NCBI GenBank assembly: GCA_964631605.1
Contig: CAZVYG010000010.1
Span: 22,353-86,352, forward strand
Direction: 5' to 3'
Source: an uncultured Verrucomicrobiota bacterium
GTDB lineage: Bacteria; Verrucomicrobiota; Verrucomicrobiia; Limisphaerales; UBA8199
DNA length: 64,000 nucleotides
Position numbers and translations under genes: made by a program. The stretch's first letter is position 1. The number at the start of each line of letters is the position of its first letter. Below the pieces are notes generated by a model. The model searched no databases. It saw only the letters and a program-made list of their open reading frames with translations, and was not told where the DNA came from. Below, one piece after another: positions 1-64,000 of the stretch.

Positions 1-656
1 GCCTTGTCATGCGAGCGGTTCGTCACCAGAATGGCGGCCGCGCCCCGCGAGAGCAGCGCTCGCGCGGTTTTCTCGCTGGTGTCCCCCGCTCCGATGACCA
101 GCACGGTTTTCTGATGGAGGGTGGAAAAGATTTTTTCGGCCAGCTCAACTGCGACCGAACCCACCGAGACGCTGCCGCGCTGGATGTTGGTTTCGGTGCG
201 GATTTGTTTGGCGACATTGAAGGCGCGCTGGAAGGCCTTGTTGAGCCGGCTGCCGGTGTGGCCGTTCTTGAGGGCCAGGTCGTAGGCTTTCTTGAGCTGT
301 CCAAGAATCTCCGTTTCGCCCAGCACCATCGAATCCAGTCAGCAAGCGACTTTGAACAGGTGATGCAGGCTTTGCGGTTCGGAGAAGCGATAGAGCTCGC
401 TCGGGACCGGCTCGCGGTATTGACGGGAATCCAACAACCACGCCTGCAGTCCGTTGAACGCGTGCCGGGGATCCAGGGAGGTGGCAGCGTAGATTTCGAC
501 CCGGTTGCACGTGGACAGGATCACGGCTTCCTCGGCGGTCCCACTCTTTCGAAGCGAATCCAGCGCCTCGGGCACTGCCGTTTCCGGGAAGGCAAAACGC
601 TCCCGCACGGTCACGGGGGAGGAATGATGACTCAAGCCGAGAACGATAATGGGCAT
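1..656 (-). CDS. hemA: glutamyl-tRNA reductase HemA (3' end beyond the window edge; one in-frame TGA at 339-341, so possible pseudogene or readthrough)
   Basis: ATG at 656. MPIIVLGLSHHSSPVTVRERF, catalytic Cys motif LSTCNRVEIY, HLFKVAC-TGA-LDSMVLGETEILGQLKKAY. Hand translation of 1-338 in the same frame continues to VLVIGAGDTSEKTARAL (NADPH fold) with no other stop. Confidence 0.85.
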
Positions 657-719
657 CTCAAGAACCGGGGCATCCGGCAAGGCGCGAGACGGAAGTCAGG
701 GCGGTGAGTGGCGGGGCGG

Positions 720-1547
720 TCATGGGTTGTGAAGCGGTGACAGCGCGTTGGTTCCCCAAAACGTCAAGAGCACGAAAGCGAAACTGCCAACGGCGCCCAG
801 GGCGAACCGCCTGCCGGTTTGGTCGAAGGCCCACCGCATCAGAATGAGGCCAAGATAAATCAGCCAGACCAGGGCGGACCAGATCACTTTGGGGTCCGTT
901 CGAAACGCGTGGGGATGCGCAAGCTGGCTCAGGCCAAGGGCGCCAATCGCCAAACCGACGGTGAGCAGTCCGAACCCGGCCACCAGCAGACGCCCCACCA
1001 CCAACTCGAGGCGTTGTATCGGAGGCAACAACGAAAAGACCGCCTGCAACTTGTGGAACTTGAGGTTTCGCTCCTGAGTCAGGTACATCAAGGCGGCCAC
1101 CGCGCTCAAACCGAAGCACCCGTAAGCCAGAGACAACAACGCCGCGTGCAGACTCGTATAAAGCTTCGGCACTTCCGGCCGCGCGGCCTGCACGGTGTCC
1201 AGCCCCGGCATCAGCGCAAAGACTCCCACCGCAAAAAGGACGGGCGAAGCAAACGCCCCCAGGAACCGCACCCGCCTCCAGAGCCCGATCACCAGGTAAA
1301 CCGCGACGATGGTCCAGGTCGAAAAGATGGTCGCCTCGTAAAGGTTCGACACGGGGCAATGGTTGAGCCGATAGCCGCGCAGGAACATGGCTGCCGTGTG
1401 AAATCCAAACGCAAGCAGCAGCAGGCAATAAACGACTCGATTATGATGGCGAAACCCCTGGCGCCACAAAAAAACAGAATAAATCATGCTGACGCCGTAA
1501 ACGATGACGGCCAGCATGAACACATGGCGCTCGGTGAACCAGTCCAC
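720..1547 (-). CDS. CcsA/HemX-like cytochrome c assembly family membrane protein
   Basis: 275 aa polytopic membrane ORF immediately upstream of hemA, as HemX is in the Bacillus hemAX arrangement. W/G-rich helices (FSTWTIVAVYLVIGLW, WSALVWLIYLGL). Start is GTG at 1547 or ATG at 1517. Confidence 0.7.
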   Translation of the reverse strand: MDWFTERHVFMLAVIVYGVSMIYSVFLWRQGFRHHNRVVYCLLLLAFGFHTAAMFLRGYRLNHCPVSNLYEATIFSTWTIVAVYLVIGLWRRVRFLGAFASPVLFAVGVFALMPGLDTVQAARPEVPKLYTSLHAALLSLAYGCFGLSAVAALMYLTQERNLKFHKLQAVFSLLPPIQRLELVVGRLLVAGFGLLTVGLAIGALGLSQLAHPHAFRTDPKVIWSALVWLIYLGLILMRWAFDQTGRRFALGAVGSFAFVLLTFWGTNALSPLHNP

Positions 1548-1625
1548 AGTTTCAAAATTAGCCCGGCGCAGTGGCTGTGCAAGCGGTAAGTGCGCGGCCG
1601 GCAGCCAGAGGCTCGGCGGGACCCC

Positions 1626-3029
1626 TCAGCTCAGCAGGGCGCGGCAGGCGGAACGCAGTCTCTTTAGGCTGGCTTCAGACCGCGCTTCGATGTAGCAGCG
1701 AATCAACGGTTCGGTGCCGCTGGCGCGAAAGGCGACCCACTCCCGGTTCGGAAGCAAATACTTGTAACCGTCGGTGGTAATAAACTTTTCGACCTTGAAC
1801 GGGCCGATGGTTTCCATCCCGCTGCCGAGTCGGGTCAGCAGCGCTTCCTTGGTGTCCGGCCGAATGCGGATGTTGATGCGCTCGGTGTAAAACTTGCCAA
1901 TTCGCTTTTCGAGGTCTTTAAGAATCCGCCCCAGGGACTTGCGTTCCGTGGCCACCAGTTCCGCCATCAACAGGCAGGCCAGAATGCCATCCTTTTCCGG
2001 CACATGGCCTTTGACGCTGAGACCGCCAGACTCTTCCCCGCCCACGATGATGGGCTCGCTCTCCATCAGCGCGCCAATGTACTTAAACCCAACCGGGGTC
2101 TCATGCACCTTCACTCCCAACAGCTCGGCCACGGCGTCCACCTGGTGGCTGGTGGGCACGGTTCGCACCACCGCCCCGGTCCATTTGCGGTTCTTCTTGA
2201 GGTGGTAGAGCGCCAACGCCAACACCTGGTTGGGCGTCAGCCAGGTGCCGTCCTTGTCCACGATTCCGAAACGGTCCGCGTCGCCGTCCAACCCAAGCCC
2301 CATTTGCGCTTTCCCGCTACGGACAAAACGGCTTACCTCCGCCATGCCTTGGGCATCCGGTTCCGGATGATGTCCTCCGAACAGCGGATTCAACTCGTTG
2401 TGGAAAACGGTCACCCGGGCGCCGGAGTCCGCCAGGAGGGTGTCGAGGTAGCCGTGTCCGGTCCCGTACATGAGCTCGACCGCGACGTTGAGCCGCGCCT
2501 TTCGTATGGTGTCGAAATCCACCAGCTTTCGCAGTTGCTTGAAGTAGGCCGGCTGCGGATTGATGGTCTTGCAGGAAAAAGTCCCCACAACCGCCGCTTC
2601 AAAGCTCCAATTCTCCGCCAACCGCCGCGCCGCGTTCGCTTCGATCTGGCGGGTGACCTCGGGGTGCGCCGGCGCGCCGTTGCTGGTCGAAAACTTCAGG
2701 CCCTGATACTCGGCCGGGTTATGGCTGGCGGTCATGTTAATGCCGCCAATGGCTTTGCGCGCGCGGATGGTGTGCGCGATCACCGGCGTGGGCGTGTCCC
2801 GGTCGCAGAGCAGGGGAGTGTACCCGTTCCGTGCCAGCACCTCGGCCGCCGCCAGCGTGAACTCGCGTCCCAGAAAGCGGGTGTCGTGGCCCAGGATCAC
2901 CGTCCGGGATTTGGGTTCGGACAACGTCGCCAGATAATCCGCGATGGCCTGGGTCGCCAGCCGCACATTGTCGAACGTGAAATCGCGCGCAATCAGCCCC
3001 CGCCACCCGCTCGTGCCAAACTTAATCAT
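1626..3029 (-). CDS. phosphoglucomutase/phosphomannomutase family (alpha-D-phosphohexomutase)
   Basis: MIKFGTSGWRG N-terminus, active-site Ser loop MTASHNPAEYQGLKF, metal loop GLDGDADRFG. Confidence 0.9.
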   Translation of the reverse strand: MIKFGTSGWRGLIARDFTFDNVRLATQAIADYLATLSEPKSRTVILGHDTRFLGREFTLAAAEVLARNGYTPLLCDRDTPTPVIAHTIRARKAIGGINMTASHNPAEYQGLKFSTSNGAPAHPEVTRQIEANAARRLAENWSFEAAVVGTFSCKTINPQPAYFKQLRKLVDFDTIRKARLNVAVELMYGTGHGYLDTLLADSGARVTVFHNELNPLFGGHHPEPDAQGMAEVSRFVRSGKAQMGLGLDGDADRFGIVDKDGTWLTPNQVLALALYHLKKNRKWTGAVVRTVPTSHQVDAVAELLGVKVHETPVGFKYIGALMESEPIIVGGEESGGLSVKGHVPEKDGILACLLMAELVATERKSLGRILKDLEKRIGKFYTERINIRIRPDTKEALLTRLGSGMETIGPFKVEKFITTDGYKYLLPNREWVAFRASGTEPLIRCYIEARSEASLKRLRSACRALLS

Positions 3030-3033
3030 ACCG

Positions 3034-3423
3034 TCAACTTCTCCATTCGAACGCGTCCTTCTTCACCGCGTAAATGTAACCGACCAGCAGAATCCCGAGA
3101 AACGAAAGCATCGCCCCAAGAATCATCCCCGCGTGGTCCGTCAGCATGTCCCGGTACACCACCGCCCACGGGTAAAGAAAGACCACCTCGATGTCGAACA
3201 GGATGAACAACATGGCCACGAGGTAAAACTTGATGGACAGCCGGGTGCTGCCCTGGCCGGCCGGCAGCATCCCGCATTCGTAGGCCGTGTCCTTGATCTT
3301 CGAGCGCCGGCCCTTCTTGCCCAGCAACACCGACCCTACCAGCATCCCCGCCGAAAACACCACCGCCAAAATGCCCAGCAGCAGCACTGGCAAATACTGT
3401 TTCAGTTCTTCGGACAATTCCAT
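3034..3423 (-). CDS. nuoA: NADH-quinone oxidoreductase subunit A
   Basis: Internal ATG at 3423. YECGMLPAGQGSTRLSIKFYLVAMLFILFDIEVVFLYPWA closely matches the NuoA/ND3 core. The stop lies 4 nt before the phosphohexomutase start. Confidence 0.85.
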   Translation of the reverse strand: MELSEELKQYLPVLLLGILAVVFSAGMLVGSVLLGKKGRRSKIKDTAYECGMLPAGQGSTRLSIKFYLVAMLFILFDIEVVFLYPWAVVYRDMLTDHAGMILGAMLSFLGILLVGYIYAVKKDAFEWRS

Positions 3424-3630
3424 GCGCCGCAATTTACGAGCGGCGTTCCAATTGGCAAGCTGAAAGCCTTCCTGCCCACGCAACCCGTCATCGAGGAGGC
3501 AGCCACGGGACTGTTTCCAACGCTGCAATACCTCTTCCAACCGCCCATTCGGCACGCCGTGCCGCGGAGACAGTCAGCCAGGTGCGGCATTCATGCAGCT
3601 TGCTTTCCAGTCAGGGAGTCGGACCGCGGG

Positions 3631-5409
3631 TCAGTGTGAGGGATAACGCCACACCCAGTCGCCTTTGGTCGCATCCGCCCGTCCGCTCTTGCTGAGTTCA
3701 ATTTTGCCGCCCTCATCGGTCCGGTTCCATCCAACCGAGTAGAGGAGGAACTGGTCTTCGCTGACGAGGCGGTATCGCAGCGGCTGGCCGTTGATCAGGT
3801 CATGCGGCACGGGGTCAAGGAAGCCGGGAGCCAGGGCTGCGAGCGTTTCGGGATATCGGCCATTTGCCAGGCGGTGCCGCTCCAACGCGCAGGCCACCCG
3901 CGCCTGATCCAGATACGACTGTAACTGCGCATTCTTTCGAGCAATTCCTCCCAAGGCCGGCAGCAACCGGCTTGAAAAGATATTATAGGGACTCCGTCGT
4001 GAAAGCCGCCGCTCCATGAGGGAGGTGAACTGACTCACAGTTTCCGGCCGCACCAGTCGCGATTTGGGGTCAACTGCAACCAGCAGGCAGCCGCGGTACA
4101 GTTGGCAAATGGCGTACTTGTTTTGGTCGAACCAGCCCGACGGAACCAGGTGGAACAGCGCCCCCCCCAAGGACTTTTCCCACGGGGCGGGCTCCGCGGA
4201 TTCGCCGCCGGGAACTCCCTCGCTGAAGAGCTTCTGCCAGCCAGCCTTGCGCGCGTACTCAATCGTCCAGAGACTCAGGGCGCGTTCTCCGCGCATGGCA
4301 AAATGGTAGTCAGCCAGGAAGTCAAGCTTGCCCAGTTCCTCCCCCAGCCATACCAGGTCCGCTTCCGTCCACTGCCGGTCCTTGAGGCCCTCCCAAACCG
4401 GTTGCAGGGCGATTTGCACCATCGCCGCGCGCACCAAGTGCGAGATGATGAAAGGCTCCTGCCGAAGGTATTCAGTGATTCGCAGGAGAGCGCGAATGTC
4501 CTCGAGGGCCGTTTGCCGGTCGCCGGCTTTCAGCGCGGCTGTTGCGTGCAGCGACAAGTAGGTGGCGCATCCGCGCATCCGCGCCAAGTGCGGCAGCAGG
4601 GCCGCGATACCCGCGTCGTAGTTCACCCAAAAACGGCCGTGCGGGCGCTGGGCGGTTTCGATTAGAATTTGGCGGTTTGGTTCAAAACGGCTGAGGGCCA
4701 GGAGAACATCCTTGGCCGGGCTTTGCGGGCTGGCGGCGACCGGGAAATAATTGGTCAAGGCGCCGTTGGCGGCGGTGAACAGGTTGTTGCTGCCGCGATA
4801 GAACGCCTGCCAGGCGGCCAGGTCCACCGGCGTCGCCTCCTGCCATCCGCCGTAACGCGGCGCGTCCCGCCCCTCGGGTCCGTAGATGTCGAGAATCGTC
4901 CGCTGGCCCGACAGGCTGTTGTCCCCCAGTCCCGTTCGGTTGGTCTGGACCTGCCGGAGGTCGGTCCAAAGCGGGCTCTCGAAGAAATTCTGGTCCGCTG
5001 GAACGGAGGGCGGGACAAAGGCGGAAAGGTCAAATCGTTCGCCCAAGGCTTCCTCGGTTCGCTTGAACTCCAGCCAGGCCCGGCGGCCGCGCCAGTTCTC
5101 GACGGCATAGAAAAGGGCCACCATTGTTGCCAGGCACAGAGCGACGAAAAAACGGTAGCGCAGCAACCCGGCCAGGCCCCGGCGAACCGGAGGGATCCAT
5201 GCCAGAACAAAGGCGGGCAGACTGACCAGAAAGCACAGGGCGCAACCCAGCGCCGCAAAGGCCAGCGGCACGTTTGGCTGCGACAACACGGCATTGCCCA
5301 GCACCAGGCTGCCGATCAGTCCCACGAGGCTCAGCAAGGCCAGCCAGAAGAAAAAGTGACGCGGCTCGTTCCACGCCCGCTGGATGATTTCGTTCAGGCT
5401 CTTTTTCAT
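3631..5409 (-). CDS. hypothetical membrane protein (4 N-terminal TM helices plus a large extracytoplasmic domain), co-transcribed with the ECF sigma/anti-sigma pair
   Basis: ATG at 5409 overlaps the anti-sigma TGA (ATGA at 5406-5409). Hydrophobic N-terminus FFFWLALLSLVGLIGSLVLG... No family recognised. Confidence 0.65.
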   Translation of the reverse strand: MKKSLNEIIQRAWNEPRHFFFWLALLSLVGLIGSLVLGNAVLSQPNVPLAFAALGCALCFLVSLPAFVLAWIPPVRRGLAGLLRYRFFVALCLATMVALFYAVENWRGRRAWLEFKRTEEALGERFDLSAFVPPSVPADQNFFESPLWTDLRQVQTNRTGLGDNSLSGQRTILDIYGPEGRDAPRYGGWQEATPVDLAAWQAFYRGSNNLFTAANGALTNYFPVAASPQSPAKDVLLALSRFEPNRQILIETAQRPHGRFWVNYDAGIAALLPHLARMRGCATYLSLHATAALKAGDRQTALEDIRALLRITEYLRQEPFIISHLVRAAMVQIALQPVWEGLKDRQWTEADLVWLGEELGKLDFLADYHFAMRGERALSLWTIEYARKAGWQKLFSEGVPGGESAEPAPWEKSLGGALFHLVPSGWFDQNKYAICQLYRGCLLVAVDPKSRLVRPETVSQFTSLMERRLSRRSPYNIFSSRLLPALGGIARKNAQLQSYLDQARVACALERHRLANGRYPETLAALAPGFLDPVPHDLINGQPLRYRLVSEDQFLLYSVGWNRTDEGGKIELSKSGRADATKGDWVWRYPSH

Positions 5410-5999
5410 ATCGTCAACCTTTCCAATACCGGAGGCAGGCCGGGGGAAGAATCCGTCCGGGGCCCCGGCGCGGCTCGCTCGCCTTCGCGGGGTTCCGAGG
5501 AGGCAGCGAATTCGCCAAAATCCGCCATCAACAAACGCTTTTGCCACAAGGCCATCCGCATTTCGGCGGCAGACGGCGTGGGCGTCGGCACGCCGGCCAA
5601 CGTCGCCGGTTCATGCGCCGCGCTGTGCAGAGACAGGATTACGATCCACACCGCCGCCAAGGCGGCCCAGGCTGCGGGGGATGGCTGCAGGCTTCCTGCG
5701 AGAAAATCCCTCAGGCTCACCCAGACTCCGCGGATTCCGTTCCAAGCGGATGGCCGGGCTGTCGGCGCGGACTTCCCGGAGGCGAGCAACCTCCTCTCGA
5801 TTGCATTCCACAGAGCGCTTGTCTTCTGAGCCTGCCTGAGGTGGGCGGCGATTGGATTATCAAGTGCGCTTCGCCTGGCAAAGTCTCGCGCGCACTCTGC
5901 GCAGTTCTCGAGGTGCCGCTCGACTTCCATTGTCGTCCGTGAATCCAGTTCCGAATCCAGCCACGCATCATATAAGCGTTGAATCTCGTCGCAGTTCAT
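5406..5999 (-). CDS. anti-sigma factor, zf-HC2 type, single-pass membrane
   Basis: MNCDEIQRLYDAWLDSELD...ERHLENCAECA (H-x3-C-x2-C), TM AAWAALAAVWIVILSL. Lies directly after the ECF sigma gene. Confidence 0.75.
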   Translation of the reverse strand: MNCDEIQRLYDAWLDSELDSRTTMEVERHLENCAECARDFARRSALDNPIAAHLRQAQKTSALWNAIERRLLASGKSAPTARPSAWNGIRGVWVSLRDFLAGSLQPSPAAWAALAAVWIVILSLHSAAHEPATLAGVPTPTPSAAEMRMALWQKRLLMADFGEFAASSEPREGERAAPGPRTDSSPGLPPVLERLTI

Positions 6000-6001
6000 A
6001 A

Positions 6002-6580
6002 TCAATTCTCCTTGCGAAGTTCTTTGCCGGCACCACCGCGGGCGAGGAGTAGGCGCATCTTTTGCCGAGCCCGGGCAAGGTTGCCCATGACGCTGCCCAG
6101 GGGAATCCCCAAGGTGTCGCTGATTTCGCGGTAGCGGAGTTCGCCGATGGCGCGCAGCAACAGGACGGCCCGTTCCGTGTCGGTCAGAGTCTTCAAGCCG
6201 GCCGTCAACGTGGGCTCCAGGACCTGTCGCAACTCCGCTTCAGAAGCCGGCAAAGCCCCACTTTCGCTGGCGGCCTCCCCGGCCGCAAACTGCTCCAGTT
6301 CCTCCGGTTCGAGCAGGAATTCATGACGGGCGAGGCGGGCGCGTTTCCGATTCAGCGCGAAAGCCTCGCGGGTCACAATTTGGAACATCCATGCCCGGAA
6401 ACTGGCGCCTTCGCGGTAGCGATCAAACGCAGCAAAAGCCCGCCACACCGCGTTCTGCAATGCGTCCGGCGCCTCCTGCGGTTCCCAGACCAGGCGCCGA
6501 CAATAGTTTTCCAGGTCCTGCTCGATGGGCTGGAGCAGTGCCAGGAATCGGTCGGCGTCGCTTGTTCCGGGTTCGCTCAT
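6002..6580 (-). CDS. RNA polymerase ECF (sigma-70 family, group 4) sigma factor
   Basis: ATG at 6580. Region 2 (FRAWMFQIVTREAFALNRK) and region 4 HTH (LTDTERAVLLLRAIGELRYREISDTLGIPLGSVMGNLARARQKM). Confidence 0.85.
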   Translation of the reverse strand: MSEPGTSDADRFLALLQPIEQDLENYCRRLVWEPQEAPDALQNAVWRAFAAFDRYREGASFRAWMFQIVTREAFALNRKRARLARHEFLLEPEELEQFAAGEAASESGALPASEAELRQVLEPTLTAGLKTLTDTERAVLLLRAIGELRYREISDTLGIPLGSVMGNLARARQKMRLLLARGGAGKELRKEN

Positions 6581-6636
6581 GTTATCTCGCTGTTTAGATA
6601 AAGCCGGCAACCCGTCGTTTTATTACAAATCTCTTT

Positions 6637-6663
6637 CGATTTCTCCCGATTTCCGCCGATTTC
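6637..6663. repeat. three exact CGATTTC copies at 10-bp phase (6637, 6647, 6657), with a degenerate fourth at 6670
   Basis: Read directly: tttCGATTTCtccCGATTTCcgcCGATTTCcaccttCGATC, 57-83 nt upstream of the ECF sigma ATG (GAAATCG on the coding strand). Confidence 0.8.
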
Positions 6664-6743
6664 CACCTTCGATCATCTCGAATGGTGCCCCTCGACTTGG
6701 CCGGTTCCCGGCGCAATCCGCCCCATTCGCCGGAGCTCGGCCT

Positions 6744-8534
6744 TTACAACCTCCCCTGCGCCCAGAGCATGAAACCCGCAAGCAGCTTGGCGCCGGAGGT
6801 GTCAATAATCGCGTCCTGCGCCAGGAGTGGCTGATGGGGTGGAGGCAGCAGCCGCGCCAGGACGTCCATGTTGAAAAGCGGTTCCAGCAGTTTACGGCCG
6901 GGTTCGGCTTGTTCGCGAATGGCTCTCCACCCCGGCCCGTTGAAGTCCAGCACCCGGTAGTAGAACCGCCGTTCAAACCGCCGTTTCCGCAGCCAACGGT
7001 CAAGGGCGGAACTCAAGTTCCGCAGCCGATGGTTCGTCCACGACCCGTAAGCTGACGTCAGTGGCCGAATGTCGTAAGAGTTCCGATCCAGGGGCAGGCG
7101 CGCCAGGTCGGGAAAACGGGTGGCGACCAGGTGCTCCTGGAGTCGGCGGCGGAGCATTGAAGCCAGCGGAATGCCGGCCATGACCTCGAGCACTTTGCGG
7201 TCGGTGGTGGGCAATACAGGCCAACCCCACAGCCCGTGCAGGCCCAGTACGGGCGAAGTGTGAAAACGGTGCCGGTGGAGGATGGTGTAGGTCCAGGCCT
7301 TTTGAAAATCCTGGCCGCCACACGCCTCGAAATCCTGGCGCATCCGTTCAATCGAGCGGTCAACGGCGTCTGGGAACACCTCCGGGCGCAGCAACTGGCG
7401 CAAAGCAGGTTCGGCAATGCCCCACCGATTGTCCCGCGCAAACAGATGCTCGAAGCGCACCCGTCCTCCGGGGTCCACCTGGGACTGCTGGATTACGATG
7501 CCGCCGCCAATCACCACATCCATCACCTGGCCGGAGGTATAACCGCCCTCAGCCGGCGGGGTCTGCCTCTGCTGCCAGCAGAACACGGCGTTGAAGCCGT
7601 TGGCCAGCCCGCGCCATTGAACCTCCCGCTCCGCAAACCGGGGATAGCTCGCTTCGTCCACCGGCCAGATTTCCTGGTCGAATTTCAGCACCCTGGCCGC
7701 TTTTCGGGCGCAGTGCATCTCGAGATCCTTCGGGTGGCCCCAGGTAATGGCTTTGGGCTTCAGGGATCGCTGGCGCAAGAAGCCGCCCAGCATCCGCGAG
7801 TCCAGCCCGCCCGAAAAAAGAATCTCATAGCGGGGTCCGGGCGGCATGTGCCGCGCGATCGCCTGATCCAGGCTCGTCGCCACCAGCTCCGCATGCGCTT
7901 CAAAGTCCAACCCGAAATAGCGATCCGAAACCGGAATGCGATACTGCGGCCGCTCCCGCGCATTGCCTCTCTCCCAGATCAGGAGGTTGCCGGCTCCCAG
8001 CCGGCGCACCCCCTCCCAAAGCGTCCGCCCCTCGAGGAAGTAATTCGCGGCAAGCAGGCCCGCCAGACCCTCAAGGTCCAATCGCCCGCGCCAACCGGGG
8101 TGACAACGAAACAATTCCGGACTGGAGGCTATCAGCAGAGCATCGCCCCGGCTGTAGTAATACACGGGGAATCGGCCCAGAATGTCGGCTCCAACCAGCA
8201 ACCTCCCGGGGTACCGCCAGACCAGCGCGCCGTAAAGCCCGTCAAAGGGGGCAGGCGCTGCGCTTTGCCCTGTCGTCCACCTGTCGGCAACGGTTCTTGC
8301 TGAGAGGCGGTGGGGCGTGCCATCCAGTGCCTGGCCCAAAAGCAGCGCGGCTGTATCAGATGAATGCCAGCAGTCCGCCGGCTTGCCGGAGGCGCATGCC
8401 CAGGCGACGGCAAGGTCTGACAGTTCAAAAGATGCGACCGGCAGCCCCAGTTTCTCAAATTCAGCTCGTGCGTGCGCAACGCACCTCGCCCGGACCTCGG
8501 CGCACTCGCCCACCATCGCAAGGAAATGGCTCAT
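6744..8534 (-). CDS. asparagine synthetase B-family protein lacking the N-terminal Cys nucleophile (lasso-cyclase-like architecture)
   Basis: PP-loop EILFSGGLDSRMLGGFL. Degenerate glutaminase-like N-half (DGLYGALVWRYPGRLLVGADILGRFPVYYY). N-terminus is MSHFLAMVG, not MCG. Confidence 0.8.
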   Translation of the reverse strand: MSHFLAMVGECAEVRARCVAHARAEFEKLGLPVASFELSDLAVAWACASGKPADCWHSSDTAALLLGQALDGTPHRLSARTVADRWTTGQSAAPAPFDGLYGALVWRYPGRLLVGADILGRFPVYYYSRGDALLIASSPELFRCHPGWRGRLDLEGLAGLLAANYFLEGRTLWEGVRRLGAGNLLIWERGNARERPQYRIPVSDRYFGLDFEAHAELVATSLDQAIARHMPPGPRYEILFSGGLDSRMLGGFLRQRSLKPKAITWGHPKDLEMHCARKAARVLKFDQEIWPVDEASYPRFAEREVQWRGLANGFNAVFCWQQRQTPPAEGGYTSGQVMDVVIGGGIVIQQSQVDPGGRVRFEHLFARDNRWGIAEPALRQLLRPEVFPDAVDRSIERMRQDFEACGGQDFQKAWTYTILHRHRFHTSPVLGLHGLWGWPVLPTTDRKVLEVMAGIPLASMLRRRLQEHLVATRFPDLARLPLDRNSYDIRPLTSAYGSWTNHRLRNLSSALDRWLRKRRFERRFYYRVLDFNGPGWRAIREQAEPGRKLLEPLFNMDVLARLLPPPHQPLLAQDAIIDTSGAKLLAGFMLWAQGRL

Positions 8535-9065
8535 TCGAAAGATAAACCGTCAGTCCGCGAGCTGCCAAACCTGTGCCAACGGTCGCGGGCGGTGGCAACC
8601 AATGCCCCACCCGACGGTTCCGGAATTGCACCTCGGTTCGGTGGGCGCCATCCGAGTCATTGTGCCGGGCTGTCGGCGCGGGTCAAGTCAGGGAGGGCGG
8701 ATGACCTGAAAAACAATGCCCTTCAGTCCGGGGTAGGGGGGTATTGGTTCAAAATACGAATAACTAATAGGGATTATTAACAAGCCAAAATTCGTGTTTC
8801 CCGGGGCAAACCTCCCTTGCACGGTCCATGGGCAGAGGTTATCAATCTCCGCGAACAAGAATCTGATGAAGTCGGGCAAATGTTGTTTTTGTAGCGATGA
8901 GACTGGCCAAATTTTGTTATTTGGAAAACAATTGACGTTATCGAAAGAAGTTCCACAATCACTCATCTACTATGTGGCTTTGGGTTCATTATAATGGCGG
9001 CGGACGGCGGCGGTTCGGTCGAACCGCGGGCGGCTGAGGGTTTGGTTTGAGCCGAGGACGAGACG

Positions 9066-9719
9066 ATGTCAGCGATTTTTCCCAAGTGGACCAACCGGTT
9101 GCCGCTCATGGTATTGACGGGGGGGGTGTTGGTGGGGGGCGCCCTGGTGGCTGGGGCTTGGTATTATCTGACGCCCAAGTACTCCCGGGTGGGTTACAAG
9201 CCCATCCAGCCGGTGGCCTTTTCGCACAACACGCACGTGAGCCAGTTGGGCATGGACTGCCGTTATTGCCACAACGCGGTGGAACAATCCTGGTATTCGA
9301 ACCTTCCCGACAGCGCCAAGTGCATGAATTGTCATAACCAGGTGTTGAAGGATGATCCGCGCCTGGCCTTGGTGCGCCAAAGTGCGGCCACCGGCGAGCC
9401 GATTCCCTGGGTGCAGATTCATCGCGTGCCCGACTACGTTTATTTCAACCATTCGGTGCATGTCACCCGCGGCATAAGCTGCGTGGAATGCCACGGTCAA
9501 ATTGACCAAATGGAGGAGGCCTATCACGCGCAGCCGTTGAGCATGACTTTTTGTCTGGATTGCCATCGGCATCCGGAGTTGAAGCTCCGGCCGCTGGACA
9601 AGATCACCGACCTCACCTGGCGACCGGAATCGCCGTTGCAGCAGCGCGAATTTGGTCAGCGCGCCATCAACGATTGGAAAGTCGAGTCGCTGGAAAACTG
9701 CTCCGCATGCCACCGATGA
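9066..9719 (+). CDS. actA: alternative complex III subunit ActA, pentaheme cytochrome c
   Basis: Five CXXCH motifs (CRYCH, CMNCH, CVECH, CLDCH, CSACH), N-terminal TM anchor, GAGGA 8 nt upstream of the ATG. Confidence 0.9.
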   Translation: MSAIFPKWTNRLPLMVLTGGVLVGGALVAGAWYYLTPKYSRVGYKPIQPVAFSHNTHVSQLGMDCRYCHNAVEQSWYSNLPDSAKCMNCHNQVLKDDPRLALVRQSAATGEPIPWVQIHRVPDYVYFNHSVHVTRGISCVECHGQIDQMEEAYHAQPLSMTFCLDCHRHPELKLRPLDKITDLTWRPESPLQQREFGQRAINDWKVESLENCSACHR

Positions 9720-12700
9720 ACACCCTGCCTCCCGTATCCCAGCCTTTGGAATCCGGCCGCGCATATTGGCGGAGCTTGGATCAGTTGTCCGACACGCCCG
9801 AATTCCGCCAATGGCTGGAGCGGGAATTTCCCGAGGGCGCCAGTGAATGGCTGGACCCGGTGTCGCGGCGGCACTTCGTGCGGATCATGTCGGCGTCATT
9901 TCTGTTGGCGGGTCTGGGGCTGGCGGGCACGGGGTGCCGGCGGCCCGAGCAGAAGATTGTCCCCTTCAGCAAGATGCCGGAGAATTACACGCATGGGGTC
10001 CCGCAGTTCTATGCGACCTCCATGCCAACCCGGGGCGGGGCCTTGCCGCTGGTGGTCAAGTCTCACGACGGCCGCCCAACCAAGATCGAGGGCAATGCCC
10101 TGCATCCGGACAGTAATGGCGGCACGGACCGCTTCGCGCAGGCCTCGATCCTGAACCTGTATGATCCCGACCGTGCCACACGCTTTTTGAAGGACGGCGC
10201 GGCGACTACGCCGGAAGTGGCGCTGGATTTTCTCTCGGCGCTGTCCCGACAAGTCCAGAACGGCGGCGGACAGAAGCTGGCCGTGCTGGTCGAACGTCAT
10301 TCGTCTCCGTCGCGGGAGCGGCTGCTGGACCTGTTGACCGGAAAGCTGGGGGCGCGGGTGTACGTTTATGAGCCGGTTGAAACGGCGGCGGATCAATTGG
10401 CGGCGCAGCAGGCCTTTGGGCGCCCGGTCAAACCCATTCCGCATTTTGACCGCGCCAAAGTGATTCTTTCGCTGGATTGCGATTTCCTGGGGGCGGAGGA
10501 CGGCGTGCATAATCACATCCGGCGGTTTGCGCAGGGACGGAAGATGGAGAAGCCGGACGACGCGCTCAACCGGCTTTACTCGGTGGAGAGCCTGCTGACC
10601 TTGACGGGCGCCAACGCGGACCATCGCTTGCGCGTGCCGAGCAGCGCCGTGGCGCTGGTTGCGGCGGCCATCGCCAACCACGTGATAAAAGGAGGCCCCA
10701 GCGTTCAAGGCCTCAATCAAGTTGCGCCGCCGCCAGGGGTGGATCCGAAGTGGTTGGTGGAATGCGCCAAGGATTTGCTGCAGCACCCGGGTGAGTGTCT
10801 GGTGGTGGCTGGGCACCGCCAGCCGCAGGTGGTTCACCTGCTGGCCTATGCCATGAATGCGGCGCTGGGCAACCTGGGCAAGACATTGGTTTTGAACGAG
10901 GCGCCCGCAGTGCGGAACCAGGGCCTTTCAGAACTCGCCCGCGCCCTTCATGCCGGCCAGGTGGAGACGCTGGTGATCCTCGGCTGCAATCCCGTGGCGA
11001 CCGCGCCCGCAGACTTGGATTGGGTCAACGCGCAGAAGAAAGCGCGGACGGTGCTGCGCCTGGGATACTACGAAGATGAAACCGCGCCATTGTGCACCTG
11101 GCACCTGCCCGCCGCTCATTACCTGGAATCCTGGGGCGACGGTTTGGCGCAGGATGGCACCCTCGTGCCGGTGCAACCGCTCATTGCCCCCCTCTTTGGC
11201 GGGTTGACCGAGCTGGAGGTGCTGGCCCGCATCGCGGGTTACAAAACGACCAGCCCCTACGAAATTGTGCGCGAGACCTTTGCCGGTTACGTCAAAGGGG
11301 CGAACTTCGAGGAGGCATGGAAGAAATTTCTGCATGACGGTTTCCTGGCCGGATCAGCGGCCAAGCCTGCTGCGGTCTCTTTCAATCCCGCCCCGCTGGC
11401 TGAGGCGCTCTCGAGCCTCAAACCCAGCCTGCCATCCAAAGACCGGCTCGAGGTGGTTTTCCATCTTGATTACAGCGTGGATGATGGCCGATACAACAAC
11501 AACGGCTGGCTGCAGGAGATGCCCGATCCCATCACCAAAATGACATGGGACAATGCAGTTCTGGTCAGCCGCAAAACCGCCCAGGAACTTGGGGTGAAGA
11601 ACAACGACATGGTCGAGATTGCGCTCGAGGGGCGGGTGGCGCGCGGCCCCATCTGGATTCAGCCGGGTTTGGCCGATTATTCGCTGGGCCTGGCCCTCGG
11701 CTATGGCCGAAGCCGCACCGGGCGGGTGGGGCACAAAACCGGCTTCGATGTCTATCCGTTGCGGACGACGGCGGCGGAGCATTTCGCGGTTGGGGCGACG
11801 ATCAAGCGCCTGGGGGCAACCTATCCGCTCTCCTGCACTCAGGACCATTGGTCCATGGAAGGCCGGCCGATTGTGCGCGAGGCCAACTTGAGCCAGTACC
11901 GCGAGCATCCGGATTTTGCGACCCGGATGAACGCCGAAGAGCCTCCCGTCAACCAATCCCTTTACCCCAACCCGCTGGACAAGCTGAAGCCCAGTGCGCT
12001 GCATCAGTGGGGGATGGCGATTGACCTCAACCAGTGCGTCGGCTGTTCGGCGTGCATCATGGCGTGCCAGAGCGAGAACAACGTCCCCATCGTGGGCAAG
12101 GACCAGGTCAAACGGGGGCGCGAGATGCACTGGATTCGGATTGACCGCTATTACGCCGGCAATCCCGCGCGGCGCAAGTTCACCGAGAGCTACCAGCTCG
12201 AGCAACAGCAGCAGTTCGAGGATTGGGTGGATGATCCCCAGGTGGTGACCCAGCCCATGCTCTGCCAGCATTGCGAGGCGGCGCCGTGCGAAAATGTCTG
12301 CCCGGTCAACGCCACGGTGCATGATCAGGAGGGGCTCAACGTCATGGTTTACAACCGGTGTGTGGGCACGCGGTATTGCTCGAACAACTGTCCCTACAAG
12401 GTGCGCCGGTTCAACTACTTTGATTACAACAAACGGCCCATCACCGCTCTGTATCTCGGCCCGTTCGGACGTCGCAAGGATGACGAATGGGACCTGCTGA
12501 AGATGGTGAAGAATCCCGACGTGACCGTACGGATGCGCGGGGTGATGGAGAAATGCACCTTCTGCGTGCAGCGAATTGAAGGGGCCAAGATTGCGCAAAA
12601 GGTCAAGGCGGGCGCGACCGGCGAGGTGGTGGTGCCGGAGGGGACGTTTACCACGGCCTGCGCCCAGGCTTGTCCGGCCGGCGCAATTGTCTTCGGCAAC

Positions 12701-12949
12701 CTGAATGATCCCAACAGCCGCGTGTCCAAACTCAAACAGCAGGACCGCAATTACAGCGTGCTGGATCTGTTGTTGACCAAGCCCAGGCTGACCTATCTGG
12801 CCCGGGTCCGAAACCCCAATCCCGCCATGCCGGACTACCAGGAAGCCCCCTTAAGTTTCGAGCATTTCCGCGACAAGATGGGTGATCCATTCAAGCACAC
12901 AGGCGCGGGCCATGGAACTGGCCGCCCGATTGGGAAAGGAGGGCACTGA
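9716..12949 (+). CDS. actB: alternative complex III subunit ActB (Tat-signal molybdopterin-oxidoreductase-like domain fused to a 4Fe-4S domain)
   Basis: ATG at 9716 overlaps the actA TGA. Tat-like [17 protein letters not shown]. Fe-S Cys clusters [44 protein letters not shown]. Confidence 0.9.
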
Positions 12950-14379
12950 TGGCCGCTCACGCGACTCCCTTGACCATTCCCGAGCCACCGGCCGAGCTGC
13001 AGCGGCCGTTGCTGGTGGATAACTACCGGAGTCTTGGCTGGATTTCCAACCGGGTCTGCTCGCTCACCGAGGGCAAGGCGCCGATCTGGTGGTGGGTGTT
13101 GCTCATTCCGAGTGTTCTCGCCCTGGGCATGTTGCTCTTCATGCTGGGATACCAGATTTCCACCGGCGTGGGCGTCTGGGGCAACATGCACCCGGTCATG
13201 TGGGGCTGGGATATTATCAATTTCGTTTGGTGGATCGGCATCGGGCACGCCGGCACGCTGATTTCCGCCATTTTGTTTTTACTGCGCCAACGCTGGCGCA
13301 CGGCGGTGAACCGGGCGGCCGAGGCGATGACCATCTTTGCGGTCATGTGCGCCGGCATCTACCCCGCGCTGCATGTGGGGCGGGTTTGGTACGACTGGTG
13401 GCTGTTCCCCATTCCGAACTCCAACTCGATCTGGCCGCAGTTCCGGTCGCCATTGATGTGGGACGTGTTTGCGGTCTCGACCTATTTCACCGTGTCCGTG
13501 TTGTTTTGGTACATGGGCTTGATTCCCGACCTGGCGGTGATGCGGGACCGGGCGCGGACCAAAATCCGCCAATTTGCCTACGGCCTGTTCGCGCTGGGGT
13601 GGACCGGTTCAAACCGGCATTGGAGCAATTACGAGAAGGCGTATTTGATACTGGCCGGGCTTTCCACCCCGCTGGTGCTTTCCGTGCACTCGATCGTCTC
13701 GTTGGACTTCGCCGTCTCCCAGGTGCCCGGCTGGCATACCACCATTTTCCCCCCGTACTTTGTCGCCGGCGCGATTTTCTCCGGTTTCGGCATGGTGCTC
13801 ACGCTGCTGATTCCCTTGCGCAGCATTTTCAAACTTCAGGACATCATCACCCTGCGGCACATAGACGTAATGTGCAAGGTGACGCTGGCCACGGGCTCCA
13901 TCGTGGGCTACGCGTATGGGATGGAGTTTTTCATCGCCTGGTACAGCGGCAGCCCGTATGAGCGATTTGCGTTCATCAACCGGGCGCTGGGACCCTATTG
14001 GTGGGGGTATTGGACCATGATCCTCTGCAACGTGGTGGTGCCGCAGTTGTTCTGGTTCAAGTCGCTGCGGCAAAATCTGGTGGTGGTGTTTATTATCTCC
14101 ATCCTTGTGAACATTGGCATGTGGTTTGAGCGTTTCGTGATCATCGTCATCTCGCTCCATCGGGACTTTGTGCCGGCCAATTGGGGGTACTATTCGCCCT
14201 CGTGGGTGGACATCTGCACTTACATCGGCACGTTTGGGCTGTTCTTCACTCTGTTTTTGCTGTTCATCCGGTTCCTGCCGATGATCGCAATTTCCGAAGT
14301 CAAAGGCGTGACCCCGCAGTCGGATCCGCACCATCCACTCGGCGGCGCCAAAATCAAGGAGATGGCACTCCATGAATAA
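12949..14379 (+). CDS. actC: alternative complex III subunit ActC (NrfD/PsrC-family quinol-interacting membrane subunit)
   Basis: 476 aa polytopic membrane protein; TGATG overlap with actB; position and NrfD-like helices. Confidence 0.85.
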
Positions 14380-14911
14380 CCCTTCCAAACCTTACGGCAT
14401 GATCGCCGAATTCCGCACCGCGGCGGACATCCTGCACGCGGCGGAGAAAGTGCGGGACGCGGGGTACCGCAAGTGGGATGTATTCACCCCCTTCCCGGTG
14501 CATGGGATGGACCGCGCCATGGGATTAAAGAACTCGAAGGTGGGTTGGTTTGCGTTCCTGGGCGGGGTGACGGGTTACACAACGGGCATGCTGATGATCT
14601 GGTTCATGAACGCGCTGGATTATCCGCTGGTGGTGGGTGGCAAGCCGATGTTCAGCCCCTTTTACGCCTTCCCGCCCTCTTATGAACTGACGATTCTGTT
14701 CGGGGCCTTTGGCTCGCTGTTTGGGATGTTGTTCCTGAACCGGCTCCCGCGGCTTTATCATCCCCTGCTCAAGAACCGACGGTTCGCGCTGGTGACCCAT
14801 GACCGGTTCTTCCTGGTCATCGAGTGCGCCGACCCGAAGTATTCGGAGCCGGAAGTTCGCAAGTTGCTCGAGGGAGCCGGCAGCCGGCATATCGAGGTGG
14901 TGGAGGACTAA
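14372..14911 (+). CDS. actD: alternative complex III subunit ActD (DUF3341)
   Basis: [38 protein letters not shown] followed by two TM helices; overlaps actC by 8 nt. Confidence 0.8.
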
Positions 14912-15555
14912 TGCGCTATTTTCTCGCCATCTTCGCCGTTTGTGTGGTGGCCGTGGTCGCCCTCCTGGGCTTTCGCGGCAGTCACTTCCGCCAGCCGCCG
15001 CTCCGCATCTTCCCGGACATGGAGTTTCAATTAAAGCTCCGGCCGCAGGCGCCGAACGGTTTCTTCCCCAATGGGCGGACCTCCCAACTCCCGGTTCCGG
15101 GCACGATCCCGCGCGGAGTCGCGGTTCAGACGGTGTCGGGGCCGGTGTTTCCCTTCGAGGATGCGCCGGTCAACACCGGCTGGAAGACGGGCACGACGAA
15201 CTTTGTCGAGCACAACCCGCTGCGCATCACCTCGGCGTTGCTCAAGCGGGGGCAGCAGCGCTACACGATCAATTGCGCCCCCTGCCACGGCGGGCTGGGG
15301 GATGGGAATGGGATCACGCGGAAGATTGGGGCGATGGCAGTGGTGGCCAATTTGCATGACAAGCGCATTGTGGAGATGCCGGACGGCGAGATTTTTTACG
15401 TGATCACCCACGGGCGGAACCTCATGGGGGCTTACGGGGCGCAGGTGACGCCGCAGGACCGGTGGGCGGTGGTGGCCTACTTGCGCGCGCTCCAACTGGC
15501 GCGGTTGGGGGAGCTGGAGGATTTGCCGCCGCAACAGCGAACCCTATTGAAATAA
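14911..15555 (+). CDS. actE: alternative complex III subunit ActE, monoheme cytochrome c
   Basis: TAATG overlap with actD; N-terminal anchor [16 protein letters not shown]; single CAPCH; Met ligand region ITHGRNLMGAYG. Confidence 0.85.
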   Translation: MRYFLAIFAVCVVAVVALLGFRGSHFRQPPLRIFPDMEFQLKLRPQAPNGFFPNGRTSQLPVPGTIPRGVAVQTVSGPVFPFEDAPVNTGWKTGTTNFVEHNPLRITSALLKRGQQRYTINCAPCHGGLGDGNGITRKIGAMAVVANLHDKRIVEMPDGEIFYVITHGRNLMGAYGAQVTPQDRWAVVAYLRALQLARLGELEDLPPQQRTLLK

Positions 15556-15562
15556 TGGCTGT

Positions 15563-16822
15563 ATGAAGAAATCCGTGTCCACCCCGCTGGATTTGTCCCG
15601 ATGGCGGATTGTGCCGACGGTGCTGATGGCCGCGGGCGGCCTGCTTGCGCTCCTGGGTTTTTTCGTGAATCGCCAACAGTTCGCGTTCTCGTGGCTGCTG
15701 GCCTTCATGTTTTTTCTGAGCCTGAGCGCGGGGGCGCTGTTCCTGGTGATGGCGCACCATTTGTTCGATGCCGGCTGGTCGGTGCCGATCCGGCGGTTTC
15801 TCGAGCACCTGGCGTGTTTGTTTCCCTGGCTGGCGGTGTTGTTTCTCCCGGTGGCCCTGCTGGCGCCGACGCTCTATGAGTGGATGAGCCTGGACCCGCA
15901 TTTGGATCACGCGTTGCACGCCAAGCAGCCTTTGTTTACGCGGCCGATGTTTTATGTGGTGTCGGCAGTTTGCTTCGCGGTGTGGATTATTCTGTCCAAC
16001 CGGCTGCGCCACTGGTCGCTCGAGCAGGACCGGACCGGGACGGCGCTGCCCACCCACCGGATGCGGTTTTATTCCTGCGCGGGGATTTTTCTCTTTGCGA
16101 TCACGTTGACGCTGGGGGCGATCCTGTGGATGAAGGCGCTGCAGCACCAGTGGTTCTCGACCATGTACGGCGTGTATTATTTTGCCGGCAGTGTCTGGAT
16201 GACGCTGGGGACGGCCTACGTTATCACCATGGTATTGGACCGGCAGGGAGTGCTGAGCGATGCCCTGCATGATCACCAGTACTATTTCCTGGGGTCGCTG
16301 CTCTTCGCGTTCACGGTGTTTTACGCCTACATCCATTTCTCGCAGTATTTCATCATCTGGAACGGGAATATGCCGGAGGAGACCTTTTGGTATGCCTTGC
16401 GGGAGAAGGGAACGTGGTGGTGGGTGGGAATGGTGATTATTTTCGGGCATTTTTTCGTCCCCTTCCTCGCGTTGTTGCGGATTGATGTGAAAAGCGTGTT
16501 TGGCTATATGACCCCGCTGTGCGTCTGGACATGGTTGATGCATTACCTTGACTTGTCTTTTAACATTATGCCCGTGAAACATCCCAATGGATTCGTTTTG
16601 CATTGGATTGATCTCGGGTGCTGGGCGTTTATGGCGGGCCTGCTGGCCACGATGTTCCTGCGGGCGTACTGGAGGCACGCCCCGTATCCGGTGAAAGACC
16701 CGCGCCTGGTGGAGGCGATGGGATTTGCGCATCCGATTCCGACACAAATCTCGGGCGGGGAGCTGGATGAGTGTGATGATACCCCGGCGGTGCATCCCGA
16801 GGTGCAGGGAGGTGGGCGATGA
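15563..16822 (+). CDS. actF: alternative complex III subunit ActF (ActC-like membrane subunit)
   Basis: 419 aa polytopic membrane protein in the canonical position after actE. Confidence 0.8.
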   Translation: MKKSVSTPLDLSRWRIVPTVLMAAGGLLALLGFFVNRQQFAFSWLLAFMFFLSLSAGALFLVMAHHLFDAGWSVPIRRFLEHLACLFPWLAVLFLPVALLAPTLYEWMSLDPHLDHALHAKQPLFTRPMFYVVSAVCFAVWIILSNRLRHWSLEQDRTGTALPTHRMRFYSCAGIFLFAITLTLGAILWMKALQHQWFSTMYGVYYFAGSVWMTLGTAYVITMVLDRQGVLSDALHDHQYYFLGSLLFAFTVFYAYIHFSQYFIIWNGNMPEETFWYALREKGTWWWVGMVIIFGHFFVPFLALLRIDVKSVFGYMTPLCVWTWLMHYLDLSFNIMPVKHPNGFVLHWIDLGCWAFMAGLLATMFLRAYWRHAPYPVKDPRLVEAMGFAHPIPTQISGGELDECDDTPAVHPEVQGGGR

Positions 16823-17193
16823 ACGGAACTGATTCCAGCCGGGGGACTTCAGCGGCGGTGGCGGTGGCCATTGTGGGGACGTTCCTGATTGTCGCGGCGC
16901 TGGTGGGGGTGATGCGTCGGCATACCCAGGCGCCCGCGGTGGATGCGGTGCGGATTGCCGAGCGCGCGAAAGCCCTGGCGGAGTTGCGCGAGGCGGAGAC
17001 GGTGGCTTTGAGCACCCCGGCATGGATTGACCAGGGCAAGGGGCTGGTGCGGCTGCCCATCACCCACGCAATGGAACTGGTGCTTCGGGGGTGGGAGAAT
17101 CCGGCGACGGCCAGATCGAATTTGATTGCGCGGGTGGAAAAGGCGACGGCGGCGCCGCCAAAGGCGCCGGAGAAACCGAGCGAGTTTGAGTGA
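16819..17193 (+). CDS. single-pass membrane protein of the ACIII operon (ActG position), function unknown
   Basis: ATGA overlap with actF; TM AAVAVAIVGTFLIVAALVGV; no recognisable family. Confidence 0.6.
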   Translation: MNGTDSSRGTSAAVAVAIVGTFLIVAALVGVMRRHTQAPAVDAVRIAERAKALAELREAETVALSTPAWIDQGKGLVRLPITHAMELVLRGWENPATARSNLIARVEKATAAPPKAPEKPSEFE

Positions 17194-18659
17194 TGGTTTC
17201 TCCCGAGGAAAAGGTCAGGGAGGCTGAAGGCGCTCCGACGGTTGACGTTTCGAGCGCGGAAAGCGGGGCGTCCTGCCGCTGGCCGGTGTTAATGTTGTTT
17301 TTGGGGGCGGCATTGTGGCTGGCGGCGGGGGCGGCGCTGGGTCTCATTGCTTCGATCAAGTTTCATTCACCGATGTTTTTGGCGGAGCCGGCGTGGTTGA
17401 CCTACGGCCGGGTGAAGGCGGCGAGCGCGGCGCTACTGGTCCATGGTTTTTGTGTGCCGGCGGGTTTGGGTGTGGGTTTGTGGTTGATATCACGACTGGG
17501 CCGGGTGGCGCTGGCAGGCGGGGCGCTGGGCGTGTTTGGCGCGTGGTTGTTGCATCTGGGTGTGGCAGCGGGGCTGGTCGGCGTGTTAAGGGGGGAGGGC
17601 CTGGGGTTTTTTCATTTGGAATTTCCGGCGGGCGCGGCGGCCCTGGTGTTTTTGGGATACTTGCTGTTGGGGACCATCGGCGTGCTGACCTTGTATCGTC
17701 GGCGGGAGTCCCGGATGGAGGCGGCGCAGTGGTTTGTGCTGGCGGGCTTGTTCTGGTTCGGCTGGATTTACTCGACGGCGAATTTGTGTTTGGCGTTGTT
17801 TCCGGTGCGGGGCGTGGCGCAGGCGGCGATTCATTACTGGCACACGGGTAATCTGTTGGTGGTCTGGATGGGGTTAATGGGACTGGGGGCGGCGTTCGGC
17901 CTGGGGCCGCGGCTGGCGGGCCGGGAGTTGAACAGTGATTATCTGGCGATGTTTGTGTTTTGGGTGTTGTTGCTTTTTGGGAGCTGGGCGGGCATACCAG
18001 CCACCGCGCCGTTGCCGGCGTGGATGCCCGCCTTGAGCACGGTGGGAACGGTGTTGAGCGGGTTGGGGGCGCTGGGGGTGGTGGTAATCGGGTATCGGAC
18101 GGTGGACGGGGATTATGGTGTGGTGTGGAGAGATGAACGGTTGCGGTTTCTGGCCTTGGGGCTGGCGGCTTATGTGTTGGGGGGCGTGATGCAGGTGGTG
18201 GAAGCGCTTAGCGGGGGCGTGTGGATGCTGCATTTCACCTGGTTTTCGGCGGCGAGGGAGTGGTTCCAAGTCTATGGTTTTTTTGCCCTGGTGATGTTTG
18301 CCGGAATCTACACGATTGTGCCGGGACTTCTGGGCTGTGATTGGTGGAGCCGGCGTCTGGTGCGGTTGCATTTTTGGCTGGCGGCCGCCGGGCTCGTTTT
18401 GGTGTCGGTGCCGCTGGCGGTTGGGGGTGTGGTCGAGAGCGGGAGGCTGCTAAATCCGGCGGCTGGCTTTGTGGAGGTGAGCCGGGGCACATTGATGTAT
18501 TTGCGGGTCAGCACGGTTGGGGAGTTGCTGATATTGGCGGGCAACGGTTTGTTCCTGGTGAACTTGGCGTTGGGGGTGGCTGGCTATTGTCGGCGGGTGT
18601 TGGCGGGGGCGGCGCGGCGATGGGGGGCGCAGGAGCTAGGCGAGGGGGCGCGAGTATGA
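17193..18659 (+). CDS. cbb3-type cytochrome oxidase subunit I (CcoN)-like membrane protein with degenerate metal-ligand positions
   Basis: 12-TM-like protein alignable by eye to CcoN (YGRVKAA..., IHYWHTGN, FGSWAGIP, LHFTWF, RLHFWLAAAG). TGATG overlap upstream and ATGA overlap downstream. Confidence 0.7.
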   Translation: MVSPEEKVREAEGAPTVDVSSAESGASCRWPVLMLFLGAALWLAAGAALGLIASIKFHSPMFLAEPAWLTYGRVKAASAALLVHGFCVPAGLGVGLWLISRLGRVALAGGALGVFGAWLLHLGVAAGLVGVLRGEGLGFFHLEFPAGAAALVFLGYLLLGTIGVLTLYRRRESRMEAAQWFVLAGLFWFGWIYSTANLCLALFPVRGVAQAAIHYWHTGNLLVVWMGLMGLGAAFGLGPRLAGRELNSDYLAMFVFWVLLLFGSWAGIPATAPLPAWMPALSTVGTVLSGLGALGVVVIGYRTVDGDYGVVWRDERLRFLALGLAAYVLGGVMQVVEALSGGVWMLHFTWFSAAREWFQVYGFFALVMFAGIYTIVPGLLGCDWWSRRLVRLHFWLAAAGLVLVSVPLAVGGVVESGRLLNPAAGFVEVSRGTLMYLRVSTVGELLILAGNGLFLVNLALGVAGYCRRVLAGAARRWGAQELGEGARV

Positions 18660-19561
18660 GGCACGGGGCCTTGGTGTATTTGGGCGCGTTCTTCGCGCTG
18701 GCGATGTCCTGGGCGGGGTTTGTGCTGACGCCACAGATGCAGGTGGGCCAGATGGTGGCGACCAATACCTTGTCGGCGGGGGCAAGGTACCCCGTGGCGC
18801 GGCCAGGCCTCGCCCAGCAAGGATTGCAGGTCTATCGGGCCAACGGGTGCGCGTATTGTCACAGCCAGCAGGTTTGGCAGCGGGGCACGGTCTTTGATGT
18901 GATGTTGACGGATGGGGGAACGAACCAGGCAGGCGTGGTGGCCGCCTTGCAGGCCGTGATGCCGCGGTTGTCAAGACCGGAGGCCTTGGGAATGCTCGAG
19001 GGCTTGCCCAAGGTGGTGGTGAAGGGAGTAAGCCGCGAGGAGGCTGAGAGCGCCATCAAGAAGTTGACAACCAGTGGAGCCAAGGCGGCGTTGTGGATTG
19101 AGCCGGTCGGGCCGGACATGGCGCGGGGCTGGGGCAGGCGACGGACGGTGCCGGAGGATTTCCTGTACGACTATCCCGTAATGCTCGGCGGCCAGCGGGT
19201 GGGACCGGATTTGGCGAATATCGGGGTGCGGCAGCCGGATGAAAGATGGCACTTGAGGCATTTGTACGCCCCGGGTTCGGTGGTCGCAGGTTCGGTGATG
19301 CCGGGGTATCCGTATCTGTTCGAAGAGCGGCGGGTCGTCGGAGAGGGCTCGCCGGACGCGCTGGCGATGAGCGGGCAACATGCGCCCGCGGCCGGATACG
19401 AGGTTGTCCCGAAGCCGGAGGCCAAGGCGCTGGCGGCGTATTTGGTCAGTTTGCGCGCGGAGGCGCCGTTGTTTACCGCGCCGTTGAGTCTTGCGGCCTC
19501 CGGGGCAGGGGGTGCGTCGGCCACCAACGGGGCGCCGGTTGCAGGAGGGGGGGCGCGATGA
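18656..19561 (+). CDS. cbb3-type oxidase subunit II (CcoO)-like monoheme cytochrome c with an inserted L7/L12-CTD-like domain
   Basis: N-terminal TM, GLQVYRANGCAYCHSQ, later GGQRVGPDLANIGVRQPDERWHLRHLYAPGSVVAGSVMPGYPYLF. About 70 extra residues lie between these conserved blocks. Confidence 0.8.
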   Translation: MRHGALVYLGAFFALAMSWAGFVLTPQMQVGQMVATNTLSAGARYPVARPGLAQQGLQVYRANGCAYCHSQQVWQRGTVFDVMLTDGGTNQAGVVAALQAVMPRLSRPEALGMLEGLPKVVVKGVSREEAESAIKKLTTSGAKAALWIEPVGPDMARGWGRRRTVPEDFLYDYPVMLGGQRVGPDLANIGVRQPDERWHLRHLYAPGSVVAGSVMPGYPYLFEERRVVGEGSPDALAMSGQHAPAAGYEVVPKPEAKALAAYLVSLRAEAPLFTAPLSLAASGAGGASATNGAPVAGGGAR

Positions 19562-20160
19562 AACCGGAGGTGCAAGTCGGGACGCAGAACGCGTCGGCCA
19601 ACCACGAGCTCTCGGGGGCGCGAGGGGCGGTGCCGATGTGGCTTTTTGTTTTGCTCTTCGTGGGGCTGTTCTGGGGCATGAATTATTTTGACCGGCATGG
19701 TGGATGGTTTGACGGGCGGGTGTACGCGCCCTATCGGTCGGTGGCGGAGTTGCAGATGTATCAGCCCCCGACCGGGGGCATTAATTTGGAGCGTGGCCGG
19801 GCGCTTTATGAAAGTGTGTGCGCCCTGTGTCATGGCGTGGATGGAAAGGGGAAGGCGGGGCAGGCGCCGCCGCTGACCGGGAGCGATTGGGTATTGGGGC
19901 CGGTGAATCGGCTGGTCCGGATTCCGCTGGCGGGATTGACCGGGCCGCTTGAGGTCAATGGCCAACAATGGAATCTGGCAATGCCGGCGATGGGAGCGGC
20001 GATGTCGGATGAGGATTTGGCGGCGGTGTTGAGTTACATGCGGGCTTCCTGGGGCAACAAGGGCACGGAGGTGACGCCCGAACAGGTCGGTGCGGTGCGC
20101 AAGGAAATCGGCAACCGGTCGCAGCCCTTTACGGCGGCGGAGTTGCTGACTGTGCAGTGA
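19558..20160 (+). CDS. membrane-anchored class I monoheme cytochrome c
   Basis: ATGA overlap with the upstream gene; TM VPMWLFVLLFVGLFWG; CALCH; Met ligand region NLAMPAMG. Confidence 0.8.
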   Translation: MKPEVQVGTQNASANHELSGARGAVPMWLFVLLFVGLFWGMNYFDRHGGWFDGRVYAPYRSVAELQMYQPPTGGINLERGRALYESVCALCHGVDGKGKAGQAPPLTGSDWVLGPVNRLVRIPLAGLTGPLEVNGQQWNLAMPAMGAAMSDEDLAAVLSYMRASWGNKGTEVTPEQVGAVRKEIGNRSQPFTAAELLTVQ

Positions 20161-20446
20161 GCCTCGCGCTCTCTCGGCTTGAAACCGCCGGAGGCGGATG
20201 GGGAGGTGGGGCTTCAGCAACTCATTTCGCCACGTCGGCACACCCGAAAAGTTTGGCCCCTTTTTTCATGGGAACCCCGCTGGCCTCTCTGGGAGTCGCG
20301 GCGCTGCCGTACAATCCTCTAATGTCTGCTCTCACCACCCATGCTGATTCCCGCCTTGCGCACTGAACGTGGATGCTTCCCAGGCCGTGACCTGATGGAC
20401 GGGGTGCGTTCTAAGCAACACAGAGGGCATCCACAGAATCCAACAC

Positions 20447-20470
20447 TGGGACCGTGGGACCCGTGGGACC
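20447..20470. repeat. three TGGGACC copies (starts at 20447, 20455, 20464)
   Basis: Read directly: cTGGGACCgTGGGACCcgTGGGACCc, in the 547-bp intergenic region between the respiratory operon and the next gene. Confidence 0.7.
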
Positions 20471-20707
20471 CTTCAAAAATTAGCGCCTTGACGTGGGGGC
20501 ATAATGATCTTATTCACGCGCTGATCTTTGGCCACTATTTAGGCAGGGTGCTATGGCGTTTGAAACCGTTACAAGCCGGTCCAACTCTCTCCGTGCTGCG
20601 GCAGAGGCGGGCGGTGGTCTGGCCGGCTGCACTGTATCTCTGAGCCAGCCACCCTTTGCCAGAAAAGTTCCAAGGCTCTCGGTGAACGCCACACTATCGC
20701 CAAAACC

Positions 20708-23329
20708 ATGAAAGCAAGACTGACCGTCACCCTCCTTTGGTTTGCACTCTTGCCGTGCCTGCTTGCGCAAACTACTGATGATTACGTAAAACAAGGACGA
20801 GCCTACCTCGCGGCGACAGACATCCTTGCTGCAGACCGTTGCTTCTCGAATGCCGTGGCGCAATCCCCAAATCACCAAGTGGCCAACGTCCTTTATGCAG
20901 TTACCCGATTGGCGACGTTGCCGTACAAGCAGCCCACTGGCGACTTCTTGAGCCGGCTGGGGTTTCCCCAGGCGGGCCGTAACATCTATAACTGGACCGC
21001 AGCTTTGTTGGTCGATGCCGATCAGGTGCCGTTGATGCCCACGGGAGTCAGTGCCAGCGAGTTTACCGCGGTTTTGCGCACGAATATCCTTCCTGTCGTC
21101 GTCGCGGCGGAGGCAAATCTTGCGACTGTGACGGATGCCGGTTTCACGCTGGCGCTGAAAGCCAGCGAAACCCGCACCGTGGATGTTGTTCTCGATTATG
21201 GTGATATCCAAATGGCGCGCGCATTACTCCGGGCTGCAGAGTACTGCATCTACAATGCCTATTCTTGGAATATCGAGGCGGAGTTGACAGCAATCCGGGC
21301 GATGTTTGACCTGGACCAACCGACAACGCTCGAAGAGGTGTTTATCGCCTATCCCGAACTTCTGACCTTCGCGACGACCAACGACTTGAACGCCGCAAAA
21401 ATGTCGTTCCAGAAGTGCGTGGACCATTACCTGGCTGCGTCGCTCTTCATTCGCAGCAACCGTCCTCCCGCCGCCGTGCGGCTCTTTAACCTCGATCCTG
21501 ACAGGACAGCCGACGAAGAGAAATTTCGGTGGACTCTGGCACAACTGAAGGATTCCCTGTCGCGGGCGGTTACGCTGAGGGTGGAAACTAATTACACCGT
21601 CTTCGCGGGGGCGTTGTTTAGCGACCCCAAATCACCGCGGCTCTTTCTTCCATGCATACGCGGCAATAGCTTTGGCCTGGGCACCTTGCCGGACCAAACT
21701 TTCGGAGGCACAATTCAGGGGCTTTCCAACCTGACAGTGGATCAGTTTCTTGCCCGGTATATTGAACCCATGCCCACCCTTGGTGCAGGGTCCCGCAAAC
21801 CTGGAGGTCGGTTCGAGTTTCTACTAAACCTCGCAGAGGGCCGGGGTTATGTAGTCCAGATTTCGACCAACCTCCTTGATTGGACCGATTACCTTGCTTT
21901 CTTTGCGAGCGACTGGTTCTACAACTTTGCCGACCCCGCTGCGGCCCTTAATTCGCGGTGCTTTTATCGAGTTGTGGACCGTACAACTAATATGCCACCG
22001 CCCCCCAACGACAATTTCAGCGGCCGCCTTGCCATCCCCGGATTGGACTCGCCGGTAAATGGTTATAACGTGAGTGCGACGCTGGGGCCTGGAGAATCGG
22101 ATTGGACTGAAGGCTTCGGCAAAACAATTTGGTGGAGCTGGACCTCAACTGTATCTGGGGAAGTCGCGGTCGTAGCTCCGCCCCGTAAATTTGTCGCCGT
22201 GTTTACCGGCAGCACTCTCCATGGCTTAACACAGCTCGCCCGCGGCTGGACCCAGGTGAATTTCGTTGCCCAAGCCGGTACAACATATCAGTTCCTATTG
22301 GACAGTGTATGGTACGACACTGAACCAACGATGCGCCTGGTGGTCACTCGGCCACCAACACTGGTCATTACCGCTCCCACAAATAATGCTGAGTACTATT
22401 CCCCAGCCACTGTCATGATCGCAGGCCTGGCATGGGACCCAAGCGGCCAAGTACCGGAAGTCATTGCCGAGGGCTTTATTGGGGGCGCGATCCTCTATGA
22501 GACCAACGCCAACAACTTCAGTTTTCTGCTTACTAACGTGCCGCCAGGCAATTACTCCCTCACTCTTTCTGCGATAAACAGTTCAGGTGCTCAAACCCAG
22601 GAAGAGCGCTCTTTTCGTGTAACTCCGCCCAACAACATGTTTTCCAACGCCATTCCCATCGTGGGCTCTCCATTGCTCGTCGTGGGTTCCAACCGCAACG
22701 CGAACCGGGAAGATGCCGAGCCGCAGCACGGCTATTGGTACGATGCCGCTTCTGTCTGGTGGGCTTGGACGCCGACCAACAGCGGTCCCGTGACAATTGC
22801 CTGCGCGTTCGGGAATGGATATACTCCAAGCCTTGGCGTTTACACGGGCCACACCCTTTCCACTCTGACACGCGTGACCAACAGTGTGCGGTCCAACACG
22901 GTCGCCTTGGCGCAGTTCACGGCGACCGCCGGAATGACTTATAAAATCGCTGTTGATTCTGAAAGCTATGAGGAAGGAGACATCTACTTGGGTATTAACT
23001 TCTCCCCTGTTCCGCCACTGCCTGCCATCCCACTTGCATTTGGGGTTCCCGCCAACAACCTCACCGGTTCATTTGACAGCGAAACGCTTTACAGGATAGA
23101 CGTCCCCGACGGGCTTGCCTCCTTGCGAATTAGCATCGCCGGCGGCACGGGTGACTGCGACCTATACGTGCGCTACGGGTTGCGGCCCAGTTTGACGGAT
23201 TATGATTTTGCCCCGTACTTGGATGGGAACGACGAGACAGTGACCATCACAACCCCGGCACCAGGGTATTGGTATATTCTGCTTTACGGGTTTGGCTCTT
23301 ACTCGGGGGTTTCCCTGCTGGCACAGTGA
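20708..23329 (+). CDS. large secreted protein: signal peptide, FYRV-motif domain, two repeats of an N-x-N-F...WW-x-WT domain, C-terminal pre-peptidase (PPC)-like domain
   Basis: Signal MKARLTVTLLWFALLPCLLAQ. Internal duplication (PPNDNFSG...TIWWSWTSTVSG...TYQFLLDS vs PPNNMFSN...SVWWAWTPTNSG...TYKIAVDS). C-terminus GTGDCDLYVRYG...GYWYILLYGF. Confidence 0.75.
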   Translation: MKARLTVTLLWFALLPCLLAQTTDDYVKQGRAYLAATDILAADRCFSNAVAQSPNHQVANVLYAVTRLATLPYKQPTGDFLSRLGFPQAGRNIYNWTAALLVDADQVPLMPTGVSASEFTAVLRTNILPVVVAAEANLATVTDAGFTLALKASETRTVDVVLDYGDIQMARALLRAAEYCIYNAYSWNIEAELTAIRAMFDLDQPTTLEEVFIAYPELLTFATTNDLNAAKMSFQKCVDHYLAASLFIRSNRPPAAVRLFNLDPDRTADEEKFRWTLAQLKDSLSRAVTLRVETNYTVFAGALFSDPKSPRLFLPCIRGNSFGLGTLPDQTFGGTIQGLSNLTVDQFLARYIEPMPTLGAGSRKPGGRFEFLLNLAEGRGYVVQISTNLLDWTDYLAFFASDWFYNFADPAAALNSRCFYRVVDRTTNMPPPPNDNFSGRLAIPGLDSPVNGYNVSATLGPGESDWTEGFGKTIWWSWTSTVSGEVAVVAPPRKFVAVFTGSTLHGLTQLARGWTQVNFVAQAGTTYQFLLDSVWYDTEPTMRLVVTRPPTLVITAPTNNAEYYSPATVMIAGLAWDPSGQVPEVIAEGFIGGAILYETNANNFSFLLTNVPPGNYSLTLSAINSSGAQTQEERSFRVTPPNNMFSNAIPIVGSPLLVVGSNRNANREDAEPQHGYWYDAASVWWAWTPTNSGPVTIACAFGNGYTPSLGVYTGHTLSTLTRVTNSVRSNTVALAQFTATAGMTYKIAVDSESYEEGDIYLGINFSPVPPLPAIPLAFGVPANNLTGSFDSETLYRIDVPDGLASLRISIAGGTGDCDLYVRYGLRPSLTDYDFAPYLDGNDETVTITTPAPGYWYILLYGFGSYSGVSLLAQ

Positions 23330-23738
23330 AGCTCCAGCAGCCGTGAAGGAAACTGGACCAAGCAATAGGAACCGGAATTCGAATCAAGCTTCGGCGCAGC
23401 CGCCCCGTTGCTGACGCCTCCCAGCGTTAGGTGCCCTCCGACACAGATATGTAACGCTTGCGTTCATACGCGCCGATGCGGCGCGTCGCTTGGTAGGGCG
23501 TGTGGATGGTAATGCACCGCTGTGGCCAACGGTCTTACACATACAACGCTGCCGGCGGGCCTAAAACCCCAAGGCCTTCGCCCGGGGCACCCCGTAAAAT
23601 CTCCCCTATTTCATGTTCCCCTCCGCAAAAAATGTATAGCGGGAGTCATTATTCGGGGCTATTTTGCCGGCTTTGAGCACCCACGATGGGTCAGGGCCGG
23701 CAACGCCGTGGCTGGCGGCGCTGGCGACCCAAATCGAA

Positions 23739-24854
23739 ATGACAAAACCTGTTAATCCAGACGTGTCCGCCGCCGGCGAGGACACCAGCAGCTCGCGACC
23801 GAGTGATCCTGCCCAAGACAGCGGGCGGCTGACCAATCGGGAGCGGTTTCTGGCCGCGTGCCGTTGTCAGCGGCTGGATCGCCCGCCGGTGTGGCTGATG
23901 CGGCAGGCGGGGCGGGCCTTGCCGGAATACCGTGCCCTCAAGGGAAAACACACCTTTTTGGAGCTGGTGCAGACCCCGGAGTTGGCCGCGGAAGTGACTT
24001 TGCAGCCGATTCGGAGGTTTGATTTCGACGCGGCGATTCTGTTCAGCGACATCCTGGTCATTGCCGAAGGGCTGGGTCAGAAATACCAGTTTCGCGACCA
24101 GGGAGGGATCGAAATGGAGTTTCTGCTGCAGAGCCCAGCCGACATCGAGCGGCTCGAACCGGGGGCTGTGTGCGAGCGGCTGCAGTACGTGGCGCGGGCG
24201 TTAAAACTGATCAAGCGCGAACTCAAAGGGCGCACAGCCTTGATCGGCTTCGCGGGGTCGCCCTGGACGCTGGCGAATTTCATGATTCAGGGCGGGGGAG
24301 TGAAGGAATACACCAAAGCCAAGGCGCTTTTTTACTCTGACCCCGCCCTCTTCGGGCGGCTGATGGAGAAGTTGACGGTTGCCATCAGCGACTTTTTGCG
24401 GCTCCAAATTGACGCGGGGGCGGAAGCGGTCCAGATTTTTGATAGTCTCGGCGGGGTGTTGTCCGACGGCAGCTTCGGGCCCGCCTCGGCGACGTGGATG
24501 AAACGAATTGTGGAATCGCTAAAAAACCGGGTGCCGGTGATTGTTTTCAGCAAGGGCGCGCATGGCAATTGGGCTGAATTGGTGGAGACAGGGGCCCAGG
24601 TGCTGGGAGCGGATTGGACGGTGCGTCTGGCGGACCTCGCGCGGCGGCTGCCGGCCAAGGTCGGCCTGCAGGGGAACCTGGACCCGTTCGTGTTGACCAC
24701 CACTCCGGACGTGGTGGGCAGGGAAACGGCTCGCATTTTGCGCGAAATGAACGGGCGGCCCGGGCACATCTTCAATCTCGGACACGGCGTGACACCCGGG
24801 GCGAAGCTGGAAAACATCGAACGCCTGGTCGCGACCGTGCGCGAATACAAATGA
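23739..24854 (+). CDS. hemE: uroporphyrinogen decarboxylase
   Basis: Internal ATG at 23739. RPPVWLMRQAGRALPEYRAL, AILFSDILVIAEGLG. Confidence 0.9.
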   Translation: MTKPVNPDVSAAGEDTSSSRPSDPAQDSGRLTNRERFLAACRCQRLDRPPVWLMRQAGRALPEYRALKGKHTFLELVQTPELAAEVTLQPIRRFDFDAAILFSDILVIAEGLGQKYQFRDQGGIEMEFLLQSPADIERLEPGAVCERLQYVARALKLIKRELKGRTALIGFAGSPWTLANFMIQGGGVKEYTKAKALFYSDPALFGRLMEKLTVAISDFLRLQIDAGAEAVQIFDSLGGVLSDGSFGPASATWMKRIVESLKNRVPVIVFSKGAHGNWAELVETGAQVLGADWTVRLADLARRLPAKVGLQGNLDPFVLTTTPDVVGRETARILREMNGRPGHIFNLGHGVTPGAKLENIERLVATVREYK

Positions 24855-26227
24855 GCATGCTGACCGTTGATCTCGAGCTGGTGAAGAAATACAACGTGGC
24901 GGGGCCGCGTTATACCTCCTATCCTCCCGCCACAAAGTTCACCGAGGCGCTGAAATGGCCCGAGCTGGCCGAATTGCTGATCGAGAACAACCGGACGGAG
25001 CGCGACCTCTCCCTCTACTTCCACATCCCCTTTTGCGAGACCCTGTGCTGGTACTGCGGCTGCACCACCGTCATCACGCTCAACCACGCCCAGGGCGATG
25101 CCTACGTTCGTTACCTGGACAAGGAGATGGCGCAGATGAGCGCGCTGCTCAACCCGCGCCGCAAGGCGGTGCAACTCCATTGGGGCGGGGGATCACCGAC
25201 CTTTCTAACCGCGGACGAAATCCGGCGGCTGGGGGAGAGCATCCGGCGCCATTTTCCTTTTTCGGAGGATATTGAGGCGGGAGTGGAAGTGGACCCGCGG
25301 CGCCTCACGCGGGATCACATTGTGGCGTTGCGCGAAATCGGGTTCAACCGGGCCTCGCTGGGGGTCCAGGATTTTGACCCGACCGTCATGAAAGCGGTGC
25401 ACCGGGTTCAGCCGCGGGAGTTGACCGAGCAGGTGCTGGGCTGGGTGCGGGAGCTGGGTTTCAGCTCGGTGAATTTCGACCTGATTTACGGTTTGCCTTA
25501 CCAGACGGTCGAGTCTTTCAATCGCACGCTGGACGCGGTGATTGAGATGGGGCCGGACCGGCTGGCGGTCTTCAGCTACGCCCATGTGCCCTGGGTGAAA
25601 CCGGCGCAGCGAATTCTCGAGCAGAAGGTCCTGCCGACCGCCGAAGTCAAATTGCAGCTCCTCAAGACCGTGATCGAGCGTCTGACGGCGGACAACCGCT
25701 ACGTGTATATCGGCATGGATCATTTCGCACGGCCGACGGACGAACTGGCCGTGGCGCAGAGCCGGAAGCAACTGCAAAGAAATTTTCAGGGCTACAGCAC
25801 CCGCGGCGGGGCTGATATCTACGCTTTTGGCATGTCGTCCATTTCACAAATACCGGAAGCCTACTGGCAGAACGAGAAGGACCTGCCGAAGTATTATGCC
25901 GCGTTGGACGCCGGCCAGGTGCCCCTGGCGCGCGGGTACCTCGTCACCGAGGAGGACAAGATTCGGCGCGAGACCATCATGCGGGTGATGTGCGACTTGT
26001 CCCTGAACTATGCGGCGATGTCCCGGCGCCTGGGGATCAATTTCGCGGCGCATTTCCAGCGCGAGCTGGAATCCCTGGCCGGATTCGAGGCCGACGGTTT
26101 GGTGCGCCGCACGGCGGAGGGCATGGAAGTCACCGGCACCGGCCGCCTCTTCATTCGCAATATCGCCATGAGTTTTGACAACACCCTCGCACCCGTGGGC
26201 GAGCGGAAACATTCGCGCACGATTTGA
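24851..26227 (+). CDS. hemN: oxygen-independent coproporphyrinogen III oxidase (radical SAM)
   Basis: ATGA overlap with hemE. GPRYTSYPPA, LYFHIPFCETLCWYCGC (CxxxCxxC plus a fourth Cys). Confidence 0.9.
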   Translation: MSMLTVDLELVKKYNVAGPRYTSYPPATKFTEALKWPELAELLIENNRTERDLSLYFHIPFCETLCWYCGCTTVITLNHAQGDAYVRYLDKEMAQMSALLNPRRKAVQLHWGGGSPTFLTADEIRRLGESIRRHFPFSEDIEAGVEVDPRRLTRDHIVALREIGFNRASLGVQDFDPTVMKAVHRVQPRELTEQVLGWVRELGFSSVNFDLIYGLPYQTVESFNRTLDAVIEMGPDRLAVFSYAHVPWVKPAQRILEQKVLPTAEVKLQLLKTVIERLTADNRYVYIGMDHFARPTDELAVAQSRKQLQRNFQGYSTRGGADIYAFGMSSISQIPEAYWQNEKDLPKYYAALDAGQVPLARGYLVTEEDKIRRETIMRVMCDLSLNYAAMSRRLGINFAAHFQRELESLAGFEADGLVRRTAEGMEVTGTGRLFIRNIAMSFDNTLAPVGERKHSRTI

Positions 26228-26288
26228 CGACGGGCGGGACCCCCTGAACGATGCCGGGAAAGCAATCGAAACTGGCCGCGAAAACGTG

Positions 26289-27734
26289 ATGAACCCTGTG
26301 GCAATTATCGGCGCGGGAATTACAGGATTAACCGCGGCCTTTTATCTCCAGCGGAAGGGTATCCCGGTTACCGTTTATGAAGCCGGCCACCGGGTGGGGG
26401 GGGTGATCGAGTCCATTCGGCGGGATGGGTTTCTGGCGGAATTCGGGCCCAACACAATCCTCGAGACCTCGCCCCGCATCGCGGAGTTGATTCGGGATGC
26501 CGGATTGCAGGCCCGCCGGCTGGACCCGGACCCCAAAGCGGCCGCCCGCTACGTGGTTCGGTACCGCCGCCCGATTGCCATGCCCGGATCGCCGCTGGGC
26601 TTTTTCACCACGGAACTGTTCACTGCCAAGGCCAAGCTGGCGGTGCTCCGGGAACCTTTTGTTCCCCCACGGCGCGATGGCAAGGAGGAGACGGTGGCGG
26701 AGTTTGTGGTGCGTCGCCTCAACCAGGAGTTTTTGGACCACGCGATTGACGCGCTGGTGGCGGGGGTTTACGCGGGCGACCCTTACAAACTCTCGGTGCC
26801 GCAGGCCTTCCCCAAGCTCGGGCAGCTCGAGGCAAAGTACGGTTCGCTGATTCGCGGGCAGCTTTTCGGCGCGCGCGAGCGGAAGCGAAGGGGGGAGGTG
26901 GCCAAGGACCGCGCGCCCAAGTTTTCATTTGACGATGGATTGCAGGTGCTGCCGGAAACGCTGCGGGAGCGGCTGGGGCAGGCGGTTCGGCTTGACACGA
27001 AGGTGACCGGTGTGCGGCGGGTGGACGGAATGTGGGAACTGAACTTTGAAACGGGTCAACAGGCCGGCCGGGCCCGGCATCGGGCCGTGATTTACGCCGG
27101 CACCGCTCATGCCTTGGCCGAGTTGAAAATCGAGGCGGAGCCCCCTGTCAGCCTGAAGCCTTTTTCCGAAATCCGATATCCGCCGGTGGCCAGCGTGGTG
27201 TTGGGATTCCGGCGTGAGGACGTGACGCACCCCTGCGAGGGTTTTGGCATGCTGATACCGAAGGTTGAAGGCTTCCGGATTCTGGGGACCATTTTCTCCA
27301 GCTCCTTGTTTCCCAATCGGGCGCCGGCCGGGCACCTCACGCTGACCAGTTACGTGGGGGGCGAACGTTACCCGGAGCTGGCCTCATTACCGGCGGAGCG
27401 GTTAACGGAGATCACCTGCGAGGACTTGCGAATCCTGCTCGGGGTCCGCGGCCGCCCCGTGTTCGAACATACGGTTTACTACCCCCGGGCGATACCGCAG
27501 TATGTCGTGGGCTACGGCCGTTACCGGGACCTGATGAGTAGGATTGAAGAGGAGGCGCCCGGTTTGTTTTTTGCGGGTCACTACCGCGACGGGATTTCGT
27601 TAAGCGATTCAATCGTTTCGGGCTGCAAGGCGGCCGACCGCGTCGCGGCTTGGGTCGCGCAGGCGCCGTCCAATCCGGCCGGGGCGGATGCGGCTGGCGC
27701 ATCCGGCACGCTCGCCAAAGAACAATCCAGATGA
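26289..27734 (+). CDS. hemY: protoporphyrinogen/coproporphyrinogen oxidase, FAD-dependent (HemY type)
   Basis: ATG at 26289. VAIIGAGITGLTAAFYLQRKG dinucleotide fold, HRVGGVI, C-terminal FFAGHYRDGISL. Confidence 0.85.
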   Translation: MNPVAIIGAGITGLTAAFYLQRKGIPVTVYEAGHRVGGVIESIRRDGFLAEFGPNTILETSPRIAELIRDAGLQARRLDPDPKAAARYVVRYRRPIAMPGSPLGFFTTELFTAKAKLAVLREPFVPPRRDGKEETVAEFVVRRLNQEFLDHAIDALVAGVYAGDPYKLSVPQAFPKLGQLEAKYGSLIRGQLFGARERKRRGEVAKDRAPKFSFDDGLQVLPETLRERLGQAVRLDTKVTGVRRVDGMWELNFETGQQAGRARHRAVIYAGTAHALAELKIEAEPPVSLKPFSEIRYPPVASVVLGFRREDVTHPCEGFGMLIPKVEGFRILGTIFSSSLFPNRAPAGHLTLTSYVGGERYPELASLPAERLTEITCEDLRILLGVRGRPVFEHTVYYPRAIPQYVVGYGRYRDLMSRIEEEAPGLFFAGHYRDGISLSDSIVSGCKAADRVAAWVAQAPSNPAGADAAGASGTLAKEQSR

Positions 27735-28768
27735 AGAAGGCGGTTTTGCTGGTTAATCTTGGGTCTCCGAACTCGCCTTCGGTGCCGGATGTGCGGCGTT
27801 ATTTGCGCGAGTTTTTGATGGATGGGAGGGTGCTGGATGTCCCCTGGCTGGTGCGGTTCTGCATTGTCCATTTCGCAATTCTGCCTTCGCGGCCGAAAGC
27901 GTCGGCGCACGCCTACCAAACCATCTGGACCGCAGGGGGCTCACCCCTGGTGGTGACGAGCCGGAACGTGCAGCAGCAGTTGCAGCAGCGGGTTGAGATT
28001 CCGGTTGAACTGGCGATGCGTTACCAGAATCCCTCCATACCCGACGCCGTTGAGCGATTGGCAGCGCAGGGGGTCGGGGAACTGCTGCTGATTCCGCTCT
28101 TTCCCCATTACGCGATGTCGAGTTACGAAACCGCGGTCGAACGGGTCCGCGAGGTGGCCGCGAAACGGGCGCCGGCGATGCGGGTCGTGGTCCAGCCGCC
28201 GTATTATGACCACCCGGATTATATTTCGGCGCTGGTGGCCAGCGCGCAGGAATATTTGGCGGAGGATTATGATCACCTGCTGTTCAGTTTCCACGGTGTG
28301 CCGGAACGACAGATTCGGAAGTCCGATCCGACCGGCGGGCACTGTCTCAGGGTGGACAACTGCTGCGAGACTCCCAGTCCGGCGCATGCCCGCTGCTACC
28401 GGGCGCAGTGTTTCCAGACCGTGGCGGCCTTTAACCGCGCGGCGGGGATACCGGCCGGGAAGAGTTCGGTGGCGTTCCAATCGCGTTTGGGGCGTGATCC
28501 GTGGTTGACACCGTACACCGACCAACAACTCACCGCCCTGGCCGGGCGCGGCGTCAAACGGTTGCGAGTCATGTGTCCGGCGTTTGTCTCTGACTGTCTG
28601 GAGACGCTCGAGGAAATCGGCATGCGCGGCAAGGAAACCTTCCTCGAGGCGGGCGGAACCGATTTCAAGATGATCCCCTGTCTAAACGAGCATCCGCGGT
28701 GGATCACGGCGTTGGAGCGGATGGTGCAGCGATTCCTCGAACCGGCCACGGCTGGCGTCACCCCCTGA
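27731..28768 (+). CDS. hemH: ferrochelatase
   Basis: ATGA overlap with hemY. AVLLVNLGSPNSPSVPDVRRYLREFL, LLFSFHGVPE, CLETLEEI. Confidence 0.9.
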   Translation: MKKAVLLVNLGSPNSPSVPDVRRYLREFLMDGRVLDVPWLVRFCIVHFAILPSRPKASAHAYQTIWTAGGSPLVVTSRNVQQQLQQRVEIPVELAMRYQNPSIPDAVERLAAQGVGELLLIPLFPHYAMSSYETAVERVREVAAKRAPAMRVVVQPPYYDHPDYISALVASAQEYLAEDYDHLLFSFHGVPERQIRKSDPTGGHCLRVDNCCETPSPAHARCYRAQCFQTVAAFNRAAGIPAGKSSVAFQSRLGRDPWLTPYTDQQLTALAGRGVKRLRVMCPAFVSDCLETLEEIGMRGKETFLEAGGTDFKMIPCLNEHPRWITALERMVQRFLEPATAGVTP

Positions 28769-28901
28769 CGCTGCCCGCCAATGCTGCGGTCCCCCCGGAC
28801 CGCCCGAGCCCCCGCGCCCGGGGCATGTAACTTTTTCGTGACTAGCGCCCGGCTTGTCTTTATTTTTGCTTTGATTTCGGAATCCAGAAACTTAAGAGAC
28901 C

Positions 28902-30203
28902 ATGCAAACGCGTTTTGACCTGACCCAGGCCGACATCCCCAAGAGTTGGTACAACCTGCTGGCTGATTTTCCCGAACCGCTTCCGCCGCCGCTCCACCCG
29001 GGAACCAGGCAGCCGGTCCCGCCGGAAGCCTTGGGCGCCATTTTCCCGATGAACCTCGTTCAACAGGAGATGTGCCCGGACCGGTACATCGAAATCCCAG
29101 AGCCCGTCCGTGAAATCTACGCGTTGTGGCGGCCAACCCCCCTGTTGCGGGCGGTGCGGTTCGAGAAGGCACTGCAGACCCCGGCGCATATTTACTACAA
29201 GTACGAAGGGGTCAGCCCTGCCGGCAGCCACAAGGTGAACACGTCGGTCGCCCAGGCGTTTTTTAACAAGCAGGCGGGGACCAAGCGGCTGGCCACCGAA
29301 ACCGGGGCGGGCCAATGGGGCGCGTCGCTGGCGATGGCCTGCAAGCTGTTTGGCCTGGAGTGCAACATTTACATGGTCAAGGTGAGCTACCAACAAAAGC
29401 CGTACCGGCGCATGCTGATGCACACCTGGGGCGCGACCGTGCATCCCAGTCCCAGCGACCAGACCGAATACGGCCGGAAGCTTTTGGCGGAAGACCCGCA
29501 TTGCCCGGGCAGTCTCGGCATCGCCATCAGCGAGGCCATCGAGGACACGATCAAGACTCCGAACACAAAATACTCGTTGGGCAGTGTGTTGAACCACGTT
29601 TGCCTTCATCAGACCGTGATCGGGCAGGAGACCCTCAAGCAAATGGAACTGGCTGGGGAGGAGCCCGACATGATCTTTGGCTGCTGCGGGGGTGGCAGCA
29701 ATTTTGCCGGGCTGGTCTTCCCCTACATCCAGAAAAAGATCAAAGACGGCAAGAAATACCGCATTGTGGGCGTGGAGCCCTCGGCCTGCCCTTCGCTGAC
29801 CAAGGGCGAGCTGCGTTATGATTTCGGCGACACGGCGGAGACCACGCCGTTGCTGATGATGTACACCCTCGGCCACAAATTCATACCCCCCTCCATTCAT
29901 TCCGGCGGGTTGCGCTACCACGGCATGGCGCCGATGGTGAGCCATGCCTTGAAGCTCGGTTTGATCGAAGCCGAGGCGTATCACCAAACCCGCGTTTTCG
30001 AGGCCGCCACCTTGTGGGCGCAAACCGAGGGCATCGTGCCGGCCCCCGAGTCCGCCCACGCCATCGCGGCCGTGGCGCAGCATGCCCTCCAGGCCCGCGA
30101 AGCCGGGCGCAAAGCGGTGCTGCTCTTCAACCTTTCCGGCCATGGTCTCCTGGACCTCAGTTCCTACGAGACCTACATGACCGGGAAAATGCAGGACGTA
30201 TAA
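28902..30203 (+). CDS. TrpB-like PLP-dependent enzyme (tryptophan synthase beta, type 2)
   Basis: [15 protein letters not shown]-terminus typical of TrpB2; PLP Lys motif [10 protein letters not shown]; ETGAGQWG. Confidence 0.85.
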
Positions 30204-30220
30204 AACGTGATCAAAACCCC

Positions 30221-31117
30221 ATGAAAAACAGCAGAACCCATACTGTTCGAATCCTGGCCAGCCTGCTTGGCGCTGGCCTCACCCTGGTTCCCGGCCTCCT
30301 GTGGGCCCAACCTTCGGCGCATTACGTGCCGGGAGTCGAGGGCATCAAGGGCGCATCCTTGCCGCCGCCGGGCGTGTATGTGCGCGACTACAACGTGTTT
30401 TACTTCGCCAACCAGGTCAACGACTTCAGCGGGGATGAGATCCCCGGCGTTGACCCGGAGGTCTTCATTTACGCCAATGTTCCAAGGATCATCTGGATTA
30501 CGGAACTCAAGGTGCTGGGCGGCAACATCGGGGTGGATGCCCTGGTTCCCCTGCAATACACCGACATCGGCCTGATAGACGACAGCACTTTTGGCGTGGG
30601 CGACGTGTTCGCCGAGGTGACCTGGTCCCGGCATCTCCAGCAGTTTGACTTCTCGCTGGGCTACGGCGTTTACGCTCCCACCGGCAACTCGGATCCCGCC
30701 CCGCTGAACACCGAGGCGGGCCTGGGTTACTGGACCCACATGTTTACCGCCGGAGCCACGTGGTATCCGGACAAAGACAAAAAATGGGCCGTGTCGGCTT
30801 TGAACCGTTACGAGATCAACACGGAGAAGGACGACACCGAGGGCTGGCGGCCGGGGCAAGTCTGGACGCTCGAATACGGTTTGAGCTACGGCCTTCGTCC
30901 CACGATTGACCTCGGCGTGGTGGGTTATTATCAACTGCGAACCACCGAAAGCACCGGGGCGGATGACCGCGAGCAGGTGGCCGCGATTGGCCCGGAAGTC
31001 AGCGCCTTCTGCACCAAGCTCGGCCTGAACACTTCGCTGCGATACCTCTACGAGTTCATGGCGGAGGGACGCCTGCAAGGTCATACCGTGGCCCTGACGC
31101 TGACGAAGAAGTTTTAG
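30221..31117 (+). CDS. outer-membrane beta-barrel protein (MetA-pathway/phenol-degradation-like transporter family)
   Basis: ATG at 30221; signal peptide ILASLLGAGLTLVPGLLWAQ; alternating beta-strand pattern; C-terminal aromatic residue (...LTKKF). Confidence 0.65.
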   Translation: MKNSRTHTVRILASLLGAGLTLVPGLLWAQPSAHYVPGVEGIKGASLPPPGVYVRDYNVFYFANQVNDFSGDEIPGVDPEVFIYANVPRIIWITELKVLGGNIGVDALVPLQYTDIGLIDDSTFGVGDVFAEVTWSRHLQQFDFSLGYGVYAPTGNSDPAPLNTEAGLGYWTHMFTAGATWYPDKDKKWAVSALNRYEINTEKDDTEGWRPGQVWTLEYGLSYGLRPTIDLGVVGYYQLRTTESTGADDREQVAAIGPEVSAFCTKLGLNTSLRYLYEFMAEGRLQGHTVALTLTKKF

Positions 31118-31175
31118 AGGCTTCTCGGCAGCCCGGGAGCCCAGTCTCCGGGGTTGCCCGAGCCGAAGGACGTTC

Positions 31176-31212
31176 AACTCTCAACTCTTCGCGAAGGGTT
31201 GAGAGTTTTTTT
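31176..31212 (+). terminator. rho-independent terminator after the outer-membrane protein gene
   Basis: Perfect 10-bp stem AACTCTCAAC/GTTGAGAGTT, 12-nt loop (itself near-palindromic), then a run of 7 T. Confidence 0.8.
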
Positions 31213-31288
31213 GTCGGGAAACTCGCGGCGAAATCCATTTGCCAGCGCGTGGTCCTCCGCAGCACACTGTCGGAGTTGAAGGCGTGAT

Positions 31289-32314
31289 ATGACTGATGCA
31301 CAATGGCAGCAATTACTTGACGTTATTGACGGGCGCTCCTTCGTGCGACCCCCGGTCGGCTTTATCATAGACTCGCCCTGGCTTCCCAATTGGCACGGCA
31401 TTGACATCCTGGATTACTTCACCAACGAGGAGCAGTGGTTTCAGGCCCACCGCAAGGCCATCGAGACCTTTCCCGAAGTCACGTTCCTGCCGGGGTTCTG
31501 GTCGGAGTTTGGCATGTGCACCGAGCCGTCGGCGTTCGGCAGCAAATGCGTCTTTTATCAGAACGAGTTCCCTTTTGCGGACAAGATGATCCATGACGTC
31601 AGCCAGATCAACGATCTGGCCGAGCCCAATCCCAGGACCGATGGTCTGCTGCCCTTCATGCTCAACCGGCTCAAAAGCACGCGGTCCCGGATCGAGGAGC
31701 TGGGCCACCGCATCCGCTTCTCGGTTTCCCGCGGGCCCCTGAATGTGGCCACGTTTCTGATGGGCACGACGGAGTTTCTCATGGCGCTGAAAACCGATCC
31801 GGATCAGGTGCACAAGCTGTTGCGGATGATTACGCGCTTCCTCAAAAACTGGCATGAGTTGCAGCGCCAGACCTTCTCCTCGATTGACGGCATGTTTCTG
31901 TTGGACGACATCGTTGGATTTGTGGGCGAGGCGGATTTTCTGGAATTTGGACTGCCTTACCTCAAGGAGTTATATGCTTCGGACGTCCGGGTGAAATTCT
32001 TCCACAATGACGCTGAGTGCGCGAAGTCCATAAAGTATTACCCCGAGATCGGGATCAATTTCTACAATCCCGGGATTTTCAACAGCCTGGCGGAATTGCG
32101 TGAGATGTCGGGCAACCGGTTGGCGCTGCTGGGGAACATCCCCCCCCGGGACGTGCTGGCGCGGGGAACCCCCGAGGAGGTAAGCCAGGCGGTGCGGAAG
32201 TTGCTGACAGAGAACCCTGACACGAGCCGTTGGATGCTTTCCTGCGCGGGCGGCATGCCGCCCGGCGTCTCGACCGCGAACCTCAGGGCCTTCCTGGCCG
32301 CAGCCCAGGCCTGA
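31289..32314 (+). CDS. uroporphyrinogen decarboxylase (URO-D) family paralog, MtaA/CmuA-like; not HemE
   Basis: 341 aa with a URO-D-like C-terminal half (LLGNIPPRDVLARGTPEEV...SCAGGMPPG); lacks the HemE RQAGR motif. Confidence 0.6.
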   Translation: MTDAQWQQLLDVIDGRSFVRPPVGFIIDSPWLPNWHGIDILDYFTNEEQWFQAHRKAIETFPEVTFLPGFWSEFGMCTEPSAFGSKCVFYQNEFPFADKMIHDVSQINDLAEPNPRTDGLLPFMLNRLKSTRSRIEELGHRIRFSVSRGPLNVATFLMGTTEFLMALKTDPDQVHKLLRMITRFLKNWHELQRQTFSSIDGMFLLDDIVGFVGEADFLEFGLPYLKELYASDVRVKFFHNDAECAKSIKYYPEIGINFYNPGIFNSLAELREMSGNRLALLGNIPPRDVLARGTPEEVSQAVRKLLTENPDTSRWMLSCAGGMPPGVSTANLRAFLAAAQA

Positions 32315-32360
32315 ACGGGCCGGGCTTGTAAACGAATCTGTTTTGGTGGAGGATGAACTT

Positions 32361-33509
32361 ATGCGCAAGCTCACTATTACCCTTGCATTCGGCTGTTTCC
32401 TTGTTTTGACGGGTGGAACCCATGGCGCGCCCCCGGCCTGGGCGAAGCCGTCGGTGGAGAGCGCTGCCTTTGGAGTCACCAGTGACGGCCAGCCGGTTGA
32501 AATCTACACGCTGCGCAATTCCCACGGCTGGACGGCCAAAGTCCTTACTTTCGGCGCGGCGATCTATTCACTTGAAGTGCCGGATCGCCAGGGCCGGCTG
32601 GCCAACATTACCGCCAACCGCCAATCGCTGGCGGATTATGAAACCAAGGGCGGGGCGTTCGGTTCGGTTCTTGGGCGCTACGCCAACCGCATCGCCGGCG
32701 GTAAGTTGGTTGTTGACGGCAAGACCTACTCGCTTCCGGTCAACAACGGCCCCAATCATCTTCATGGCGGGCCCAAGGGCTTCAACAAGCGGGTTTGGAA
32801 GGCCCAGGCGCTGCCTGGAAAAGATGCGGCTGCTGTCAAGCTCACCTACACCAGCGTGGACGGTGAGGAAGGGTATCCCGGCATGCTGGTCTGCACCGTG
32901 GTTTATGAGTTGAACGACCGGAACGAGTGGAAGATGGACTACACGGCCACCACCGATAAACCGACCGTGGTTAACCTCTCGAACCACGCTTACTGGAATC
33001 TGGCCGGGGCCTACGCCGGCACGGTCCTGGACCACGTGCTGACCGTCAATGCCGACGAGGTTTTGCGCGTGGACGAGACCTTGATCCCGACCGGCGAAAG
33101 GGCGCCGGTGGCCGGCACGCCGCTGGACTTCCGGCAGCCACGCCGGGTTGGCGAGCGGATTGCCGAGATCACCGAAAAACATTTCAACGGCGGTTACGAC
33201 CACTGCTTTGTGATCCGCCACAAGCAACCGGGTGACCTCACGCTGTGCGCCACCCTCAAGGATCCGAAGTCGGGTCGGGTGATGGAGGTCCTGACCACCG
33301 AACCGGGAGTTCAGGTCTATAGCGCCAATTTCCCGAGTGGTTCGGTCGTCGGCCCCGACAACTACGCCTATCCCAAACACGCGGGGCTTTGCCTGGAGAC
33401 CCAACATTTCCCCGATTCGCCCAACAAACCGAATTTTCCCAGCACCCTGCTCAAGCCGGGCCAGGTGTTTCGCAGCACCACCATTCACCGCTTTCGGATT
33501 GACTCCTGA
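32361..33509 (+). CDS. galM: aldose 1-epimerase (galactose mutarotase), secreted
   Basis: ATG at 32361 with a signal peptide. GRYANRIAGGKLVVDGKTYSLPVNNGPNHLHGGPKGF, NLSNHAYWNL, GLCLETQHFPDSPN. Confidence 0.85.
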   Translation: MRKLTITLAFGCFLVLTGGTHGAPPAWAKPSVESAAFGVTSDGQPVEIYTLRNSHGWTAKVLTFGAAIYSLEVPDRQGRLANITANRQSLADYETKGGAFGSVLGRYANRIAGGKLVVDGKTYSLPVNNGPNHLHGGPKGFNKRVWKAQALPGKDAAAVKLTYTSVDGEEGYPGMLVCTVVYELNDRNEWKMDYTATTDKPTVVNLSNHAYWNLAGAYAGTVLDHVLTVNADEVLRVDETLIPTGERAPVAGTPLDFRQPRRVGERIAEITEKHFNGGYDHCFVIRHKQPGDLTLCATLKDPKSGRVMEVLTTEPGVQVYSANFPSGSVVGPDNYAYPKHAGLCLETQHFPDSPNKPNFPSTLLKPGQVFRSTTIHRFRIDS

Positions 33510-33675
33510 GCGGCGCTGGCGGCGGGCTTTTGCCTGGATTTGGCGGCCGCGCCGGTGGCGCGCCTCCGCCCGGCCTTCACTTTGCCAAACCCATCGAAAA
33601 ATTTTCCCACTCAGGGCTTGACGGTTTCTCCAACGTAGCATAGACACACAGCAAAACTTAGAACTGGAGTAAACC

Positions 33676-33921
33676 ATGGCTGAGAAAACAATAGAGCAGC
33701 GAGTCAAAGACATCATCGTCGAGCAGTTGGGCGTGAACGCCGACCAGGTCACCCCCGAGGCGAAGTTCATCGAGGACCTGGGCGCGGATTCGCTCGACAC
33801 CGTCGAATTGGTCATGGCGCTCGAGGAGGAGTTCGGCAGCGAAATTCCCGACGACCAGGCCGAGAAACTTCAAAGCGTCGGCGACGTCATCAAGTACATC
33901 GAAGACCTCCAGCAGAAGTAG
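33676..33921 (+). CDS. acpP: acyl carrier protein
   Basis: 81 aa, [23 protein letters not shown] (phosphopantetheine Ser). Confidence 0.95.
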
Positions 33922-33939
33922 CGTGAGGCTGAACGCTTT

Positions 33940-33986
33940 CGGGGCAGCTTCGACTGGCACCAGCTTGGGCTGCCCCGTTTGATTTT
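33940..33986 (+). terminator. hairpin plus T-tract between acpP and fabF (partial terminator/attenuator)
   Basis: 9-bp stem CGGGGCAGC (33940-33948) / GCTGCCCCG (33969-33977) followed by TTTGATTTT, which abuts the fabF ATG. Confidence 0.55.
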
Positions 33987-35243
33987 ATGGCAAGCAACTG
34001 GACTGACCGCCGGGTGGTGATTACAGGGATGGGCGTGGTCTCGCCGCTGGGCACCGACGTGGACACCTTCTGGAGCCGGTTGGTGGCCGGCGAGTGCGGA
34101 GTGGACCGCATCACCGCGTTCGATCCTTCCCAGTTCGACACCCAGATCGCCGCCGAGGTGAAGCATTTTGACCCCACCCCCGCCTTTCCTTCCCCCAAGG
34201 AGGTGAGGCGTACGGACCGGTACAGCCAGTTCGGCGTTCATGCCGCCTGGCAGGCCCTGAAGGATTCGGGGTTGGACCTCGACCAGGCCGACCGCGATGA
34301 ATTCGGGGTTTTGATCGGCTCCGGCATCGGGGGCTTGGAAACCACGACCGCCCAGCACACGACGCTCCTCCAGCGGGGTCCGGGGCGGCTGTCCCCGTTC
34401 ATGATCCCGATGCTCATCTCGAACATGGCATCCGGTTTGGTCTCCATGTACTACGGTCTGCGGGGCCCCAACTTCGCCACCTGCTCGGCGTGCGCGACCG
34501 CCAACCACGCGTTGGGGGAGGCGTGGCGCACCATCAAAATGGGGGATGCCAAAGTCATGCTGGCCGGAGGCGCCGAAGCCACCATTGTTCCGATCGGGAT
34601 TGGGGGCTTCTGCGCCATGCGGGCGATGAGCACCCGGAACGACGACCCCAAACATGCCTCGCGCCCGTTCGACAAGGAACGCGACGGTTTTGTCATGGGC
34701 GAAGGCGCCGGTGTGCTTGTTCTGGAAGAGCTGGAACATGCCCGGGCCCGCGGCGCGCGCATCTACGCCGAGATTGTTGGATATGGCAACACCGCCGATG
34801 CCTACCACCTGACAGCCCCTTCTCCGGGCGGGGAAGGCGCCACCCGCTGCATGCGCATGGCTTTGCGCAATGCCGGGCTCAACCCCGAGGATGTCACTTA
34901 CATCAACGCCCACGGCACCGCCACCCCCACCGGCGACATCGCCGAAACTCAGGCCATCAAGACCGTCTTTGGCGACCACGCCAGAAAACTTGCCGTCAGT
35001 TCCACCAAAGGCGCCACCGGCCACATGCTGGGCGCGGCCGGCGCGGTGGAAATGATCGTCTGCACCAAGGCGATTCAAACCGACACGGTGCCGCCCACGA
35101 TCAATTACGAGGTGCCCGATCCCGAGTGTGACCTGGATTACGTGCCCAACGTCGCGCGGCCGACCAAGGTCCAGGTCGTCATCAACAACTCCTTTGGCTT
35201 CGGCGGCCATAACGCCAGCGTTGTGGCCCGGAAGTTTGTGTGA
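33987..35243 (+). CDS. fabF: beta-ketoacyl-ACP synthase II
   Basis: RRVVITGMGVVSPLG, active-site Cys region FATCSACATANHALGEA, INAHGTATPTGD, KGATGHMLGAAG. Confidence 0.95.
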   Translation: MASNWTDRRVVITGMGVVSPLGTDVDTFWSRLVAGECGVDRITAFDPSQFDTQIAAEVKHFDPTPAFPSPKEVRRTDRYSQFGVHAAWQALKDSGLDLDQADRDEFGVLIGSGIGGLETTTAQHTTLLQRGPGRLSPFMIPMLISNMASGLVSMYYGLRGPNFATCSACATANHALGEAWRTIKMGDAKVMLAGGAEATIVPIGIGGFCAMRAMSTRNDDPKHASRPFDKERDGFVMGEGAGVLVLEELEHARARGARIYAEIVGYGNTADAYHLTAPSPGGEGATRCMRMALRNAGLNPEDVTYINAHGTATPTGDIAETQAIKTVFGDHARKLAVSSTKGATGHMLGAAGAVEMIVCTKAIQTDTVPPTINYEVPDPECDLDYVPNVARPTKVQVVINNSFGFGGHNASVVARKFV

Positions 35244-36577
35244 GTTTTCTTGCGCTGATCGAAGCCAAGCGCGACGGGCAGGCGCTGAGCCCGGCTCAAA
35301 TTGGCGGGATGGTTTCCGATTATGTGGCCGGACGCATTCCCGACTACCAAATGGCCGCCTTCCTCATGGCGGTTTATTTTCGCGGTCTGAATCCGGAGGA
35401 AACCGCCGCCCTCACCCTGGCCATGCGGGATTCGGGCGAGACCTTGTCCCTGCCGAAGGACGACCCGCGGCCAGTCGTGGACAAACACTCGACCGGCGGG
35501 GTGGGGGACAAAGTATCGCTCCCGCTGGCTCCGCTCCTGGCCTGCCTCGGCTTTCGAGTCCCCATGATTTCCGGCCGCGGTTTGGGCATCACCGGGGGGA
35601 CGCTCGACAAATTGGACGCCATTCCCGGCTTCCAGACGCTGCTGTCTGCCGAGCGCATCGGCCAAATCGTGCAGCAAGTCGGCTGCGTGATGTGCGGCCA
35701 AACAGACCGCATGGTGCCCGCCGACAAAGGTCTCTACGCGCTGCGCGATGTGACGGGCACGGTCCCCTCCATCCCCTTGATTGTCGCCTCGATCCTCTCC
35801 AAGAAACTTGCCGAGGGTCTTCAGGCGCTGATCCTCGATGTCAAATGCGGCGCGGCGGCCTTCATGCCCACGCTCGAACAGGCTCGTGAACTGGCCGGCG
35901 CCATGGTCCGGCTCGGCACTCAGTGCGGGGTTAACACCCGCGCGCTGGTGACCGCGATGGACACGCCCCTCGGTTCCGCCGCCGGCAATTGGCTCGAGGT
36001 CAAGGAATCGGTCCAGTGTCTTGAAGGGGGCGGCCCGGCCGAGCTGCGCGCCCTGGTTATCGCATGCGCCGCCCATTTGCTTGTGCAGACCGGCCAGTGC
36101 GCCTCCCTGGAAGCTGCCCGCGAGCAGGCAGCCACCTGCCTCGACTCCGGCCGGCCGCGGCGCAAATGGACGGAAATGCTCGCGGCGCAGGGCGCCGACC
36201 TCGAGGCGTTCGAACGCAAGTTGCGGCTGGATGTCACCGCTCCCGCTGTGCTTGAGGTTCACGCTCCAATGGCGGGCTTTGTGGTCCGCTGCGACGCCCG
36301 TCAGATCGGTGAAATCGTGCGCGACCTTGGGGGCGGCCGCTTGACCCAGGAATCCGTTGTTAATTACGAGGTGGGCGTGGACCACTTGGCCAGGGTTGGC
36401 GCAGCGGTCTCCGCAGGCGCCATCCTTGCGCGGGTTCACGCCGCGGATGACCATCAAGCCGCCTGGGCCGCTCGCCGCGTCCAAGCCGCCTTCCAGATTG
36501 CTCCCAACCCGCCTGCGCCCGCTCCTCTCATCCGGGAAGTTATCGTCGCCGGTCAGGGCCCCAACGAGACCCGGTAG
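35240..36577 (+). CDS. deoA: thymidine/pyrimidine-nucleoside phosphorylase
   Basis: GTG start in a GTGA overlap with fabF. LIEAKRDGQALS, MAAFLMAVYFRGL, VVDKHSTGGVGDKVSL. Confidence 0.85.
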   Translation: MSFLALIEAKRDGQALSPAQIGGMVSDYVAGRIPDYQMAAFLMAVYFRGLNPEETAALTLAMRDSGETLSLPKDDPRPVVDKHSTGGVGDKVSLPLAPLLACLGFRVPMISGRGLGITGGTLDKLDAIPGFQTLLSAERIGQIVQQVGCVMCGQTDRMVPADKGLYALRDVTGTVPSIPLIVASILSKKLAEGLQALILDVKCGAAAFMPTLEQARELAGAMVRLGTQCGVNTRALVTAMDTPLGSAAGNWLEVKESVQCLEGGGPAELRALVIACAAHLLVQTGQCASLEAAREQAATCLDSGRPRRKWTEMLAAQGADLEAFERKLRLDVTAPAVLEVHAPMAGFVVRCDARQIGEIVRDLGGGRLTQESVVNYEVGVDHLARVGAAVSAGAILARVHAADDHQAAWAARRVQAAFQIAPNPPAPAPLIREVIVAGQGPNETR

Positions 36578-39500
36578 AACCGGCGCGGCCAATTTGTCTC
36601 CAGATCGGCCCAGGCAAAGGGCAGCCTTGCGGGATTGGTTACCAGCAGCGTCGTCCATATCCCACTCCCGAGGTTGGTGGCCGCCTCGATGGCGTAGTTC
36701 AGACCGGCATCGCCGTCCACCGTGACCAGAAATGGAAACGTGGCGGTTTCCGGCGCGCGCAGGGTGGGGGCCTGCGGGGCCCTCACTACCACCCAGAAAC
36801 TTTGAGTTGCGCTGGCGGGATTGATGGTTGCCGCACTCACTTCCAGCCACGGTGCAACATTCGAATCCCCCTCTTTGGAACCATAGTTGACCAGCCCGTC
36901 AGCGGTGGTGTTGGTGGCAAAAATCCTCAGGGAAAGTGGCTTTTGAATTTGCAGCGCTGCCTGAACACCGGCCGCCACATCCAGCAAGGTGTCGCTGCCC
37001 GCCTGGGCTGTCCAGGTGCCAAGCATCAGGTCACTGAGCGGACGGGTGTTCCACGTGAGGGATTCCTCGCTCCAGGAATCGTCGGTCACGACGGCGGCGG
37101 CATGCGTCCCCGGCAGGCTCGCCGCCACTGCGTGCAACCGCACCGTGGCCTCGGTGACCCAGCCTCCGATGCCACTCAAGTCAAAACGCAAATAGCTTTC
37201 CCGGTTGAGTCCCAGGGCGGCCAGTTTTACCGCCAGGTTCGTCTCGCTCCCGTAGTTCAGGTTCGCGGAACTCCCATCCCGCACGAATGCGTCCGCCACC
37301 GGCCGCAGCCGCGCGTGCCAGCCGTCCTCGCGCACGCTTACGGTGAACAGGTTGCTTCGCCCCGCATCTCCTGCAGCGGGGCGCCACGTCAAAATCCCCT
37401 GCTCGGCGTCGAGGGTCGCGCCCGCTGGCGCGGACAGAAGCTCGAAGCGTAGTTGTTGCGGCGGGTTATCCGGGTCCGAGGCACGGTTGGTCACCACGAG
37501 AGTGGTTCCCGCCACGGCGATTTGCGTGCCCACCGCCTCCAGCACCGGCGGACGGTTGGTGTCATACACAAAGCGCGCGGAGAGGGTTTGCCCGCGGCGT
37601 CCGCTGACGTTGACCGTGATCTGCAGGGTGGGGCTGAGCCGGGTTACGGTGATGCCCGGGTCGGCGGAAGCGAGCGTCAGGCCGGACCGGCTGAGGGTCA
37701 GGGTGAGGGTCCCGGTATTGGTTTGTGTGGGATCGGATACCGCCAGAGCCAGCTCGCGGGCCGTTTCGCGCGCCAGCACGCTGGCACGGTTATTGCAAGT
37801 GAGGTAATCCACCGTTTTATCCCCCGCATTCCAGAAATTGACCGCCAGCACATTCAGCCGTGTCTCGCGCACAGCCTGCGCCTGGGTCGAATTTTCCAGG
37901 ACGGCAATGTGGGGCTGGGTGGCATAAGCCGCCACTGCCGCGCCGTCTTGGTTGGGCAGAATCACGTAGGCATAAGTGGCGTTTGTTGGCCTGACCCCAT
38001 GATTGAGGACCAGGGAAAGGTAGTGGCGCGTGACGGGGTTGGTCACAGATGCGGTTGGCTGGGGCAGGGTGTTGATGTCATACCACCGGCCGGTGCGCGA
38101 GTAGCGCCGGGCCTCAACCGTCGCCCCGTCCGGGAAATAATAGCCGCCGGCCCCTTCGAGGGCGCACCAACGCAGGCCCGAATAATTGGAAGCCCATCCC
38201 AGGGTGGCGGGCGCGGTTGCGCCATCTGCAACAAATCCGTTCGAGCCGGCGCTGTTCAGCCGCCGGTTCTCGATGGTGGTGTGCACCTCGTTGGTTCCTC
38301 CGCACGTAATGCCGGCGCCCAGACACACAATCTCGTCGTCAAATAGAAACCAGGATTTGTTCAATACCAGCGAGCTGGAGGCATCAATCGCTTTAAAAGC
38401 CATCCCGACTGATCCGTAATTGTCCTCGAGCACCGCCCCGCCCACCCACGGCTGCGAGCTGGTCTTGCTCTGACCCCAGCCATTGGCCCGCGCAAGAGTG
38501 TCCACCGTGGTGCCGGGCAGATGATAGGGATCAATGGTGGGCCAGAAGTTATCGGTGAACTGGGTCAGGTCATCGTTGTAAAGCCAGGTCGTGCCGTCCC
38601 CGGTGTACCAGCCCTTGAGGTTTTCGGTATTGATGGATTCGTAATTGTAGATGCGGGTGGAGAACATGCTGATCCCGAACGCAAAACCCGGCCGCAAGTG
38701 CATCACCCGGTCCATGCAGGGAAACTGGAAGTGGCCGATCCGTTCGCCTCGCGATGGCACGTTGGTGTCGGCCAGCAATTGTCGGGCGGCAGCCACCAGA
38801 TGCAGCGGCACATGGCTCGTCAGCGAGGTGAGGGTGTCCGCCTCGTCCCAGTACTTGATGGCGCTTTTGAGCCGCGCGGCGTCGGATGGCGCGGCGCTTT
38901 GCGCGAGCTGCAGCATGGCGTTAATGGCGGTGCGGCCTGGGCTGTAGTCGCCCGTGCTGGATTGGCGCGCAATTTCGCGGCCGCGCACAAACGCCGGCAT
39001 CGCCCCCCGGTAAATCAAGGGCTCGTAGGAACGCCAGCACCAGGTGAGCACGTTGGTCCGTAGCGGGTCGGTCACCGTCCAGGGCGACCCCTCCAGCCAA
39101 TGCAGCAGCTTGATCGAATCGTGGAAGTGCGAGATGCCATACCCCGCCGTGTAGGGATGCTTGCCGTGCTGGATGAACGAGCCGTCGGTGTAGAAGCCGT
39201 CGCCGCTGGTCACGTGCTTGAACACGCTGTTTGCTCCCCCGCCCGCCACGTCGCTCAACCCGTCCCGTGCCGCCGCCACCTTGCCGCCGTTCTTCTCGAC
39301 CACCCCGCGCACCGCCACCACGTCGGCCTTCCAGATGCGGTTGGCCCCGGTCAGGGTCACCGCCGGGGTGAACTTGTCAATGGCCTTGCAATAGTTGGTG
39401 ATTTGGACTCCGGTCAACAGCGGATACATGAGCACCATGCAATCGTTGAGCCACATTGCCGACCCGATCTCCCAGTCCCACCAGTTGTCATACTTGGTCT

Positions 39501-39972
39501 TGGTTTCGTTGTACCGGTGGGTGTACATCCATTCCAAGCCGTCCAGAATGTCCGCCGCCAGCGCCGCGTTGCTGTACACCGGCGACCCCAGCGTGGCCCA
39601 ACCCAGCGCCATTTCCTTCAGCCGCTGGTAGGACGTGGTGATATCCTCCGACTGGTTGGTGCGCGCGGCGTCAGCCCACAGGCACGTGCGGTCATTGGTC
39701 TTGATCATCGCAGACCAGCGGCTGTTGGCGCTGTTGGCGATGGAGGTGACCCGGCTCACCACGGCTGCATCGGAAAGGTCCAGCCCCGGTCCGCCGGTCA
39801 GGAATTCATGCCACCGCAACCGCAGCCCATCGAACTCATCCGCGCGACCCGGGCTCAGGTTTGGACCCAGAAGTGTCGCGGCCAGCAGCGCCAGTGGCAG
39901 GAGCTTGGCCAACCCGCCAGCCGCAGGGCTTGCCCTGCGCCTGCCCCATGATCGTTGCAAAAGAGGGTGCAT
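36553..39972 (-). CDS. secreted polysaccharide lyase family 8-like enzyme with Ig/cadherin-like, CBM96/DNRLRE-like and C-terminal FYRV-motif domains
   Basis: Signal peptide. PL8-like core (TGANRIWKADVV..., FYTDGSFIQHGKHPYTAGYG). C-terminal PVADAFVRDGSSANLNYGSE...ESYLRFDL. Ends ...WPRRFYRVSLGP. Its 3' end overlaps deoA by 25 nt (convergent). Confidence 0.75.
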   Translation of the reverse strand: MHPLLQRSWGRRRASPAAGGLAKLLPLALLAATLLGPNLSPGRADEFDGLRLRWHEFLTGGPGLDLSDAAVVSRVTSIANSANSRWSAMIKTNDRTCLWADAARTNQSEDITTSYQRLKEMALGWATLGSPVYSNAALAADILDGLEWMYTHRYNETKTKYDNWWDWEIGSAMWLNDCMVLMYPLLTGVQITNYCKAIDKFTPAVTLTGANRIWKADVVAVRGVVEKNGGKVAAARDGLSDVAGGGANSVFKHVTSGDGFYTDGSFIQHGKHPYTAGYGISHFHDSIKLLHWLEGSPWTVTDPLRTNVLTWCWRSYEPLIYRGAMPAFVRGREIARQSSTGDYSPGRTAINAMLQLAQSAAPSDAARLKSAIKYWDEADTLTSLTSHVPLHLVAAARQLLADTNVPSRGERIGHFQFPCMDRVMHLRPGFAFGISMFSTRIYNYESINTENLKGWYTGDGTTWLYNDDLTQFTDNFWPTIDPYHLPGTTVDTLARANGWGQSKTSSQPWVGGAVLEDNYGSVGMAFKAIDASSSLVLNKSWFLFDDEIVCLGAGITCGGTNEVHTTIENRRLNSAGSNGFVADGATAPATLGWASNYSGLRWCALEGAGGYYFPDGATVEARRYSRTGRWYDINTLPQPTASVTNPVTRHYLSLVLNHGVRPTNATYAYVILPNQDGAAVAAYATQPHIAVLENSTQAQAVRETRLNVLAVNFWNAGDKTVDYLTCNNRASVLARETARELALAVSDPTQTNTGTLTLTLSRSGLTLASADPGITVTRLSPTLQITVNVSGRRGQTLSARFVYDTNRPPVLEAVGTQIAVAGTTLVVTNRASDPDNPPQQLRFELLSAPAGATLDAEQGILTWRPAAGDAGRSNLFTVSVREDGWHARLRPVADAFVRDGSSANLNYGSETNLAVKLAALGLNRESYLRFDLSGIGGWVTEATVRLHAVAASLPGTHAAAVVTDDSWSEESLTWNTRPLSDLMLGTWTAQAGSDTLLDVAAGVQAALQIQKPLSLRIFATNTTADGLVNYGSKEGDSNVAPWLEVSAATINPASATQSFWVVVRAPQAPTLRAPETATFPFLVTVDGDAGLNYAIEAATNLGSGIWTTLLVTNPARLPFAWADLETNWPRRFYRVSLGP

Positions 39973-39996
39973 CAGACGTTGCTATTGTCACTCTGC

Positions 39997-40081
39997 TGGT
40001 GGGCGCGACAGGGGTCGAACCTGCAAGGATTGCTCCAAAGGATCCTAAGTCCTTCGCGTCTGCCAATTCCGCCACGCGCCC
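39997..40081 (-). tRNA. tRNA-Leu (anticodon TAG), long variable arm, CCA encoded
   Basis: Reverse complement GGGCGCGTGGCGGAATTGGCAGACGCGAAGGACTTAGGATCCTTTGGAGCAATCCTTGCAGGTTCGACCCCTGTCGCGCCCACCA. 7-bp acceptor stem, anticodon stem AAGGA/TCCTT with loop CTTAGGA, T-loop GGTTCGA. Confidence 0.9.
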
Positions 40082-40183
40082 AGCCGGCGGGGATCGTTAC
40101 AATGCCAAGGCTCTTTTACCATTAAATGGTCCGGAGTGAAGCTTAATCTGTCCCGGCCCGGCCTCCGGGGCGCGGTCGAGCGT

Positions 40184-40537
40184 CTATTGGCTTCGGACGG
40201 GGGTGGTGGGCATCACCGGAACGATCTTGTGCGTCACCGAGTTGCTGGCCGTCCCGGTTGAGATTTTCGTCCACAGCACCGTCCGATTGGTGTCCGGCAG
40301 AAAATAGAAACCGGCCTTGAGCGGGAGGACGGAAAACTTGTTGGTGCTGCCCGACTCAGGTGCTTTGGGAGTCGCCGGGGCGGCCTTGCCGGGCTGAGCG
40401 GAGCCGCCATAGCCGGGGCCGGGGCTGCCGCCATAACGGGGTCTTTGGTTGCCACCGTAACCGGTTTGGGCGGCGGTGGGGAAAAGACAGGTCAGAACCA
40501 CGGCCGAGGCCAGAGCAACAATGCCAGAGGACTTCAT
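40184..40537 (-). CDS. small secreted protein with Gly/Pro-rich YGG repeats
   Basis: ATG at 40537; signal peptide MKSSGIVALASAVVLTCLFPTAAQ; TGYGGNQRPRYGGSPGPGYGGS. Confidence 0.55.
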   Translation of the reverse strand: MKSSGIVALASAVVLTCLFPTAAQTGYGGNQRPRYGGSPGPGYGGSAQPGKAAPATPKAPESGSTNKFSVLPLKAGFYFLPDTNRTVLWTKISTGTASNSVTHKIVPVMPTTPVRSQ

Positions 40538-40578
40538 GTACAACATCCTAATCCCGGGGGCCGGCGGCGGCAAGAGCC

Positions 40579-41898
40579 CTAATACTCAGGCATGCGTTGG
40601 AAACGAATTCGCCGGACATAACCCCAGTCGCTTTCACAAACGATGATGTTGCCCGCCGCGTCCATGGTCACGCTGCGCCCCTCGCTGATTTTGGGCTCGG
40701 GAGAATAAAAATACTGGCCATCTCCCGCATGGAGGTTGCCGCCCCAGCCATTCAAGAGGAGGTGGACGATCCCGCCAGTATCGAGATACCACAGTTGGCA
40801 GCCGTCATGAGTCAAAAGCAGGTAACCGCCGGTGGGGACGGGGTAAATGCTCCGGACGCCGTTCAGGCCCGTGGCCAGCGCCAGTTGTCCGTCTCCGCCG
40901 CCGGCTGTTGTCCCGTTGCCAGCCAGAAGGGTTTTCGCGCCGGCCGGGCTGACGCGATACACGTAATGCGCCCCCCGGTCGCAGACGAGGATGTCTCCAT
41001 TGCTTTCGACATACAGGGTGCCCAGCTCGACGAACCCGGAGGCGACGGTTTGCAAGCCACCGGCCGGTGTCCACTTTCGCAGCCGGGTTTTCGCGCAAAA
41101 ATAGCCCAGCGATTCGTCCTCCCTGACCCACAGTCCGCGTCCGCCTTCCAAGGGACCGGTCGCGGTGGCCAGAAAAAGGGTCGTCATGATGCCGTTGGTG
41201 TGGACGCGGCGCACCCGCCCGTTCTCGGTGTCCAGGACATACACAGTGCCGTCGGCGCGCGTCCACAGGCCGTTGGGAAAATTGAGTTGCAAAGTCGTGG
41301 CCGGCGCCGGCCCCTCGCCGTTAAAACCCCCCACGTGCGTGCCCGCATGGGTATGAATCGTGCCTTCGGGCGTCACCCGAAGAATCGAATGGCTGTTTTT
41401 GTCCGCGATGTAGATGTTTCCGGCGCGGTCCGCCATGGCAAAATGGGGTCGAGACAGGGCCGCCCATGCGGCCGAGCCTCCTTCATACCAGGGCTGCCAG
41501 TAGCTCACGCCGTCAGTCTGACCCGCGCCAATGCCGGCGACCGTTTCCAGCAGCCCATACGCTCTCACGAGGTTAGTGAATCCCTGCAATGTGGCCGGCA
41601 CCGGCACGGCCCGGACCCGGTAAAACCGGGTGCCTTCCGCCGATGCTGCCGCCGCGCTTCCGCTGGCGTTGGTCGAAAAAACGTTTTGGAGGGAAGTCCA
41701 GGGCCCTTGGACCGCGCTGGCGCCTTCCACAGTGCAGATTCCCGGCACAGGCGCGTTCGTCCAGACCAGGCGTCCGTCCCGTCCGTAATAGGTCACCCGC
41801 AAATCAGAGGCCGCCGGTGCCAGACAGGCAACCGTCTCCAGCACGGCGGCCAGCGCGGCGGCCCGCCAGAACCTGCTTAACAGGACCTTCGGTTCCAT
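40579..41898 (-). CDS. secreted NHL/beta-propeller repeat protein with an N-terminal FYRV-motif domain
   Basis: Signal-like N-terminus; ...GTRFYRVRAV; repeated G-x-I-Y-I/V-A/L-D-type blades (GNIYIADKNSH, GTVYVLDTENG, GDILVCDRGAH, GNIIVCESDWG). Confidence 0.7.
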   Translation of the reverse strand: MEPKVLLSRFWRAAALAAVLETVACLAPAASDLRVTYYGRDGRLVWTNAPVPGICTVEGASAVQGPWTSLQNVFSTNASGSAAAASAEGTRFYRVRAVPVPATLQGFTNLVRAYGLLETVAGIGAGQTDGVSYWQPWYEGGSAAWAALSRPHFAMADRAGNIYIADKNSHSILRVTPEGTIHTHAGTHVGGFNGEGPAPATTLQLNFPNGLWTRADGTVYVLDTENGRVRRVHTNGIMTTLFLATATGPLEGGRGLWVREDESLGYFCAKTRLRKWTPAGGLQTVASGFVELGTLYVESNGDILVCDRGAHYVYRVSPAGAKTLLAGNGTTAGGGDGQLALATGLNGVRSIYPVPTGGYLLLTHDGCQLWYLDTGGIVHLLLNGWGGNLHAGDGQYFYSPEPKISEGRSVTMDAAGNIIVCESDWGYVRRIRFQRMPEY

Positions 41899-42174
41899 GA
41901 GAGTTGAATGTAACGATTGATGACAGAGTATTACAAGCCTGGGTCTGCCCTCGCCGCGGCGGCGCCTGCGGTCTCAAAACCGGCACCGGTGTCCGCCGCT
42001 TCCGTCATCCTCCCCTCTGCAGGGGGCAACCGAGGGATCATCCGCGCCGGCCTTGGCCGCGGGTGGACTGGCCTTTGCTTTGCTCGCGCGCGGGGCAACG
42101 GGGCTGCGCCGCGCAAAGGGCTGGACACGGCCGTTGCGGCAGGCTATCCACCGTAGCCGATATCAACAAGCATT

Positions 42175-42480
42175 ATGGCTGTAATTGTGCAATTCGATTT
42201 TCCGTTTCCGGGCCCATTCGGAGCCGATATGGAGAGCGGTCTCAAAGACCTGGCCTTGTCCATCACGCAGGAGCCGGGTTTCCTTTGGAAAATTTGGACG
42301 GAAAACTCCAGAGATCAGGAGGCAGGTGGCATTTACCTGTTCAGGGATCGGCCTTCCGCCGAGGCCTACGTGGCCAAGCACACCGCGCGCCTGGCGCGGT
42401 TCGGTGTCCAAAACGCCCGAGCCAAAGTTTTTGAAATCAATGCCGGCCTCACTCGAATCACCCATGGTCCGTGTGCGTGA
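42175..42480 (+). CDS. ydhR: YdhR-family putative monooxygenase (dimeric alpha-beta barrel)
   Basis: 101 aa. FDFPFPGPFG...QEPGFLWKIWTEN...EAGGIYLF...AYVAKHTARL closely parallels E. coli YdhR as recalled. Confidence 0.8.
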   Translation: MAVIVQFDFPFPGPFGADMESGLKDLALSITQEPGFLWKIWTENSRDQEAGGIYLFRDRPSAEAYVAKHTARLARFGVQNARAKVFEINAGLTRITHGPCA

Positions 42481-45169
42481 ACGTCGGCCCGGGCACGGGC
42501 CGGTCTGGCGGTTGGTTTCTTTGGCGGCCGGCCTGGTCTCCATTGCGGCGAGCCTCGCCGTCGGCACGGCTGGCGAGTCGGTCGAGTGTGTTAAAAGCGC
42601 AACTTTCTTTGCCGCGCCGGATTCCCCCGATTACCGCAAATATGCGCCCGACCGGGATGTTCTGGTGACGCACCTGGCGCTGGACGTGACGCCGGATTTC
42701 AAGCAGCGAACGGTTCAGGGGCGCGCCACGCTCCATCTTCAGGCCAACGCCCGCCCGGTGCGCGAGGTGCGGTTGGATGCCGTGGACCTGCGGGTGCAAT
42801 CGGTCGAAGCGACGCATCCGGTCGAGGCTTTCCAAGTCACCGACAAAGCCCTGATCATCACCTTCACCCGCGACTTGCCCCCGGGCGGGCGGACCACCCT
42901 CACCGTCGCTTATGAGGCCGAACCCCGACAAGGACTTTACTTTCGCACGCCGGAGATGGGTTACAAACCGGGCGACACTCACTTGTTCACGCAGGGGGAG
43001 GAGATGGAAGCCCGGCATTGGTATCCCTGCCTCGATTTTCCCAACCAGTTCTTCACCTCGGAAGTCATTTGCCGGGTGCCGGAAGGCATGACGGTTGTCT
43101 CGAACGGCCGGCTGGTGAGCCAGGCTCCCGATGCCAACGGGCGGGTGGCGTTCGATTGGCGGCAGGAAAAACCGCACGTGAGTTACCTGGTAACCCTGGT
43201 TGCCGGCTACTTCAAAAAGTTGGAGGACCGGCACGGGGCGGTCCCACTGGCGTTTTACACCCCGCCCTCGGAGTTTGAGCAGGCGGCCAGTTCCTTTCGC
43301 GGCACCCGCGAAATGATGGCGTTTTTTGAGGAGGAAATCGGCGTGCCGTATCCCTGGGCCAAGTATGATCAGGTGGTCGTCAACGATTTTGTCGCCGGCG
43401 GGATGGAAAACACCAGCGCCACCACGCTGACCGACCGCACCCTGTTCACCGAAGCGACCGAGAACATCCGGAACAGCGAAGGGTTGGTGGCCCACGAGCT
43501 CGCTCATCAGTGGTTTGGCAACCTGGTCACCTGCAAGGATTGGAGCCAGATCTGGCTGAACGAGGGATTCGCCACCTATTATGAGTCGCTGTGGACCGGC
43601 TTTCGCCAGGGCCGCGCCGCGATGCTCTATGAGTTGTATCACCGCGCCCGGCAGCTCGCCGGTCGTTCCACCGAAACCACACCCATCGTTCGCCGCACGT
43701 TCTCCGATCCGGGTGAAATGTTCAACCATTTGGCCTATGACAAAGGCAGTTGGGTGCTGCACATGCTGCGGGCGCAGCTTGGGGAGGAGCTTTTCCGTCG
43801 CGGCATTCGCGCCTACCTCGAACGACACGCGCACGGCAACGTGGTCACGGACGACCTGCGCCGCGTGTTCGAGGAAGTTTCCGGCAAAACGCTGGACCCG
43901 TTTTTTGACCAGTGGGTTGATCACGGCGGATTGCCCAGTTTGGAGGTCTCCTGGAGTTGGGACCAGCAGCGGCGGCTGGCCCAGCTTAACATCAAGCAGA
44001 CTCAGCCCGTCAATGACCAGGTCCTGCTCTTCTCGTTTCCGCTTCCGGTCCGCTTCAAGGGCAGGTTTGGCGTCGTCGAGCAAACGGTCCGGATCAAGAG
44101 TCGCCAGGAGGATTTTTACTTCCCGCTCGAGTCGGCCCCGGACATCGTGCGACTGGATCCCGATTACACGCTGCTGGCGCGCATCCGCTTTCCCGTTTCG
44201 CGAGCCATGCTGCAGGCCCAGTTGAAAGACTCGGAGGATGTCATCGGCCGGCTGCTGGCGGTCGAGGAATTGGGGCGCCACCGCGACAAGGACGCCATTG
44301 CGAAACTCAAGGAAACCCTGAATGCGGATGAGTTTTATGGTGTGCGGATCGAGGCGGCGCGCGCCTTGCGAGGCATTCATTCCGACGAAGCGCTGAGCGC
44401 CCTGCTGGCGTCCAGAAATCAGCCTGACGCCCGCGTCCGGCGGCAGGTGGTCGAGGAAGTGGGGCGTTTTTACCACCCGCAGGCGCTCGAGGCGGCGCGG
44501 GAGATCGCGCGCGCGGAGCGAAACCCGGCGATCCGGGCGGAAGCCATCAAGGCCCTGGGCGCCTACGGGGAGGCGGAGGTGAGGAATACTCTGCTGGAAT
44601 TCTTAAACTCGGAATCCTACCGGAATGAATTGGCCGAGGCGGCGCTCGAGGGGATCCGCGCCAATGATGACCCGTTCTTCATCGGATTGCTGTTGGAAAT
44701 CCTTGCGCGGCGCGAAGGGGATTTCACCACGCGCGGCTTGGCGCAGGGTATTGAGACCCTGGCGTGGGTGGCCCGCAATGAACCCCAGAAGGATACCGTG
44801 CGCGAGTTCATCCTTCGCCACGTCAACAGCCCCAAACAACGGCTGCAGCTCGCCAGCCTCAAGGCCCTCGGCACCCTCGGTGACTGGAAAGCGATGCCCG
44901 TGCTCGAGCGCTTCGCCAGCGCCGCCGAGGACAGCCCGGAGCGCCAGGCCGCCGAATCCGCCCTCCGCACCCTGCGCGCCGAGCGCAAGCCGGCTGACGA
45001 GTTCCGGTCCCTGCGTCAGGAAGTGTTGGAGCTGCAGAAAGCCAACCGCGAGGCGAACCAGACCCTGGAGTCGCTCAGGAAACAGGTCCAGGCAATCAGC
45101 GCCCGAACCCCCAAGCCCGGCCGACACCCCCCCGCAACCATCCGCAGTCCCAAAGAGAGCGAACCTTGA
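42464..45169 (+). CDS. M1-family aminopeptidase (aminopeptidase N-like) with C-terminal HEAT repeats and a coiled coil
   Basis: GGMENTSA exopeptidase motif; HELAHQWFGN...WLNEGFATY zinc site; C-terminal HEAT-like repeats (NPAIRAEAIKALG...). Start is uncertain (ATG at 42464 overlaps ydhR by 17 nt). Confidence 0.85.
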   Translation: MVRVRERRPGHGPVWRLVSLAAGLVSIAASLAVGTAGESVECVKSATFFAAPDSPDYRKYAPDRDVLVTHLALDVTPDFKQRTVQGRATLHLQANARPVREVRLDAVDLRVQSVEATHPVEAFQVTDKALIITFTRDLPPGGRTTLTVAYEAEPRQGLYFRTPEMGYKPGDTHLFTQGEEMEARHWYPCLDFPNQFFTSEVICRVPEGMTVVSNGRLVSQAPDANGRVAFDWRQEKPHVSYLVTLVAGYFKKLEDRHGAVPLAFYTPPSEFEQAASSFRGTREMMAFFEEEIGVPYPWAKYDQVVVNDFVAGGMENTSATTLTDRTLFTEATENIRNSEGLVAHELAHQWFGNLVTCKDWSQIWLNEGFATYYESLWTGFRQGRAAMLYELYHRARQLAGRSTETTPIVRRTFSDPGEMFNHLAYDKGSWVLHMLRAQLGEELFRRGIRAYLERHAHGNVVTDDLRRVFEEVSGKTLDPFFDQWVDHGGLPSLEVSWSWDQQRRLAQLNIKQTQPVNDQVLLFSFPLPVRFKGRFGVVEQTVRIKSRQEDFYFPLESAPDIVRLDPDYTLLARIRFPVSRAMLQAQLKDSEDVIGRLLAVEELGRHRDKDAIAKLKETLNADEFYGVRIEAARALRGIHSDEALSALLASRNQPDARVRRQVVEEVGRFYHPQALEAAREIARAERNPAIRAEAIKALGAYGEAEVRNTLLEFLNSESYRNELAEAALEGIRANDDPFFIGLLLEILARREGDFTTRGLAQGIETLAWVARNEPQKDTVREFILRHVNSPKQRLQLASLKALGTLGDWKAMPVLERFASAAEDSPERQAAESALRTLRAERKPADEFRSLRQEVLELQKANREANQTLESLRKQVQAISARTPKPGRHPPATIRSPKESEP

Positions 45170-45274
45170 ACCCTGCGAAGCCTCGCCGGGAGCATGCCCC
45201 GGAGAGTGGCGAAGTCCGGTCCGGGATCCTCGCGCGAAAATTAACTTTGAACTTGGGACCCTCGACTTTAGCTT

Positions 45275-46240
45275 TTGCGCGTGAATAACGACCTGCCGAG
45301 CGTAACGGTGGTGATCGCCGCCCGGCCGGGCCAGGCTCAAATTCAGGCGGTCGAGGCCGCCCGCGCGCTGGATTATCCGTTCGACAAGCTCGAGATCCTC
45401 GTCGCTCGCGGGCGTCAACCTTCCGCTCAAAGAAACGCCGCGCTGCGCGCCGCGCGCGGCGACCTCATCTACTTCCTGGATGATGATTCGGTTCCCAACC
45501 GCGACAATTTGCTGCGGGCTGCCGCTCATTTTCGCGACCCCAAGGTTCAGATGGCCGGCGGCCCCAGCCTCTGTCCGCCCGCCGCGCCCGGTCTCGAGCA
45601 AGTGTTCGCGCTGGTCCTGTCCAGTTGGCTGGCGTTCGGTCCCAGCCGGGCCCGCTACGCGAAAGTGGGCCGTCTGCGTCCTTCCAGCGAAAAGGAGCTG
45701 ATCCTCTGCAACCTCGCCGCCCGCCGCCAGCCGCTGCTGGATTTGGGGGGCTTCAACGAGGCCCTCTATCCCAACGAAGAAAACGCGCTCATGGACGAAT
45801 TGCAGAAGCGCGGCGGCGTCCTCCTTTATGACCCTGAGATCAGCGTCTATCGCCGGCCCCGGTCGAGCCTCAAGGCCTTCGCCAAAATGCTGCTGACCTA
45901 CGGACGCGGACGGGCGGAACAGTTCCGACTGCATCCAACGCCTGGCTCTGTTCTCAATTTCGTGCCTCCGTTGTTCTGCCTCTACCTGGTGATTGCGCCT
46001 TTGCTGGGCGTTTATGGTCTGGTTCCGCTGGTGTTCTACCTTCTGGCGGTCGCAGGGCAGGGGATGGCGCTGGTCCCTGCCGGTGGCTGGGTCCGGTCGC
46101 TTGCGGCCATGCCATTGGTGGTGCTGACTCATCTGCTTTACGGTTTGGGCTTTTGGCGCGGCTTGTTCACTTCCCTGGTTCCCGCCGGCCAGCGGCGCAA
46201 CGTCGAAGTCTTGCTCGAATCCATACGCCGGACGCCATGA
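45275..46240 (+). CDS. family 2 glycosyltransferase with C-terminal TM helices
   Basis: SVTVVIAARPGQ..., QRNAALRAARGDLIYFLDDDS (DxD), hydrophobic C-terminus. Start is TTG at 45275 or GTG at 45281. Confidence 0.75.
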   Translation: MRVNNDLPSVTVVIAARPGQAQIQAVEAARALDYPFDKLEILVARGRQPSAQRNAALRAARGDLIYFLDDDSVPNRDNLLRAAAHFRDPKVQMAGGPSLCPPAAPGLEQVFALVLSSWLAFGPSRARYAKVGRLRPSSEKELILCNLAARRQPLLDLGGFNEALYPNEENALMDELQKRGGVLLYDPEISVYRRPRSSLKAFAKMLLTYGRGRAEQFRLHPTPGSVLNFVPPLFCLYLVIAPLLGVYGLVPLVFYLLAVAGQGMALVPAGGWVRSLAAMPLVVLTHLLYGLGFWRGLFTSLVPAGQRRNVEVLLESIRRTP

Positions 46241-49233
46241 AGAACCCCGTCTGGTCCAAGGTGATTCCGAACTGCCCGGACCCGGCGCGGGCCAGGCAGA
46301 TGCTTGAATTGTTCGAGGGCACGCCGGCCGCCGAGGTGCTTGAGGCCGCCGACAAGGAACGCGCGGCGCTGCTGGCGCTTCTGTTTTGCGGGTCCCGCGC
46401 TTCCACGAACCTGTTGATCGCGCACCCGGAGTGGATGGATTCTCTCACGCCGGAAGCGCTGCGGCATCCGCGGCGCAAGTCCGGTTTCAAGCAGGAGATT
46501 GCGTCCTGGTTGCCGCGGCTGCTCGAACTGGCCGATTACAGCGGCGTTACTCGCCGTTTGCGCGAGTTCCAGCAGCGCGAGCTGGTCCGGATTGCCCTTC
46601 GCGATTTGTCCCAGGGGGGCGAGGTGCCGGAAATCATCCTCGAGATCTCCGACCTGGCGGACGTGTGTCTGGATGCCATCTGGCAAAACTGCTGGTTGCA
46701 ACTCACCCGGCGTCATGGTGTGCCGTATCATCGGGATCCGGACGGTCAATGGCGTCTGACCGCCGGCGGTGTGCTGGGTCTGGGCAAGCTGGGCGGGCAG
46801 GAGCTGAACTACAGCTCGGATGTGGACCTGATGTTTGTCTATGACGAGGAAGGCGGGGTGTTTGCGCAAAAACCGGCCCGGACCGCCCGGCCGGTCCTGA
46901 GCAATCACCAGTTCTTTACCCGCCTGGCTGAGGCCTTCGTCGCGCAGGCCAGCGGCTCGCGTCAGGGGGAGGGGCTCTACCGCATTGACCTCCGGCTGCG
47001 GCCCGAAGGCAACGGCGGTCCGCTGGCCCGCTCCCTCGCCAGCTATGAAAACTACTACGCCCAATGGGGCCAAACGTGGGAGCGCATGATGCTGATCAAG
47101 GCCCGCGGCGTGGCGGGCGACGCGGCCCTGGCTTCGGAATTCCTCGAAATGGTTCAACCGTTCCGCTATCCCCGCTCCATCCACGAAGGCGTGCTGCGCG
47201 AAGTGGCCGCGATGAAAGACCGGATTGAGCAGGAGGTGGTGAAAAGCGGCGAGCTCGAGCGCAATGTCAAGCTGGGCCGGGGCGGCATCCGGGAGGTGGA
47301 GTTCATCGTGCAATCCCTGCAGGTGCTGCATGCGGGCAAACAGCCCTTCCTCCAGGGCGGGCAGACTCTGCCCTGCCTGGCCAAGCTGGCCCAATACGAA
47401 TGGCTTTCCACGGCGGAAGCCGACGCCCTGGCCGATGCCTACTGCTTCCTGCGCAAGGTTGAGCATCGGCTCCAGATGGACGAAAACCGCCAAACCCATA
47501 CCCTCCCCGAGGACCGAACCTCCCTCGAGCGGCTGGCGCGCCTCATGCAGCTCGAGAACCGGCGGCTTTTCGAGCAGCGACGCCGCCACCACACCGACCA
47601 CGTCCGCCGCATCTTTGAACGGCTGCTCAAGGCCGAGGCCGGCCACGAGGGCGAACGCTCCCCCTTTCCCCGGCAGTTCGAAGGCGCCGAGGCCGAATGG
47701 ACCCGCCTCCTCAGCGAACACCGGTTTCGCGACGTGCCCAAGGCCCTCCGCGTCTTGCGCGAGTTCGTCGAGGGGCCGGGCTACGTGCATGTTTCCTCCC
47801 GCACGCGCGAGCTGGCTTTGGGCTTGCTGCCCCGTTTTTTCGCGCTTTGCCCGCCGCCGGACGATGCGCCCCCGGCGGCCCGAAAACGAAAGCGGTCCCC
47901 GTCGGAGCGCAACGAGGAGCGGCCGTCTGTGGACGCGCCCCTTTCGGACCCGGACCGTGTGCTGACCCGCCTGGACAGCTTCATAGCCGCTTACGGGGCG
48001 CGGGCGACGCTTTTCGAATTGTGGCATAGCAACCCGGCCATTTTCGAGCTCCTGGTCCTCCTGTTCGACCGTTCCGAGTTCCTCGCCGAACTGGCGATTC
48101 GGCAGCCGGACCTGGTGGATGAGCTGGTTACCAGCGGTCGGCTGCGTCAGCGCAAAACCGCCGCCGAGACGCTGAAAGACTTGCGTTACGGCCTGGATGA
48201 TGAGGACCAGCACCTGTGGCTGCGGCGGTACCACCCGGCCGAATTGATGCGCATCGGCCTGCGCGACATCCTCGGCCTGGCGGATTTTGAACAGTATCTG
48301 ACCGAGCTGTCGGCGCTGGCCGATGCGTGCCTCCAGTACGCCCTCGAAGTCGTCATGCGCCGCCATCAGTTGCGCCAGCCCCCTTTCGTTATCATCGGTC
48401 TCGGCAAACTCGGCGGCGCCGAAATTGATTATGGTTCCGACCTGGACATCATTTTCGTGGCAGACGACCGGACCCAAGGTCTGGACCGCTTGGGGCGGCT
48501 GGCGTTGGAAGTCATGGACCTGCTCTCGGCCCGCACGGCCCAGGGCATGCTCTTCAAAACCGACGCCCGCCTCCGCCCCGACGGCGAAAAAGGCCGGTTG
48601 GTCAACTCCCTCAAGGCGCATGAGGATTACTACCGGCACCGCGCCGGCTTGTGGGAAATCCAATCCCTCACCCGGACCCGCCCCGTTGCCGGCGACCTCA
48701 AGCTGGGTGAACGCTTCCAACAGATGGTGGCTCAACTCACGAATTTTCGCCAGCCCCCCGTCCCGCTGGCTGCCTACACCGCCGACTGGAAGCAGAAGAT
48801 ACACCAAATGCGACTGCGCATCGAAACCGAGCGCACTCCGCGCGGCAAGGACGAACTGGCGATCAAGACCGGCGCCGGCGGACTGGTGGATGCCGAATTT
48901 GTGGCCCAGGCACTGTGCCTTGAAAACGGCTGGCACGAGCCCAACACGCTGCGCGCCCTGGAACGCGGTCGCGCGGCCCGTCTCCTGCCCGACGCCGATC
49001 AGCTCATCGAAAACTATCGCCGCATCCGCCGTATCGAAGGCATCCTTCGCCGCTGGAGTTACGAAGGCGAATCCGTGTTGCCGGACGATCCTGCCCCCTA
49101 TTATCGCGTGTCGGTGCGATGTGGTTTCCCCACTCCGGAAGCCTTCCGCCAGGCCCTCGCCAACTACCGCGCTGCCGTCCGCGACGCTTACAACCGCTTC
49201 TTCCTTCCAAAAATGGAGGCTGACCCCCATTAA
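46237..49233 (+). CDS. glnE: bifunctional glutamine synthetase adenylyltransferase/adenylyl-removing enzyme
   Basis: ATGA overlap with the GT2 gene. Two nucleotidyltransferase cores, GLGKLGGQELNYSSDVDLMFVY and GLGKLGGAEIDYGSDLDIIFV, each followed by a LRPEG/LRPDG segment. Confidence 0.9.
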   Translation: MKNPVWSKVIPNCPDPARARQMLELFEGTPAAEVLEAADKERAALLALLFCGSRASTNLLIAHPEWMDSLTPEALRHPRRKSGFKQEIASWLPRLLELADYSGVTRRLREFQQRELVRIALRDLSQGGEVPEIILEISDLADVCLDAIWQNCWLQLTRRHGVPYHRDPDGQWRLTAGGVLGLGKLGGQELNYSSDVDLMFVYDEEGGVFAQKPARTARPVLSNHQFFTRLAEAFVAQASGSRQGEGLYRIDLRLRPEGNGGPLARSLASYENYYAQWGQTWERMMLIKARGVAGDAALASEFLEMVQPFRYPRSIHEGVLREVAAMKDRIEQEVVKSGELERNVKLGRGGIREVEFIVQSLQVLHAGKQPFLQGGQTLPCLAKLAQYEWLSTAEADALADAYCFLRKVEHRLQMDENRQTHTLPEDRTSLERLARLMQLENRRLFEQRRRHHTDHVRRIFERLLKAEAGHEGERSPFPRQFEGAEAEWTRLLSEHRFRDVPKALRVLREFVEGPGYVHVSSRTRELALGLLPRFFALCPPPDDAPPAARKRKRSPSERNEERPSVDAPLSDPDRVLTRLDSFIAAYGARATLFELWHSNPAIFELLVLLFDRSEFLAELAIRQPDLVDELVTSGRLRQRKTAAETLKDLRYGLDDEDQHLWLRRYHPAELMRIGLRDILGLADFEQYLTELSALADACLQYALEVVMRRHQLRQPPFVIIGLGKLGGAEIDYGSDLDIIFVADDRTQGLDRLGRLALEVMDLLSARTAQGMLFKTDARLRPDGEKGRLVNSLKAHEDYYRHRAGLWEIQSLTRTRPVAGDLKLGERFQQMVAQLTNFRQPPVPLAAYTADWKQKIHQMRLRIETERTPRGKDELAIKTGAGGLVDAEFVAQALCLENGWHEPNTLRALERGRAARLLPDADQLIENYRRIRRIEGILRRWSYEGESVLPDDPAPYYRVSVRCGFPTPEAFRQALANYRAAVRDAYNRFFLPKMEADPH

Positions 49234-49313
49234 AGCATTGACTGCCGGGCGAAGGGGGACATGATGGTTGGCGACGCTTTTGATAACCAAGCGCAACTGG
49301 AAATTAAGAAACC

Positions 49314-50399
49314 ATGATCAAATACGGCTTAAACATACCTGATACTGGCAGCCTGGATTTTGTCTCCCTCGGAGCTCTGGTCCACCGGTTGGACCCGGGA
49401 ATCGTCCCCTTCCGCAAAGCCACCGAGTGCCGCATACACGTGAGCGGTGGCGAGTTTAACTGCGCCGCCAACCTGGCGGATTGTTTCCGGCTTAACACCG
49501 GGATCGTTACGGCCATGGTGGATTACCCCATTGGCGACCTCATCGCCGAGCGGGTCAAGGCCATGGGCGTGCGGCCGTTTTACAAGCGCTTCAAGCATAA
49601 TGGCGTCAATGGCCCCAATATGGCCACGGTTTATAGCGACCAGGGATTCGGGGTGCGCGCGCCGGTGGTCTTTTACAATCGCTCGAATGAGGCCGGCGCC
49701 CAGCTCAAACCCGGTGACTTCGATTGGAAGGAGATTTTTGGCGGGGGAGTGCGCTGGTTCCACAGCGGCGGCATTTTCGCTTCGCTCTCCGAAACCACCG
49801 GCGAGCTCATTATTGAAGGCATGAAGGCCGCCAAGGCGGCGGGGGCCGTCACTTCCTTCGACCTGAACTTCCGGCAGAAGCTCTGGGACATCTGGGGCGG
49901 TCAGGCCAAAGCCCTCTCGGTGATGAAACGCATTGTCGAGCATGTGGACGTGCTGGTGGGCAACGAGGAAGACCTGCAGAAGGGCCTTGGGCTCAAAGGT
50001 CCCGATGTCGCGGCCAAATCCAAGCTCGATCCGTCGGTCTTCTTCGGCATGATTGATGAAGTCGTCCGCAATTACCCCAAGGTCAAAGTCGTGGCCACCA
50101 CGCTGCGCGAAGTGCATTCCACCAACCATCATAGTTGGAGCGCGGTGGCGTGGATTGACGGCAAGTGCTTCACCGCCCCCACCTGCGAGTTGAATGTTTA
50201 CGACCGCGTTGGCGGCGGCGACGGCTTTGCCTCCGGCCTGTTCTATGGCATGCTGACCGGTCAGGAACCCGAAGAGGCGCTTAAGCTCGGCTGGGCCCAC
50301 GGCGCGCTCTTGACCACCTTCCCCGGCGACACCACCATGGCCACGGTTGACCAGGTCAAAGCGTTCGCCAAAGGCGGCTCCGCGCGCATCCAACGTTAA
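49314..50399 (+). CDS. PfkB-family sugar kinase (2-dehydro-3-deoxygluconokinase-like)
   Basis: VSLGALVHRLDP..., GGEFNCAANLA, C-terminal DRVGGGDGFASGLFYG. Confidence 0.8.
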   Translation: MIKYGLNIPDTGSLDFVSLGALVHRLDPGIVPFRKATECRIHVSGGEFNCAANLADCFRLNTGIVTAMVDYPIGDLIAERVKAMGVRPFYKRFKHNGVNGPNMATVYSDQGFGVRAPVVFYNRSNEAGAQLKPGDFDWKEIFGGGVRWFHSGGIFASLSETTGELIIEGMKAAKAAGAVTSFDLNFRQKLWDIWGGQAKALSVMKRIVEHVDVLVGNEEDLQKGLGLKGPDVAAKSKLDPSVFFGMIDEVVRNYPKVKVVATTLREVHSTNHHSWSAVAWIDGKCFTAPTCELNVYDRVGGGDGFASGLFYGMLTGQEPEEALKLGWAHGALLTTFPGDTTMATVDQVKAFAKGGSARIQR

Positions 50400-50434
50400 C
50401 CCAAAACTCCGGAAGTCCTTAACACGACATTTTT

Positions 50435-51889
50435 ATGGAACCTCAAGGTGATATTGCTGTCATCGGCCTGGCCGTCATGGGCCAGAACCTGATCCTTAAC
50501 ATGAACGACCACAGCTTCACGGTCGTGGCCTATAACCGCACCGTCTCGAAGGTGGATGATTTCCTCAACAACGAGGCAAAAGGCACCCGGATCCTCGGCG
50601 CCCATTCGCTGCAGGAAATGGTGGCCATGCTCAAGAAACCCCGCCGGGTCATGCTCATGGTCAAAGCCGGCAAGGCGGTTGACGAGTTCATCGAGCAGCT
50701 CCTCACGGTGCTCGAGCCCGGCGACATCATTATTGACGGTGGCAACTCGCTGTTCGAGGACACCATCCGCCGCGTCAAATACGTGGAATCCAAAGGCCTG
50801 CTCTACATCGGCACCGGGGTGTCCGGCGGGGAAGAAGGGGCGCGCCACGGCCCGAGCATCATGCCCGGCGGCAGTCCGGCCGCCTGGCCGCATGTCAAAC
50901 CCATCTTCCAGGCGATCGCCGCCAAGGTCGCCGATGGCACACCCTGCTGCGATTGGGTGGGCGAAGGCGGCGCCGGTCACTACGTGAAGATGACTCACAA
51001 CGGCATCGAATACGGCGACATGCAGCTTATTTGCGAGGCTTATCACATCATGAAGGACGGCCTCGGCATGTCCGCTGACGAAATGCATGAGGTGTTCAAG
51101 GTCTGGAACGAAGGGGAACTGCAGTCTTACCTGATCGAGATCACCCGCGACATCCTTGCCAAGAAAGACGACGACGGCGCGCCGCTGGTGGACAAGATTC
51201 TCGACACCGCCGGCCAGAAAGGCACCGGCAAGTGGACCGTTATTTCGTCCCAGGAAATGGGCATTCCCATCACGTTGATTGCCGAGGCGGTCTATTCCCG
51301 CTGCGTTTCGGCGATGAAGGATTTGCGCGTCCAGGCCTCCAAGGTCTTTCCACCCGCCAATACCAGGCTGCCGGGGGATCGCCAGCGCTGGATTGACGAC
51401 ATCCGCAAGGCCCTTTACGCCTCCAAAATCATCAGCTACGCCCAGGGTTACATGCTCATGCGGGCCGCGGCCCAGCAGTATTCGTGGAACCTGAATTATG
51501 GCGGCATCGCCTTGATGTGGCGCGGAGGCTGCATCATTCGCAGCGCCTTCCTCGGCGACATCAAGAAAGCCTTTGACAAGAATCCCGAGCTGCCCAACCT
51601 GCTCTTTGATCCCTTCTTCAAGAAAGCCATCAAGAGCTGCACCCGCTCGTGGCGGAAGGTGGTCAGCGCGGCAGTCAAGAAGGGGATCCCGGTCCCGGCC
51701 TTCAGCACCGCCCTGGCCTTCTTCGATGGGTTCCGCTCGGAGCGGCTGCCGGCCAACCTGCTCCAGGCGCAACGCGACTACTTTGGCGCCCACACCTACG
51801 AGCGCGTGGACAAGCCCCGCGGCGAGTTCTTCCACACCAACTGGACGGGCACAGGCGGGCGGGTGGCTTCCAGCACGTACACCGTCTAA
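50435..51889 (+). CDS. gnd: 6-phosphogluconate dehydrogenase, decarboxylating
   Basis: DIAVIGLAVMGQNLILNM, GTGVSGGEEGARHGPSIMPGG, GAGHYVKMTHNGIEYGDMQLI. Confidence 0.95.
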   Translation: MEPQGDIAVIGLAVMGQNLILNMNDHSFTVVAYNRTVSKVDDFLNNEAKGTRILGAHSLQEMVAMLKKPRRVMLMVKAGKAVDEFIEQLLTVLEPGDIIIDGGNSLFEDTIRRVKYVESKGLLYIGTGVSGGEEGARHGPSIMPGGSPAAWPHVKPIFQAIAAKVADGTPCCDWVGEGGAGHYVKMTHNGIEYGDMQLICEAYHIMKDGLGMSADEMHEVFKVWNEGELQSYLIEITRDILAKKDDDGAPLVDKILDTAGQKGTGKWTVISSQEMGIPITLIAEAVYSRCVSAMKDLRVQASKVFPPANTRLPGDRQRWIDDIRKALYASKIISYAQGYMLMRAAAQQYSWNLNYGGIALMWRGGCIIRSAFLGDIKKAFDKNPELPNLLFDPFFKKAIKSCTRSWRKVVSAAVKKGIPVPAFSTALAFFDGFRSERLPANLLQAQRDYFGAHTYERVDKPRGEFFHTNWTGTGGRVASSTYTV

Positions 51890-52019
51890 GCGGGGCGGAG
51901 AGGCGCCTGGCAGCGCCTTGACGGGTTTGCGAGCGCCTGGCCGGGGCTTTTGTCCCGCCAGGCGCAAACAGCAAAGAACTTTCCCTGCTGCTCACCGCGG
52001 GGTATGGTGATGCATTGTT

Positions 52020-53294
52020 ATGCTCTATTTTGAACGTGGCTCCGCAACGGACAAACTGACGACCGACGACCTGCGGGCGGGTTTCGCCCAGGCGATGGCA
52101 CGTCTCGGTTCCCCGCGGCGGGTGTTGGCAATTCCTCCCGATTTCACGCGGTTTCATTCGCACTCCGGCATCCTCACGCGGATCGCCTACGATTATTTTG
52201 GCGACCGGCTGGTGGACGTGCTGCCCGCCCTGGGCACGCATTCCCCCATGTCTGCTCAGCAGATGGCCGAGATGTTCGCCGGTGTTCCATCCAATCTCTT
52301 CCGCGTTCACAACTGGCGCACCGGCGTGACCACCGTGGGCGAAGTGCCGGGCGAGTTCGTGCGTGAGGTTTCCGGCGGGGCGGTGGATTTCCCGTGGCCG
52401 GCCCAGTTGGCCAACCTGATCTGGACTGGCAAGCATGACCTGATTCTGTCCATTGGACAGGTCGTTCCGCACGAGGTCATTGGGATGGCCAATTACAACA
52501 AGAACATCTTTGTCGGCACCGGCGGCGCCGAGGGCATCAACAAAAGCCATTTCGTCGGGGCCGCCTATGGCATGGAGCGCATGATGGGGCGGGCGGACAC
52601 GCCGGTTCGGCGGATCCTCAATTACGCCGGCGAGAAGTTCACCCGCCACCTGCCGATTGTGTATGTTCACACGGTGGTCAGCCGGGATGCGGAGGGCCAG
52701 TTGCGCGTTCGCGGGCTTTTCATCGGGGATGATGCCTCCGCGTTCACCAAAGCGGCCGATTTGTCGCTCGAAGTCAATTTCGAGATGCTCGATGAGCCGC
52801 TCCACAAGGTGGTGGTTTACCTGGACCCCGCCGAGTTCAAGAGCACCTGGCTGGGCAACAAGAGCATTTACCGCACCCGCATGGCCATGGCCGACGGCGG
52901 CGAGCTTCTGGTGCTGGCGCCGGGCCTCAAGGAATTCGGCGAGGATCCCGAAATTGACCGGCTCATCCGCAAGTATGGCTATCGGGGTACTCCAGCCACG
53001 CTGGCGGCGGTTCGGGCCCAGGCGGAGTTGCGCGACAACCTCAGCGCCGCTGCCCACCTGATTCACGGCTCGAGCGAGGGCCGGTTCAACATCACCTATT
53101 GCCCCGGACACCTCTCGCGGGAGGAAATCGAGAGTGTGGGTTTTGCCTACGCCGATTTGGCCGCGCTGAGCCGGCGTTACGATCCCAAACGCCTCAAAGA
53201 CGGGTGGAACACCCTGCCGGACGGCGAGCGAATCTTTTTTATCTCAAACCCGGCCCTGGGCTTGTGGGCCTGGCGCAAACGATTTGAAAACTAA
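52020..53294 (+). CDS. LarA-like (DUF2088) domain protein, putative 2-hydroxyacid/sugar-acid racemase or epimerase
   Basis: By-eye match to recalled LarA blocks: LAIPPDFTRFHSHS (cf. SSDHTRPVPS), LPALGTHSPMSAQQM (cf. ATGFHRPSTHEEL), IGQVVPHEVIGMANYNK. Confidence 0.55.
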   Translation: MLYFERGSATDKLTTDDLRAGFAQAMARLGSPRRVLAIPPDFTRFHSHSGILTRIAYDYFGDRLVDVLPALGTHSPMSAQQMAEMFAGVPSNLFRVHNWRTGVTTVGEVPGEFVREVSGGAVDFPWPAQLANLIWTGKHDLILSIGQVVPHEVIGMANYNKNIFVGTGGAEGINKSHFVGAAYGMERMMGRADTPVRRILNYAGEKFTRHLPIVYVHTVVSRDAEGQLRVRGLFIGDDASAFTKAADLSLEVNFEMLDEPLHKVVVYLDPAEFKSTWLGNKSIYRTRMAMADGGELLVLAPGLKEFGEDPEIDRLIRKYGYRGTPATLAAVRAQAELRDNLSAAAHLIHGSSEGRFNITYCPGHLSREEIESVGFAYADLAALSRRYDPKRLKDGWNTLPDGERIFFISNPALGLWAWRKRFEN

Positions 53295-53308
53295 CCTCAT
53301 CCAAAATC

Positions 53309-54166
53309 ATGAACACACCCTTCACAGTTGACCTTAAGAACCAGGTTGCCCTCGTCACGGGCGGCGGCGGCGTTTTGTGCAGCACCATGGCCCGCGCGCT
53401 GGCGGCGTGCGGGGCCCGGGTGGCGGTGGCCGATTTGAAAGCGGAGGCGGCGGAGGCCGTGGCCGGCGCGATTCGCAAGGAAGGCGGCACGGCCATGAGT
53501 GTCGCGTGCAATGTGCTCGACCAGGCCAGTCTCAAGGCGGCCAACGAGACGGTGAAAAAAGAGCTGGGACCCGTTTCTCTCCTCATCAATGGGGCGGGCG
53601 GGAACCACCCCAAAGGCACCACCACGCTCGAATACCTGCGCAAGGAGGATGTGGCTGGGGCCGCCGAGGGCATCGTCACCTTCTACGACCTGGACCCCAA
53701 GGGAATTGAGTTTGTGTTCAATCTCAATTTCCTCGGCACGCTGCTGCCCACGCAGGCCTTCACGCGCGAAATGGCCGCCGCCGGCCGCGGAACCGTCATC
53801 AACATTTCCTCCATGAACGCGTTCCGGCCGCTCACCAAAATCCCGGCCTACAGCGGCGCCAAGGCCGCGGTCAGCAATTTTACCCAGTGGCTCGCCGTGC
53901 ACCTCTCCCGCGTCGGCATTCGGGTCAACGCCATCGCCCCCGGCTTTTTCGTGACGGAACAAAACCGGGCGCTGCTCACCAAGCCGGATGGTACCTGGAC
54001 GCCGCGCGCCAACACGATCCTCGCCCACACCCCCATGGCCCGCTTTGGAGCGCCGGAGGATTTGATCGGCGCCTTGCTCTGGCTCGCCTCGGACCAGGCG
54101 TCGGGCTTCGTTACCGGCGTGGTGGTTCCCGTGGATGGCGGGTTCGCGGCTTTTAGCGGCGTTTAG
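53309..54166 (+). CDS. short-chain dehydrogenase/reductase (sugar-acid oxidoreductase-like)
   Basis: VALVTGGGGVLCSTMARALA (TGxxxG), NGAGGN, YSGAKAAV (YxxxK). Confidence 0.85.
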   Translation: MNTPFTVDLKNQVALVTGGGGVLCSTMARALAACGARVAVADLKAEAAEAVAGAIRKEGGTAMSVACNVLDQASLKAANETVKKELGPVSLLINGAGGNHPKGTTTLEYLRKEDVAGAAEGIVTFYDLDPKGIEFVFNLNFLGTLLPTQAFTREMAAAGRGTVINISSMNAFRPLTKIPAYSGAKAAVSNFTQWLAVHLSRVGIRVNAIAPGFFVTEQNRALLTKPDGTWTPRANTILAHTPMARFGAPEDLIGALLWLASDQASGFVTGVVVPVDGGFAAFSGV

Positions 54167-54277
54167 GCTGGCAGTGTGATATTCAGCGATGCGCGGGTAA
54201 AGGGTTCATGGCCAGATTGGGGCGGCCGCTGAACCCGGAGTAAAACTTGGCAGGTGCAAATGGTCTGGATCAAAGAA

Positions 54278-55933
54278 ATGGCAACAGCGCAGCCGGTGGC
54301 CTGGGCGGTCCTCGTCCTGATGCTGGTGGCTGTGGTCGGCCTGGCGATCTCGAGCGTCAAGTTCAAGGGCGTCGGCTTGGGAATCGCGGGTGTCCTGTTC
54401 GCTGGAATCGCCGCCGGTCATGTTGGCCTGCGAATCGAGAAGGAAATCCTCGAATTCGTCCGCGAGTTCGGCCTGATTCTCTTTGTTTTCACCATCGGGC
54501 TGCAACTGGGGCCTGGTTTCTTTGCCTCACTCCGAAAGCAAGGGCTTAAACTAAACCTGCTGGCGGTCGCCGTGATATGCCTCGGCGCCCTCATCGCCGT
54601 CTCCCTGGCCTGGGTCGCGGGCTTTGATATTGTCGCCGCCCTGGGGTTGTTTTCGGGCGCCACCACCAACACGCCCTCGCTGGGCGCCACGCAGCAAACG
54701 CTGAAAATGCTCGGGGGCGAGGCCGGCGCCAAAGTCACCTTGCCGGCGCTGGCCTATGCGGTGGCCTATCCCGGCGGCGTGTTTGGAATCATCTTCGTCC
54801 TGCTGTTGATCAAGACCTTCTTCCGTGTCAACCCGGAGCAGGAGGCCGAACAATTCCGCGCCGAGCAAAAGGCAGGCATTGAGCCGTTGGAGCGCATGAA
54901 CCTCGTGGTGCAGAATCCCAACCTGGAGAATCTGCCCATCGGCGAGGTGCCGGGGCGGGAGGGCGGGGTGGTGGTCTCCCGCATCAAGCGGGCGGGAAAC
55001 ACCGAGGTTGAAACGGCGACCGAGCAGACGGTTCTCCACCAAGGGGACGTCATTCTGGCGGTCGGGACGCGCAAGGCGCTGGAAAAATTCCGCGTCGTCA
55101 TCGGCAAGGTGAGCGATTTGAACCTGGTCAAGGCTCCGGGGCGAGTGGTTTCGCGCAAGATCGTGGTGACGCAGCAGGACGTGCTGGGCAAAACCCTTGA
55201 GGAAATGGACCTGGACGACCTCTACAACGTGACGGTTACGCGCGTCACCCGCGCCGACATCGAGATGACCGCGGTGCCGGACCTCCATCTCCAGTTCGGC
55301 GATGTTCTCCAGGTTGTGGGGGAGGAAAGCGCCATCGCCAAGGTTTCGGCCGTTCTGGGCAACCGGCTCAAAGCTCTGAATGAGACGAATTTCATTCCGA
55401 TTTTCATTGGCATCGCCCTGGGGGTCCTGGTCGGTTCGCTCCCGCTGGCGGTGCCCAACATGCCCGTCCCTGTTCGGCTGGGCATCGCGGGCGGGCCGCT
55501 GCTTTTGGCCATTATTCTCAGCCGGATCGGACGGATTGGCCCGCTGGTCTGGTACATGCCCGCCAACGCCAACGTGGCCTTCCGCGAGTTGGGCATTGTC
55601 CTGTTCCTGGCCTGCGTCGGCCTCAAGGCGGGCGAGAATTTCTTCGCCACCGTTTTCACCGCCGAAGGGCTTTACTGGCTCGTGGGGGGACTGGCGATCA
55701 CGGTGATTCCCACCCTCCTGGTCGGGGTTTTCGCGCGGCTGATGCTGAAGTTGAACTTCACCGTCATCAGTGGCCTGCTTGCCGGCAGCATGACCGATCC
55801 GCCGGCGCTTGCTTTCGCCAACACCATCAGCGGCTCGGATGCCCCCTCGGTGGCCTACGCCACCGTGTATCCCCTCACCATGCTGTTGCGGATTCTATCC
55901 GTCCAGATTCTGGTTTTGATTTTCTGCCGGTAG
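54278..55933 (+). CDS. YidE/YbjL-type (AAE family) transporter with two central RCK_C/TrkA-C domains
   Basis: ATG at 54278. VKFKGVGLGIAGVLFAGIAAGHVG and FGLILFVFTIGLQLGPGF, repeated in the C-terminal half (ELGIVLFLACVGLKAGENF). Confidence 0.8.
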   Translation: MATAQPVAWAVLVLMLVAVVGLAISSVKFKGVGLGIAGVLFAGIAAGHVGLRIEKEILEFVREFGLILFVFTIGLQLGPGFFASLRKQGLKLNLLAVAVICLGALIAVSLAWVAGFDIVAALGLFSGATTNTPSLGATQQTLKMLGGEAGAKVTLPALAYAVAYPGGVFGIIFVLLLIKTFFRVNPEQEAEQFRAEQKAGIEPLERMNLVVQNPNLENLPIGEVPGREGGVVVSRIKRAGNTEVETATEQTVLHQGDVILAVGTRKALEKFRVVIGKVSDLNLVKAPGRVVSRKIVVTQQDVLGKTLEEMDLDDLYNVTVTRVTRADIEMTAVPDLHLQFGDVLQVVGEESAIAKVSAVLGNRLKALNETNFIPIFIGIALGVLVGSLPLAVPNMPVPVRLGIAGGPLLLAIILSRIGRIGPLVWYMPANANVAFRELGIVLFLACVGLKAGENFFATVFTAEGLYWLVGGLAITVIPTLLVGVFARLMLKLNFTVISGLLAGSMTDPPALAFANTISGSDAPSVAYATVYPLTMLLRILSVQILVLIFCR

Positions 55934-55957
55934 CGCGCAACCCCGCGGCCGGATCGT

Positions 55958-57622
55958 TCAGGCCGCCAGCGCCCGGTTTAGCGCGCTCAGCACGGCTTTG
56001 ACCGAGGCCAGCTCGATATTGGTGTCCACGCCGGCGCCCCAGCGCGTGCGCCCCTGGCTGTCACGAATCTGAATATAGGCAATCGCCGAGGCTTCCTCGC
56101 CTGCGCTCAAGGCGTGCTCGCTGTAATGCAGAATCTCGAAGCGCGGCACTCCCACACGGCCGAACCCATGCACCAGCGCCGCCAGCGGGCCGTTGCCCTC
56201 GCCCTGGACTTCGACGGCCTGCCCCTCGCGCAGCAGCTCTGCGCGGCAGCGAACCGTCCCGTTCCGGCTCTCGGTTGCGAACGAGCGCAACTGCCAGGGG
56301 CTTGTTCGCTCGATGTACTCGTGCCAGAACATCTCCTTGAGCTCGGCGCCGCTGACTTCGCGGCCCAAACGGTCCACCTCGTCGTTGGCCAGGGGGCCGA
56401 ACTCGCGCTGCATTTCCTTGGGCAACTGGATGCCGAACTCGGTCTCGAGCAGGTAGGCCACACCCCCCTTGCCCGACTGGCTGTTGACGCGGATGACCTC
56501 GCGATACTCGCGGCCAATGTCGCGCGGATCTATGGTCAGATAGGGCACATCCCAGTACTGGCGTTCGCCTTTTGCCCATTCGGCCAGGCCTTTGCGGATG
56601 GCGTCCTGGTGCGAACCGCTGAAGGCGGTGAAGACCAACTCTCCGGCGTAGGGATGACGCGGCGGCACCGTCATGCCGGTGCAACGTTCGTAAATGTCCC
56701 GGAGGGCATTGAGACTGGAGAAGTCCAATTGCGGGTGAATGCCGTGCATGTACAGGTTCAAGGCCACCGTCACGATATCAAGGTTGCCCGTGCGTTCGCC
56801 GTTGCCGAAGAGGGTTCCCTCGACCCGGTCCGCTCCCGCCAACAACCCGAGTTCCGTCGCTGCCACGCCGGTCGAGCGGTCGTTGTGCGTGTGCAGGCTG
56901 ATGATCAGCGCGTCCCGGTTCTTGATGTTGCGGCAAATGTACTCGACCTGGTCCGCATAGATGTTCGGCGTGGCCACTTCCACCGTGTCCGGCAGGTTCA
57001 GAATCGCCTTCCGCTGCGGGGTTGGCTTCCACACTTCCATCACGGCTTCCGAGACCTCCTGGGCAAACTCCACCTCGGTGGCGCTGAAGCTCTCGGGCGA
57101 GTACTGCAACCGCACCTCGGTGCCCTTGAGCAGCGGCAGGCGGTCCTGGATCATTTGGGCGCCTCGCACGGCCACCTTGACAATTTCCGGCTTGGACAGC
57201 CCGAACACGACGCGCCGCTGGGCTGGCGAAGTGGAATTGTAGAGGTGGATGATCGCCTTGCGCGCCCCGATCAGCGATTGGAACGTGCGTTCAATCAAAT
57301 CCTCCCTGGCCTGGACCAGGACCTGGAGCCAGACATCCTCGGGGGCGCGGCGCTCCTCGATCAGCCGCCGGTTGAAGGTGAACTCGGTATTGGAGGCGGA
57401 TGGGAAGCCCACCTCGATCTCCTTGAATCCGCACTTCACCAGCGCCTGGAACAGCTCGAGCTTCTGGCTCACATTCATCGGCACCGCCAGCGCCTGGTTC
57501 CCGTCCCGCAGGTCCACGCTGCACCACATCGGCGCGCGGGTCAGCACCCGGTTGGGCCACTGGCGGTCAGGCAAATGGACAGGGGGAAACGGCCGGTATT
57601 TTTTGGACGGGTCTTTGAGCAT
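55958..57622 (-). CDS. leuA: 2-isopropylmalate synthase (long, LeuA2/actinobacterial-type form)
   Basis: ATG at 57622. KYRPFPPVHLPDRQWPN, WCSVDLRDGNQAL, SLHTHNDRSTGVA, C-terminal regulatory domain. Confidence 0.9.
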   Translation of the reverse strand: MLKDPSKKYRPFPPVHLPDRQWPNRVLTRAPMWCSVDLRDGNQALAVPMNVSQKLELFQALVKCGFKEIEVGFPSASNTEFTFNRRLIEERRAPEDVWLQVLVQAREDLIERTFQSLIGARKAIIHLYNSTSPAQRRVVFGLSKPEIVKVAVRGAQMIQDRLPLLKGTEVRLQYSPESFSATEVEFAQEVSEAVMEVWKPTPQRKAILNLPDTVEVATPNIYADQVEYICRNIKNRDALIISLHTHNDRSTGVAATELGLLAGADRVEGTLFGNGERTGNLDIVTVALNLYMHGIHPQLDFSSLNALRDIYERCTGMTVPPRHPYAGELVFTAFSGSHQDAIRKGLAEWAKGERQYWDVPYLTIDPRDIGREYREVIRVNSQSGKGGVAYLLETEFGIQLPKEMQREFGPLANDEVDRLGREVSGAELKEMFWHEYIERTSPWQLRSFATESRNGTVRCRAELLREGQAVEVQGEGNGPLAALVHGFGRVGVPRFEILHYSEHALSAGEEASAIAYIQIRDSQGRTRWGAGVDTNIELASVKAVLSALNRALAA

Positions 57623-57661
57623 AACAGTCACTTTATCATTGTTGCGCCATCCGCTCAGTGG

Positions 57662-57698
57662 GTAAATAAAAAACCCGCTGCCGGACGGCAACGGGTTT
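57662..57698 (-). terminator. intrinsic terminator of a leucine attenuator, 40 nt upstream of the leuA ATG
   Basis: Minus strand AAACCCGTTGCC-GTCC-GGCAGCGGGTTT: 12-bp stem with one G-U pair and a 4-nt loop, followed by TTTATTT (six consecutive T counting the stem end). Confidence 0.75.
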
Positions 57699-57717
57699 AA
57701 TCAGAATCCTCACCAAA

Positions 57718-57786
57718 CTACAACCCGCCGTCCGCGCCGCTCAGCAGCAGCGCCAGGGATAGCAGCAGGTTCAAGTTCACTTTCAC
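57718..57786 (-). CDS. Leu-rich leader peptide (22 aa from GTG at 57786, or 20 aa from GTG at 57780)
   Basis: GTG AAA GTG AAC TTG AAC CTG CTG CTA TCC CTG GCG CTG CTG CTG AGC GGC GCG GAC GGC GGG TTG TAG gives MKVNLNLLLSLALLLSGADGGL (9 Leu). GAGG lies 8 nt before the second GTG. Confidence 0.55.
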   Translation of the reverse strand: MKVNLNLLLSLALLLSGADGGL

Positions 57787-57792
57787 GACCTC

Positions 57793-57821
57793 AACTTACT
57801 TGTTCCTGTCTCCAACGTCAA
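57793..57821 (-). promoter_or_regulatory. possible sigma-70-type promoter for the leu leader (TTGACG-17 nt-TAAGTT), preceded by A-tract repeats
   Basis: Minus strand GCGCTGAAAAAGCGCTGTGAAAAAGCGCTG-TTGACG-TTGGAGACAGGAACAAG-TAAGTT-GAGGTCGTG. Caveat: the predicted start site would fall at or after the GAGG, which conflicts with SD-dependent leader initiation. Confidence 0.3.
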
Positions 57822-57951
57822 CAGCGCTTTTTCACAGCGCTTTTTCAGCGCCCCGGGCAACGGCCGACCGCCCGGCTTCCCTGTTTCGCCCGCAAACCCA
57901 CCAGGGCAATGCGCCGGTTGGGGCTGGCGCCGGCGTCCGTGGGCGGCCGTT

Positions 57952-59169
57952 TCAGCCGATGAAGGCAGCGTGGACCGCCTTCATGGCTTTTTCGCCGTGC
58001 GCCAGATCAATCACGACCGAGATTTTGATTTCGCTGGTGGAAATCATGTCAATGTTGATCCCCTCGCGGGCGAGGGTTTCGAACATTTTCCCGGCCACGC
58101 CGGTGTGACTCTTCATGCCCACCCCCACCAGGCTCAGTTTGGCGATCTTGTCGGTCGCAATCACTTGGTCAAAACCGATCTCGCCTTTCAGCCCTTCGAT
58201 GACCTTTTGCGCCTTGAGCAAATCCGGCTTGTCCACGGTGAAGGAGAGGTCCGTGGCCGGTTTGCCGCTGCCGTGGCTGATGTTCTGCACAATCATGTCC
58301 ACGTTAATAGCCGCGTCTCCAATGGCTTTGAAGATGCGGGCGGCGATTCCGGGGTGGTCCGGGACCGCCACCAGCGTGATTTTGGCCTGGTTTTTGTCGA
58401 GCGAGACGCCGCGCACCACGACGCCTTCCATGCTTTTGGTTTCTTCTTTCACAATCGTTCCTGGGTTGTCGTTTAAGCTGGATCGAACTTCAAACACCAC
58501 CCCGAATTTCTTGGCGAACTCGACGGAGCGAGACTGCATCACCTTGGCGCCGAGACTGGCCAGTTCGAGCATCTCGTCATAGGAAATTTCCTCCATCTTT
58601 TTCGCATTGGGGACGATGCGGGGGTCGGCGGTATAAACGCCGTCCACGTCGGTGTAAATCTGGCACAGGTCGGCTTTGACGGCCGCCGCCAGCGCGATGG
58701 CGGTGAGATCGGACCCGCCGCGGCCGAGGGTGGTAATCTGGCCCTCGGGGGTCTGGCCCTGGAACCCGGCCACAATGACCACATTACCTTGAGCCAGGAG
58801 TTCATGGATGCGGCGGGGAGTGATGTTTTGAATTTTGGCCTTGGTGTGAACGCCATCGGTGACGATGCCCGCCTGCGCACCGGTGAGGGAGACGGCCTTG
58901 ACTCCCAGGGCATGCAGCGCGATGGCGGTCAAGGCGATGGTGGTCTGTTCGCCCGTCGCCAGCAGCATGTCCATCTCGCGCTCATTGGGCAGGGCCATGA
59001 TTTCCTTGGCCAGCTTGATGAGGCTGTCTGTGACGCCGCTCATGGCCGACACCACTACGACGACCTGGTCTCCCTTCTGATGGTAACTGGCGACGCGCGC
59101 CGCCACGTTCTTGATTCGCTCCGTGTTGGCCACGGAGGACCCGCCATATTTCTGAACTATTAATGCCAT
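57952..59169 (-). CDS. lysC: aspartate kinase with C-terminal ACT domains
   Basis: MALIVQKYGGSSVANTERI, VVVVSAMSGVTD, TLGRGGSDLTA. Confidence 0.95.
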   Translation of the reverse strand: MALIVQKYGGSSVANTERIKNVAARVASYHQKGDQVVVVVSAMSGVTDSLIKLAKEIMALPNEREMDMLLATGEQTTIALTAIALHALGVKAVSLTGAQAGIVTDGVHTKAKIQNITPRRIHELLAQGNVVIVAGFQGQTPEGQITTLGRGGSDLTAIALAAAVKADLCQIYTDVDGVYTADPRIVPNAKKMEEISYDEMLELASLGAKVMQSRSVEFAKKFGVVFEVRSSLNDNPGTIVKEETKSMEGVVVRGVSLDKNQAKITLVAVPDHPGIAARIFKAIGDAAINVDMIVQNISHGSGKPATDLSFTVDKPDLLKAQKVIEGLKGEIGFDQVIATDKIAKLSLVGVGMKSHTGVAGKMFETLAREGINIDMISTSEIKISVVIDLAHGEKAMKAVHAAFIG

Positions 59170-59215
59170 AAAACTTCAACCGCTCCGCCGGTGTTTCCCG
59201 GCGCCGGCTCGCTGC

Positions 59216-60535
59216 CTAATTAAAATTCTCCACCCGAATCAGCACCGGTTGACCCTTCACGACCGGCAGAGCCCGGATGCGCTGCAAGGCCCTAAGGACC
59301 GCGCCGTTTGGAGCCTCATGCAGCATCATGATCAGCGGCACGCTGCCGCCTTCGTGCCCCTCGGGCTGAATCACCGAGGAGATGCCGATCTGAGCGTCGC
59401 CAAAGATGCGGCTGATTCGGGCGAGCGTTCCGGGACGGTCCGCGACGTTCAAACGAACGAAATAGCGGGAAACCACCTCGCGGATCGGGACCACCGCGCC
59501 GCCGCGGGCGTGAGGCACAAAGGCCGGCACGCGGCCCTTGGTTCCACCGGTGAGGTCGAGAGCCGCATCCGCCAGGTCGCTCAGCACCGCACTGGCCGTG
59601 GCATCCTTGCCGGCGCCGCGGCCATAAAAGAGCGTGTCTCCGACGATGTCGCCGCGGACAAAGACCGCGTTGAAGACATGGTTGACGCTGGCCAGCACGT
59701 GCGTGTTGGGCACCAGCGTGGGATAGACCGAAACCTGAATGCGCGGCGCCTGGCCGCCGGTTTCGTCCGGTCCCGCCTTGATAATGCCCAGCAGCTTGAT
59801 CGTGTAGCCCAATTGCCCCGCATATTGCATGTCCAGCCGCGTGATCCCGCGAATTCCCTCGACGTAAATCTTCCCGGGCTTCACCCAGAAACCGTGAGCC
59901 AGCGACGCCAGAATGCCGATCTTGTGCTGCGCGTCATACCCATCCACGTCCAGCGAAGGCTCCGCCTCGGCGTACCCCTGCGCCTGCGCGTCCTTCAACA
60001 CGGCCTCGAAGTCCGCCCCTTCGAGTTTCATCCGGGTCAGGATGTAGTTGCAGGTCCCGTTGACAATGCCGTAAAGGTGCGTGATCCGGTTGCCGACGAA
60101 GCCCTCGCGCAGCGATTTGATGATGGGAATGCCGCCGCAAACGCTGGCCTCGTAGTACAGATTCGTTCGGTGTTTTCTTGCCGCCGCGAACAGCTCCTCC
60201 CCATGCGCGGACAGCAGCGCTTTGTTGGCCGTGATCACGGGCTTGCCCAATTCCAGCGCCGCCAGGACCATGGTCCGAGCGATGGTTGTGCCCCCGACCA
60301 GTTCGGTGACGATGTCCACTGTCGGGTCGTGGACGACCTGTCGCCAATCCAGCGTCATCAGCGATCGCGGGATGCTATAGGGCCGGGGCTCGTCGAAGGC
60401 TTTCACGGCGACTTTCCGAACCCGGATCGGCACTCCAATGCGCGCGGCCAGGAGCTCACCGTTGAGCCGCAGCGCGTGATAGACGCCGCTGCCCACCGTT
60501 CCCCCGCCAATCATGCCAAGGTTAACCTGCCGCAT
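59216..60535 (-). CDS. hom: homoserine dehydrogenase with a C-terminal ACT domain
   Basis: ATG at 60535. LGMIGGGTVGSGV, VITANKALLS, YYEASVCGGIPII, C-terminal ACT-like FVRLNVADRPGTLARISRIFG. Confidence 0.9.
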   Translation of the reverse strand: MRQVNLGMIGGGTVGSGVYHALRLNGELLAARIGVPIRVRKVAVKAFDEPRPYSIPRSLMTLDWRQVVHDPTVDIVTELVGGTTIARTMVLAALELGKPVITANKALLSAHGEELFAAARKHRTNLYYEASVCGGIPIIKSLREGFVGNRITHLYGIVNGTCNYILTRMKLEGADFEAVLKDAQAQGYAEAEPSLDVDGYDAQHKIGILASLAHGFWVKPGKIYVEGIRGITRLDMQYAGQLGYTIKLLGIIKAGPDETGGQAPRIQVSVYPTLVPNTHVLASVNHVFNAVFVRGDIVGDTLFYGRGAGKDATASAVLSDLADAALDLTGGTKGRVPAFVPHARGGAVVPIREVVSRYFVRLNVADRPGTLARISRIFGDAQIGISSVIQPEGHEGGSVPLIMMLHEAPNGAVLRALQRIRALPVVKGQPVLIRVENFN

Positions 60536-60773
60536 AGTCAATTGTTATGGCCGGGCAGCATGAAGAAATCCGGATTATAAAACAATCCCTAAGTGTAAAG
60601 TGCGACTTCCCCGGTTCTCGGCGCTCCGGGCTGTGTTGGCTGGCTGCCGCCTGGGGCCGGTCTGGCCAGACAAGCGGTGGGGATTAAGTGGCGGGAGGTG
60701 CCGAATGGCTCACTGGAGGGCGACACGACCGGGAGGAGAACGATGACACCCGCCCCCTGGAGCCTCCCTTAAA

Positions 60774-61082
60774 TTACGCCCGGGGGTTGGGCGGCGAGCC
60801 GCCGTTTAGTTTGTCCTGGACGGCCTGCACGATGGAATTGACGTTTTGAAGAATCTGACGGGCCGCGGCGGGGTCCGGGATTTTCAAACCGAAGGTCTTG
60901 TCCAGCGCCACGACCAACTGCAAGGCGTCCACGGAATCCAGACCGAGGCTGCCCGGCCCGAAGAGCGGTTGCTCGTCGCCGATCTCGGCGGGGCTGACTT
61001 GGAGCATGAGGTTTTCGACCATCATGTCCTTGATTCTGGATTTGAGTGTGTTTGCGTCCTCCATGCTAATAAATTCCGCCAT
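60774..61082 (-). CDS. acyl carrier protein-like (second, non-acpP carrier)
   Basis: PLFGPGSLGLDSVDALQLVVALDKTFG (D-S-x phosphopantetheine motif). Start is ATG at 61082 or 61064. Confidence 0.7.
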   Translation of the reverse strand: MAEFISMEDANTLKSRIKDMMVENLMLQVSPAEIGDEQPLFGPGSLGLDSVDALQLVVALDKTFGLKIPDPAAARQILQNVNSIVQAVQDKLNGGSPPNPRA

Positions 61083-61797
61083 CCACTTTCAAAACGGCGC
61101 CGGTGACGTAGCTGGCAGCGGAGCTGGCGAGGAAGACCACGGCCGCAGCCACTTCCTCCGGCTTGCCAAACCGGCGCATGGGCACTCGGGCCTGGGCCGC
61201 CCGGCGCTCCTCCGGGCCCAGTGACTGGAGTGCCTCGGTGTCAATGTAACCCGGGCAAACGGCGTTGACGGTAATATTGAGGCGGGCGACCTCTTTGGCC
61301 AGGGATTGGGTCAGGGCGACCAGTCCGGCCTTGGCGGCGGCGTAGTTGGCCTGGCCCGGCGGCGGAAGCAGCGCGCTCAGTGAGGCGATGTTGACAATTC
61401 GCCCGCTTCGTTGGGCGATCATGGCCGGGAGCACGGCCTGGCATCCGTGGAAAGCGCCGTCCAGGTGCGTGGCCAGGACTTCCTCCCATTGGGGAGAGGG
61501 CATGGTCGCCAGCAAACCATCCGAGTGGGTTCCCGCATTGTTGACCAGCACGTCAATCCGGGAGTGGGTATCGGAGACCATCTTGACCGCTGCCTGCCAC
61601 TCGGCCGGTTGAGTAACGTCCAAGTCCAAACAGCGGGAACGGCCGGGAAACTCGCGGGCCAAGGATTCCGCCCGCTCCCGCCGCCGCCGCACTCCCAGCC
61701 AGACGAAGTTCCCGGGGGACTCGCGCAAGAATGCCGCCGCGATGGCCTGACCCAGACCTCCGTTGGCTCCCGTGACAATAACGACTCGCAAATTCAA
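61066..61797 (-). CDS. SDR-family 3-oxoacyl-ACP reductase-like protein
   Basis: VVIVTGANGGLGQAIA, LVNNAGT, NYAAAKAGLVAL (YxxxK), FLASSAASYVTGAVLKVDGG. TTG start at 61797 is inferred. Confidence 0.75.
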   Translation of the reverse strand: MNLRVVIVTGANGGLGQAIAAAFLRESPGNFVWLGVRRRRERAESLAREFPGRSRCLDLDVTQPAEWQAAVKMVSDTHSRIDVLVNNAGTHSDGLLATMPSPQWEEVLATHLDGAFHGCQAVLPAMIAQRSGRIVNIASLSALLPPPGQANYAAAKAGLVALTQSLAKEVARLNITVNAVCPGYIDTEALQSLGPEERRAAQARVPMRRFGKPEEVAAAVVFLASSAASYVTGAVLKVDGGIY

Positions 61798-61892
61798 CTC
61801 GATTTTGAACCACAGTAGAAAAATCACGGGGGAAGTCAATTCGATGAGGTTTGCGCTTGGCCGGCCACCCCAGGGTGGGAAACAATCAGGCA

Positions 61893-62633
61893 ATGGATTG
61901 GACGTCCAATTGCGTTGCGGTGGTTCCCTGCCTGAACGAGGCCGCGTTCATCGGCGAAGTGGTGGCGGGCGTGCGCCGGCACCTGCCCACGGTGCTCGTT
62001 GTGGATGACGGTTCGGTGGATGGGACGGATCAAGCGGCGCGGAAAGCGGGCGCGGAGGTGGTCCGTCACCCGAACTGGCAAGGCAAAGGAGCGGCGATCC
62101 AGTCCGGCTGCACCTGGGCTCGCGATCGAGCTTTTGAGTGGGTCATCCTGCTGGACGGAGACGGGCAGCATGACCCCGGCGATATTCCGGCTTTTTTCGA
62201 CTGCGCAAAACGTGAAAGGGCGCAACTGGTCGTGGGGAACCGGATGGAGGGCGCGGAAGCGATGCCTTTCATCCGGCGGTGGGTCAACCGGTGGATGAGC
62301 GCGCGCCTGAGCCGGTGGGCCGGACAGGCATGGCCGGACACCCAGTGCGGCTTTCGTCTGATTCAACTCGACACCTGGACGACCCTGCCCATCCACGCCA
62401 CGCATTTCGAAATTGAATCGGAAATGTTGCTGGCCTTCGCGGCTGCCGGCGCCCGGATTGCTTTTGTCCCCATTCGAGTGATTTACCACGTCGAGCGGAG
62501 CAAAATACGCCCGTGGCGGGACACGGTGCGGTGGATGCGATGGTGGCGAGCGGTGAAAAGAGCAGGGGTGCCCCGGGGGAGACCGACCGCTTCGGCGGCA
62601 CTGCAACCCCCCGGGGTGGAGAAGAGGAAATGA
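61893..62633 (+). CDS. family 2 glycosyltransferase (polyprenol-phosphate sugar transferase-like)
   Basis: ATG at 61893. VAVVPCLNEAAFIGEV, LVVDDGSVDGT, ILLDGDGQHDP, QCGFRL. Confidence 0.8.
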   Translation: MDWTSNCVAVVPCLNEAAFIGEVVAGVRRHLPTVLVVDDGSVDGTDQAARKAGAEVVRHPNWQGKGAAIQSGCTWARDRAFEWVILLDGDGQHDPGDIPAFFDCAKRERAQLVVGNRMEGAEAMPFIRRWVNRWMSARLSRWAGQAWPDTQCGFRLIQLDTWTTLPIHATHFEIESEMLLAFAAAGARIAFVPIRVIYHVERSKIRPWRDTVRWMRWWRAVKRAGVPRGRPTASAALQPPGVEKRK

Positions 62634-62759
62634 AACCCGGACCCGGCAGGGCACGCTCTGCGAGTGCGCCGCTTCCGGACCCTTCGAGCGCGTTAGTTGC
62701 CGGCCGTGGCTTGCATTACTTATACCGCAGGGTATTAGAACCAAGTTCGGTTGCATGTT

Positions 62760-63167
62760 ATGATTGACTTTAAATCCGGTTCCTTCTCGCGACGGTTCCT
62801 CCGGGGTCTGGCCTGGCGCGCCGGTTTGTTCCTTCTGGTTGCGGTTGGGGTGGGAAGCCTAATGAATACTGTTTGTGCCAGCTTGGAAAAGGAGACCGTG
62901 CCCGCAGGTTTTGGGCGGGGCATGATTCAAGGGGCGTTGATGCCCATGACCTGGCCGGCCCTCGCTGCGGGACGGGATGTCACCATCTATTCGATTCACA
63001 ACCGGGGGGTCAGTTACAAGCTGGGCTACACCGCAGGTGTAAACCTGTGCGGGGCAGTGTTTTTCGGGCTGGTTTTCTGGCGGCTGGGCCGCTTGCGCGC
63101 GTGGGCGCGGCAGCGGGGGGTGGGCCACGGGGCGGGCGACCCCGGGAGCGGCGGGCAAAAAGATTGA
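62760..63167 (+). CDS. hypothetical membrane protein
   Basis: ORF with two or three hydrophobic segments (AGLFLLVAVGVGSL, LCGAVFFGLVFW); no family recognised. Confidence 0.45.
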   Translation: MIDFKSGSFSRRFLRGLAWRAGLFLLVAVGVGSLMNTVCASLEKETVPAGFGRGMIQGALMPMTWPALAAGRDVTIYSIHNRGVSYKLGYTAGVNLCGAVFFGLVFWRLGRLRAWARQRGVGHGAGDPGSGGQKD

Positions 63168-63232
63168 GCGATCCGGCCGGTCCTATTGTCAATATGTTGT
63201 AGAAATGGTTTTGACAATAAACGTTTGAGAAC

Positions 63233-63469
63233 ATGAGACGACCAATCAAAGATGAGTTCACGGACCTGCCGGTGTCGCGCCAGCGGAAGTATCAGTTGCG
63301 AATGCAGCGGGATAAGCGCTGCACGGAGTGCGGCAAACCCGCGGTCCATGGGTCGCGCTGCGTGGAGCACCTGGTGAAGGCGCGGGAACGGCAACGGATT
63401 AAGCGGGGTCTGAAACGGCGCTACTACAACACCTTAAGTTATCAACTGGAGCGTTCGTTGGCTGCCTGA
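63233..63469 (+). CDS. small basic protein with a CxxC...CxxH zinc-ribbon-like motif
   Basis: 78 aa, Arg/Lys-rich, RCTECGKPAVHGSRCVEH; no family recognised. Confidence 0.45.
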   Translation: MRRPIKDEFTDLPVSRQRKYQLRMQRDKRCTECGKPAVHGSRCVEHLVKARERQRIKRGLKRRYYNTLSYQLERSLAA

Positions 63470-63602
63470 AGGCGTGCTGCCGTCTGGCGGTTGGAACCGG
63501 CTTTTGAGCTTGCGGTGCAAGGAAGGTTGCACTGGCAGGGACTGGGGGGCGGGTTTCGGCGCCGGGCTTTGGTTAGTCAGTGATAATCAACGCGGTGAGT
63601 TG

Positions 63603-63636
63603 CTGGCGGGGTCTGGGCGTTTTCCCCGCCAGTTTT
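63603..63636 (+). terminator. rho-independent terminator
   Basis: 9-bp stem CTGGCGGGG/CCCCGCCAG, 12-nt loop, then TTTT; abuts the stop codon of the convergent GspE-like gene. Confidence 0.6.
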
Positions 63637-63637
63637 G

Positions 63638-64000
63638 CTAATGGGCCGACGTGAGGACCAGCACCTGTTCAAGAGTTGAAACTCCTTCCCGGACGCGGTC
63701 CAGGGCCACCATGCGGAGCGTGCGCATGCCCTGACCGATGGCGATTTTACCCATCTCCCGGCTGCTGGCCCGGGCGATGATGAGTTTGCGGATTTCGTCG
63801 GTGATGGTCATGGCTTCGATAATCGCAAGCCGGCCGAGATAACCGGAGTTCTTGCAGCGTTCGCACCCGTGGCCGCGGTAAAGGGTGGTGCCGTCAAAGA
63901 TGCTCGGATCAATGCCAAGGTCCTGGAACATTTTGGGAGGGTAGGTCACGGGCTCCTTGCAGTGCGAACAGATGCGCCGCATCAGGCGCTGGGCGCAGGA
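63638..64000 (-). CDS. type II secretion/type IV pilus assembly ATPase (GspE/PilB family), C-terminal part only
   Basis: RRICSHCKE...YRGHGCERCKNSGYLGRLAIIE (tetra-Cys motif) ...MRTLRMVALDRVREGVSTLEQV. The frame continues past the window end. Confidence 0.85.
   Translation of the reverse strand, partial: SCAQRLMRRICSHCKEPVTYPPKMFQDLGIDPSIFDGTTLYRGHGCERCKNSGYLGRLAIIEAMTITDEIRKLIIARASSREMGKIAIGQGMRTLRMVALDRVREGVSTLEQVLVLTSAH

Follow-up and report, generated by a model that had tools for sequence, protein, structure and literature searches.

A bL12 C-terminal domain inserted in the CcoO-like cytochrome of a ligand-less, cbb3-derived gene cluster in Verrucomicrobiota

Within the 64,000-nucleotide stretch of DNA analyzed here (the window), which comes from an uncultured Verrucomicrobiota bacterium, a membrane-anchored monohaem cytochrome c of the CcoO/FixO type carries an insert that genuinely descends from the C-terminal domain (CTD) of ribosomal protein bL12 (L7/L12) and was acquired whole. 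The gene lies in a translationally coupled operon in which the genes for alternative complex III (ACIII) are followed by a small membrane protein, a CcoN homologue that has lost the ligands of haem b, haem b3 and CuB, the insert-bearing CcoO and a further cytochrome c. The explanation that we favor, with a probability of about 0.6, is that the inserted domain would act as a structural or docking element on the CcoO of an exapted, catalytically dead, ACIII-linked module derived from a cbb3 oxidase. Judged apart from this explanation, the assignment of the domain to bL12 and the loss of ligands in CcoN are close to certain; the putative structural or docking role itself stands at slightly below even odds.

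A bL12 C-terminal domain inserted in a CcoO-like cytochrome

The host protein comprises 301 aa (positions 18656–19561; this and all other features described are on the forward strand), and the same product was obtained from two independent public gene callers (JGI and Logan assemblies). Its N-terminal transmembrane anchor, read from the sequence at about residues 6–25 (LVYLGAFFALAMSWAGFVLT; 18671–18730) and modeled by AlphaFold2 as a helix at residues 4–24, includes three residues (S18, W19 and V23) that are invariant in 63 orthologues. The haem c attachment motif C65-A-Y-C68-H69 (18848–18862) is the only CxxCH in the protein. On the 3' side of the insert, the CcoO core (19109–19465; GPD-ARGWG-RRTV...GPDLANIG...WHLRHLY...MPGYPYL...YLVSLR) aligns to residues 87–152 of CcoO in the PDB and contains many invariant columns. 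The predicted sixth haem ligand, Met215 (19298–19300), is the Met of the CcoO MP-YP motif and aligns to the KMPsYPWL of solved CcoO; like C65, C68 and H69, it is invariant in the 63 orthologues.

The host matches Pfam FixO (PF02433) with 78.1 bits against a gathering cut-off of 29.6 and thus belongs to the CcoO/FixO family, whereas its score with the NCBIfam ccoO equivalog (TIGR00781), 66.6 bits against a cut-off of 200.65, leaves it outside the equivalog. With CcoO of P. stutzeri (3mk7_B), it shares the N-terminal anchor, the single CxxCH, the MP-YP Met ligand and the GPDL and WH-HLY motifs, and its gene is likewise located directly 3' of a ccoN homologue and 5' of a cytochrome c gene. Unlike this subunit II of cbb3 oxidases, it contains an insertion past the haem motif. 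Alignment to the solved CcoO chains 8smr_F and 3mk7_B gives a net insertion of ~75 aa, starting 8 residues past the haem ligand His69, with query residues 73 to 164 corresponding to residues 73 to 87 of both chains. CxxCH and GPDL are 113 aa apart, whereas 40 aa separate them in relatives that lack the insert, for example Chthoniobacter flavus. A first-pass annotation of the window, made by eye, had assigned only a short loop to canonical CcoO at this position, in agreement with both comparisons.

The inserted domain encompasses residues 77–151 (18884–19108), as supported by PF00542, AlphaFold2, Foldseek and a profile of the inserts compared with the PDB. The first-pass annotation had placed an L7/L12-like module at 18890–19102, which is in frame within the 301-aa open reading frame, and the peptide that it quoted is the exact translation of this segment. 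The match to Pfam PF00542 (Ribosomal_L12), which that annotation had proposed as a check, extends over residues 80–145 (18893–19090), covers profile positions 1–66 of 67 and exceeds the gathering cut-off of 25.9 bits both for the whole protein (38.3 bits, E 1.7e-9) and for the segment alone (41.9 bits, E 1.3e-10). The 301-aa protein also matches the NCBIfam L12 model TIGR00855 (E 1.4e-7), at profile positions 54–123 only and with 31–32 bits against a cut-off of 84.4; it is not a whole bL12 protein. In a phmmer search of the PDB, the E. coli L7/L12 CTD (1ctf) was matched with E 5.8e-5, and a profile built from 27 orthologous inserts retrieved only bL12 chains from the same database (1ctf, E 7e-11). 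The identity to the E. coli domain, estimated by eye as one third, came to ~22 of 67 positions (33%) in a residue-by-residue count and to 30–33% in Foldseek.

The AlphaFold2 model of the insert has pLDDT values of 90–97 for residues 80–150 and the strand-helix-helix-strand-helix-strand order (β-α-α-β-α-β). This predicted structure superposes on solved bL12 CTDs: the top Foldseek matches in the PDB are all bL12 CTDs (M. tuberculosis 8yeq; 1ctf), with TM scores of 0.90–0.92 and an rmsd of 1.0 Å over 67–69 columns. The full-length profile match and the fold superposition together substantiate the initial proposal of a complete L7/L12 CTD homologue inside a CcoO-like cytochrome. The first and last strands of the insert are longer in the model (residues 77–86 and 143–151) than their bL12 equivalents, which comprise about 6 residues each. 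The CcoO core around residues 160–184 has pLDDT values below 50 in this single-chain model.

Given that the domain is small and that ClpS has the same general fold, we considered a non-homologous, convergent β-α-α-β-α-β insertion that merely resembles bL12. ClpS follows bL12 in the Foldseek ranking with a much weaker match (TM 0.6–0.7, rmsd 2.2–3.6 Å), and the profile matches are significant over the full length in both directions, with identity to bL12 at 30–33%. These reciprocal profile and structure matches effectively refute a convergent origin, to which we assign almost no probability; a chance resemblance to bL12 is excluded by the profile, structure and insertion evidence. The insert and the bL12 CTD share the fold, homology across the whole 67-residue domain and a signature consisting of the G-x-N helix cap, the P before strand 2, the A/E/K/L of the last helix and the G-A turn. 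They differ in context. The insert lacks the N-terminal dimerisation/L10-binding domain and the hinge of bL12 and is located in a loop of another protein, with CcoO sequence on both flanks. Since it is inside a c-type cytochrome, it must be periplasmic, whereas bL12 is on the ribosome stalk.

A CcoN homologue without metal ligands in an alternative complex III operon

The gene directly upstream of ccoO encodes a CcoN-like subunit I homologue (17190–18659) that matches Pfam COX1 over its full length (E 2e-32); its stop codon overlaps the CcoO start. It scores 75 bits with NCBIfam ccoN, for which the cut-off is 583. The equivalents of CcoN H60, H207, Y251, H257, H258, H345 and H347 are S, G, G, P, A, R and W, respectively, whereas relatives in the same alignment have H, H, Y, H, H, H and H. 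A phmmer alignment to solved CcoN (8smr_E) and an independent MAFFT alignment with ligand-keeping relatives agree on this result. Thus, all six histidine ligands (two for haem b, one for haem b3 and three for CuB) and the cross-linked tyrosine are missing. The host had been described initially as a respiratory cytochrome; with such a CcoN adjacent to it, it is probably not part of a working respiratory oxidase. Because every metal-binding residue of this subunit is gone, the annotation of the cluster as a cbb3 oxidase is probably wrong, and we infer from the sequences that the cbb3-derived trio has lost O2 reduction.

The haem c sites, in contrast, are retained in CcoO and in the third subunit, and all genes of the operon are under purifying selection. 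The dN/dS values of ligand-less CcoN orthologues (0.03–0.24) are similar to those of intact CcoN (0.055–0.08); this range leaves out one pair (L019/L025) with a value of 1.37, a codon-register artefact with dN of 2.2 at 84% identity.

Five ACIII genes are located upstream (9066–16822) and were assigned with Pfam and NCBIfam. They encode the pentahaem cytochrome c ActA, with five CxxCH motifs; the Fe-S/molybdopterin-like ActB, with Fer4 and QrcB/QrcC-like matches; the NrfD-like ActC, with an NrfD match; the monohaem cytochrome c ActE, with one CxxCH; and ActF, which has no Pfam match and a position conserved across related loci. Scored together, ActA, ActB, ActC, ActE and ActF identify the complex as ACIII. 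Between ActF and CcoN is p124 (16819–17193), a 124-aa single-pass membrane protein without a Pfam or NCBIfam match; its position is conserved in most related loci, and the gene is present in public assemblies. Downstream of CcoO, with a start codon overlapping the CcoO stop, follows a membrane-anchored, CcoP-like cytochrome c of 200 aa (19558–20160; Pfam Cytochrome_CBB3, E 4e-12; NCBIfam ccoP, E 2e-10, below the cut-off), which is present downstream in nearly all related loci. It contains one CxxCH and is thus monohaem, whereas the third subunit of cbb3 oxidases is dihaem. With start-stop overlaps of the ATGA/GTGA type at gene junctions, the CcoN-CcoO-cytochrome c unit forms the 3' end of the ACIII operon, and this ACIII-CcoN-CcoO-cytochrome c order recurs in almost all related loci of sufficient length. 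In both the joining to an ACIII operon and the ligand-less CcoN, the setting departs from that of CcoO in cbb3 oxidases.

Clusters of ACIII with a downstream oxidase are known: ACIII-caa3 in Rhodothermus marinus and the ACIII-aa3 supercomplex of Flavobacterium johnsoniae, whose structure reportedly established ACIII supercomplexes with an oxidase. As in these clusters, the Act genes are followed in one operon by genes of the haem-copper oxidase family. In contrast to them, the downstream module is of the C-family (cbb3-like), and its catalytic subunit is ligand-less in this lineage; because of this, ACIII is linked to a pseudo-oxidase and not to a terminal one. We hypothesize that the cbb3-derived trio, no longer reducing O2, would be a non-catalytic membrane scaffold with two c-haems that is attached to ACIII and acts as its electron-exit or assembly module. 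The cluster would be a clear natural example of catalysis being lost, the complex being kept by selection and a domain then being acquired, and as such it would inform the evolution of respiratory supercomplexes.

The ccoNOP genes are routinely taken as markers of high-affinity, microaerobic respiration. Verrucomicrobiota of the Limisphaerales/Pedosphaerales type are abundant in soil and freshwater, and if CcoN is ligand-less in the ACIII-linked set of these bacteria and of some Chthoniobacterales, microaerobic inferences drawn from that set are wrong.

Distribution of the insert and selection acting on it

The insert is fixed in a large clade of Verrucomicrobiota; relatives of the CcoO family, whether or not they contain it, made up 2,319 clusters in a protein search. 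What had first appeared to be a singular graft characterizes an entire lineage within verrucomicrobial CcoO, a subfamily in which the insert measures about 54 aa in short versions, about 72 aa in standard ones and up to about 143 aa in expanded ones. Pfam misses the very large inserts (L038 and L058) as well as the short ones; as read from the alignment, nothing is common to these beyond the first strand with its G-x-N and the final helix-G-A-strand. The insert is already tagged PF00542 automatically in databases, and NCBI names some of the insert-bearing cytochromes "ribosomal protein L7/L12", a mislabel that will propagate. Full-text literature searches turned up no description of an L12-CTD insert in CcoO, in line with the initial impression that it is undescribed.

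A neighbor-joining tree of the CcoO core was poorly resolved. The corresponding tree of ActC, ActF and CcoN (1,207 columns, no bootstrap) contains one large insert-bearing clade, with mixed states near its base. Among the 38 insert-bearing loci scored, none has an intact CcoN: the ligands are lost in 36, three histidines only are present in one, and CcoN is incomplete in one. CcoN is intact in 16 of the 29 insert-free loci, has lost its ligands in 12 and is incomplete in one. Several close relatives with a ligand-less CcoN lack the insert (L041, L044, L046, L048 and L068), which makes the insert dispensable for whatever the dead module does. A tie between the insert and operon organisation was rejected, as loci that have the insert and loci that lack it do not differ in the ACIII-CcoN-CcoO-cytochrome c arrangement.

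The insert is under purifying selection. Its dN/dS is 0.04–0.28, compared with 0.055–0.165 for the CcoO core; in the least saturated pair (L009/L010), the values are 0.042 for the insert and 0.055 for the core. No frameshift or stop was seen in about 40 insert-bearing loci, among which orthologues are 42–60% identical. These values bear on the idea that the insert is a neutral passenger, a chance insertion tolerated as the oxidase was already non-functional, and now functionless and decaying. Such an origin would account for the patchy distribution with insert-free sister lineages, for the shortened or heavily diverged versions beyond recognition by Pfam, and for the faster evolution of the insert relative to the core in most pairs. 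It is at odds with dN/dS values far below 1, with a reading frame intact in all of the roughly 40 loci, with a fold predicted at very high confidence and with the invariance of the haem ligands of the host, and we consider it improbable.

Conservation of the inserted domain and its possible partners

The positions at which the insert is conserved, G88-T89-N90, L98, P118, A130, K135, L137 and G141-A142, coincide with those that maintain the fold in bL12; conservation also extends to W147, I148 and P150 at the junction. Beyond the fold-determining residues, there is no strongly conserved surface patch on the insert in the 63 orthologues. Translational GTPases contact bL12 at a conserved helix-4/5 surface (E. 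coli K65, V66, I69, K70, R73, L80, E82 and K84). The columns equivalent to K65, V66, I69, K70, R73 and K84 have entropies of 1.8–3.2 bits in the 63 orthologues and are among the most variable of the insert, and in the short variants of about 54 aa profile positions 30–48, corresponding to helix 5, are deleted. The translation-factor-recruiting character originally ascribed to the module is therefore not borne out. Since it lacks a dimerisation/L10-binding domain, is periplasmic and has a factor-binding face that is least conserved or deleted, the insert does not act like bL12.

We searched for indels correlated with the insert in ActA, ActC, ActE, ActF, p124, CcoN and the third cytochrome and found none except for a weak block of 6 columns in the third cytochrome c (phi -0.64 with insert presence). 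This near-absence of co-varying indels in other subunits, together with conservation confined to fold and junction residues on an otherwise variable surface, would suit a passive lid or spacer that has no partner and shields part of the haem edge or of the surface of CcoO, or takes up room left once the interface with a working CcoN/CcoP was no longer constrained; such an element could stabilise the cytochrome or curb unwanted electron leakage. The same reading could accommodate the size range at this one site, with about 54 aa as the lower and about 143 aa as the upper end, and the restriction of the insert to lineages in which CcoN was already dead. A lid, however, has no need of a complete autonomous fold, in the least diverged pairs the insert and the core experience purifying selection of roughly equal strength, and the domain seems, in the single-chain prediction, to project on a stalk rather than to pack flat. 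We regard a mere lid or spacer as unlikely.

The bL12 CTD was inserted as an independently folding module into the surface loop past the CxxCH of a CcoO-type periplasmic monohaem cytochrome c. According to the explanation that we favor, the extended first and last strands would form a short stalk on which the L12-like domain stands out from CcoO on the periplasmic side, and the domain would be a structural or docking element for contacts within the assembly or with a redox partner. That the insert is a docking module, as suggested at first, is plausible. A bolder version holds that, in a large clade of Verrucomicrobiota, the dead cbb3 remnant has become a permanent accessory of ACIII, that the insert is a specific receptor docking the true terminal oxidase or a soluble carrier, and that L12-CTDs constitute an unrecognised class of extracytoplasmic interaction domains. 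We consider this version doubtful; if true, the receptor would represent a new kind of respiratory supercomplex adaptor, derived from a ribosomal stalk domain.

An HMM of the insert, run against all six reading frames of the window and of 80 related loci, detected CcoO open reading frames only; the window contains no other L12-like open reading frame, including rplL. Since the insert has no L10-binding domain, general considerations lead us to expect a separate, genuine rplL.

The module is not the only L12-CTD outside the ribosome. A library search revealed many other non-ribosomal proteins with such modules, including the tandem L12-CTD repeat proteins P0123, P0124, P0128, P0129, P0143, P0157, P0160, P0133 and P0172; besides its recruitment to the periplasm, the ribosomal stalk domain has entered many further settings off the ribosome. 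The parts fused in the tandem proteins are EF-Tu D2/D3, a dynamin-like GTPase, PNP_UDP with pentapeptide, a TIR-like region (by eye) and a Zn-ribbon. Several have signal-peptide or lipobox-like N-termini, as judged by eye, and such proteins are probably extracytoplasmic too.

The existence of L12-CTD repeats and EF-Tu D2/D3 behind lipoprotein-type leaders, together with the bL12 fold itself, raises the prospect that the insert has retained a bL12-like activity and binds a GTPase or EF-like protein, for instance an exported L12-repeat protein with EF-Tu domain 2/3, tying translation-type factors to respiration. To our knowledge, no translational GTPase occurs in the periplasm, and no gene for such a repeat protein was found in the window or the 80 related loci. 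The signature K-I-x-V-I-K-x-V-R...T-G-L-G-L-K-E-A-K is kept in the repeat proteins, whereas the CcoO insert has only a degenerate version of it (N-Q-x-A-L-x-A-A-L...K-P-G-L-S-E), which the short variants have lost by deletion, and we judge a retained activity to be highly improbable. The tandem proteins and the CcoO insert are alike in that the L12-CTD is re-used as a module off the ribosome. In the former, it occurs in terminal or tandem arrays with a nearly intact bL12 helix-4/5 signature, whereas the CcoO module is single-copy, internal and more diverged.

A bL12 C-terminal domain within a CcoO-like cytochrome

Window positions 18890-19102 translate exactly to the peptide quoted in the first-pass annotation, which had read it as a complete ribosomal L7/L12 (bL12) C-terminal domain (CTD) inserted into a CcoO-like respiratory cytochrome. 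The peptide lies in frame within a 301-residue CcoO-like ORF (18656-19561, + strand; N-terminus MRHGALVYLG), and the identical gene is also called in JGI and Logan assemblies. Two Pfam families match the protein above their gathering scores: FixO (78 bits) and Ribosomal_L12 (PF00542; 38.3 bits over the full protein, 41.9 bits when the segment is taken by itself, cut-off 25.9), the latter spanning profile positions 1-66 of 67 with E-values of 1e-9 to 1e-10. The NCBIfam L12 model also matches the protein (E 1e-7). The PDB chains matched using phmmer were those of cbb3 CcoO and bL12; CcoO chain residues 73 to 87 paired with query residues 73 to 164, and the alignments to solved CcoO chains give a net insertion of ~75-77 residues. 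When a profile built from 27 orthologous inserts was searched against the PDB, bL12 was the sole match, with E. coli 1ctf aligned over the whole domain (E 7e-11).

In an AlphaFold2 model of the CcoO-like protein, predicted from a 63-sequence alignment, residues ~80-150 have pLDDT values of 90-97 and form, in order, a strand (77-86), two helices (91-101 and 107-113), a strand (119-125), a helix (127-139) and a strand (143-151); the CcoO core near residues 160-184 is a low-quality part of the model. The first ten places in a Foldseek search of the PDB were all occupied by bL12 CTDs, of which 8yeq and 1ctf superimposed on the model with an rmsd of 1.0 Å over 67-69 columns (target-normalised TM 0.90-0.92, 30-33% identity). 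ClpS, a known fold relative, ranked after the bL12 CTDs with a TM of 0.6-0.7. The initial observation is confirmed and its fold assignment is supported: the CcoO segment is a bL12-CTD homologue, present as an insertion that follows the haem motif in a CcoO-type cytochrome. In the model, the strands at either end of the insert are longer than in bL12, which suggests a short two-stranded stalk that may raise the domain off the cytochrome.

The near-invariant positions of the insert are either structural ones common to bL12 (G88-T89-N90, L98, P118, A130, K135, L137 and G141-A142) or lie at the junction (W147, I148 and P150). By contrast, the columns equivalent to the factor-binding residues of bL12 are among the most variable in the insert. 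Nei-Gojobori dN/dS values are 0.04-0.28 for the insert versus 0.055-0.165 for CcoO outside it; for L009/L010, the least saturated of the pairs, they are 0.042 and 0.055, respectively. Because of these values, it is unlikely that the insert is a neutral passenger. Together with the variable factor-binding columns, they show that selection maintains the module, though not for bL12 function, and retention of bL12 activity by the insert is very unlikely.

No mention of an L12-like domain in CcoO was found in full-text searches of the literature outside subscription journals, in line with the initial description of the arrangement as undescribed. A 2012 study of signature indels in the PVC group discusses, for cbb3 subunit I, a 2-residue insert only (PMC3444138). 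The insert-bearing CcoO is an undescribed variant and not a new category, CcoO, the bL12 CTD and ACIII operons each being known.

A CcoN-like subunit without metal ligands in an ACIII operon

The CcoO gene belongs to a single operon on the + strand (9066-20160) that runs from the alternative complex III (ACIII) genes to a cytochrome c gene, with gene junctions that overlap by ATGA or GTGA. Its products are, in order, ActA (with CxxCH five times), the Fe-S and molybdopterin-like ActB, the NrfD-like ActC, the monohaem cytochrome c ActE (14824-15555), ActF, a 124-residue protein that spans the membrane once and matches no family (16819-17193), a COX1-family CcoN-like subunit (17190-18659), CcoO with the insert and, last, a 200-residue monohaem cytochrome c. 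Another ORF, of 186 residues (14799-15359, +), overlaps ActE in an alternative, Arg/Gly-rich frame and probably does not represent a gene. The overlapping junctions translationally couple a complete ACIII gene set to the cbb3-like genes. The gene order is the same in nearly every related locus of sufficient length, irrespective of the insert, and is kept across Verrucomicrobiota as well as in Tepidisphaerales (Planctomycetota) MAGs. The position of the 124-residue protein, which may be an unnamed subunit, is likewise kept in most related loci.

The CcoN-like protein is a full-length but very divergent member of the COX1 family (75 bits against a ccoN cut-off of 583). When it was aligned by phmmer to CcoN of P. 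aeruginosa, for which a structure is solved, every position corresponding to the six metal-binding His and to the cross-linked Tyr proved to be substituted, and an independent MAFFT alignment with relatives revealed the same loss. At the equivalents of P. stutzeri H60, H207, Y251, H257, H258, H345 and H347, the window protein carries S79, G220, G264, P270, A271, R356 and W358; in the same MAFFT alignment, Opitutaceae, Tepidisphaerales and some other Verrucomicrobia carry H, H, Y, H, H, H and H. The flanks of these positions are clearly homologous (for example, WSLALFYNWNGLHHLIGGPLPAWM aligned with WVLLLFGSWAGIPATAPLPAWM). The haem residues C65, C68, H69 and M215 of CcoO are invariant, and the third subunit, the 200-residue cytochrome c, retains its CxxCH.

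Ligand state was scored over 67 loci. Among the 38 with the insert, the ligands are lost in 36, none has the full set and one sequence is incomplete; the remaining locus, L024 (CAZPUL010000011.1), keeps the three CuB histidines (equivalents of H207, H257 and H258) and is without the three that ligate haem. Ligand loss is thus seen wherever an insert-bearing locus has a complete CcoN sequence, L024 alone retaining three of the six His. The 29 loci without the insert comprise 16 with the full set, 12 with the ligands lost, none with three His and one incomplete sequence. In L024, a possible intermediate, CcoO has a CxxCH-to-GPDL spacing of 119 residues, and its Pfam match to L12 is weak (19.5 bits). 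Ligand-less CcoN is under purifying selection: the dN/dS values of these genes (0.03-0.24) are like those of intact CcoN, so they are not pseudogenes.

The insert is under selection, and the module in which it sits, derived from cbb3 and linked to ACIII, has a catalytic subunit devoid of metal ligands. The context of a respiratory cytochrome given in the first-pass annotation needs revising, since the adjacent CcoN in this ACIII operon is ligand-less. In our view, the loss of the oxidase centre is a more consequential finding than the L12 module. No mention of a ligand-less CcoN adjoining ACIII was found in the full-text searches outside subscription journals; a 2026 paper on Limisphaera simply lists the cbb3 oxidase and ACIII as respiratory complexes (PMC13608581). 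We infer that the cbb3-derived module would no longer reduce O2 and would serve ACIII as a scaffold or as a c-haem electron exit, and that the L12-like domain, on the periplasmic face of the module, would have a structural role or serve in docking. A passive role as a lid or spacer is a serious rival, because no partner was found and no co-varying feature in the other operon subunits.

Directly downstream of the operon lies a gene for an 873-residue protein with Big_7 and C-terminal PPC (pre-peptidase) domains (20708-23329, +), which is likewise adjacent on the JGI contig bearing the identical CcoO. A haem biosynthesis cluster (23664-28768, +), ~3.5 kb downstream of the operon, encodes URO-D/HemE, a HemN-like radical SAM protein, a protoporphyrinogen-oxidase-like flavoprotein and ferrochelatase. 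A CBM96-containing polysaccharide lyase of family 8 (36553-39972, -) and a HEAT-repeat M1 peptidase (42185-45169, +) are ordinary verrucomicrobial glycan- and peptide-degradation content.

Distribution of the insert and order of events

Among 5.8 billion protein clusters searched, 2,319 were CcoO-family relatives, a total that includes both those bearing and those lacking the insert. The 120 best matches are all ~290-335 residues long, and most already carry both PF02433 and PF00542 tags. Some CcoO-type relatives (P0003, P0020, P0058 and others among the library matches) are named "ribosomal protein L7/L12 [Verrucomicrobiota...]" by NCBI and a few likewise by JGI, where the usual name is cbb3 cytochrome c subunit; this looks like domain-driven misannotation. 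The insert is present in 63/63 aligned relatives. GTDB, scanned with one genome per species, contains at least 534 relatives; 80 loci were retained. The verrucomicrobial-type ACIII-CcoNO operon also occurs in MAGs under non-verrucomicrobial labels, namely Candidatus Acidoferrum (L007, L018), Bifidobacteriaceae (L025, L054) and Cyanophyceae (L049), and a few insert-bearing MAGs that have it are labelled Acidoferrum, Bifidobacteriaceae or Akkermansia. Because the operon is shared, these labels probably reflect mistakes of binning or labelling in the source records.

The CxxCH-to-GPDL spacing defines four size classes: no insert (35-46 residues; Chthoniobacter flavus Ellin428, Opitutaceae, Tepidisphaerales and others), a short insert (~94; L019, L020, L025, L029, L030, L035 and L036), the L12-like insert (106-137; the majority, in Verrucomicrobiia, Limisphaerales and Pedosphaera-type MAGs) and an expanded insert (182-184; L038 and L058). 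According to the insert HMM, L006 and L007, of the 106-137 class, have an extra piece nested within the domain, and the short form is without profile positions 30-48, which correspond to helix 5. Pfam no longer recognizes the short and largest forms; both retain, at the same site, the opening strand with its G-x-N and the closing helix-G-A-strand.

The counts of ligand state against insert state make it likely that the catalytic centre of CcoN was lost first, that the L12 module would then have been gained in a subclade, and that trimming or expansion of the module followed. A neighbor-joining tree of 1,207 columns, constructed without support values, is compatible with this order and shows mixed states close to the base of the insert clade.

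L12-CTD modules in other proteins

Searched exhaustively in HMMER with the profile of the insert, 1.84 billion representatives yielded 1,957 proteins at E ≤ 1e-3. Among the best 150 of these, ~30 by our count are of the CcoO type, with the match at ~residues 74-153, some are true bL12, and many are non-ribosomal and contain 2-7 L12-CTD repeats in tandem. The bL12 helix-4/5 signature is almost intact in the tandem-repeat proteins, whereas it is not kept in the CcoO insert. By eye, some repeat proteins (P0123, P0124 and P0128) have signal-peptide or lipobox-like leaders, and in P0172 the repeats are joined to a TIR-like N-terminus; the other fusion partners are EF-Tu domains 2/3 (P0129, P0143), a dynamin-like GTPase (P0157), a PNP_UDP phosphorylase with pentapeptide repeats (P0160) and a Zn-ribbon (P0133). 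Several of the tandem-repeat proteins (library matches P0121-P0269) look defence-system-like.
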